Positions 1 to 64,000 of a DNA stretch of 64,000 nt are shown piece after piece. The stretch comes from Haliotis rufescens (Eukaryota). The notes below the pieces were generated by a model. It saw only the letters and a program-made list of their open reading frames with translations. It had not been told where the DNA came from and did no database searches. Within the stretch, counting starts at the first letter, position 1, and every line of letters starts with the position of its first letter. The stretch is from NCBI RefSeq assembly GCF_023055435.1, contig NW_025963846.1, forward strand, positions 5,518,001 to 5,582,000. Direction: 5' to 3'. Both the position numbers and the translations under genes were made by a program.

Positions 1-2579
1 CCTTGTAGAATCAAAAGTGTTTGACACTGACTGGGTTTGCTGTAGTATCAACTGGCATAACCCTTATTGTGCAAGCAGTGGACCGCGGGGTCTGGCAGCA
101 CGGTTTCTTCGCGCCTGGGGCGTTGAAGATCTCACGGGCCATCACGTCAGCAATATTGATTACCTCAGGATCCTCACACCTGGTTTGTGACAGGTCTCAC
201 TTGACTGCACTCCACTCCACCTGGTATTGGGCCTGGGATTTGCTGATGGGAATAAGCCAATCAGATTGATGCTGTTTTTTACATGAATGACATTGTCTCC
301 ACCAAACTTTTATTGATTTCCTTCCACAGCATGATGAGAAGAATTTGTTTTTAAACTGTAATCAATTGAGTTTCGAATTAGCTCCATTCACAGTCATTTC
401 AACAAACCTGCCCAGGTAATAAGTTAAATCAGTATTTGTGTAGCTAATGCAACAATTGCATGCCAGTGCTGTAATGAGAAAAACTCATTTAGTAAGACGG
501 AATGGAACCAGTGGAAATTGTTTGATTAACAGTATATCTGAAGCATGGGAGCAATTACAGCCAGACCTCACCTGCAGCCACTGAACCCATGGATCAATAC
601 AGGCATGATTCATGGTGCCAGTAATGATGTGTTTGTTGTGGAAGATATCAGTCACAGCTTGTGGTTGATGGCAGGTGAGGGGGGGCTTGCTGACTTCATT
701 AGGATGCAGATTTGTCCATGGAGATAGCGAATTCTCAAGTGGATCTGAAGTGGAATTGGATTTTTTGGGGGGTATATCAATGTCGTGGTCTTGTCGTTTG
801 AATTGGAGTCAAAAGGAAGGTGATGTGGCCATTGATTATGGAGGATGGTTATCATGTAGGGATTATATAAAGGTGGATTGTGATGTATGGATTGTGAAAT
901 GGAAGCTGGTTTTATTATGTAGGGATTGACATGATTGTTATGTAGTAATTATTGAACAGAAGGTTGTTATTTTGGGGTTAAATAATGGAAGATTCTTATG
1001 TGGTAATTATTAAACAGAAGATTGTTATGTTGGGGTTATATAATGGAAGATTGTTATGTATGGATTGTGAAATGGAAGATGGTTTTATCATGTAGGGATT
1101 GACATATGATTGTTATGTAGTAATTATTAAACGGAAGGTTGTTATGTTGGGGTTATATAATGGAAGATTGTTATGTAGTAATTATTAAACAGAAGATTGT
1201 TATGTTGGGGTTATATAATGGAAGATTGTTATGTAGTAATTATTAAACGGAAGTTTGTTATGTTGGGGTTATATACTGGAAGATTGTTATGTGATAATTA
1301 TTAAACAGAAAATTGTTATGTTGGGGTTATGTAATGGAAGATTGTTATGTAGTAATTATTAAATGGAAGGTTGTTATGTTGGGATATATAATGGAAGATT
1401 GTTATGTTGGGGTTATATAATGGAAGATTGTTATGTATGGATTGTGAAATGGAAGATGGTTTTATCATGTAGGGATTGACATATGATTGTTATGTAGTAA
1501 TTATTAAACAGAAGGTTGTTATGTTGGGGTTAAATAATGGAAGATTGTTATGTGGTAATTATTAAACAGAAGATTGTTATGTTGGGGTTATATAATGGAA
1601 GATTGTTATGTAGTAATTATTAAACGGAAGTTTGTTATGTTGGGGTTATATACTGGAAGATTGTTATGTGATAATTATTAAACAGAAAATTGTTATGTTG
1701 GGGTTATGTAATGGAAGATTGTTATGTAGTAATTATTAAATGGAAGGTTGTTATGTTGGGATATATAATGGAAGATTGTTATGTAGTAATTATTAAACGG
1801 AAGATTGTTATGTTGGGGTTATATAATGGAATATTGTTATGTAGTAATTATTAAACGGAAGGTTGTTTATGTTGGGGTTATATAAAGGAAGATTGTTATG
1901 TAGTAATTATTAAACGGAAGGTTGTTTATGTTGGGATTATGTAATGGAAGATTGTTATGTAGTAATTATTAAACGGAAGGTTGTTATGTTGGGGTTATAT
2001 AATGGAAGATTGTTATGTAGTAATTATTAAACGGAAGATTGTTATGTTGGGGTTATATAATGGAAGATTGTTATTTAGTAATAATTAAACGGAAGATTTT
2101 TATGTTGGGGTTATATAATGGAAGATTGTTATGTAGTAATTATTAAACGGAAGGTTGTTTATGTTGGGATTATATAACGGAAGATTGTTATGTAGTAATT
2201 ATTAAACGGAAGGTTGTTATGTTGGGGTTATGTAATGGAAGATTGTTATGTAGTAATTATTAAACGGAAGATTGTTATGTTGGGGTTATATAATGGAAGA
2301 TTGTTATGTAGTAATTATGAAACAGAACGTTGTTATGTTCGGATTATATAATGGAAGATTGTTATGTAGTAGTTATTAAACGGAAGATTGTTATGTTGGG
2401 GTTATGTAACAGAAGGTTGTTATGTAATAATTATTAAACAGAAGATTGTTATGTTGGGGTTCTATAATGGAAGATTGTTATGTAGTAATTATTAAACGGA
2501 TGGTTGTTGTGTTGGGGTTATATAATGGAAGATTGTTATGTAGTAATTATTAAAGGGAAGGTTGTTTATGTTGGGATTA

Positions 2580-3054
2580 CTGTAAAGAGGGAATCTTTTG
2601 CGACCGTTTTATTTTGGCGAGTTTTGCGAACGAGACTCAATCGCAAAAATTAAAAACGCAAAAATAAGAATAAATAATACATACATACTTTATTCATTGC
2701 AATACGTCATCAAATGTTGAAATCATCAACCAGAACCACAAGTTACTCAATAAGTTAAAAACACAAATGAATGCAGAATGGTCACACAATACATCACAAA
2801 TGACAGTGTAAACAGATCAATTAGTGTCTTCTTATATAGTTTGTATTCAAACTCACAGTCATGACACTGAGTTGAGTCAATTATCGTATTTGATAATTGG
2901 TCGCAATCCCTTCCGGTTTGGAGAGAATCTGTCTATTGTTTGGTAATCTAGGGGTCATCTCAACACGGCAACTCGCAAAAATATCTCGTCGCAGTATTGT
3001 CTTTGGTGTGGTATTCGCAATATTTTAACGGCGCAGAAATAAAGCTGTTTACAG
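2580..3054. mobile_element. Tc1/mariner-superfamily-type MITE (475 bp) inserted in the satellite
   Basis: Ends CTGTAAA...TTTACAG are flanked by TA (2578-79 and 3055-56). Removing the element and one TA restores the satellite unit ttgggatTAtataatgg. Confidence 0.85.
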
Positions 3055-3560
3055 TATATAATGGAAGATTGTTTTGTAGTAATTATTAAACAGAAGATTG
3101 TTATGTTGGGGTTATATAATAGAAGATTGTTATGTAATGATTATTAAACAGAAGATTGTTAAGTTGGGGTTATAATATGGAATATTGTTATGTAGTAATT
3201 ATTAAACGGAAGGTTGTTATGTTGGGATTATATAATGGAAGATTGTTATGTTGTGATTATTAAACGGAAGATTGTTATGTTGGGGTTCTATAATGGAAGA
3301 TTGTTATGTAGTAATTATTAAATGGAAGGTTGTTTATGTTGGGATTATGTAATGGAAGATTGTTATGTTGGGGTTATATAATGGAAGATTGTTATGTAGT
3401 AATTATTAAACGGAAGGTTGTTTATGTTGGGGTTATATAACGGAAGATTGTTATGTTGGGATTATATGATTGAAGATTGTTATCATATAGGGATTATAGA
3501 AAGATGTTTGTGATGTTGGCATCACGTAATGAGGTTAATTTAATGGAGGATGGTTATCAT

Positions 3561-3824
3561 GTTGTTTGTTTATTGTTTAACGCCACATTCAGCAATATGC
3601 CAGCTATTTTACGATGGTCTGTAAATAATCGAGTCTGGACCAGACAAGTCAGTGGTACATAGCAAGCGCATCGATCCACGCAATTGGGATACAATGACAT
3701 CCATCAACTTAGTCAGCAAGCCTGACCACCCGATCCCGTTAATCGCCTCTTGTGACAAGCATAGTCGCCTTTTACAGCAAGCATGGGATGCTGAAGACCA
3801 ATTCTAACCCCGATCTTCACGGGC
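3561..3824 (-). mobile_element. SINE-like retroposon, family A (no tRNA head)
   Basis: Matches the copies at 15235, 36718 and 41609. Flanked by tatcatgt direct repeats. Confidence 0.85.
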
Positions 3825-6274
3825 CAACTATCATGTAATCGCAGGAAGGGGAATTTATAATGGAAGCTTGTTATGTAGGGAATATATAATGTAGGAAGTA
3901 TATAATGAAAGATTGTAATCAATCAGGGCATATATAATGGAAGATTGTTATGTTGGGAATATATTATGGAAAATTGTAATCATTCAGGGCATATATAATG
4001 GAAGATTGTTATGTAGGGAATATATAATGTAGGGCATATATAATGGAAGATTGTTATGTAGGGAATATATAATGTAGGGCATATATAATGGAAGATTGTT
4101 ATGTTGGGAATATATTATTGAAGATTGTAATCATTCAGGGCATATATAAAGAAAGATTGTTATGTAGGGAATATATAATGTAGGGCATATATAATGGAAA
4201 ATTGTTATGTTGGGAATATATTATGGAAGATTGTAATCATTCAGGGCATATATAATGGAAGATTGTTATGTAGGGAATATATAATGTAGGGCATATATAA
4301 TGTAGGGCATATATAATGGAAGATTGTTATGTTGGGAATATATTATGGAAGATTGTAGTCATTCAGGGCATATATAATGGAAGATTGTTATGTAGGGAAT
4401 ATATAATGTAGGGAGTATATAATGGAAGCTTGTTATGTAGGGAATATATAATGTAGGGAATATATAATGGAAGATTGTTATCAGGTAGGGAATATATAAT
4501 GAAAGATTGTAATCATTCAGGGCATATATAATGGAAGATTGTTAGTTTGGGAATATATAATGTAGGGAATATATAATGGAAGATTGTCATCAGGTAGGGA
4601 ATATATAATGAAAGATTGTAATCATTCAGGGCATATATAATGGAAGATGGTAATGTTGGGAATATATTATGGAAGATTGTTATCATTTAGGGAATATATA
4701 AATAAACATTGTTATGTTTGGAATATATTATGGAAGATTGTTAACATGTAAGGAATATATTATGGAAGATGGTTATCAGTTAGGGAATATATAATTGAAG
4801 ATTGGTATCATTGAGGGACTATATAATGGAAGATTGTTATCATCTAGGGAATATGAAATGGAAGATGGTTATCATTTAGGGAATATATTATTGAAGATTG
4901 TTATGTAGGGAATATATAATGGAAGATGGTTATCATTTAGGGAATATATTATTGAAGATTGTTATGTAGGGAATATGTAATGGAAGATGGTTATCATTTA
5001 GAGAATATATTATGGAAGATTGTTATGTATGATGTAGGGAATATGTAATGGAAGATGGTTATCATTTAGGGAATATATTATGGAAGATTGTTATGTATGA
5101 TGTAGGGAATATGTAATGGAAGATGGTTATCATTTAGGGAATATATTATGGAAGATTGTTATGTAGGGAATATATAATGGAATATTGTTATCATGTAGGG
5201 AATATATAATATATTATGTAATGGAGGATGTTATCGTTTAGGCATTACGTAATGGAGGATGTTGTCTTGTGTGGATTATGTAATGGAAGATGGTAATAAT
5301 GTAAGGAATACAATTTGTGTAATGTAGTACTGTTACCACGTAGGGGTTATATAAGGAATATATGATGGAATGTGGTTATTGTGTAGGCATGATATAGAAG
5401 ATTGTTATCATGAAGGGTGATGTCATGGAAGATTGTTATCAAGTATGGATTAGATCATGGACGATTGTGATGTAGTTATTATGCTATGGAAGATGTCATC
5501 ATGTAAGGATTATTTATCATGAGACAACCCAGTTGTTAGGGTGGCTGCTGATGCCTATGTAAGTCTTGGTTCCCTCCCCATATGGAACACATCTCATCAC
5601 TGCCTAGCTTCTACGGCTCGAGCCACTGTCTCGCAGGACAAACACAGAGCTTCTTCTTTCATCAGCTGTATTGAGATATTCCACTTTCTACCAATCCATG
5701 CCACGTGACAGAGGAGGACCTTGATATATTTGCATGAGTGCTGGTGCCCCTAGATATGAAATGGCATATCCCATTATGTTTGATTACTGTTAGGAGTGGG
5801 ACAGCTTAATGAGGCAAACACAGCCACAGTAATTAAATTGGAGTGATAGAGACTGCTTCTGTAACGCTTGGAATAAACCGCTTAATCCTGGGGTGAGCTG
5901 ACGAATCAGGAGTGGCCATGCTGCAGACACACCAATATACTGCTGGAATCAATAAATGATTGTTGGTTGGCATCTCTCTTACAGTTGAGAATTTGCATCC
6001 GACTGCTGAGTATTGAGTCAGGAAAGCTCAACTAGCCACAGTCAAAGGCAGCCCATGTTCCCTGGTTCTACTTGGTCCTAATTATTGGCGGAGGTGGAGA
6101 GAGGCAATTGATGCACTCACAAATGGAGCAACGCTTTTTCTCCACTATCTTCCCACAAATCCCAGGCTGTATGTCATAAGTGAATCAGGGTGACGGGATG
6201 GACTGTGGGTGGGGGTTACTGGTGGAGGTGGGATGGAGTGGGGATGGGTTTAGCTCTAGGATGCTAATTAGGTA

Positions 6275-6530
6275 GTTGATCCTAGAAATGGTAGGCTTCA
6301 CACAGGGTTTGGGGTTGGGTGATCCAAGACATTGTAGGCTTAAGTCAGGGTTTGGGATTGGGTGATCCTAGAAATGGTAGGCTTCAGACAGGGTTTGGGG
6401 TTTGGTGATCCTAGAAATGGTAGGCTTCAGACAGGGTTTGGGGTTTGGTGATCCTAGAAATGGTAGGCTTCACATAGTTTGGGTTGGGTGACCCTAGAAA
6501 TGGTAGGCTTCAGATTGGGTTGGGAATCAG
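6275..6530. repeat. G-rich tandem repeat, ~43-bp unit
   Basis: gggtttggggtttggtgatcctagaaatggtaggcttcagaca repeated about 5-6 times. Confidence 0.85.
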
Positions 6531-6585
6531 TCAGTGTTTTTGATGGCTAATCACAAGAATAGTCGATACCAGACAGGGTTTGGGG

Positions 6586-6808
6586 TAGGGCTGGGACGAG
6601 TTCAAATTTACTACCCAGGTACCCACCCTCCTATTACCCAACACTACCCGGGTACCCACTGTAGGTCTCAAGAGATACAAAATATCTAATTTTTGTCATT
6701 AAACAATACATCACGTGACTAACCATGGGTCCGGGTAGTCCTGTGGGTACCAGAGTCCGACTCAGTACCCTACTGAACCAGGTACCCGAGATACCCGTCC
6801 CAGCCCTA
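6586..6808. mobile_element. hAT-type MITE (223 bp)
   Basis: TIRs TAGGGCTGGGACG / CGTCCCAGCCCTA. Perfect 8-bp TSD gtttgggg at 6578-85 and 6809-16. Confidence 0.88.
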
Positions 6809-8849
6809 GTTTGGGGTTGGGTACTATGTGGGTGATGGATGAAGGCTGTACATTGATCAGCTTTATCAGACTATGATTTTTATAATTGAAAACAAAATAT
6901 AGGAAATAAAAAAGATATGTTTCTGATGAGTAACACATACATGATATAATTCTATCAAGTCCTGGGCATGTTTTTCAGCTCAAGTAATTTGTTTGTGAAA
7001 TATCGACATTGTCTTGTTAACGGTCCAACTAAAGTAAGCCTTCTGCTGCTGTGCCTGCACAGCTTGCTGTGTATACAACATTAGAAAGATGGGCCAACTG
7101 AACATGTAACTGAAGGAAAATCGATATCAAAAATTGCAAAATAAGTCATTTTTGGCTGGAGGATTAATAATTTGGTCTGCCTAATAGTGTTTTAAGCACA
7201 AAAGGTTTAAAATCTGTACCTTAATGTGGAATTAATTTGAGTGTGTTTTCATTCTTCCCTGGTCTCCGACCTCCAAAATGCATCAAAACCTCAGAATTAT
7301 TGTTCTAGGATTGATTTTCATTCCTTGTACAAATTAAATATGATTATCTTCAGATGGGAATGGTGCATCTGTTTCTGTGCAGGTTGCTATTGGGAGGTTG
7401 GGCTGGAGCAGTGTGTCTTAGGGATGCTAGATATGGCAGTCTGTGTCAAATGTAAACAGTGGAATTGACTTGCTCCTTGAGGTCTGGTTATTATGTGTTA
7501 TTAGTTTACCTGTACAAAACAACAGCACTCTGAACATTTAACCACTTCCATGTACACACTAGAGATGTATCTTGCAGAAAATCACCTTTTGTGCAGAACT
7601 CGTGCAGAATGTAGCATTTTGCTGAAGCGTAATTGGTCAAATACACATTTTCCATGCAAATTAAAAACTGGTCCTCAATAAGTAAAATTTACATAAGCTT
7701 TCACAAACAACATGTGAATGAATTGTTTTTGTATTAAAGAACATTCTACTATAGATTGTTTAAAATTTTAACATTATTGAAGTGTTTATCTCAAGTGAAT
7801 CCAACTTTTGTATTGTGACTTACGCTAAATGCATGTCTTCCTGTATCATGCTCTGACTGTTAGTTCATAAAACATGGATACATTTATCAAAAAAGGCTTT
7901 TATTCATGGAAAAAAACCAACTTACTGTATGAGGTTGTAGGGCTGTGTGCAGAATTCATGAAAATTGGTTGTAGAATATATCAGAATTTACTTCAGACGT
8001 TTTATATTTTTGTTTGGCTGTAGAATTCAGCAGGGACTGGTACTTTATGGTTTAGGAACAGCTTGAGTTTTATGTCCTTTGAAAGCAAGACACAAAGGTT
8101 CAAGGATTGGAAACTTTTTCTTAAAGTGAACTACACTAGGATTATATAGATTCTCTTTGTTGATGGACTTCCACATGTAGCGAATCCATCTCCTAATAAA
8201 GTTAAATAATTTGTTTGTCGCACATAAACAGTTTTTACATCAGTCTTTGATGATGACAACATTGGAGTCAGCATCTGTGAATATTTTCACCAGTCCATTG
8301 AAATTCACGTTTTGTGCAGACTAAGTGTCTACAGTTCTGTGTTTATTTCATAATAGTTGAAGGTGCCCGCAATATATTCACTCACCGAAACATGAATACC
8401 ATACATGTTGGTTAATATAAGAAGTATTACTCATATTTAAGAGATATTAGATTGGTTCGATGCACAAACGAACATACTGTTATGTTGTGTGAACCGACGA
8501 TCATGAATTCATCACATGTGACGTCATAGACTTGAGAAGTGTCATTTGTCTCGTGCAGGATTAGCATGTAAAGTTTTGGTAATCATGTGGAGGATATTAT
8601 GATAAGAATAAAAACTCTCTGTAGTAACACTTGACTGATTGTTAATTTGTACACATTGGAAACATTTCTTCGTAATGGACATACTTCTCTATATGTTTCT
8701 ATGGTATGTGTATGTATATGTGCATGCATGCGTTACCATGCAGAACCGCTTCAAGTCCTTTAAAGCTTGGTTAACTACATTGTTCCCTGATTTGTTTTGC
8801 CAAACCATGTTTTGTGTTATGATTGTAAACAATATTATCATCTAAATAC

Positions 8850-9096
8850 GGTTGGTTGGTTGGTTGGTTTGTTGTTTAACGCCGCAGTCAGCAATATTCT
8901 AGCTATATGACGGCGGTCTGTAAATAATCGAGTCTGGACCAGACAATACAGTGATTGATATCATGAGCATCGATCCACGCAATTGGGATCGATGACATGC
9001 ATCAACCAAGTCAGCGAGCCTGACCACCCGATCCCGTTAGTCGCCTTTTACGACAAGCATTGTCACCTTTTATGGCAAGCATGGGTTTCTGAAGAC
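8850..9096 (-). mobile_element. SINE-like retroposon, family A, 5'-truncated
   Basis: (GGTT)n tail plus the conserved family A body. Confidence 0.85.
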
Positions 9097-9352
9097 GGGA
9101 AAGTCGAATGTGTAATTAAATGTTGGTTGGTATCTACCAATGGTTCTCATCATAAAGCAGCCATCACTCTATCTTGTTACTAGGATCATGGATGTAGAGA
9201 CCAATGTAAGAATGTGATTCGCTTGCTTAAGTTAGTACTAAAGTGTTTGTAGGTGCAATTAACATATTTTGGCCAACAATGCACTGCACCACCCTGATGG
9301 GTCGCCATTTGTTTACTGAAAGTGAAAATGGTTTCAGAGTGAAGTCCCTTTC

Positions 9353-9575
9353 CAGAGCTCCAGATAAGCTTTTGGCGTTGTGGGTATTTTACCCATGCAT
9401 TTTAAAATCATTGGGTATCAGTAATTCTATCTGGGTATTCAAATTTCTGTTACCCACTAGTTTTTACACATGTGGGTATTTAAGTTAAATATTTAAAAAA
9501 CACTATTCATCTAGTCCCTGCAAACTGGTGTTGTGTGGTGTCGTGGAGTTTGGCAAGGTTGATGGAATGTCTGTT
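9353..9575. mobile_element. Partial copy of the non-autonomous DNA transposon at 26288-26793
   Basis: Begins with the TIR cagagctccagataag and is near-identical to 26288-26470. Confidence 0.75.
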
Positions 9576-9952
9576 TCCATGTAATGCTGATGGCATGGGT
9601 TCAACTCCCAACACAGATGAGATCTAATTATTGTAACCCCTGCCATTGATATGGCACAATTCCTCAGCCCCTCACCCCCCGATTTTTGGGGGTCACAACA
9701 CACCCTTTGTCAGATGGCCTAAACTATACCAAATGTACATATCTGAGTCCTGCCATGAAGCCATCATGTTATATAGTTAAGTTTAGAAAAAAAATACTTA
9801 TAACAACTTCCTTTCAAAATGTCATCCCTAAACAATAGCCATGAGACATTGCCATGAGACAACCCAAAACCTTTCTTTCTAAATATCCCTACCTGATTTG
9901 AAAAGTGTACATATTTTTAAAACTGACTGACACTGACTCTTGTGTGTTACAG

Positions 9953-12900
9953 GAGAGAGGAACTATCACTGCACATGGCCGGAATGTGGCAAGTCCTTCC
10001 GGCACTCGGACAACTTGAAGGTGCATCAAAGGCAGCATACCAATGAGAAACCCATCAAATGTACAATGTGCAGCTTCTCCTGTCGGCAGAGGAACTCTTT
10101 ACAGTGGCATATCAAGAGGCATCACACACAAAAGCCAGGAGAAGATTCTGAACAGCCACGCGAGCCCCCCGTTTCTGGGAGTAGTGAAAACAGCAATGAA
10201 CCGAAAGTGAATGGTGTGGCTCCTACTCCTCCTACAGCCCCTGCTGCTGCTGCTGCTGCTTCTGGTGCTGCTGTTGCTGATGCTGCTGCTGCAGCCACCA
10301 CAAGTGAACAGTCTACCAGTGGAAAGCATGAAAAGGGAATTGATCTGTATGACTTCAATGATGATGATTCTGGTGATGACCTTCCAGTTGTATTCCGAAG
10401 GGACAAGCCAAGAGTTCATACCCTCACACGAGAAGCTCTTGATCAACTTCATGAAGCTGCCAAACTTGAGCCTAAACCCAACCCTCTGCCAGAGTGGGTG
10501 AAATCTAATGGAGATGCACCAAAGGAGGAAACAGAGAAAGCAGAGGCAGAGGCAGAGAAAGAGAAAGAACCTGTAAAGACACCTCCTAAAAAGAAGAAGA
10601 AAAAGGTCGTGTCTAGCAAAAAGGTTTCTCCAAAATCTGTTAAAAAGGTGAAGTCACCTAAAGGAACTAAAGCATTGAAATCAACCAAGTCATCCACTCC
10701 TCCTAAATCTCCTAAAGCAACAGCAGCTCCGAAAACTCCAAAGTCACCCAAGTCGCCCAAGTCTCAGGGAATGAAGAAGAAAGTTAGTCCAGAAGTAGCC
10801 AAGAAGAAAACACCAGTATCAAAGAAGAAAGTCTCTCCACAAAGCAAGAAGGCAGCAAAGAAGAAGTCTCCTACTAAGAAAAAGGAAACAAAGCCTAAGG
10901 GTAAAGCATCTGTGAAGAAAACAAAGACTAAAAAGGCAGCTGCTGTTGAAGAAGATAAACCTGAGGAAGCGGTGGAAGAGAAGGAAGCAAGTGATGAACA
11001 AGAGAAAGAACCTGAAGCTGAACCACAACCTGTAGCTGAACCTGAAGCTGAAGTTGAAGCTGAAGCTGAAGCAGAAATCCCAGTTGAACCTGAGGTTGTT
11101 CCAGAACCTCAACCTCTATCTCCACAGACTCTCCATAAACCACAAAGTCCAGAGAGTGATGACAGCTCACCAAGTCCACATAGCCCCCACAGTGACCGCA
11201 GTGTGTGTAGTCCACTCCTCAGTGACAATGAGAGTGAGGGTCAGCCTCAGCCTCTTCCTGTTGAGCAGGAGGAACGAGAAGAGGAACACATTGAGGAGAA
11301 GCAGGAGAATCTGGAGGAAGCCTTCGAGGAACTTGAAGTTCCTCCTGTTATTGAAGTTCCCAAAGAAGAGGCCATGTCTCCTGGACAAGCTCAACAAGAG
11401 GCAATTGATAGATCACTTGAGGAGAATCCTATCATTGATGATTCTACTCTGAAAGATCTGAACTCACAACAAGATGTGAGGCAGTACTCACCAGCATTGG
11501 TCGAGGAACCTGAGGAAAAGATTGAAGAACAACAAGGAGATGATGAAGAACAGAGGGTCTCCTCTGATGATGAAGTCCCCAATGATATTCTCCTGACTCC
11601 ACCACGAGCACCTGCTCCTCCTCCACCTCAGAGCCCATCAGAGGAGGAAGAGGAGGTGGAGGAAGTGATGCAACCTGTGCAATCTCCTCTCCCTGCGCCT
11701 GTCTCTGTCTCTGTTCCTGTTCCTATTCAAGAACCACTCTCTCATCCTGAACCTATGTCCAACCAACCCTTGTCCAATCAACCTTTGTCCCAAGTGTCGC
11801 AAGATCAGCAGCAACCGTTGCCTAGCGTGGAACCTCCGAAAGATGATGCTCAGCCACCACCACCACCACCACCACCTCCTCAACCAAGTGCTCAATTCCC
11901 TCATCAGGCACCTGAATGTGACAAGGATTACTTGGGGCAATATCTCCAGGACCTAAATGTACCTGGCAACACCCCAAGAGAAGCTGTTCCAGATGAGCCC
12001 AACCGTCTCCAGAGGCTGGAAGAACTGGCGGAGAAGCCTCATGAAGACAGTAGAGATATCCCAAGAGCAGCATCTGTGGCCAGTAATGTTATCACTCACA
12101 CAAGTATGCAACCATTTCATGACATGTCCCATAAACGCATGGAAATCTTGGCCTGTGATCGTTCTCAAGAACAACACTTCCAGAGGGACACAGCATCTGC
12201 GCTTCCACGACTGCCAGACCCTGCCCCATTCGAAACATTTAACCCACTCAACTCAATTCATAGTGTATCTAGAGAGAATAATTTCTTGCGTCAAAATGAA
12301 AATATCTTTTCTGCACAAACCACAGGTAGTAGTTTCATGAGGCTGGGCGAGAGTGAGGCCATGAGGCAGAGAATGACCACACCTTTCTTGCCTCAAAATG
12401 ACAGAACTGCCATCTCACGTCTCCCAGACACAGCGCTGAGACCAACTAACCCAGCTCTTCTTCGCCGACCAACAACCATGCCAAGTACGGACATGTTTCC
12501 TACGCCTGCCATGTCTCAGACCATGCAGAGGAACCCCTTCACCAACACATGGTCGGGCCAGGAGGTCCGGCCCCCTCACTGGCCACAGGCTCCATACTTG
12601 CAGCGCACAATAGATAGACAGCCGAACACCACACCTGCAACGCTCTTTGCCAAAGACAACTACCTCGCCAGTCGCGACTTTATGTTTGACCCCTCTAGGA
12701 CAATGACAGAGCGTAATATGTTTGCCAGTCTCTCATCTCCGCAGCCCCAGAGAGAACTGGCACCAGAGACGTTTCCACTTGAATTGAGTTATTTCGGAAG
12801 TCATCCGTACTCAGGAACTGCTACATTAGACTATAGTAGGCCACCGTGTGGAACTGCCACTAAAACTTTCGACGAGCGTTATCGTCAGACTGCTGGTACA

Positions 12901-13323
12901 GCCATGAGTGACTTCCGAGGTTTGCCCCAAACTTCTTCCACTGATGTGTTCAGTGGAATTGGTGTAAATAGCAGTTTCAATTTAGACAAATATATGTACC
13001 CCAGAGACCCTGTGTATCATCCGCAACATGTTGGTGACAATACTAATAGTGCTTTCCTAACGCATAGTACACCCACTCAACATTCTGTGTTTGACAGGGA
13101 ATACCCCCATCGTAGCCTTTACCCTCATCAAAACCCCCCGTATCCATTTCTAGAAGAGAGGCAGTACTCGACGGCAGCCAAACTGACTCATTCAGCGGGA
13201 CCCACGGTCAACCAAGACCGGGACTTTATGGCCCGACCCAACACGGCGGAGAGCCAGATGCCCCCGGATCCATACCGATGTGGGGTGCTCTACAATGTCA
13301 TGAATAGATATTCATTTGAATAG
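9953..13323 (+). CDS. Terminal coding exon (~1120 aa) of a C2H2 zinc-finger protein, ZFP91/ZNF692/ZNF653/ZNF276-like; upstream exons not identified in the window
   Basis: Acceptor tgtgtgttacag|GA splits the finger linker (phase 1). Two C2H2 fingers: CTWPECGKSFRHSDNLKVHQRQH and CTMCSFSCRQRNSLQWHIKRH, the second resembling the ZFP91-family CRQKASLNWH finger. These are followed by a Lys/SPK-rich region with PPKKKKKK, a Glu-rich region and a Pro-rich region. Stop at 13321-23. Confidence 0.88.
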
Positions 13324-15234
13324 ACGAGTGTTTGTTAAGTTTTGTTTATGTATCTCATTGCCTTTTCATATGTATCAAGTTCAAACTGTTTTGCTGTGCC
13401 TCCTTCACTGAAGACAGTAGTCTGATAGGTTGAGTGATGTTAACCTATTAGGAATACCTTTGAAAATATATCGTCTTCAATGAATCAACTGAACTTATAA
13501 TTTGTTTGGTTCCATTCAAGAACTATTTTTCTCTGGTATTGCAGGATTTAGATGTGCTTAGAAAGTTTTATGCTAATGAATCTAAAAAATTCCTTCCTTT
13601 TTGTATATTTGAGGAATTTTTCTGTAATTTAGCATCAATGGATGTATTAGAAGCACAGTATTTGGTTGCAGAAGACTATCATCTTCAGTGAAGATTGCAT
13701 CAGGATAATTGTCTATTCAAGGATCACACTTGAAAGTTCAATTGTTTAAATTTTAATTACTTAAGGTGTTGTTAATTTCAGGAGGAACACTGAGGTACTA
13801 CATGCACTGATTCTACCAGTTTGTTTTCTATGTACAGTCATTTCTGAAGTAACTGAGCATGCAGGGATGACTGGGACAATGTGAAATTTTAGGAAGAAAT
13901 AAGGCGTGATGGCTTTTTTTCCAAATCTGCCAATGTACTTAAATAATGAATACTTACCCGTACATTGTACTATCAATATTCATATATTCATCACGTCAGG
14001 TTTACGATCTAAGTCCTAACATTATCTGTGGCCCATAGGTGTTTACTGGTCACATCAGTTCTGTTTGTGAAGCCTACATCGAGTCACACTGTTATGATTC
14101 ACTAACGCTTGATTCGGAGAAAAAACTAGGTCATACTTATGATGTTATCAAGGGGAGGTAACTCTGAATAGTCAGTTTGTCTGTTCCAGCTATCCAAGCA
14201 GTAAGTATGGTTTTACGCCGCTTTTAGAAATATTCCAGCAATATCACGGCGGGGGACAGCAGAAATGGGCTATCCAAGAAGTAGAAGTAGGATTTTCATA
14301 CGGTAATGCTGAATGACCACGTATGCTCTCTTACTTCAAAATAGACCTGTACTTAATGCATAAAGTATTTCACAAGTGTTATTGAAGTGTACTTAATGGA
14401 TTCAGTAAATTAATCAAGCTGCGTCTTTAGATCCGTTCAAACAGCTTTATGAAATAATGAGACATTACTTACTTACTTGTGAAGTGATTTGTTTGCTTTG
14501 ACTTGAAAATGTTTCCAAATCTGCAAAATATGTGCAATGTAGGCAATAGCATCTTGTGAAGATACTTGACCTGTTTCCTCTGTTAATCCTGTTGTTCAAG
14601 AACAAGATCTGAGTGCCATCTTAGTGAACATCTGTTTTCTGTAAACACAAGATAAAGAAATAGGATGGGAAAGGTGGGATGGAATCTTTGCTTGCCTGTC
14701 TGAACACCTAAGTTTCCTTTCAGTTGTTGTTGTCCCCAGCATTAATATGAGTTTGATTAAGATATCAGTATTGTGAAGCCTCTTTTGAAGGGTGAATCAG
14801 GTAACTTGTGTAGGCGTGGCATGGACGTGGTCACTTTGTATCCCAAGACAACAGTAGCTGGTGCCTTGTCTTTTACCATTATTTTCATTATGTGGTCTAA
14901 CAAAAGATCCTTTCAAAATAGATTCACATTTTTATCCCCAAATATTAACATAAAAGATTCTCAGCGTTTACCTTAACATTTTTGTTAAGATATTTTTATA
15001 CCAGCAGACCAGAATCAGTAGCCAGAAAATGTCACTAGCACGTCCAGATAGATCATTATACAAGGCTTGTATTACAAGCTATATTAAGCATTTTCTATGC
15101 CTAGTTCGCCGTTAAAACAGCCACATGTCCAAGAGTCTCGTTAAATTGTATTTGGTCTTTTAATCTTAACGGATAATAGTCCACAGTATGTTACGGAAGA
15201 GAGAAGTTTGGGTTAATTACAATGTTTGGCTGGG

Positions 15235-15516
15235 TTGGTTGGTTGGTTTGTTTGTTTTGTTTGTTGTTTAATGCCGCACTCAGCAATACTCCAGCTATAT
15301 GACGGCGGTCTGTAAATAATCGAGTCTGGTCCAGACAATCCAGTGATTGACATCACGAGCATCGATCCACGCAATCGGGATCGAAGACATGCATTAACCA
15401 AATCAGCGAGCTTGACCACCCGATCCCGTTAGTCGCCTTTTACGACAAACATAGTCGCCTTTCACGGCAAGCATGGGTTGCTGAAGACCTGTTCTACCCC
15501 GGAATCTTCACGGGTC
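15235..15516 (-). mobile_element. Full-length SINE-like retroposon, family A (282 bp)
   Basis: 13-bp TSD atgtttggctggg (15222-34 and 15517-29). The element begins GACCCGTGAAGAT and ends in an (AACC/AAAC)n tail. Confidence 0.92.
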
Positions 15517-16070
15517 ATGTTTGGCTGGGACTCTGTACACTTCGTGGTCCTGGACACAGCTTATATGTCCAAGCTGTTCTGTGTTGTCCTTGATGCTGAG
15601 CAGTGTTTACCTACAGGTGTTTACTGTGATGGTATCCCAGGTCTTGTCAGAGTAGATGGCTAGCCTGCACTGGTACTTAGGTTGAGTCACAACTGTTAGT
15701 TCTAGCACTGCTGACACAATCAAATGAGTTGCTGATACAGATCCGATGCATGATAATCAATATCATTATTTGCATGTTATTGTCAAGAACACTATATTAA
15801 TTTACCTGCGTATGTGTGATTTCCTTGTTTAACGAGTTATTTTGTACCTGATTCAGACAAGTTACCATATTTGACATATTTAGTGACATATTTACCATGG
15901 GCAGTTTTTTAGTGATGGAATAGTTTGACAAGAGAGAGATCGTTCATTTCTGATTTATATTTTTGTCATGAGAAGTGGATCATTAACAATTAGGAAGGAC
16001 ATGCTGGAAAGGGACTGATATCTGCTTTGTGGAAGCTACTGCTGATTTTGCAATTGGGAATTGACAATGC

Positions 16071-16339
16071 TGGTTTGGTTTGGTTTGTTGTTTAACGCCG
16101 CACTCAGCAATATTCCAGCTATATGATGGCAGTTTGTAAATAATCGAGTCTAGACCAGACAATCCAGTGATTAATATCATGAGCATCGATCCACACAATT
16201 GGGATCGGTGACATGCATCAACCAAGTCAGCGAGCCTGACCACCCGATCCCGTTAGTCGCCTTTTACGACAAGCATAGTCGCCTTTTACGGCAAGCATGG
16301 GTTGCTGAAGGCCTATTCTACCCCGGAATATTTAAGGTT
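16071..16339 (-). mobile_element. SINE-like retroposon, family A
   Basis: TSD aattgacaatgc on both sides. Family A body with a degraded 5' end. Confidence 0.88.
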
Positions 16340-17679
16340 AATTGACAATGCAGTCAGTGAGTGAAGGTATGTTCAGTTTCACTCACGGAAGGGCATGGGG
16401 CATGGGGTATGGGATAGTTTGGGAGGTGAAGTTTTTGTGTTTTTTTGGAGGGATGGGGGATAGTTAGAGAGGGGAAGTTATGTTTTTGGAGGAAGGTGGG
16501 GATGGTCCGGGAGTGAAAGTTGTGGTTTTGGAGGGGAGAGGGGTAGTTCTGGATTGGAAGTTGGAATCTTTTGGGGGATGGGGTGGTGGGGGAGGCAAAG
16601 TTTGAGACGGGGTGTGGGGTGTGAAGGTAGTGGATGGGATGGTTACGGTGGAGAAGTTGGGGTGGGATAGTTGTTATGGGGATGTTGGTGTTGGGGTAAG
16701 GGTCAGGGATGCCTCCCTTTTGAAAATTTAAGATTTGTGTTCACCTGTCAATTAATGTCTCGCTCCAAATAATATATACTGAAGTATTTTTATCTAGATC
16801 CTCATTGTGTAATTTCTGGATCCATCCATTTAAACTTCCATCTTGATAAGAAAATTAGAAGAATATTATATGATATTGTTCTGTGTTGAATAGAGCAGTT
16901 CACTCAATATGTCGAATATGGAAACTGTTTCATGTGTTAGCAGTCAGCATATTTCTCTGATGTAAAGACTTAAGTCTTCTCTTTGCTGAATTGTCTGTAG
17001 GGAATCAAGTACTTAGCCAAAAGATTTGCCATCAGCTGCTTATTCAGGGACATTATGGATGAAGAAAAGGTTTACTGGTTTGATACATGTGTAAAAAAAT
17101 GTATGTATTATAGAAATCCTGTGTATTATGTATCCTTATGTGTGAGAGGAGGGACGGTAGAGGGGGGGTAGTTGGAAGGGCGGCGGATGAGGATGGTGCA
17201 CAACAGCCGGAGCTTGACACTGAAGTGCAGTGACACGAAACCAGTCATCATTTTGTGGAACATTGGGGACAATGATACTGACTAATATAGGGGTATCAAT
17301 ATGGTACATATTGAAAACAAAACAAAAAAGTTGAATTGATTTGTCAAATGTTAAAAATCTTTTAAGTTCAAATGATGTTTATCATCGGCAGCTGAATATT
17401 TTCAAATGAGTACATACTTAATAATGAGACCACTATGTTTTTTAAAAACGTCATATGATATCTTACACTTTGCCTTAGAGAAATAAGGATTAGTTCCATC
17501 CACATTTATGCCAGGTATTGACATTGAGATATGAGTTCAGAATCAAACTGTTTTACTCTATTATAACTTGTAGTAGGCAGAGGACCGTAGTTTGAAGACT
17601 GACATTTTACATTTAGGCTTAATAGTTAATTAAGTTAAACTTTGTGACCACAGCATGTTGGTCAAACATCTTGCTCAAG

Positions 17680-18190
17680 AACTGGTGTGTCAAGCTTCTT
17701 GCACAGGATCCTGGTGTGTCAAGCTTCTCATACAGGATCCTGGTGTGTCAAGCTTCTTGGACAGGATCCTGGTATGTCAAGCTTCTTGGACAGGATCCTA
17801 GTGTGTCAAGCTTCTTGCACAGGATCCTGTTGTGTCAAGCTTCTCACACAGGATCCTTGTGTGTCAAACTCTGTACTGGATCCTAGTATGTCAAACTTCT
17901 CACACTGGATCCTGGCGTGCCAAACTTCCCACACAGGATCCTTGTGTGTCAAACTTCTCACACTGGATCCTGGTGTGTCAAGCTCTGTACTGGATCCTTG
18001 TATGTCAAAGTTCTCACACTGGATCCTGGCATGTCAAACTTCCCACACAGGATCCTAGTGTGTCAAGCTTCTTGCACAGGATCCTGGAGTGTCAAGCTTC
18101 TCACTCAGGATCCTGGTGCGTCAAGCTCCTTGTACAGAGAGCTGGCACATCAAGCTACTCATGCAGGATCCTAGTGTCAAGCTTCTTGTA
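17680..18190. repeat. Tandem minisatellite, ~29-bp unit
   Basis: cacaggatcctggtgtgtcaagcttcttg repeated about 17 times with variants. Confidence 0.9.
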
Positions 18191-20845
18191 TTGGAAGGAA
18201 GTGTGCCCAGCTATGGCTGTGCAGACGAAGTGAAGGGGGGAGGAACATACAGTGTTATAATGTGATGAGTAAGTGTTCAATATTGTTTGTGTTGTTAACT
18301 TATGACTTTATTATGAAAAAGATGATATAAAATATGAAAAAAAGTCAAATTCATAATACAATTATAATATATAAAACAAAGCTCACAAAAACCAAGTATT
18401 CATCTATGATGTTTTGACGTTATTGTGTTCATTTTCAATCTCTATTTGTGTATATGTCCATGAGAACAAATATCCTGAAGTCACATTTTATGTAGCTTAT
18501 TAAAATGAGTTTATATATTATTATTATATATATATTAACAAATGTTGTTGGTTTGTATTTTAATAATACTATAGTTGTGTTGTAGAAACAAATTGTGTAA
18601 AATAAATACAAACCAAATGCAAATATGTTGATTTTAAACATTTGTACTGGTGGGAATGAATATATACATATATGTCCTGTGTATGTTTTTGAGCAGAATA
18701 GTTTTAGATTTTTATCTTTTCTTTTCATCAACAATAAGTGTTTTTATCAGTTATACATGTTTTATCAGGTATATATTTAAACCTGTTTGCTTGAATTGAC
18801 GCTATGTTAATCCACAAACTGATATGTATGTCAAATGTAAATAAGATTTTTATTGTAGAAAGTCATCCTTCAATGTCTGATTCATCGTTGTATACAATCA
18901 TCTCATGAAACACCCCTTGGCAATTTCACATGCTGAACTTACTCAAGGGGAGATAACTCCATCAACTTGACTAGTGTACACTGTTTTTACAAGATCTATG
19001 TTCATATTTGGTCTCCTTGTAACTAGAGTTATCTACCCTTACCCCGACTGCAACATTCAAAGCATAATAGATAACTGGTCTCAATTAGAGTGCCATCACT
19101 TTTACACATCAATATCATCAGTTGAGTTGTTTTGTCAAGTAGGCATGGTAGCGTGTTCTGATATCTGTGCCGATGAATGGAAGGCTGCGTTTGAATGAGT
19201 GCTATCACAGCTACACAACCACATTCTTCAACCGGATGTCGTTCATCTTTCCAAGGAGGAACATACCAAAGATGAAAGATACCCTGTTATCCTTCACGTA
19301 ACCATGGTAACCACCCTAGATGACATCCGTAATAATTCTCGATACATACAAACAACAGTTGGCCTTAATACGGGGAAGGGGTGGGCGGAAACTGACCTTG
19401 GACAAATGGGTAAAGATTTAGTTAAATGGCTTGAAGGCAATACATGATCTTTCGTAAGAACAATTTGTGGCAGTTTTGTTGTTGTGAAATTTTAATAAGA
19501 TGTTATAAGTGTATTACTGCTTAGCTTTACCAACCATCCTTTGTAAAATTTCTGTACCATGTTGTAAGCCTAGACAGGAATGGCCGCCTTAACAAAAACA
19601 GGATGTATTTTCACATAGTTACTTTGCGAAGGAGTAATTTGCCTAGTTCGGATATTCTAAATGAACATTTAAACTCTTGCACATATATTTTTATATGAAT
19701 TCATACTTCATCATACACCAATTACCTTTGTATTGATTAACATTCTCCTTCATCTTGCACACATTGGGCACCTGCGATGCAGTAGATGGATTACCTCCCC
19801 TGGTTCCGAAATCTGACATTGGACTGCAGTAGGTTATGAGCAAAATTTGTTTCTCGAACAAATCAGAGCGATGTTCAGGTTGAACTTTTGTTGGACTAGT
19901 GGTGTAAGTGCACTTTTAGTTATGAATGGACTAATGGAAGATAGTGGAAGGAATATTTATCTGATAATAGTTTAAAATCTCGTTGCCATCGCGAAAACAT
20001 TGCGCTTTTGTGACCAAATTGGACCACAATATCAGGAGAAGGTAAATATTACAGTAATGGTAAGTGAATAGTTACGTAACATTTTTGAGAAAGCAGTGAA
20101 GAAATGTTTGAATATGATTTAGTGGTTTGAGGGAAATGCTATCACATTGCTGACACTTTGTCGGGTACAAGTCTTAGCATCATATAATCCAGGAGTTAGG
20201 TGGTGCCGAAACATGATTCAGAAATAGAAATCCCATTTATTTTAAGTTTTCATCTGACTATGGTGCTTCACTATTGTGTAGAATTGAAAACTTGCTACTT
20301 TACTGAAGGTTCTGTGGATATCAGGTATGAAAATTACGGAACTGATTTGATGGCTGAAATTATATTTCATTGGTGGTGCTAAATATGGGTCATATACCTG
20401 ATTACCCTCAGTCCATGATGGACTCTTCCAAATGTATTAGTAGGGTAGTGCTGATTTTGTTAAAATTGGTATTAGAATTTTCAAAGGTTTTTGGTGGTAA
20501 TGTGAGAAGCTGTTTTTATGTTTCTGCCTTTAGTGCAGTCTCATGTGGCCAGGTGTCTGCATGGCTGGTACACTGTGAGTTGGAACAATTGTCCTGTGCA
20601 GTCCTTGTTCATACAATCTATGCTTTATACATCTTGTTATTACATTTATTAATGTAAGTGATTAGTTCTCAATTAAAAGTGTCTCTTGTAAATTATACAC
20701 ACACAGTAGGCTTGTTTTGTGTATTGTTTGATATACATAGAAACGTGAGGCAATAATAAATGAATTATGTGAATTTGGTCACCGTTGTTTATTTCCTGGA
20801 CTACAGACACGGGTCAGGTTACAGTGTTGTGTGCCTTATTACCTG

Positions 20846-20949
20846 GGTGTCTTTGTACAAAACCTTAGCGCTACGACTGTCGTAAGTCTATGTTAAGGAA
20901 TGGGAGTTATGATCACCTTAGAGCTAAGATAGGTTTGAACAATGGCACC
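20846..20949. mobile_element. 104-bp PIF/Harbinger-type MITE
   Basis: Imperfect TIRs ggtgtctttgtacaaa / tttgaacaatggcacc with a 3-bp TSD CTG. It interrupts the satellite unit ttattacCTGgaccag. Confidence 0.7.
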
Positions 20950-20978
20950 CTGGACCAGAGGTCAGGTTACAGTGTTGT

Positions 20979-21219
20979 TGGTTTGTTGTTTAACAACGCA
21001 CTCAGCAATATTCCAGCTGTATGACAGCGGTCTGTAAATAATCGAGTCTGGACCAGACAATCAAGTGATTGATATCATAAGCATCGATCCATGCAATTGT
21101 GATCGATGACATGCATCAACCAAGTCAGCGAGCCTGACCATCTGATCACGTTAGGCACCTCATACGACAAGCATAGCCGCCTTTTAAGGCAAGCATGGGT
21201 TGCTGAAGACCCATTCTAC
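20979..21219 (-). mobile_element. SINE-like retroposon, family A, 5'-truncated
   Basis: Family A body. TSD tacagtgttgt/tacagtattgt within a satellite unit. Confidence 0.85.
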
Positions 21220-22042
21220 TACAGTATTGTGTGACTGTTTATTACCTGGACCAGAGATAGGGTCAGGTTACAGTGTTGTGTGACTGTTTAATACCTGGAC
21301 CAGAGATGGGGTCAGGTTACAGTGTTGTGTGACTGTTTATTACCTGGACCAGAGATAGGGTCAGGTTACAGTGTTGTGTGACTGTTTATTACCTGGACCA
21401 GAGATAGGGTCAGGTTACAGTGTTGTGTGACTGTTTAATACCTGGACCAGAGATGGGGTCAGGTTACAGTGTTGTGTGACTGTTTATTGCCTGGACCAGA
21501 GATGGGGTCAGGTTACAGTGTTGTGTGACTGTTTATTACCTGGACCAGAGATAGGGTCAGGTTACAGTGTTGTGTGACTGTTTAATACCTGGACCAGAGA
21601 TGGGGTCAGGTTACAGTGTTGTGTGACTGTTTATTGCCTGGACCAGAGATAGGGTCAGGTTACAGTGTTGTGTGACTGTTAATTACCCGGACCAGAGATA
21701 GGGTCAGGTTACAGTGTTGTGTGACTGTTTATTACCTGGACCAGAGATAGGGTCAGGTTACAGTGTTGTGTGACTGTTTATTACCTGGACCAGAGATAGG
21801 ATCAGGTTACAGTGTTGTCTGACCGTTTATTACCTGGACCAGAGATAGGGTCAGGTTACAGTGTTGTGTGACTGTTTATTGCCTGGACCAGAGATGGGGT
21901 CAGGTTACAGTGTTGTGTGACTGTTTATTACCTGGACCAGAGATAGGGTCAGGTTACAGTGTTGTGTGACTGTTTATTACCTGGACCAGAGATAGGGTCA
22001 GGTTACAGTGTTGTGTGACTGTTTATTACCTGGACCAGAGAT
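21220..22042. repeat. Tandem satellite, 49-bp unit
   Basis: ttacagtgttgtgtgactgtttattacctggaccagagatagggtcagg repeated about 17 times. Founder-like units occur from ~20790. Confidence 0.93.
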
Positions 22043-22453
22043 ATGAGTCACAAATTGTCATACACTTGACATACATGACAAATTTACCCTTTTCTAAACA
22101 CAAAACACGAACTTGCAGTTTTTGGTATTCAGAGTCAGTCTTGGTTTATTTCTCCACTATACAACACTGTCTAGTACAAACAACTTAAGTTTCTTAACAA
22201 TGTTTCTTGCCAAGAAACAAAATAGTTCCTTCAACCAACAGCAGGGGATGTGACTGTCTATCAATGAAGTGGCAAAAACATTAATCCTTCACAGGACACC
22301 AATTCTGGTCTGTATTCCCCTTAGAGTCTGTAAATCAACCAGGAACAAACCTGATTCCTCTGAAGGACATTACCTTGTAACACAAATGTCTTTTTTTCAC
22401 AGCTTGTAAAGTTCTTCCTGAGTAAACTCGATTCTCCATGGAAGTTATAAAGA

Positions 22454-25400
22454 TTACTTTCTCTTGGAGGGGTCATCCTCATCTCTGGAGACATATTTGG
22501 ACACCCTCTGTTTGATGTCCTTGACCTCGTCCTCGAACTCCCCCGGGGTGTCAGGGGTACGGTTGAACTCCATCTCGTACAAACCTCGTCTCTCCAGCTG
22601 TGTGCGGACCAGTGCATCCTCGTCGTGCTGCATGTGAATGTATGTGGGAGGAATCAAAGCGCCGGCCACGTACCTCCGCTCAGAGTTGAGGAAATTGAAG
22701 GTCGAACACGCCTGGTCCTGAAATGATGCAAGGGCAGATCCAGCATTTTCAAAAGAGAGGGGTTCAAAATATCAAAGTCAATTTTAATGCCTACATACTA
22801 CATTTGGTGTGTGTGTGTGTGTGTGCATGCGTGTGTGTCCAGACCCCTCCTGCCCTTTGGATCCACCTATGTGATATATGATTCACAAAGATATTGTACA
22901 TAATTATGCAAACAAAACATGCAGATAAGACCCTACATTCTCTAAGTGCCTGTGTGAGTCACGTGGATATCTGACATAGTATAGTGACTCCGAGCCAACC
23001 AGTCCTTGTTTTATCCTCGTAAATGCTGAGCGCCAAGCAGGGCCACCTATATTGTATATGCCCTGCTTCCATGTCATAACACAGGAACCACACCTGGCAC
23101 CAGACCTGATGAACTCACCGTGGGCAGGACTTCCACGTTGATCTTGTTGCTACGGAGATACTTGATGATACTTGTGTCATACTTTGCACCTTTGTCCCCG
23201 ATGCCAAGAACCAAGATGTCTGAAAGGTGAAGGATGAGTGAGTGGACGGGGTGGATGTTATTCATGGTCTGCTCAGTGAGAATGAAATAGTCAGGGATGT
23301 TTCTTGTGCTCTGGCGCAGCCTACATACTGAGACTGTCTACACATTGGCACAGCCAACATCCTGAGACTGTCTACACACTGGCACTGCCTACATACTGAA
23401 ACTGTCTACACACTGGCACAGCCTACACACTGAGACTGTCCATACACTGGCACAGCCTACACACTGAGACTGTCTACACACTGGCACTGCCTACACACTG
23501 AGACTGTCTACACACTGGCACAGCCTACACACTGAGACTGTCTACACACTGGCACTGCCTACATACTGAAACTGTCTACACACTGGCACAGCCTACACAC
23601 TGAGACTGTCTACACACTGGCGCAGCCTACACACTGAGACTGTCTACACACTGGCACTGCCTACATCCTGAGACTGTCTACACACTGGCACTGCCTACAT
23701 ACTGAGACTGTCTACACACTGGCACAGCCTACACACTGAAACTGTCTACACACTGGCATAGCCTACACACTGAGACTGTCTACACACTGGCACTGCCTAC
23801 ATCCTGAGACTGTCTACACACTGGCACTGCCTACATACTGAGACTGTCTACACACTGGCACAGCCTACACACTGAGACTGTCTACACACTGGCACAGCCT
23901 ACACACTGAGACTGTCTACACACTGGCACAGCCTACACACTGAGACTGTCTACACACTGGCACTGCCTACATCCTGAGACTGTCTACACACTGGCACAGT
24001 CTACATACTGAGACTGTCTACACACTGGCACAGCCTACATACTGAGACTGTCTACACACTGGCACAGCCTACACACTGAGACTGTCCACACACTGGCACA
24101 GCCTACACACTGAGACTGTCCATACACTGGAACAGCCTACACACTGAGACTGTCTACACACTGGCACAGCCTACACACTGAGACTGTCTACACACTGAGA
24201 CTGTCTACACACTGGCACAGCCTACACACTGAGACTGTCTACACACTGGCACAGCCTACATACTGAGACTGTCTACACACTGGCACAGCCTACATACTGA
24301 GACTGTCTACACACTGGCACAGCCTACATACTGAGACTGTCTACACACTGGCACAGCCTACATACTGAGACTGTCTACACACTGGCACAGCCTACACACT
24401 GAGACTGTCTACACACTGGCACAGCCTACATACTGAGACTGTCTACACACTGGCACAGCCTACATACTGAGACTGTCTACACACTGGCACAGCCTACATA
24501 CTTAGACTGTCTACACACTGGCACAGCCTACATACTGAGACTGTCTACACACTGGCACTGCCTACATACTGAAACTGTCTACATACTGGCACAGCCTACA
24601 TACTGAAACTGTCTACACACTGGCACAGCCTACACACTGACTATACACTTACACAGTCAACACACCGACACTGTCTGCACACCAACATTGTCAACACACC
24701 GACACTGCACACTGGCACAGCCTACACACCGACACTGTCTGCACACTAACATAGTCTACACACCGACACTGTCTGCACACTGTCAGCCTACTCACTGACA
24801 CAGCCTACCGACTGACACTGTCTACATACTGACACATACCTATCTTCGGTTCCAAGATGGTGAAAAGTGAAAGAGAATCCACGCTGATGTCCTCCGGGCC
24901 GCTCACCTGTGTATAAATATACATGTCAGTATTGAACAACAGATTCCTCACAGACAACAGTGTCACACTCTCATAATATCAACATGTATGATAAACATAA
25001 CTGTCAACATGACATATATAAATACCTTCAATAACTGTCAACATGTTTTGGTAGTATCTAACTTAACATATTTACCCTGATCTGTCACATTAGGCCAAAA
25101 AAGAAAACTTGCATTTAGAAGTAACTAAGACAAAATTGTTATGGATGAGCAACTTCTTTATTACAATTGGGCGACGTTTCGGTGTAGATTCTAACACCGT
25201 TATGAAGCAAATGATCTCATCAGCTCGCCAAAACAACACTGAACTATTATCTCCCCACTGGCTTCCCATACATTCCTTCTTAGTAATGCTTGTGTTAATC
25301 CCATACCCATCAATCACTGTACATCAACCCTATCTCTTGTATAAACTTGTTTATCATAACTACCTATCAATCAGTGTACATCAACCTTATCTGTTATATA

Positions 25401-27944
25401 AACATCTACCTATTGTTATGTATATATATCATGCTCATACCTAGTTTGTACATCATTTGCTTGATAACGGTGTTAGAATCTACACCGAAACGTCGCCCAA
25501 TTGTAATAAAGAAGTTGCTCATCCATAACAATTTTGTCTTAGTCAAAAAAGAAAAGTCTTGGTTCTCAGGCACCGCCCACATCAACATAAAGTTTGCTGC
25601 ATGTTTCGTTTTTATTTCAATTTTTTAAAAATATATCAAAATAATCCTTAAATATTCCAAGTCCATCTTGTATTCCAGTATTTTACTCACCATGGAATGC
25701 ATTTATGAAGGGAGGCCCTTTCCCAGGTTGATTGTATACAATTATTTTATTGATTACACAACTGTTTATTGGTAACATACTAGTTTGGACAACACCCACC
25801 CCCAACCCCCCCAAAAAAACACACCCGCCCTCACTATATTTTCAAAATCCATTGCCTGAGAACCAATTCTTTTATTTTTTTAAGCCTTATGCAAACACAA
25901 ACATATTCATAGGAGATGACGTTTGAAGTATGGTCAAAGGGACACAACTCATGTATGGATTCAGTGAAGTCCTGTTAGTGCAGAGAGTGGAGTTCAAAGT
26001 TTAACTAATTACTGGCTTAATGAATCAACCCCTCAATTATCCTGCATAACATATCGTGGCTTTGTTGAAATATATTTACGGCCCTCCACTTACAATTTTG
26101 TTTAGAATGTTGACAATCAGGTGTTTTCAGGAATATGCATATTTATTTCATGATAGAAAACCCCCAAAGAAATACACTTGATTACATATTTTCTCAAGAT
26201 ACCGAACCATTTGGATTGTATCGCAATATATATTGTTGAAGGTACACCGTACACTGATTATACAGTGCAGACCTAATGATGACATCACAGAGCTCCAGAA
26301 AAAAACTTTTGGTGTTGTGGGTATTTTACCCATGCATTTTAAAATCATTGGGTATCAGTAAATCTATCTGGGTATTCAAATTTCTGTTACCCACCAGATT
26401 TTACACGTGGGTATTTAAGTTAAATATTTAAAAACACTATTCATCTAGTCCCTGCAAACTGGTGTCGTGTGGGTTCGAGAGCTTTATAGGACTCAAAAAT
26501 ACCACGATACTTCCACAAGAAAGTGTGATGGCAAATGATCGTGATGTAACTGTCATTGTGGAGTTTGGCAAGGTTGACTGAATGCCCGTTTATAATTTCA
26601 AAATAAGTTGCTAATTTGCTAATTGAATACGCAGGGTTACTTTACAATATTTTGATGATACGCACAAGTTTTATTTTTGTAGCTTATCTGTAATGTTCGT
26701 TGCGTATTTGATACACTTGGATTTTATTTTACTGCATATTTCTGCATTTCTGATGTGTATTTTACGCAGATATGCAGCTTATCTGGAGCTCTGTATCATT
26801 TCCCAAACAAAGCTATGATGCAGATAGGTCAACACTGTTATGGACCGGAGACACAAAGTATTATATAATACACTGGGTAACCGAGGAGGAATGAATCACT
26901 GGTTCTGAGGAATGTCTCTTTATATTCCCACTACTTGTCTACAATTGATTGTCTGTAGTATAACACCGCATTCAGCACTATTCCAGCCACATGATGGCTG
27001 TCTGTAAATAATAGTCTCGAGTTTCATGAACATCGATCTACCCAATTGGGATACGATGACATGCATCAACCAAGTCAGGGAGACTGACCACCCGATCCCG
27101 TTTGTCGCCTCTTATGACCCAGATCTACATGGGGGACTCAATCTCATTAAAATCAGATCTTAGTTCTCGCTACCACTAAACAAAGATCTGAGGACATCCC
27201 ATTACGGGTGACGTCTGAATACCCTGTGTTGAAGTTTTCCAGGTTGCATGAAGAGAAATCACATTCCGACTGTCACTTTCATGATCTGGTAAGCGACGCT
27301 CTGACTGGTCGGATGAAAGGTCGTTCTGATGTGACCCCTAATGGGATGTCTTCAGATCTTTTTTGAGCAGTAGCGAGAACTAAGGTCTGATTTTAATGAG
27401 ATTGATGGGTGACTTGTCTTGACACTGAGGTTTCTGGATTAATAGCGTTCAATTCTTGGACATCAACACATTGAAACTTCTTTAGCGTGTTGAAGTTACA
27501 TGCATGTATTCAGGTCAAACTGTCATCTTGAAAGTATACTGATCCCTCAATATATTATTATTTTTGTGTACGGAGAAACGTACATTCCAATGAAGAACTG
27601 ATCGCGGAAACACAGCACATGGCCCAAATATCCGGAAACCATTGTTGAGTTTGAATCCAACAGAGCTGTAGGCATCTATAAATGTTACTGTGTCGTCTTC
27701 CTTGCTGAGGATGGTGACTGTGGTTGCTGTAGCGTTGACGTTGCCATCAATGTTGTGATGTCGAACAGGTGTCGCGCTGAAAGATATAGGTATTAATCAA
27801 TTTCTTCAAGGTGAGGTGAGGTGAGGTGAAATGTGCGTGCATGTGTGTGTGTGTGCATGCGTGTCAATTTCTTCAAGGTGAGGTGAGGTGAGGTGAGGTG
27901 AAATGTGTGTGCGTGTCAATTTCTTCAAGGTGAGGTGAGGTGAA

Positions 27945-27999
<55 letters not shown>

Positions 28000-28732
28000 T
28001 GTGTGTTTGTTTGTCTGCTTGCATTGGTCTGGACTAGTTTTATAGTGCCACCTCTGGAGATACCAAGCAGCAGTTATACTGACTCAGAGCAGACCAGTCC
28101 TTGTTCTATCCCCTTACTGCTGAGGGTCAGGCAGGTTTTAATGTCTTTTGGTATGACGTAGCTGGGGATCAAATCAAAGACCTTCCATTGTAAGGGCACA
28201 CGCTCTATCCACTAGGCCATGGTGGTAGTCTAGCCTGTTAGTGCTGTCGTCTGCACAGATAGCCCAAATATACACAAACGAACTCAGCGTGTCAAAATAA
28301 CCATGCTGAAGTCAGGATTGTTGAGGATGATGGTAAACAGGTAAACAACACACTTGCGGCATATTGCACATGCGAGTTTACCCGACAGCCTAAATGAACC
28401 GGTTTCGTACATATGTTTTCAAAATAGACAGTGACCAAAGCCCCTGAAACAGGAAAACTATAATCAAACATCGGACCTAATAATATACAAGCTTATTTAT
28501 TTGTATACATTGGTCAGATAATTCAGTAACATCACTACCCTGCTTCAGGAGCCCGTGACAGTGCCGTGGAATGCGTAGCCACGCTATGGCCTATGTGTGT
28601 AGATACGGAGAGGAGTACCTGGTCGTTACCCAACACTCACGAAAATATGTGACATTCGTTACCATACAGTTACCTAAACTGTGGGTGCAATCTGCGAAGT
28701 AAACAACGAGAAATATTCCTTAAAAGCATCAT
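22454..28732 (-). CDS. NDUFAF3: NADH dehydrogenase [ubiquinone] 1 alpha subcomplex assembly factor 3 (Mth938 domain), 5 exons, 227 aa
   Basis: Exons 28732-28674, 27776-27584, 24906-24840, 23219-23119 and 22717-22454, all GT-AG with compatible phases (684 nt). Translation: MMLLRNISRCLLRRLHPQFS (mitochondrial presequence-like)...FIDAYSSVGFKLNNGFRIFGPCAVFPRSVLHWN|VSGPEDISVDSLSLFTILEPKI|DILVLGIGD...INVEVLPT|DQACSTFNFLNSERRYVAGALIPP, which matches the NDUFAF3 motifs. Confidence 0.92.
23310..24830. repeat. Tandem satellite, 34-bp unit (2 x 17 bp), filling NDUFAF3 intron 3
   Basis: cacactggcacagccta + cacactgagactgtcta repeated about 40 times. Confidence 0.93.
25108..25543. mobile_element. Penelope-like element remnant with 92-bp inverted arms carrying a hammerhead-like motif
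   Basis: Arms 25124-25215 and 25452-25543 differ at one position. 12-bp TSD caaaaaagaaaa (25096-107 and 25544-55). Motif TTGATAA-cggtgt..acacc-GAAACGTC followed by AATAAA. Confidence 0.7.
26288..26793. mobile_element. Non-autonomous DNA transposon (hAT-like CAG ends)
   Basis: TIRs cagagctccaga / tctggagctctg. Second partial copy at 9353. No clean TSD. Confidence 0.75.
26945..27135 (-). mobile_element. Degraded family A retroposon
   Basis: Recognisable body segments (catgcatcaaccaagtcag..gaccacccgatcccgtt). Confidence 0.7.
27138..27405. mobile_element. MITE with long (~70 bp) imperfect TIRs
   Basis: tcaatctcattaaaatcagatcttagttctcgctac... / ...gtagcgagaactaaggtctgattttaatgagattga. Diverged partial relative at ~51715-51845. 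Confidence 0.8.
27795..28005. repeat. Compound microsatellite (GTGAG)n/(GT)n with local duplications
   Basis: Directly visible next to the NDUFAF3 exon 2 acceptor. Confidence 0.9.
28020..28232 (-). mobile_element. Degraded tRNA-headed SINE, family C
   Basis: Reverse strand reads tggcctagtgg (A-box-like)...cgtcataccaaaagacattaaaa, homologous to 37281 and 42623. Confidence 0.65.
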
Positions 28733-29221
28733 GGAGTCAGTGCTGTATTCCACGCTGTGACTCAGAAATGGACTTTATCATCGTTTTCAATGCACCCAGT
28801 GAGCCATTCCCACAAGAAAGTCAAACCAATGTGACTACGGTTAGTATGGAGTTATCTCCCTTGGTGGTATTAGACGCGAGCTTTCCTAAATTTAGACAAC
28901 AATCACCAAACTTGTTGAAACATTCCTTGTGACTCATTTTAACTACAATAACATACAAAAAAATGATATATGTAGAAAATGCAACATGTTATAACAAAGG
29001 CTGGGTCGTTTTGAATACACGACAATATAGTTGCATGTTCAATGGTTATATATGTGACCTCAACAATCTATATATCTGCACTTCTTGTTTTAGTCTTAAT
29101 GACCTGTGAGATTGGAGTATAAACCTGTTGAAAATCTTGACTTGCTTCAATTAGACTCTATTATTACAGAAAGAAGGGAAAATATATGTGTACGTACGTA
29201 TGTACGCATGTATGTACGCAT

Positions 29222-29358
29222 NNNNNNNNNNNNNNNNNNNNNNNNNNNNNNNNNNNNNNNNNNNNNNNNNNNNNNNNNNNNNNNNNNNNNNNNNNNNNNN
29301 NNNNNNNNNNNNNNNNNNNNNNNNNNNNNNNNNNNNNNNNNNNNNNNNNNNNNNNNNN
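29222..29358. other. Assembly gap (137 N) within a (TATG/TACG)n microsatellite
   Basis: Run of N flanked by tatgtacg repeats. Confidence 0.98.
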
Positions 29359-29972
29359 TATGTATGTACGTATATGCGTACGAATGTACGTATGTATGTA
29401 TGTATGTCATAGAAATAATAACAGACATTTTTACACCACTTTCTATTTACTACATACATGTATTTATCGATATGATTAAATTTGTTTTTGAGAACGATAT
29501 ACTTTCCCCAGCTATACCCAACAAACTATTTACTTACTGAGCAAAATCAAATAATTAATTCATTTTCACAATTAACACACACCAAGTTACGTTTGGGTAT
29601 TTTTCCGCAAGACCGACTATATATTTTTTTCACCAATGCCAGCAAACTATTCATTTTGGCATTTTTATGAGCAAACCTTTCATTAAAACAATCACTTCCC
29701 AGACCAATAGATATCAAATGGCTGCTCCCAAAGGGTAGATATACATATAGCATTTTCAGTAATATGTTTTTGAAATAGCATAATCTGAAAAAACCCACAA
29801 CTATTTGCGCACCTTGCCGAAACAAATGTATCAACCACATGGCTCGATATAAGGACTCTATATACGTGACATTAAGCCGTATCACCCTCTATGTAAGACC
29901 ATATGTATAGACGCCCTGGTGAGACCTTTCAAGAGGCTTAACAGTTTCTTCGAACCTGTTAATTGGCGTGAT

Positions 29973-30029
29973 GTCGACCTAGCAACCAGCTCCCGTAATA
30001 GCGTCCCTGGCGACGTGCAGTGGTATAAA
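29973..30029 (+). promoter_or_regulatory. Alpha-tubulin copy 1 promoter: X-box-like elements and TATA box
   Basis: GTCGACCTAGCAAC (29973-86), GTCCCTGGCGAC (30003-14) and TATAAA (30024-29), about 90 nt upstream of the ATG. Confidence 0.65.
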
Positions 30030-30115
30030 TGGGAGCGGGCAAGCTCCAGGTGCGCCACACACCAACTCGAGCAACCTGTAGACCGACTGAGCTCCTCTCC
30101 AACACACTATACATC

Positions 30116-34480
<4,365 letters not shown>

Positions 34481-34774
34481 TGCTACCCCAAAGTGACACT
34501 CAAATGTTCCCTTGATGGAACGACCGAATAAAAAAAGCGTAGAAACAAATGTTTTCTTTTTGTCAGTGTATAGTATTTAGTTTACTTGCTTTTCTTAGAG
34601 TTGGAAGGCAACAATAAGATTACATATTCGTCTTCCGGCCGATTTGAAACAGATTGTATTTTTAGTTTCCATCGCCAAACGCATTGAAGCCGCCAGTTAC
34701 AACTGACGATGTGTTAATAGCACCCCCGGTGGATCCTCCAACAGATGACAAGCAATATGGAGCAACTATTTATA

Positions 34775-34791
34775 ACACACACATACATACA

Positions 34792-34839
<48 letters not shown>

Positions 34840-34845
34840 CACACA
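34775..34845. repeat. (GCAC)n/(AC)n microsatellite
   Basis: Directly visible. Confidence 0.9.
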
Positions 34846-35619
34846 CCGTGTCCCCCTTAGTGATTTGGATGTAATATTGATTTAAGCTTCCAAAGGCCCA
34901 GCCACCCGATGGCGTGTGTATTGGATGATGTATTTTTCCTGCATATATATCATTCTGGCTACAATCATCCGTCATATGGTTAACTCCAGAATCATAAACA
35001 TGTAATCGAATGCAGAATATGTCATCTGCAGTCCATGCTTGTCATCACCGAACGAGGAACGGGCAGTTACAATGTGTCTTCGCACCAGACGTACCCGTTG
35101 TTGTTCTGCTCTTACCCTCTGATCTCCCTGTTCTCTTGTCCCTCTTACATGGGTACAGTCAGCCTTTAAAAAAAAGTCCCAACCAGAAACTTCTCGAACG
35201 ACCAAAGCCCGCCATGTTCATGAACACAAGGACAGATAACTCTAATTCTAACACCAACCATTCTTGAAAACTCAACTCGCTGCTGTTGACTGCTCTTTCA
35301 ATGGTCACAACAGCACTTGATATTTGTTAACTAGTCGTTTCAATCAATTTCTGCCACTGACAGTTACTGCAAACATATTAATAACAGTTTTACCGCCACT
35401 AAAATGACTTACACATAACAATTGGAACATATAGAAACCATCAAATAGACCCGGAAGGTCGCGACTCCACAAACGACCCGTGTCACCTCCGCTGTTGTGA
35501 TTGAAACTTCATGCAAAGGCTTCAAATGTTCCAAAACATCTTCTTTTCGCACTAAAGCTATAATATTTATGTGGAATATATTCAGAGACACTGTTTGAAA
35601 TCACGCTCGCAATGTACCT

Positions 35620-35762
35620 TAGGGTGGTGGGGTAGCCAAGTGGTTACAGCGTTCGCTCGTCACGCCGTAGGCCACATGGTTACAATCTGTGAAGTCATGT
35701 CCCCCGCAGTCATATTGCTGGATTGTTGTTAAAGCGACGTAAAACCAGACTCACTCACTCAT
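35620..35762 (+). mobile_element. Degraded, internally deleted tRNA-headed SINE (family D)
   Basis: A-box-like ggggtagccaagtggttacagcg, shared tail ..gctggattgttgttaaagcgacgtaaaacc and (ACTC)n. Tail remnant also at ~14205-14270 (-). Confidence 0.6.
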
Positions 35763-35856
35763 ACACTACTTTACCTGGATTGAAATAAAACAGTATATAA
35801 TAAACACAATGTGTGGTACATCTTATTCTTACCTTGACAAGACTTCACCACCACAG

Positions 35857-36126
35857 GGGGAACGGGTGGCCCAGTCGTCTAAGGCGCCGCGATTCACTGT
35901 GCAGAGTTGCGTCCCTTGGGCACGCCAGAAACCTGTGATTGTGAGTTCGAATCCCGGTTCGCCTCGTTTATGTGTCTAGGTTTGTCAGCACCATTCCCGT
36001 GCTCGTGGGTTTCACCGAAGGGGTAAATGTCTAAGAACTGAATCACTTCGGGCTTTCCTCGCTAACACGCCGTGATATAACTGGAAAACTGTTAAAAGCG
36101 GCGTTAAACCCAACTCACTCACTCAC
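35857..36126 (+). mobile_element. tRNA(Leu-like)-headed SINE, family B, full length
   Basis: A box TGGCCCAGTCGTCTAAGG, B box GAGTTCGAATCC, (ACTC)n tail, 12-bp TSD tcaccaccacag. Confidence 0.9.
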
Positions 36127-36717
36127 TCACCACCACAGTAGAACTTGGCTTCCTGAAACGCATCAGACACACATTCAACCATGAAATCTTAAATTTATAG
36201 TGTTAATTTGCAAAAGGTTACGATAAAAGTAAGTGAAAACAGACTCCATGTCCCTTATGGGCTACCGTAATCATCAGTATTCGCAGAATAAAGCTGTTCA
36301 TTGAAATACCGCCCCCTCCCTACCCCCACCCCCAGCCCCACACACCACTTGACCTATGTCACCCTCGATTATCCAGTCTATTATATATCCACACTAATAA
36401 AATATCCTGGACCCATCAAAGCGGCGTAAAACCCTACTCACACACCACGAGGGCAGCAAATTGCTATACGGATCCGCGAAATACCAAAAAAGAGAAAACT
36501 GAAAAGAAAAACGAACAGGGGCACAAGAAGAAGGTGGGCAGTACTTTCTATGATAACCTTAATCATCAGAGCGTTATTAAATTTAATGTTTCGTGTAAGG
36601 TGCCACAAACTGATCTAACATTTAAAAATACAGAAGTATATGTCAATGGTTTCACACATATGATAAACACTGCGGGGCAGAAGAAAGTATATACCCATGT
36701 TCGATGGTGGCTAAAAT

Positions 36718-36990
36718 GGTTGGTTGGTTGGTAGGTTGTTTAACGCCGCACTCAACAATATTCCAGCTATATGACGGCGGTCTGTAAATAATCGAGTCTG
36801 GACCAGACAATCCAGTGATTAACATCTACATGCGCATCGATCCACGCAATTGGGACCAATGACATGCATCAACCAAGTCAGCGAGCCTGACCACCCGATC
36901 CCGTTAGTCGCCTTTTACGACAAGCATAGTCACCTTTTACGGCGATCATGGGTTGCTGAAGACCTATTCCACCCCGGATCTTCACGGGTC
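36718..36990 (-). mobile_element. Full-length family A retroposon
   Basis: Starts GACCCGTGAAGATCCGGGG on the - strand. Complete body and tail. Confidence 0.9.
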
Positions 36991-37308
36991 TTATTCAAAG
37001 GTGATACATTTGATACGGGTATCATAGTTTCGGAGACTGTTTTCAGCATCGAAACGTTATGGTAACAATTGTAATTTTGGGGTCAAATCCAATTTTCAAA
37101 TGTACACTTTGCTTTACCGGATAGTTTACATATTACATATTCTTTATTTGCTTTATTGCCTCCAATGGTTGAAACTTACATGTTATGGACTATGCAAGAG
37201 CTTTACGTAATACACAGGATAAATAGGCATTACATAAAAAGCTTTTTCGTCACATGTCCATCATATTACATGTTATATCGGACAGCCTCAGTGGTTTAGT
37301 GAGTTGAG

Positions 37309-37520
37309 TTGGTTTGTTGTTTTACGCCGCACTCAGCAATATTGCAGCCATGTGGTCTGTAAATAATCAAGTCTGTACCAGACAATCCAGTGATTGATTT
37401 CATGAGCATCAATCCAAGCAATTGGGATCGATGACGTGTATCAACCAAGTCAGCGAACCTGACCACCGTATCCCGTTAGCCGCCTCTTACGACAAGCATA
37501 GTCGCCATTTACGGCAAGTA
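37309..37520 (-). mobile_element. Family A retroposon, 5'-truncated, inserted in the family C SINE head
   Basis: TSD ttagtgagttgag / ttagtgggttgag (37296-308 and 37521-33). Confidence 0.88.
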
Positions 37521-37611
37521 TTAGTGGGTTGAGACTGCCCGGGAAGCTGAAGGTCCGGGGTTCGATCCCCGACCGCGTCATACTAAAGGACGTTAAAAGA
37601 TGGTATTTGTT

Positions 37612-40548
37612 CTAATTCTTTATTCATGTACATGTGTAGGCCAGCGGCCCATGGTACAATATTTGGTCCATCATAAACATTTATAGGCTTAGTGTTTGGA
37701 GTCTAACATTCATAGCATGGTATATAAAAGTTGCAACATTTCTAATTACAGTTTCATTGTTTACCGCCATAAGCATATTGAATTTAGCAAGAGTAGGATG
37801 TACAAAATACTTCTGTGGTAAATACTGAAGACGAAGTTCATCATAAGCGTTACAAATTAATAAAAAATGATATTCATTCTCGACATATCTTTGGTTGCAA
37901 CTATTGCACAATCTCTGCTCTCGTGGAGTATTAACGTATCTACCAGTCTCAATATGGAGAGTATGGGAGCTACAGCGAAACTGGGCTAGTGCAACACGAA
38001 ATTTGTTGATAGTGATAGCAGACAAATACAACTCTAGACTGAATGAATTTTTGAAAAGTGTATAATGGAACATTTTAGAACTATTTGCTAAAGACCAATG
38101 CCAGTCCTGTTCGTAAGCAAATTTTAACCGATCTTCACATTCGGAAATAAATGATTCGGGGCAAATAACATATTGGTTCTCCCATATATATCCAAATCCA
38201 AGGCTGTATAAAAGAGTTTTGACTTTTGTAGCCCAATTAGTTTTACCATGTGTGGCTAGCTGAAATAACATATCATAACTTTTCTTAGGATATCGTGAAT
38301 TTGGTAGGGACATAAGTTTACACCAATATTTTATACAGCGTTTATACGCAGAAATGTACAGTGGGTATCTTCCACACTCTCCTCGCACAACATGATTGGG
38401 AGTAGACGTTTTAACACCTAGCAGACGTTTACAAGCAAGTACATGGATACTTTCTATTTCTTTGCAGTTTTCAAAACTCCATATTTCAGCCCCATATAAC
38501 ATAATTGGAGCAATTTTAGTATCGAATATTTTAAAAAATAGTTTCAGTGGAATAGGTTTAAGTGATGAAAGGGATTTTAGAACCGAGAACAATACCCGTT
38601 TAGCCTGTAATGAAGCATTGTAAGTATGTTTCGACCATGATAAATTCTTTGAAAATACAACTCCCAAATATTTGTACGATGATACACATTCCAACTGACA
38701 ACCAGTGAAATACCATTTCTCAGATCTAGAAAGTACACCACCATTCTTAAAAACTACTATTTTCGACTTATCAAGATTTACATTTAGGGAATAATTCTGG
38801 CAATAGTGTTCGAGTACATCGATGCGTTTTTGGAGGCCATATACAGTATCTGATATAAGAATTACATCATCAGCAAAGAGTAGCAGGAATAGTTGAATTA
38901 TGTCTGGATGGAGCTGGATTCCGGGTTCACAGTTAGCCTCAATTTCAACAGCTAGATCATTGATAAACAATGAAAACAAAAACGGGCTCAGTACACAGCC
39001 TTGACGGACACCCAAGTCACAATCGAATACATCTGAGAAGTTATTGTTAAACTTTACACAGGAACGTACAGTCGTATATATGGATTGTATACATTTAAAC
39101 ATTTTAGGTGACACACCACTGTTATTCAAAACTATCCATAGTTTTGATCTGTTTATAGAGTCGAACGCTTTGGAGAAGTCTACAAATAAAGCATATAGTT
39201 TACCTCGCTTCTTCCCCAGATAACGCTGTATAACTGACTGTAAAATAAACATATTATCAATTGTGGAATAGCCACAACGAAATCCTGCTTGCGACTCCAC
39301 AACTTTATCATAGGCATCACACCAAGACTGCAACCTTCTATTTAGAACAGAAATATATAACTTGCTAAAAATACTTAATACTGTAATCCCTCGGTAGTTA
39401 TCGGGTGTATTAGTATCCCCTTTCTTGTGTAATGGTACAATTTGGCCAGTCGACCAGGAAATCGGAAAATAAGCGGAATCAAATATAACGTTAAACAGAC
39501 AGGTAATATAGGGAACTAACACATCGCATGCGTATTTGAACATTTCAGCAATAAGCTTATCACTGCCGGCAGCTTTGCCTGTTTTCAATTTGTTAATTGC
39601 CTCAATTACCTCCTGCTGTTCAATTGGCGAGTCTAAGATAGATTGAGTTAAGTCATCAAAATTGTTATCTGGCACAGTGTTATCTTCATCCCCCATTTCT
39701 GAATCGAACAACCCCTTAAAATGTGAAAACCATTGCTCAATATTTATATTTGGCTTAGGACGGACAGTGGTAGCAGACAGACGTTTCAAATTTGCCCAAA
39801 ATATTTTACTGTTATCCAAGTTAGTCAAAATGGTACTCTGTACATTGTCTTGATATAACTTCTTTTTTTCACGGATAACATGTGTATAAGTATTTCTTGC
39901 CTTAATATAGTTACAAAGTGATGACGAATCTTTTAGTGATCGGAAAACCTTAAGAAGCCTATATCTTTCACAGCGGTGGTATTCACACTCCCTATCGAAC
40001 CATGGCTGTTTACTTCTAGAAATATAAGAAGGGCGTTTCATACATTTCGCAGCGGTACATAAAACATCTGAAAATACCTCAACTGCTTTATCAATATTAC
40101 CTGAAGCGATAAAATCTGAACACTTGTCAAGCATTGCAATAGAATTTGTAGACAGTAAACTGTCTCTAAAAGTTTGAGTTTTGTCCTCGTTCCACACAAA
40201 GCGGTAGCTGTCCCCTGGGTCTCGTGCAACACGCTCACGGTCTCTCGATCCAGCTTTGGCACGTGCGTGAAATGAACATGTAACTGGCATATGGGTCGAC
40301 TCTGTTCTATTTGCAATGTCAAACTGTTTGCACAACATAAACAATGAAGGGGATGCAACAATATAGTCGATTACGCTTGTGCCATTGTGGCTGATGAAGG
40401 TATAGTCACCTTTTGCCGCGTCTGATCCACATCGGCCATTGAAAATGCACAAATTCAAAGCACTACATACGTTTAGTAAAATCTTACCAAGGCGATTAAC
40501 AGTAGTATCACAAGAGAAACGTTTGGTGATCACGTTGCCATAAATATC
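37612..40548 (-). mobile_element. 5'-truncated non-LTR retrotransposon (LINE; RTEX/CR1-group-like)
   Basis: Perfect 14-bp TSD agatggtatttgtt (37598-611 and 40549-62). Short 3'UTR with AATAAA. Contains an open 950-aa ORF. Confidence 0.93.
37681..40533 (-). CDS. LINE ORF2 fragment: C-terminal part of APE endonuclease, reverse transcriptase and C-terminal Cys/His motif
   Basis: Motifs YTF..GTSVIDY, NYRGITVLS, QAGFR, FVDFSKAFD, GVRQGCVLSPFLF, LLFADD, YKYLG and ETGRY..RLCNSC..ENEYHFLLIC. Confidence 0.92.
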   Translation of the reverse strand: MITKRFSCDTTVNRLGKILLNVCSALNLCIFNGRCGSDAAKGDYTFISHNGTSVIDYIVASPSLFMLCKQFDIANRTESTHMPVTCSFHARAKAGSRDRERVARDPGDSYRFVWNEDKTQTFRDSLLSTNSIAMLDKCSDFIASGNIDKAVEVFSDVLCTAAKCMKRPSYISRSKQPWFDRECEYHRCERYRLLKVFRSLKDSSSLCNYIKARNTYTHVIREKKKLYQDNVQSTILTNLDNSKIFWANLKRLSATTVRPKPNINIEQWFSHFKGLFDSEMGDEDNTVPDNNFDDLTQSILDSPIEQQEVIEAINKLKTGKAAGSDKLIAEMFKYACDVLVPYITCLFNVIFDSAYFPISWSTGQIVPLHKKGDTNTPDNYRGITVLSIFSKLYISVLNRRLQSWCDAYDKVVESQAGFRCGYSTIDNMFILQSVIQRYLGKKRGKLYALFVDFSKAFDSINRSKLWIVLNNSGVSPKMFKCIQSIYTTVRSCVKFNNNFSDVFDCDLGVRQGCVLSPFLFSLFINDLAVEIEANCEPGIQLHPDIIQLFLLLFADDVILISDTVYGLQKRIDVLEHYCQNYSLNVNLDKSKIVVFKNGGVLSRSEKWYFTGCQLECVSSYKYLGVVFSKNLSWSKHTYNASLQAKRVLFSVLKSLSSLKPIPLKLFFKIFDTKIAPIMLYGAEIWSFENCKEIESIHVLACKRLLGVKTSTPNHVVRGECGRYPLYISAYKRCIKYWCKLMSLPNSRYPKKSYDMLFQLATHGKTNWATKVKTLLYSLGFGYIWENQYVICPESFISECEDRLKFAYEQDWHWSLANSSKMFHYTLFKNSFSLELYLSAITINKFRVALAQFRCSSHTLHIETGRYVNTPREQRLCNSCNQRYVENEYHFLLICNAYDELRLQYLPQKYFVHPTLAKFNMLMAVNNETVIRNVATFIYHAMNVRLQTLSL

Positions 40549-41404
40549 AGATGGTATTTGTTGTTACCCTGTCTGGCGCTCGGCATTAAGGGGCTAAAAC
40601 AAGGAGTGGTCGGCTCGGAGTCAGTATACTGTGTCTGAGTGGGGTATCCATGTTAAACTGCGGCATGGTATCTCAGTGTGCTAGCACTATAAATCGGCAT
40701 CAGTCCGGACAAGTACACGCAGCCACACACAGTTATACACGTGCATGCACGTCGCTATATAAGTGCAATAATCTTGGACGCGACGTTAAACCCCATTTCA
40801 CCTCACCTCATATATCGTAGAAAGGACCTACATGTACTCTCGCACATGCACAACAAATACGTCAAATCAAAAGGGTAAATGTTGAATTGAAAAGCACGTT
40901 TCTGTAACATAAATAAATATAGCTTGAGATGAAAATTTGCTTCATAACATGGTGTCATACCAGAGCACGATGGCGTTATCCGCTTCCATACAATACGAAA
41001 TGGTTGGTGCCCTAAGTGTGCTGGGATTGTATCTAAAAAAACTGTCCTCGAAAATTCTTTAAAAAACTAATTATGCTTCATAAAGCTTGGCGTCTAAGTG
41101 AAATTACGTCTCAAACATCCATTATTTTAAGAGTGATATTATATATGATAAAGAGATTATATTCCTCGTGTGTTTCCGTATCATATACAGCATATATAAG
41201 GAATAGAAACTGTATTAGGTGAACATTTGAAATTATTAGCTGAGTGTGTTTCCGTTCCGCAAATATCGGACTAAGATCCTTGTGTAAGACCTTAGTGGTC
41301 AGTACAGGTCAGTGCTTGGGCAGTACAGGTATCCCTTCGGGCAGAATGAAATTGATGGCTGAAACAAATCCAAATCAGAGACTGTTCGGACGACGGCTAA
41401 TGAG

Positions 41405-41466
41405 CTTAGCAACGGTTACTAGGGATCAGCGTCCATGACAACCGGCTGACCACCACGTGTATATAA
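41405..41466 (+). promoter_or_regulatory. Alpha-tubulin copy 2 promoter: X-box-like elements and TATA box
   Basis: CTTAGCAACGGTTACTAGGGAT, GTCCATGACAAC and TATATAA. The block is conserved in copies 3 and 4. Confidence 0.65.
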
Positions 41467-41553
41467 GTGTCCGGGCACCTGCTCTCTACATCAGACTTTC
41501 TCACTCCAGACAACTTGCAGTCCACGTGAGGTCCACATCTACCTACAACAATC

Positions 41554-44426
<2,873 letters not shown>

Positions 44427-45679
44427 TGCTACCCCAGTTGGCACTCAAATGTTCCCTTGAAGGGACGACCGAATAAAAAAAGCGTAGAAACAAATGTTTT
44501 CTTTTCGTCAGTGTATAGTATTTAGTTTATATGCTTTTATAATTATTGGAAGAGTGAGTGAGTGAGTGAGTTGTGTTTAACGCCGCTATCACGGAGTGTC
44601 ATCGGGAGGAATGCCCGAAGTGATGCAGGTCTTAGACAACATGAAACACTGAATATTGCATTTTCATCTTCATGAAATATGAAATAGATTATGTGCTAAG
44701 TTTTCATCGTTATGCTCATTGAAGCCACCATTTATAACTGACGGAACACATATCATGTGCATATGTTAATAGAACCCTCAGTGGAATCCTCCAACAGATG
44801 ACAATTTCTGTCACTTAATAAAACACTATTTCTGGTGCAACTATGGTTCTCGTTAATCCGATTTCACTGAGAACGCATATGTCTGGATTAACCGGTTTCC
44901 ATTGTATCATATTGTTTCTTCTGATGCATTCAATTTTATTTCAACACCAATTCCTATTTCCTATTTCGACCTCCCGCCAACTGACAAAGTGGAAGGCAAA
45001 TTTGAAAGAAGAAAAATGATATTTTTGTTCGAAGCAAACGACAACGTAGTGTGTCCTCTTAAGGAAATGATGATTTCCCGTCCAGTCACAGGTCAGTCCT
45101 GACCAGTCCTTGACCCCCCTTCTCATCCTGATACAAGTGTGGTGTTCATTCATCGTAATAAATATCAGAAACAAACCAAAAGTCCTTCAGACAGAAAAGT
45201 ATAGGTATTTATTCTACAAGGTGTGCAGCCACACACCCATATAACATAATGAAAACAACGCAACATGGTAATCACAAGGCTGATGGATAAATTAATACAT
45301 TTTGTCAAAATCAAAACCTTTATTAGAATAATATGTTGTGTGATATTATGGAGCAGGATCGGATTTGCAGCTGACAAGAACCGACTGGGAGAGGGGGATG
45401 TGATTCGTCAGCCAGGATTTGTTACGGGTTCGGTCGTGTGGTTTAAGTAAAGGCTTTATTTGACAGCAATGTCGATGCGAATTTAATATTTCAGTTTAGA
45501 TTTTAGCTAGACTTCATGTTGAATTATTAGAGGGTCAAATTGCATGGGGAACACAACGCTGCAAGGTCCGAAATTATGTCTTTGAAACACACTACTATTG
45601 AGGTACAGTGGTTATTTTGGAATAATACTTTCAGGCCGACGGTAGATATAATAATACCATAGGGTCGACACTGTTGTTT

Positions 45680-48600
45680 CTGGAACACCATACTGGAGAG
45701 GTGACACTGGTGTCTTTGGAACACAATACTGGAGAGGTGACGCTGGTGTCTTTGGAACACAATACTAGAGAGGTCACACTGGTGTCTTTGGAACACAATA
45801 CTAGAGAGGTGACACTGGTGTCTTTGGAACACAATACTGGAGAGGTGACACTGGTGTCTTTGGAACACACCCAAAAAGTCAATACTGGAGGTGACACTGG
45901 TGTCTTTGGAACACAATACTGGAGAGGTGACACTGGTGTCTTTGGAATACAATACTAGAGAGGTGACACTGGTGTCTTTGGAACACAATACTAGAGAGGT
46001 GACACTGGTGTCTTTGGAACACACCCAAAAAGTCAATACTGGAGGTGACACTGGTGTCTTTGGAACACACCCAAAAAGTCAATACTGGAGGTGACACTGG
46101 TGTCTTTGGAATACAATACTGGAGAGGTGACACTGGTGTCTTTGGAACACAATACTAGAGAGGTGACACTGGTGTCTTTGGAACACACCCAAAAAGTCAA
46201 TACTGGAGGTGACACTGGTGTCTTTGGAACACAACGCTGGAGAGGTGACACTGGTGTCTTTGGAACACAATGCTGGAGAGGTGACACTGGTGTCTTTGGA
46301 ACACAATGCTGGAGAGGTGACACTGGTGTCTTTGGAATACAATACTAGAGAGGTGACACTGGTGTCTTTGGAACACAATGCTGGAGAGGTGACACTGGTG
46401 TCTTTGGAATACAATACTGGAGAGGTGACACTGGTGTCTTTGGAATACAATACTAGAGAGGTGACACTGGTGTCTTTGGAATACAATACTGGAGAGGTGA
46501 CACTGGTGTCTTTGGAATACAATACTAGAGAGGTCACACTGGTGTCTTTGGAATACAATACTGGAGAGGTGACACTGGTGTCTTTGGAACACAATACTGG
46601 AGAGGTGACACTGGTGTCTTTGGAATACAATACTAGAGAGGTGACACTGGTGTCTTTGGAACACAATACTAGAGAGGTCACACTGGTGTCTTTGGAATAC
46701 AATACTGGAGAGGTGACACTGGTGTCTTTGGAACACAATGCTGGAGAGGTGACACTGGTGTCTTTGGAATACAATACTAGAGAGGTGACACTGGTGTCTT
46801 TGGAACACAATGCTGGAGAGGTGACACTGGTGTCTTTGGAATACAATACTGGAGAGGTGACACTGGTGTCTTTGGAACACAATACTAGAGAGGTCACACT
46901 GGTGTCTTTGGAATACAATACTAGAGAGGTCACACTGGTGTCTTTGGAATACAATACTGGAGAGGTGACACTGGTGTCTTTGGAACACACCCACAAAGTC
47001 AATACTGGAGAGGTGACACTAGCGTTTTTGGAACACAATACTAGAGAAGTGACACTGGTGTCTTTGGAATACAATACTAGAGAGGTGACACTGGTGTCTT
47101 TGGAATACAATACTAGAGAAGTGACACTGGTGTCTTTGGAATACAATAATAGAGAGGTGACACTGGTGTCTTTGGAATACAATACTGGAGAAGTGACACT
47201 GGTGTCTTTGGAACACAATACTAGAGAGGTGACACTGGTGTCTTTGGAACACAATACTAGAGAGGTGACACTGGTGTCTTTGGAACACACCCAAAAAGTC
47301 AATACTGGAGGTGACACTGGTGTCTTTGGAACACAACGCTGGAGAGGTGACACTGGTGTCTTTGGAACACAATGCTGGAGAGGTGACACTGGTGTCTTTG
47401 GAACACAATGCTGGAGAGGTGACACTGGTGTCTTTGGAATACAATACTAGAGAGGTGACACTGGTGTCTTTGGAACACAATGCTGGAGAGGTGACACTGG
47501 TGTCTTTGGAATACAATACTGGAGAGGTGACACTGGTGTCTTTGGAATACAATACTAGAGAGGTGACACTGGTGTCTTTGGAATACAATACTGGAGAGGT
47601 GACACTGGTGTCTTTGGAATACAATACTAGAGAGGTCACACTGGTGTCTTTGGAATACAATACTGGAGAGGTGACACTGGTGTCTTTGGAACACAATACT
47701 GGAGAGGTGACACTGGTGTCTTTGGAATACAATACTAGAGAGGTGACACTGGTGTCTTTGGAACACAATACTAGAGAGGTCACACTGGTGTCTTTGGAAT
47801 ACAATACTGGAGAGGTGACACTGGTGTCTTTGGAACACAATGCTGGAGAGGTGACACTGGTGTCTTTGGAATACAATACTAGAGAGGTGACACTGGTGTC
47901 TTTGGAACACAATGCTGGAGAGGTGACACTGGTGTCTTTGGAATACAATACTAGAGAGGTGACACTGGTGTCTTTGGAACACAATACTAGAGAGGTCACA
48001 CTGGTGTCTTTGGAATACAATACTAGAGAGGTCACACTGGTGTCTTTGGAATACAATACTGGAGAGGTGACACTGGTGTCTTTGGAACACACCCACAAAG
48101 TCAATACTGGAGAGGTGACACTAGCGTTTTTGGAACACAATACTAGAGAAGTGACACTGGTGTCTTTGGAATACAATACTAGAGAGGTGACACTGGTGTC
48201 TTTGGAATACAATACTAGAGAAGTGACACTGGTGTCTTTGGAATACAATAATAGAGAGGTGACACTGGTGTCTTTGGAATACAATACTGGAGAAGTGACA
48301 CTGGTGTCTTTGGAACACAATACTAGAGAGGTGACACTGGTGTCTTTGAAACACAATACTAGAGAGGTGACACTGGTGTCTTTGGAACACACCCAAAAAG
48401 TCAATACTGGAGGTGACACTGGTGTCTTTGGAACACAATGCTGGAGAGGTGACACTGGTGTCTTTGGAACACAATACTAGAGAGGTGACACTGGTGTCTT
48501 TGGAAGACAATACTAGAGAAGTGACACTGGTGTCTTTGGAACACACCCAAAAAGTCAATACTGGAGGTGACACTGGTGTCTTTGGAACACAATGCTGGAG

Positions 48601-49018
48601 AGGTGACACTGGTGTCTTTGGAACACAATACTGGAGAGGTGACACTGGTGTCTTTGGAACACAATACTGGAGAGGTGACACTGGTGTCTTTGGAACACAC
48701 CCACAAAGTCAATACTGGAGAGGTGACACTAGCGTTTTTGGAACACACCCAAAAAGTCAATACTGGAGGTGACACTGGTGTCTTTGGAACACAATGCTGG
48801 AGAGGTGACACTGGTGTGTTTGGAACACAATACTAGAGAAGTGACACTGGTGTCTTTGAAACACAATACTAGAGAGGTGACACTGGTGTCTTTGGAATAC
48901 AATACTGGAGAGGTGACACTGGTGTCTTTGGAACACAATACTGGAGAGGTGACACTGGTGTCTTTGGAACACACCCACAAAGTCAATACTGGAGAGGTGA
49001 CACTAGCGTTTTTGGAAC
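45680..49018. repeat. Tandem satellite, 36-bp unit with a ~1.1-kb higher-order duplication
   Basis: ggaacacaatactggagaggtgacactggtgtcttt repeated about 90 times. Variant patterns repeat at a 1102-bp offset (46209 vs 47311). Confidence 0.95.
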
Positions 49019-49091
49019 AATATTTTACGACTGCACATCATTAGTATTATTGTTATCATTATATTGTTGCATTATTATTAATGTAAGAGTG

Positions 49092-49300
49092 TGTGAGTGA
49101 GTGAGTTGGGTTTAACGCCGCTTTCACCAGTATTCCAGCTATATTACGGCGTGTCAGCTTAATGTGGGAGGAAAGCCCGAAGTGATGCAGGTCTCAGACG
49201 TTTACCACCTCAGTGAAACCCAAGAGCACGGGTATGGTGCTGACAAACCTAGAAACATAATCGGGGCGAACCGGGATTCGAACCCACAATCATAGGTTTC
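49092..49300 (-). mobile_element. Family B SINE, 5'-truncated
   Basis: Reverse complement of the family B B box, body and tail. A smaller tail remnant lies at ~44553-44640. Confidence 0.85.
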
Positions 49301-50304
49301 ATAGACATAATCAAATTGAGCAATCGTTCTTTCAATTTTCAATTACATAAAAAAACAACTCGGTATGCTCGGTATACTCTCAGTTTATGAAATGATGAAA
49401 TCATACAACTTAAAAAAGGATGTAATAGCGAAATGGCTTGAACATTTAACGTGTAAATTAGACCTTAGATTCAGCTCTCACCTGACTGTGTCAGTGTTAT
49501 TTGACAGTCGACTAATGTTGTACAGTTTATAATGGCGTATTAGACTTTCCATCAAATGTAATCATGAATTACATGTACTGAAAAATTGACATATTTTAGT
49601 TTGACGTCATAGCTTGTTTGACGACGTCGGAGAAAGACGACAACGTTTGATTAATATATAGGATATTCCATGTGTTGAGTGAAATATTATGTTTCTCTCA
49701 TCGAGTGACGGGGAAAAGAAGATATTATCACGAGTTGCAAAGCCACGGGGAAACATGGTATTTCACTCGACACATTGAATATCCAATTTATTATATACTT
49801 TTTGTGCAGTTTTTGTACCGGAAAATTAAATGTGTAACTCATGTAAGACATTACTTCCGTCGAAATGAAATATCAAGTGTTATGTTCAGTGCAAGAAAAC
49901 ATCGCTCTTCTCAACTTTAGAAAAATCAGTCTTTCACACTAAATTATGTAATAGATATCTCACCCAATTTTCTTTCATAGGATCTCCATTTGTAAAACTG
50001 AATTTCAAGATCTTTCATACTATAAACGAAAATTAGTTGAGGTATTTATTGGTCAAAGACATAAACAGAGATTATCATACGAGCATGTGTGTCGTGCTGA
50101 TGTTACAAACGACTGCCGGTGTATTTCCCAAGAGAGGGCGAGTTTCGAAAAATCAGTATGACAAACATGCGAGTGTAATATATTCTTTATTGACTGGATT
50201 GACTGTATGTTTTTCGATTCATTTTAAGGATTGAATGTTTATGTTTTCGGTTAATTGAGGTATGAATTGCTAAACCGATGTGCAAACTGTATGGATCCGC
50301 ACAG

Positions 50305-50862
50305 CTGACGACTGTCGTAAAAATATGGGAGCTGCGATCACCTTAGCGCTACGATTGTTGTAAGTCTACCTTAATATATGGGAGTTACGGTCATCTTAGC
50401 GCTACGACTGTCGTAAGTCTATCTTAATATATGGGAGTTACGATTACCTTAGCGCTACGATTGTTGTAAATCTATCTTAATATATGGGAGTTACGATCAC
50501 CTTAGCGCTCCGACTGTCGTAAGTCTATCTTAATATATGGGAGTTACGATCACCTTAGCGCTATGATTGTCGTAAGTCTATCTTGATATATGGGAGTTGC
50601 GTTCACCTTAGCGCTACGACTGTCGTAAGTCTATCTTAATATATAGGAGTTACGGTCACCTTAGCGCTACGATTGTCGTAAGTCTATCTTAATATATGGG
50701 AGTTACGATTACCTTAGCGCTACGATTGTCGTAAGTCTATCTTAATATATGGGAGTTGCGATTGTCGTAAATCTATCTTAGTATATGGGAGTTTCGGTCA
50801 CCTTAGCGCTACGATTGTCGTAAATCTATGTTAATATATGGGAATTGCGATCGCCTTAGCGC
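50305..50862. repeat. Tandem satellite, 53-bp unit, related to the MITE at 20846
   Basis: tatatgggagttacgatcaccttagcgctacgactgtcgtaagtctatcttaa repeated about 10 times. Confidence 0.92.
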
Positions 50863-51196
50863 CACGTTTGCTTTGCGGAACGGTCCTGGGCCATTCCTGC
50901 CACCGATGATTCATGGAATAGTTATAAATCAACATAATATACTGACGAATAGGTTCTCATGTTTACAGATAGGGCCCAGGAGTTCTGGGAGTTATATTAC
51001 CCAGGCTTCACCCAGGCATCCACGTTGCACGCCACTGGATGTACTAAACATTATGCACGCATGTTTGATGGTGGCTTAAAATGAAACTTACAAAACAAAC
51101 TTATTCGATGGTGATGTATTTGATACGGGTATCATAGTTCTGTTTTGGGCGATACCACAACACGTGAGCGAGTTAATATTTAACCTCGCATCGGCA

Positions 51197-51367
51197 TTAC
51201 CATTTCGGTGAAACCCAAGAGCACGGGTATGGTGCTGACAAACCTAGAAACATAATCGGGGCGAACCGGGATTCGAACCCACAATCATAGGTTTCCGGCG
51301 TGCCCAAGGGACGCAACTCTGCACAGTGAATCGCGGCGCCTTAGACGACTGGGCCACCCGTGCCCCT
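51197..51367 (-). mobile_element. Family B SINE, 3'-truncated (head intact)
   Basis: Reverse complement of GGGGCACGGGTGGCCCAGTCGTCTAAGGCGCC...GGTTCGAATCCC. Confidence 0.85.
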
Positions 51368-52061
51368 CCCAGTGTTGTAAGGTTCAGTGCCAAAACTTTC
51401 AAAGCTTTCTTAAATCTGCGCAAGAACATTTTATATCAGAGCTAAAGTATTTATATTTTCTAGTTTATTCTGTATTTTATGTAAACGTATTCTGTTTTTT
51501 ACGTAACTGTATTCTGATTTATATTTAGGAGATTGGTGTGTTTTGAATATGTTGTGTACATACTTTTAGTCTCTCATAACTCCAAAAGGAGTTGCTCATA
51601 TTTATATCACAATATAAAATGTTTCATATGTTAAAACAAGGTGAGACTCAAATATATTAGCTTTCTGTCTGTCTGTTTATTAATCTCCTTGAGTATGCAT
51701 GATCAGAACACACAATCGGACTTTCGCTGTCGCGATCTGGTAAGCGATGTTTTGATTGGTCGGATGAAAGGTCATTCTGAAGTAACCTATAATGGGATAT
51801 CCTCTTATCTATGTGCAGCGGTAGCAAGCACTAAGATCTCGATCTAAAGGGCCTGTCCTGTTTCGGCGACTGTTTTTAGCCTAATAACGTATTGATAACG
51901 TTTGTCATTTTTGGGCCAAATCAAATTTCAATTGTTTGCTTTCTTTTCATATTCAAACAAAATCGACTTGAGCACATTTCTTTTTATATGTTCAAAATAT
52001 AAGATCAGAATTCTTTGGGGAGGACGAAAATGCAAACTTGTGTGATCCTCACATAGTCACG

Positions 52062-52337
52062 GGGTGGAACGGGTGGCCCAGTCATCTAAGGCGCCGCGAT
52101 TCGCTGTGCAGAGTTGCGTCTCTGTGGCATGGCAGAACCCAATGATTGTGGGTTCGAATCCCGGTTCGCCCCGATTATGTTTCTAGGTTTGTCAGCACCA
52201 TACCCGTGCTCGTGGGTTTCATCGAAATGGTAAACGTCTGAGACCTGCATCACTTCGGGCCTTCCTCCAACATTAAGCTGACACGCCGTGATATAACTGG
52301 AATACTGTTACAAGCGGCATTAAACACAACTCACACA
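52062..52337 (+). mobile_element. Family B SINE, full length, just downstream of the tubulin copy 3 poly(A) signal
   Basis: A and B boxes, tail, and TSD ctcacatagtcacg/ctcacacagtcacg. Confidence 0.88.
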
Positions 52338-52442
52338 CTCACACAGTCACGATCGAAAATCAAACAAAAGAGGAAACATTTTAAACTTTTTTTATTCGGT
52401 CGTTCCATCAAGGGAACATTTGAGTGTCAGTTTGGGGTAGCA

Positions 52443-54658
<2,216 letters not shown>

Positions 54659-54755
54659 GATTGTAGATGATTGTAGTTGTTGTATGTAGATCTCACGTGG
54701 ACTGCAAGTTGTCTGGTGTGAGAAAGACTGACGTAGAGAGGAGGTGCCCGGACGC

Positions 54756-54817
54756 TTATATACACGTAGTGGTCAGTCTGTTGTCAAGGACGCTGATCCC
54801 CAGTAACCGTTGCTAAG
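54756..54817 (-). promoter_or_regulatory. Alpha-tubulin copy 3 promoter: X-box-like elements and TATA box
   Basis: Reverse strand reads CTTAGCAACGGTTACTGGGGAT..GTCCTTGACAAC..TATATAA. Confidence 0.65.
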
Positions 54818-55199
54818 CTCATTACGACGGCGGCGTCTGGTGTTTAAGGGTGAAGGTTCACTTGAGTCAGGATTATCATTGCGTGCTTAATCATCTAAAT
54901 GCTGGCAGCCTAATTAACAGAAGGTACATTGAACGCTTAATTAATGATTGTGTACTTGTAGCATCGTATTGTTCCTTGCTACAACTTGTGAGCTATTTTA
55001 TTTACTTAATGCGTAATGAGACTTCTATGTTTCTACAGCCAGGGCTCATATCCAAAGTTTCTTTTTAATGTTTTTTTCCAACTTGATGTAACGTTTAACC
55101 TATTATGATACATTTTATTTCCCGAAACAAAACTAAATGTTACTGTTAACCGATACGAACTGGTTTCTTTTCCAAGACCCAGCTTGATGCGATGTTTCA

Positions 55200-56328
55200 T
55201 TGGTTGGAAATGATTTTCTTTCCAAGGCCGAACGAAATGCGCACCTAATGTTTCACTGATATGAAATACATAACTTTCTTAGACCCAGACAGAAGCACTG
55301 TTTCACTAATATGAAATATATTACTTTTTCAGACCCAGATAGGTTCACTGTTTCACTAATATGGAAGAGATTACTTTCTTAGACCCAGATAGGTGCACTG
55401 TTTCACTAATATGAAATAGATTACTTTCTAAGACCCAGATAGGTACAATGTTTCACTAATATGAATTAGATTACTTTCTAAGACCCATATAGGTACAATG
55501 TTTCACGAATATGAAATAGATTACTTTCTTAGACCCAGATAGGTGCACTGTTTCACTAATATGAAATATATTACTTTCTTAGACCCAGATAGGTGCACTT
55601 TTTCACTAATATGAAATTGATTACTTTCTAAGACCCATATAGGTGCAATGTTTCACGAATATGAAACATATTACTTTCTTAGACCCAGATAGGTGCAATG
55701 TTTCACTAATATTAAAGAGATTACTTTCTAAGACCCAGATAGGATCACTGTTTCACTAATATGAAATATATTACTTTCTTAGAACCAGATAGGTGCACTT
55801 TTTCACTAATATGAAATTGATTACTTTCTAAGACCCAGATAGGTACAATGTTTCACGAATATGAAATAGATTACTTTCTTAGACACAGATAGGGGCACTG
55901 TTTCACTAATATGAAATAGATTACTTTCTTAGACCCAGATAGGTGCACTTTTTCAATAATATGAAATTGATTACTTTCTAAGACCAAGATAGGTACAATG
56001 TTTCACGAATATGAAATAGATTACTTTCTTAGACCCAGATAGGTGCACTATTTCACTAATATGAAATAGATTACTTTCTAAGACCCAGATAGGTACAATG
56101 TTTCACTGATATGAAATATATTACTTTCTAAGACCCAGATAGGTACCATGTTTCACTAATATGAAATAGATTACTTTCTAAGACCCATATAGGTTCAATG
56201 TTTCACTAATATGAAAGAGATTACTTTCTAAGACCAAGATAGATGCAATGTTTCACTGATATGAAATAGATTACTTTCTAAGACCCAGATAGGTGCAATG
56301 TTTCACTAATATGAAAGAGTTTACTTCC
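55200..56328. repeat. Tandem satellite, 50-bp unit, upstream of tubulin copy 3
   Basis: agacccagataggtgcactgtttcactaatatgaaatagattactttcta repeated about 22 times. Confidence 0.94.
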
Positions 56329-57499
56329 AACAGGAGATGTATCGCTTTACTGATACCAACGATTTATCAGTTAATGGAGCATGAACCGTCTGACGTCTAG
56401 AAAATGTACATTTGTGAAATATGCAAATCATGTTTCAACGTATATTTATCATAAATAACGGCAGATATGCGCTTGATAAACATGTGTCCACACCAATGCA
56501 TGTTAAACTGATAAAGAATCCTCTACACTTTACTGAGGTATTGCTCTCTGCAAGGCGTTTCCGACATCCGGTGACCTTTTACTGTTGCAAATTATCGCAT
56601 AAGAAGTTGCACCATTTCATCAACGTATTATGTACAGACTTGACAATCAACGAAAACCATTGTGTGTTTATAGTGCTTCATTTTTGTGAACTCAAGAGTG
56701 CACCGTGTCCACCATTTCGGAATAATGAGAGAGTTTCCTCCCCCTAAGCGACTGTTTATTCATTGTAATGTGAAATAGGTGAAGGGTTCGAGGCTATCTA
56801 CAATGAAAAGCCAAGTCAAAAAGCTAATACGCAAAAGCGTTGCACAACACAGCAGTGCACATGAAGTGATGACAAACTAAGTCACGTGCAGTACGTCATC
56901 GGGTGTCTGCCGGTAGAAGGCTTCATCTGAAGCTCTGTCAAACAACGTTCTTCATAAACAAAGGTATAACTTATATCTGTAATATTCAATGCAGGTCAAG
57001 ATGATAACGTTCCTTAATAAGTGATTTAGACAATTTAACGTAATAATGTGTACACTCAATCTGGACAGATGTATCAAATTGGATATATTATTAGTCGATA
57101 ACGTTTTACGCAGTTTACACATATTTGGCCAGATATAACAATTCTTTGGGGTATAAAGAAGTCGTTGTTGGGGAAGAGCTTCACATCTGAAAAGATAGTG
57201 AAACAGATGCGGTCTTCTCTCAGAAACCCTCGCCATCGGCCGGTTTCAATGGGTAAATGATGATTCGAAGTGCGAAAATGTAAAATCGGTAAGTAGATAG
57301 TTTTGGGAAGTAATTATAGAACATTTTCGAATTTTGGTAATTCTTCAAAGTGTTGGTAATTTAAACGTTTTGAACTTGATGAGATACATTCTCGCTACTG
57401 TTGTATAAATTGGTCTTTAAGAATTCTCTCGACCTTTGAAACCAGCCAGTAAGTTGAGCAAATAGATGGGTTTATTTGATTGCAAATAGATTGTATCGA

Positions 57500-57845
57500 C
57501 TGAACAATGTATGGTATTGACTACACAACGTATGGCATTGACTGTACATAATGTACACATTTTATGGTATTGATTGTAAATACTCTAATGTATGTTATTG
57601 ACTTCATAACGTATGATATTGACTATAAACAGTTTATTGAATATGTATAATCTATGGTATTGACTATACACAATTTTTTTATTGACTGCCTATAATGTAT
57701 GGTATTTTCTGTACACAGCGTATGGTATTCACTATATTATTAACTGTACACAATGTATGGTATTCATTGTGCACAATGTATGGTATTCATTGTGCACAAC
57801 GTAAGGTATTCACTGTTGACAACGTATGGTATCGACTATCAATGT
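57500..57845. repeat. Degenerate ~23-bp tandem repeat
   Basis: aatgtatggtattgactgtacac-like units. Confidence 0.7.
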
Positions 57846-58622
57846 TGTTACTCGAACCCGGTTGTTTCACTTGGCGAGTAAGTGAGTTTAAATTTTACAT
57901 CACATGGGCAATTTTCAGCCATATTGTGACGAACATGACAAGCAGATGTTTCTAAAACCCAATATGAAATGCAACATCTGTTAACAGCGTATCATTCTCA
58001 ATACGCCAAAGTCCAATGACTCGGTGCACCATATCCAATGGCGTTAATATCAGCTTAATCCTAAGAATGCAGTGATGAATTTGGAATACTTAGGGGCGCG
58101 GAAGGGTGCGGTATTGATGGGTGGAGGAGGTCCAAATAATTGGGGAATCCACTAAGTATACATCTAAAGAATACGTTCCTGAATAACTGTTTTTTACAGA
58201 ATTTTTGAATCAATATGCGAAGGCCAGACACGCTTGTGATTACAGCTATACACGGTTACATGAAATAACTCGTATTTGGTTGAAGGTTTTACAAGTATTG
58301 AATCCTCTTTCATCATCAGTTTACATAGTTGCACAAAAAGGCTGTGTGTAGGGACACAAATTAATTGTTATTTGCCAAAGGATCCACTCAGGGTGGTATA
58401 AACACAGAAGGAGCTTAAATGCGAATAATCAGGTAATAAAAAACTATCTATTTCAGCCTTTTTCAAAATGACGAAAATCCTTTATTTTCCTTGTGGTCTT
58501 CGGATACTCACGAAAGTAAGTAAAATCAATACGATGCAAAAACAAAAACAAAACATTTCTTTCTGAGCTTTTTTATTTGGTCGTTCCATTCGGGGAACAT
58601 TTGAGTGTCAACTGGGGTAGCA

Positions 58623-61158
<2,536 letters not shown>

Positions 61159-61245
61159 GATTGTTGTAGGTAGATGTGGATCTCACGTGGACTGCAAGTT
61201 GTCTGGTGTGAGAAAATCTGATGTAGAGAACAGGTCCCTGGACAC

Positions 61246-61307
61246 TTATATACACGTCGTGTTCAACCGGTTGTCAAGGACGCTGATCCCCAGTAACCGT
61301 TGCTAAG
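61246..61307 (-). promoter_or_regulatory. Alpha-tubulin copy 4 promoter: X-box-like elements and TATA box
   Basis: Same block as copy 3. Confidence 0.65.
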
Positions 61308-61629
61308 CTCATTACGACGGCGGCGTCTGGGGTTTCAGGGTGAAGGTTCACTTGAGCCGGGATTATCATTGTGTTCTTAATAATCTAAATGCTGACAGCC
61401 TAATTAACAGAAGGTACATTGACAACTTAATTAATGATTGTTTACTTGTAGCATCGTATTGTTTCTCTTTTATTTACTTAATGCATAATGAAACTTCCTT
61501 TTTTTCTACAGCCTGGGCTAATATCTAAAGTTTCTTTTTTTCCAACTTGATGCCACGTTTAACCTATATTTTATGATATATCTTATTTCCCGAGAAAAAA
61601 TAAATGTAACCGATATGAACTCGTTTCTT

Positions 61630-63725
61630 TTCTAATACCCAGCTTGATGCGATGTTTCATTGGTAGGAAATAATTTACTTTTCCAAGGCGGAACGAGATG
61701 CAATGTTTCGCTGTTATCGAAAGTTCACTTTCCCAAAACCGAAACAGATTCAATGTTTCACAGGAGGAGATAGATTATATTCCTAGACCCTTCGAGTGTA
61801 TGACTGATGTGAAATAGTTTAACTATTTAAGACCCGGGAGCATTTAATGGTTTACTGATATGCAGTAGATTACTTACTAAGACCCAGATAGATGCAATGT
61901 TTCACTCATATGAAAGTGAATAGTTTCTAAGACCAAGATAGATGCAATATTTCAGTAATATGAAATATATTACTTTCCAAGACCCGGATAGATGCAATGT
62001 TTCACTAGTATGAAATAGATAACTTTATGAGACCCAGGCGGATGCAATGTTTCACTTATATGAAAGTGAATAGTTTCTAAGACCAAGATAGATGCAATAT
62101 TTCACTAATATGAAATAGATTACTTTCCAAGACCCAGATAGATGCAATGTTTCACTAGTATGAAATAGATATATTTATAAGACCCAGGCATATGCAATGT
62201 TTTACTAATATGAAAGAGAATACTTTCTAAGACCCAGATAGGAGCAATGTTTCACTGATATGAAATAGATTACTTTCTTTAGACCCAGATAGGAGCAATG
62301 TTTCACTAATATGAAATAGATTACTTTCTAAAACCCAGACAGATGCAATGTTTCACTAATATGAAATAGATAACTTACTAAGACCCAGGCAGATGCAAGG
62401 TTTCACTAATATCAAATAGATTACTTTCTAAGTCCCAGATAGATGCAATGTTTCACTAATATGAAACAGACAACTTACTAAGACCCAGGCAGATGCAAGG
62501 TTTCGCTAATATGAAACAGATTACTTTCTAAGACCCAGGCAGATGCAATGTTTCACTAATATGAAACAGATTACTTTCTAAGACCAAGATGATGCACTGT
62601 TTCACTAGTATGAAAGGGAATACCTTCTAAGACCCAGATGGATGCAAAGTTTCAATGATATGAAAAAGATTACTTTCTAAGACCCAGATAGATGCAATGT
62701 TTCACTAATATGAAATAGATTACTTTATAAGACCCAGATAGATGCACTGTTTCACTAATATGAAGCAGATTACTTTCTAAGTCCCAGATAGATGCAATGT
62801 TTCACTAATATGAAATACATAACTTACTAAGACCCAGGCAGATGCTATGTTTCACTAATATGAAATAGATCACTTTCTAAGACCAAGATGATGCACTGTT
62901 TAACTAATATGAAAGAGAATACCATCTAAGACCCAGGTTGATGCAAAGTTTCACTGATATGAAATAGATTACTTTCTAAGAACCAGATAGGAGCATTGTT
63001 TCACTAATATGAAATAGATTACTTTCTAAGACCCAGATAGATGCAATGTTTCACTATCATGAAATAGATTACTTTCTAAGACCCAGATAGATGCAATGGT
63101 TCACTAATATGAAAGAGAATACTCTCAAAGTCCCAATCAGATGCAATGTTTCACTCATATGAAATAGATAACTTACTAAGACCCAGGGAGAAGCAAGGTT
63201 TCACTAATATGAAACAGATTACTTTCTAAGACCCAGATAGATGCACTGTTTCACTAATATGAAATACATAACTTACTAAGACCCAGGCAGATGCTATGTT
63301 TCACTAATATAAAACAGATTACTTTCTAAGACCCAGATGATGCACTGTTTCACTAATATGAAAGAGAATACCTTGTAAGACCCAGGTGGATGCAAAGTTT
63401 CACTGATATGAAATAGATTACTTTCTAAGACACAGATAGATGCAATGTTTCACTAATATGAAAAAGATTACTTTCTAAGACCCAGATAGATGCACCGTTT
63501 CACTAATATGAAGCAGATTACTTTCTAAGACCCAGATAGGTGTAATACTTCACTAATATGAAATAGAATCCTTTCTAAGACCCATTTAGGTGCAATACTT
63601 CACTAATATGAAATAGATTACTTTCTAAGACCCAGATAGGAGCAATGTTTCACTAATATGAAATAGATTACTTTCTAAGACCCAGATAGATGCAATGTTT
63701 CACTAATATGAAAGAGTTTACTTCC
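61630..63725. repeat. Tandem satellite, 50-bp unit, upstream of tubulin copy 4 (same family as 55200-56328)
   Basis: agacccagatagatgcaatgtttcactaatatgaaatagattactttcta repeated about 40 times. Confidence 0.94.
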
Positions 63726-64000
63726 AACAGGAGATGTATCGCTTTACTGATACCAACGATTTATCAGTTAATGGAGCATGAACCGTCTGACGTCTAGAAA
63801 ATGTACATTTGTGAAATGTGCAAATCATGTTTCAACGTATATTTATCATAAATAACGGCAGATATGCGCTTGATAAACATGTGTCCACACCAATGCATGT
63901 TAAACTGATAAAGAACCTCTACACTTTACTGAGGTATTGCTCTCTGCAAGGCGTTTCCGACATCTGGTGACTTTTTACTGTTACAAATAATCGCATAAGA

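Follow-up and report, generated by a model that had tools for sequence, protein, structure and literature searches.

The head of a ~280-bp SINE of Haliotis rufescens, its first 70–90 bases, folds into a two-domain structured RNA that is absent from Rfam and recurs, close to identical in sequence, in animal retroelements and in unrelated RNA viruses. The SINE family itself is very likely known, and the novelty lies in the RNA fold and its spread. By comparison with viral xrRNAs, we propose that the fold acts as an xrRNA-like 5′–3′ exonuclease block, by which host read-through RNA would be trimmed to the first base of the element (base 1); we consider the chances of this proposal to be about even.

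The window, the whole 64-kb stretch of DNA analysed, contains nine copies of the element by BLAST, eight on the minus strand and one on the plus strand, in agreement with an earlier sequence-only reading. That reading had rightly taken the copies, with their target-site duplications (TSDs) and tail, as retroposed, and had assigned a common start to four of them (15516, 36990, 41609 and 3825, the last as GGCCCGT). These same four begin at base 1, and the other five are 5′-truncated (Table 1). Exact TSDs of at least 8 nt flank five of the nine copies, one of these TSDs being ambiguous as it resembles the tail, and two further tail-only BLAST matches belong to another repeat. The element also lacks a recognisable tRNA head, as had been claimed: no exact A or B box is present in the window SINE, which has a single one-mismatch match to each, and ARAGORN and Rfam (the latter at the gathering score) returned no tRNA and no Rfam match over the window. 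Exact B boxes are present in six other repeats of the window. By these features the element is not a tRNA-derived (Pol III) SINE.

Table 1 Copies of the SINE in the window and structural features of the copy starting at 15516.
Feature	Position	Strand	Remark
Full-length SINE copy, very likely LP-SINE type, double-hairpin subfamily	15235..15516	-	13-nt TSD abutting base 1
5′ target-site duplication of 15516 copy, 13 nt	15517..15529	-	
3′ target-site duplication of 15516 copy, 13 nt	15222..15234	-	
5′ H-type pseudoknot of 15516 copy, from base 1	15483..15516	-	covariation
S1 of 15516 copy	15514-15511 with 15501-15498	-	covariation
L1 of 15516 copy (U)	15510	-	
S2 of 15516 copy	15509-15503 with 15489-15483	-	covariation
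3′ domain of 15516 copy	15425..15477	-	P3 = 15477-15473 with 15429-15425, one mismatch
Degenerate hairpin inside P3 of 15516 copy	15468-15454	-	
Conserved GUCG-UAARAGG-CGAC-UAA hairpin of 15516 copy	15446-15432	-	T-loop-like loop
SINE body of 15516 copy	15309..15424	-	
3′ stem-loop of 15516 copy	15273..15308	-	as in host I-group LINE 3′ ends
(AAAC/AACC)n tail of 15516 copy	15235..15269	-	
Full-length copy	36715..36990	-	starts at base 1
Copy from base 1	41609..41870	+	11-nt internal deletion within pseudoknot
Older full-length copy	3560..3825	-	starts at base 1 as GGCCCGT
5′-truncated copy, missing ~10 nt of head	16060..~16335	-	12-nt TSD
5′-truncated copy	8845..9096	-	
5′-truncated copy	20970..21219	-	
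5′-truncated copy	37300..37521	-	
5′-truncated and internally deleted copy	26945..27118	-	

Beyond the window, we sampled 60 evenly spaced 10-kb stretches (600 kb) of the 1.33-Gb host genome. The sample yielded 121 clustered matches, eight of which lay at edges and were dropped, and the 3′ end is present in 87 of the remaining 113; extrapolation gives ~2–2.7 × 10^5 matches per genome, with fragments and tail-only matches counted. Among the 87 3′-complete copies, 20 start at base 1, 16 at bases 2–4 and three at bases 5–10, and the remaining 48 are scattered truncations. The sequence upstream of the SINE has nothing in common between copies, the top base at positions −1 to −6 reaching at most 21 of 45. 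TSDs were checked in the best 30 genome matches, a set chosen by the head and hence biased to full-length copies: a tail could be located in 27 and an exact TSD of at least 8 nt in 16, of which 13 abut or overlap base 1 and three stop one base short. Three runs of small-RNA data, and of small RNA only, placed 33 reads on the element, none piling up at base 1. Host searches with the patterns of other head families returned only this SINE (60 of 60 among the matches listed).

The SINE is very likely the abalone LP-SINE already described. LP-SINEs (Hdi_LP, Hmi_LP, Lsa_2 and Sgl_LP; also the pectinoid MESC heads) are known from abalones, oysters and a periwinkle (Matetovici et al. 2016, PMC4758252) and carry a 70-bp head common to Nimb-17_LMi, I-3_DR and RTE-9_CPB, which the same paper proposed as a promoter while calling for testing; SINE–Nimb partnerships are also on record (PMC11481361). 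Like LP-SINEs, the element lacks a tRNA-derived head and begins with ~70 nt homologous to the 5′ UTR of Nimb/I-group LINEs, the published heads being homologous to RTE LINE 5′ UTRs as well (PMC4758252); it also has variable TSDs, a short-tandem-repeat tail and a LINE-related 3′ end. The Hdi_LP consensus of 255 fits the single-hairpin form here (240 plus tail), a comparison by length alone, and the scallop head in Fig. S2 of PMC4758252 contains the same hairpin, and its pseudoknot looks the same by eye. In its accessible text, that account presents the head as a promoter only and gives no RNA fold, viral occurrence or upstream HDV-like ribozyme.

The fold was compared across 24 family representatives (L446 was left out of 25), with anchors set by eye. 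All share a register in which S1 (four bases) is followed by a U, a 7-bp S2, the S1 partner, a loop, the S2 partner, and P3 enclosing a hairpin, giving the helix order S1-S2-S1′-S2′-P3-P4-P4′-P3′. The loop before the S2 partner (L3) measures 8–73 nt and ends in AGAAU(A/U/G); that of the 15516 copy ends in AGAACA instead of AGAAU(A/U). The S1 5′ strand pairs fully with the loop in 21 of the 24 families, S2 is paired in 144 of 168 cells, and G-C/C-G swaps occur at both ends of S1 across families. A MAFFT alignment of 21 representatives pairs 90.5% of S1 cells and 89.1% of S2 cells, against 29–50% in slid controls, and reveals two-sided changes in all seven S2 pairs and two of the four S1 pairs, that is, in 9 of 11 pseudoknot pairs. 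Because the families are related, the anchors were set by eye and most families were found through the hairpin, shuffle statistics overstate this support. The nested-fold energy of the 15516 window copy is unremarkable (z −0.40).

This comparison upholds a conserved pseudoknotted RNA beginning at the 5′ boundary, as the sequence-only reading had it, though with other pseudoknot partners. Its 7-bp stem GAAGAUC/GGUCUUC is S2, and its GUCG/CGAC hairpin holds across families. The GGGU/ACCC pseudoknot fails, being fully paired in 6 of 24 families (67% of cells, with 460 of 5000 shuffles as high), and so does the CCCGU/ACGGG closing stem, which is paired in 2 of 24 families (50% of cells); instead, the 5′ CCCG has the loop G-run as its partner, and CCCAU the strand after UAA. 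Tandem duplication of the hairpin, also claimed, is seen but is specific to a subfamily, with ~30 double and 14 single forms among 44 SINE copies.

The hairpin stem exhibits no covariation in A1, and its sole candidate variant lies in the viral contig L717 (model E ~0.01), where the pseudoknot is intact, a hairpin is inserted and the final hairpin is altered yet still paired (L717:1143-1225). In the hairpin loop, U1, a purine at position 4 and A5 are constant in 116 of 116 LINE heads, and positions 2–3 vary; these heads were chosen by ORF1 or the pseudoknot and not by the loop, and many are young relatives. An invariant U1, R4 and A5 with variable positions 2–3 is the T-loop pattern.

No Rfam model matched any of the heads at 16 loci, with E up to 10 or 5, and none of the hammerhead, twister, pistol, hatchet or other Rfam ribozyme models matched at the heads. 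The head does not follow the nested double pseudoknot of HDV-like ribozymes (P1-P2-P3-L3-P3′-P1′-P1.1-P4-J4/2-P2′ from G1), nor does it keep their conserved G at +1, the first base being G, A, G and T in four families. We found no description of the fold in the literature, including the main text of a 2026 ribozyme preprint.

The exact 17-base hairpin pattern occurs at no fewer than 120 metagenome loci, in repeats of about ten families and in viral contigs, and the head also fronts SINEs of other animals and I-group LINEs of the host. Seven distinct contigs of RNA-virus type carry the full fold in sense after the last long ORF, 4–99 nt past the stop codon in the five viral contigs measured. 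Pfam recognises an RdRP or a capsid in six of the seven: a toti-like RdRP (L426), a tombus-like RdRP with a noda-type capsid (L428), a second tombus-like RdRP (L431), a tetra-like capsid (L235/L430), an S-domain capsid in a contig with tandem copies of the fold (L687), and an RdRP_2 in the contig with the variant hairpin (L717). The seventh, L423, has one unannotated long ORF and tandem copies of the fold; the viral ORF of L423/L213 has no Pfam or PDB match. L235 and L430 are the same virus from two samples, differing by two mismatches in 251 nt, and assembly from two samples argues against a chimera; a search for relatives of the tetra-like capsid found the same virus alone. The fold is also present in a 212-kb DNA-virus contig (L424), between two same-strand genes (2952-3040), where the module forms a GC-rich island in AT-rich surroundings; the ATG of an ORF spanning 950 codons or more lies ~150 nt further on.

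Bacterial occurrence was considered and rejected. Prokaryote genomes gave 25 matches, and the full-fold ones were treated as eukaryotic contamination: two of them, in high-GC prokaryote contigs, are inserts that resemble SINEs, carry repeat tails and sit where the contig ends, and most of the remaining prokaryote matches are hairpin-only chance matches. Short eukaryote-type SINEs with this head, one with a TSD, lie at the ends of bacterial MAG contigs at L443:90-290 and L455:1-240 as chimeric joins. Looser viral patterns returned mostly chance matches among the matches listed for two patterns, and the fold was not matched in a phage collection. In a separate arrangement, that of metagenome family E (L104, L132 and L141), a tRNA-like head follows immediately after this head, in a fusion like the one known from scallop MESC SINEs (PMC4758252).

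With the ORF1 downstream of one head (L454) as query, we obtained 107 host matches. The head sits 350–500 nt before ORF1 in 19 of the 20 host stretches examined, and ORF2 encodes APE-RT-RNase H in all three LINEs scanned, which confirms the suspected origin of the head in LINE 5′ UTRs. The LINE 3′ stem-loop matches the SINE tail, and from this resemblance the SINE 3′ stem-loop is likely the recognition site of the reverse transcriptase (RT).

LINE 5′ ends fall at two places. Three of 19 LINEs start at the head, and 16 start ~57 nt earlier, at G1 of an upstream module that matches models of HDV-like ribozymes over its full length (E 0.0033, under the gathering score). The TSD abuts the ribozyme G1 in seven of eight LINE copies examined, and it abuts the head in the two head-first LINEs examined. 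In the host, 887 sites match a pattern taken from within the head of the ribozyme-bearing family; the first 70 loci listed comprise 67 distinct ribozyme-bearing copies, of which 65 start at or beside the ribozyme G1, two start inside the ribozyme and none at the head. Thus, behind a ribozyme, the head on its own brings about neither cleavage nor RT arrest nor transcription initiation at base 1. In four ribozyme-less families, by comparison, the element starts six bases before the conserved U, whatever the first base (G in 27 of 45, A in 20 of 27, G in 18 of 20 and T in 25 of 26 copies); family E shows no clear start.

A boundary that is set from the structure, independent of the base, and lost behind a ribozyme-made 5′-OH is what an exonuclease stall predicts. 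RNA cut by a ribozyme bears a 5′-OH end that Xrn1 does not attack, which would explain why no copy starts at the head behind the HDV-like ribozyme. The proposed course of events begins with a SINE that has no promoter of its own and would be copied inside host transcripts. Decapping, or an intron or endonuclease cut, would leave a 5′-monophosphate end upstream; Xrn1 or Xrn2 would then degrade the RNA as far as the base of the pseudoknot and halt there, with or without the help of a bound factor, and LINE ORF2p would prime on the SINE tail. The invariant hairpin may make a T-loop contact that closes the protective fold, or may serve a further function, for instance binding the ribosome or a factor. 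Release from host transcripts, as suggested from the sequence at the outset, is probably right in this respect; the two mechanisms offered, a ribozyme or RT recruitment, are wrong or unsupported.

The position after the stop codon, the tandem copies, the pseudoknot and the halt at the base of the first helix all match published descriptions of xrRNAs (PMC8374639, PMC12397905). Functionally, an xrRNA is an RNA that stops Xrn1 at a defined site, with the 5′ end encircled by a 15–16-nt ring. These RNAs often occur in tandem in 3′ UTRs; as of 2021 they had been characterised only in viruses, with cellular ones expected (PMC8374639), and whether xrRNAs exist in cells, a point that paper leaves open, is the one the head addresses. 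The closest likeness is to class 3 xrRNAs (Tombusviridae/Solemoviridae, ST9a), which are small, pseudoknotted and found in 3′ UTRs or intergenic regions (PMC12397905, PMC8374639), and which halt Xrn1 at the base of the first helix, with a T-loop as anchor. Both they and the head thus have a 5′ boundary at the first-helix base and a T-loop-like element (PMC12397905). Class 3 xrRNAs, however, consist of P1 and P2 with a J1/2 bulge, a T-loop in the apical loop and an AGY motif (PMC12397905), whereas in the head S1 and S2 have no bulge, the T-loop-like loop lies downstream of both and caps a separate hairpin, L3 ends in AGAAU(A/U), and the hosts include retroelements. Compared by eye, the fold has neither an L2B T-loop nor a J1/2 bulge nor AGY in J1/3. 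Flavivirus class 1/2 xrRNAs likewise occur as tandem copies in viral 3′ UTRs (PMC8374639, PMC12397905), but the head is without their three-way junction and double pseudoknot. With a pseudoknot at the 5′ edge of the putative protected RNA, our claim is that the fold would work like an xrRNA, not that it belongs among them, as it matches no known xrRNA class. The fuller version, in which the fold is a fourth structural class of xrRNA, exchanged among RNA viruses, a DNA virus and non-LTR retroelements, that sets LINE and SINE 5′ ends by stalling Xrn1/Xrn2, is tentative, and we lean slightly against it.

If the block is real, the fold would provide a third way to define a retroposon 5′ end, besides promoters and ribozymes, and an animal genome would hold an xrRNA in hundreds of thousands of copies. 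The exact 5′ ends of promoter-less SINEs would be explained if Xrn were blocked, and each copy would be a possible decay barrier in host RNAs. The module, ~90 nt long, comes with natural compensatory variants and a built-in control, namely LINEs with and without the upstream ribozyme. Two observations weigh against a block alone. About 890 ribozyme-bearing LINE copies keep an intact head, which it leaves unexplained; and frequent conversion of 5′-OH RNA to a substrate predicts some copies starting at the head, of which none was seen. A second job of the hairpin in ribosome or factor binding would explain why these LINEs keep it, and its near-invariant sequence from animals to viruses points to a protein or ribosome partner. 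From these sequence patterns a second role is likely, probably the binding of a conserved host factor or the ribosome, and it could be the main one.

Carried to its end, that possibility becomes the strongest alternative, which we judge unlikely overall: the head would be a translation or ribosome-binding element, 3′-CITE-like in viruses, aiding initiation on uncapped LINE RNA and docking ribosomes for ORF2p capture by SINEs, and ribozyme-less elements would owe their 5′ ends to an overlapping internal promoter, of the kind that Pr77 provides in L1Tc. Retention of the head where an upstream HDV-like ribozyme has already fixed the 5′ end and the near-invariance of the hairpin both speak for it, as do the location in viral 3′ UTRs and before a long ORF in the DNA virus. 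The head also replaces tRNA heads or is fused to them (PMC4758252; family E), and a dual promoter and RNA function has a precedent (PMC3383444). A promoter acting at base 1, however, predicts head starts in the ribozyme-bearing family, where none of the 67 copies has one; nor does it sit well with a first base that differs between families (U in one, G or A in others), with an L3 that varies from 8 to 73 nt without shifting the start, or with a T6 run in one family's head that would stop Pol III. Ribosome binding, if correct, would make the fold a new cap-independent translation element of both LINEs and viruses.

A new self-cleaving ribozyme cutting just 5′ of base 1, the first of the mechanisms proposed from the sequence, is improbable. 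Exact starts with abutting TSDs in 13 of 16 resolvable young SINE copies and both head-first LINEs fit such a cut, as does a compact pseudoknotted fold with invariant bases whose CUAA run recalls the HDV J4/2 strand, and ribozymes are known in linear RNA viruses (PMC13725137). The known HDV-like ribozymes of the L1TcRz/Pr77 type resemble the head as short 5′ modules that fix the 5′ end of differing LINEs and their non-autonomous derivatives (PMC3383444), but the head has another pairing order, and in this genome a true HDV-like module adjoins it separately and is detected by Rfam models that miss the head. Self-cleavage predicts head starts in the ribozyme-bearing LINEs, and none of the 67 copies has one; a cut at base 1 would sever the upstream ribozyme, which all 67 keep entirely or for the most part. 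The supposed cut falls at a variable base, and in a viral 3′ UTR it would cost the genome its 3′ end.

It is highly improbable that LINE ORF2p binds the fold, or that RT stops there, and so fixes the 5′ junction at integration. The R2 protein does bind a pseudoknotted RNA of its own element (PMC12222951), and the head accompanies I-group LINEs and the SINEs associated with them. Arrest of RT at base 1 would nevertheless leave head starts behind the ribozyme, and in all 67 copies an RT from the same LINE group has read past the head, so the RT-recruiting head first suggested is unsupported; moreover, RNA viruses encode no ORF2p yet have the same fold and sequence, and the head is reported from both Nimb and RTE LINEs (PMC4758252). 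A DNA-level LINE promoter with incidental pairings, which is the published LP proposal and agrees with the 5′-end position and homology to LINE 5′ UTRs (PMC4758252), is scarcely credible given compensatory changes in 9 of 11 pseudoknot pairs and the presence of the head in RNA viruses, which have no DNA stage.

Several features of neighbouring repeats were observed along the way. At 37521-37600 of the window, a truncated copy and a B-box tRNA-type SINE on the opposite strand face each other head to head, and the 3′ ends of another repeat family at 49110-49151 and 52284-52326 carry the same LINE-type tail stem-loop. Self-comparison of the window delineates long, highly repeated blocks at 811-2594, 3849-5517, 45548-49022, 52364-56604 and 58497-64000. 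Elsewhere in the genome, L566:757-813 and 950 core-pattern matches represent a young family of I-group LINEs that begin with a compact ribozyme of HDV-like type, almost devoid of P4; copies of this type are densely clustered and inserted into one another (e.g. G000:C445 near 31–32 Mb). The 3′ UTR that follows ORF2 in L566 and its relatives is long and contains G/C-rich, complementary-looking blocks common across families, possibly another conserved structure.
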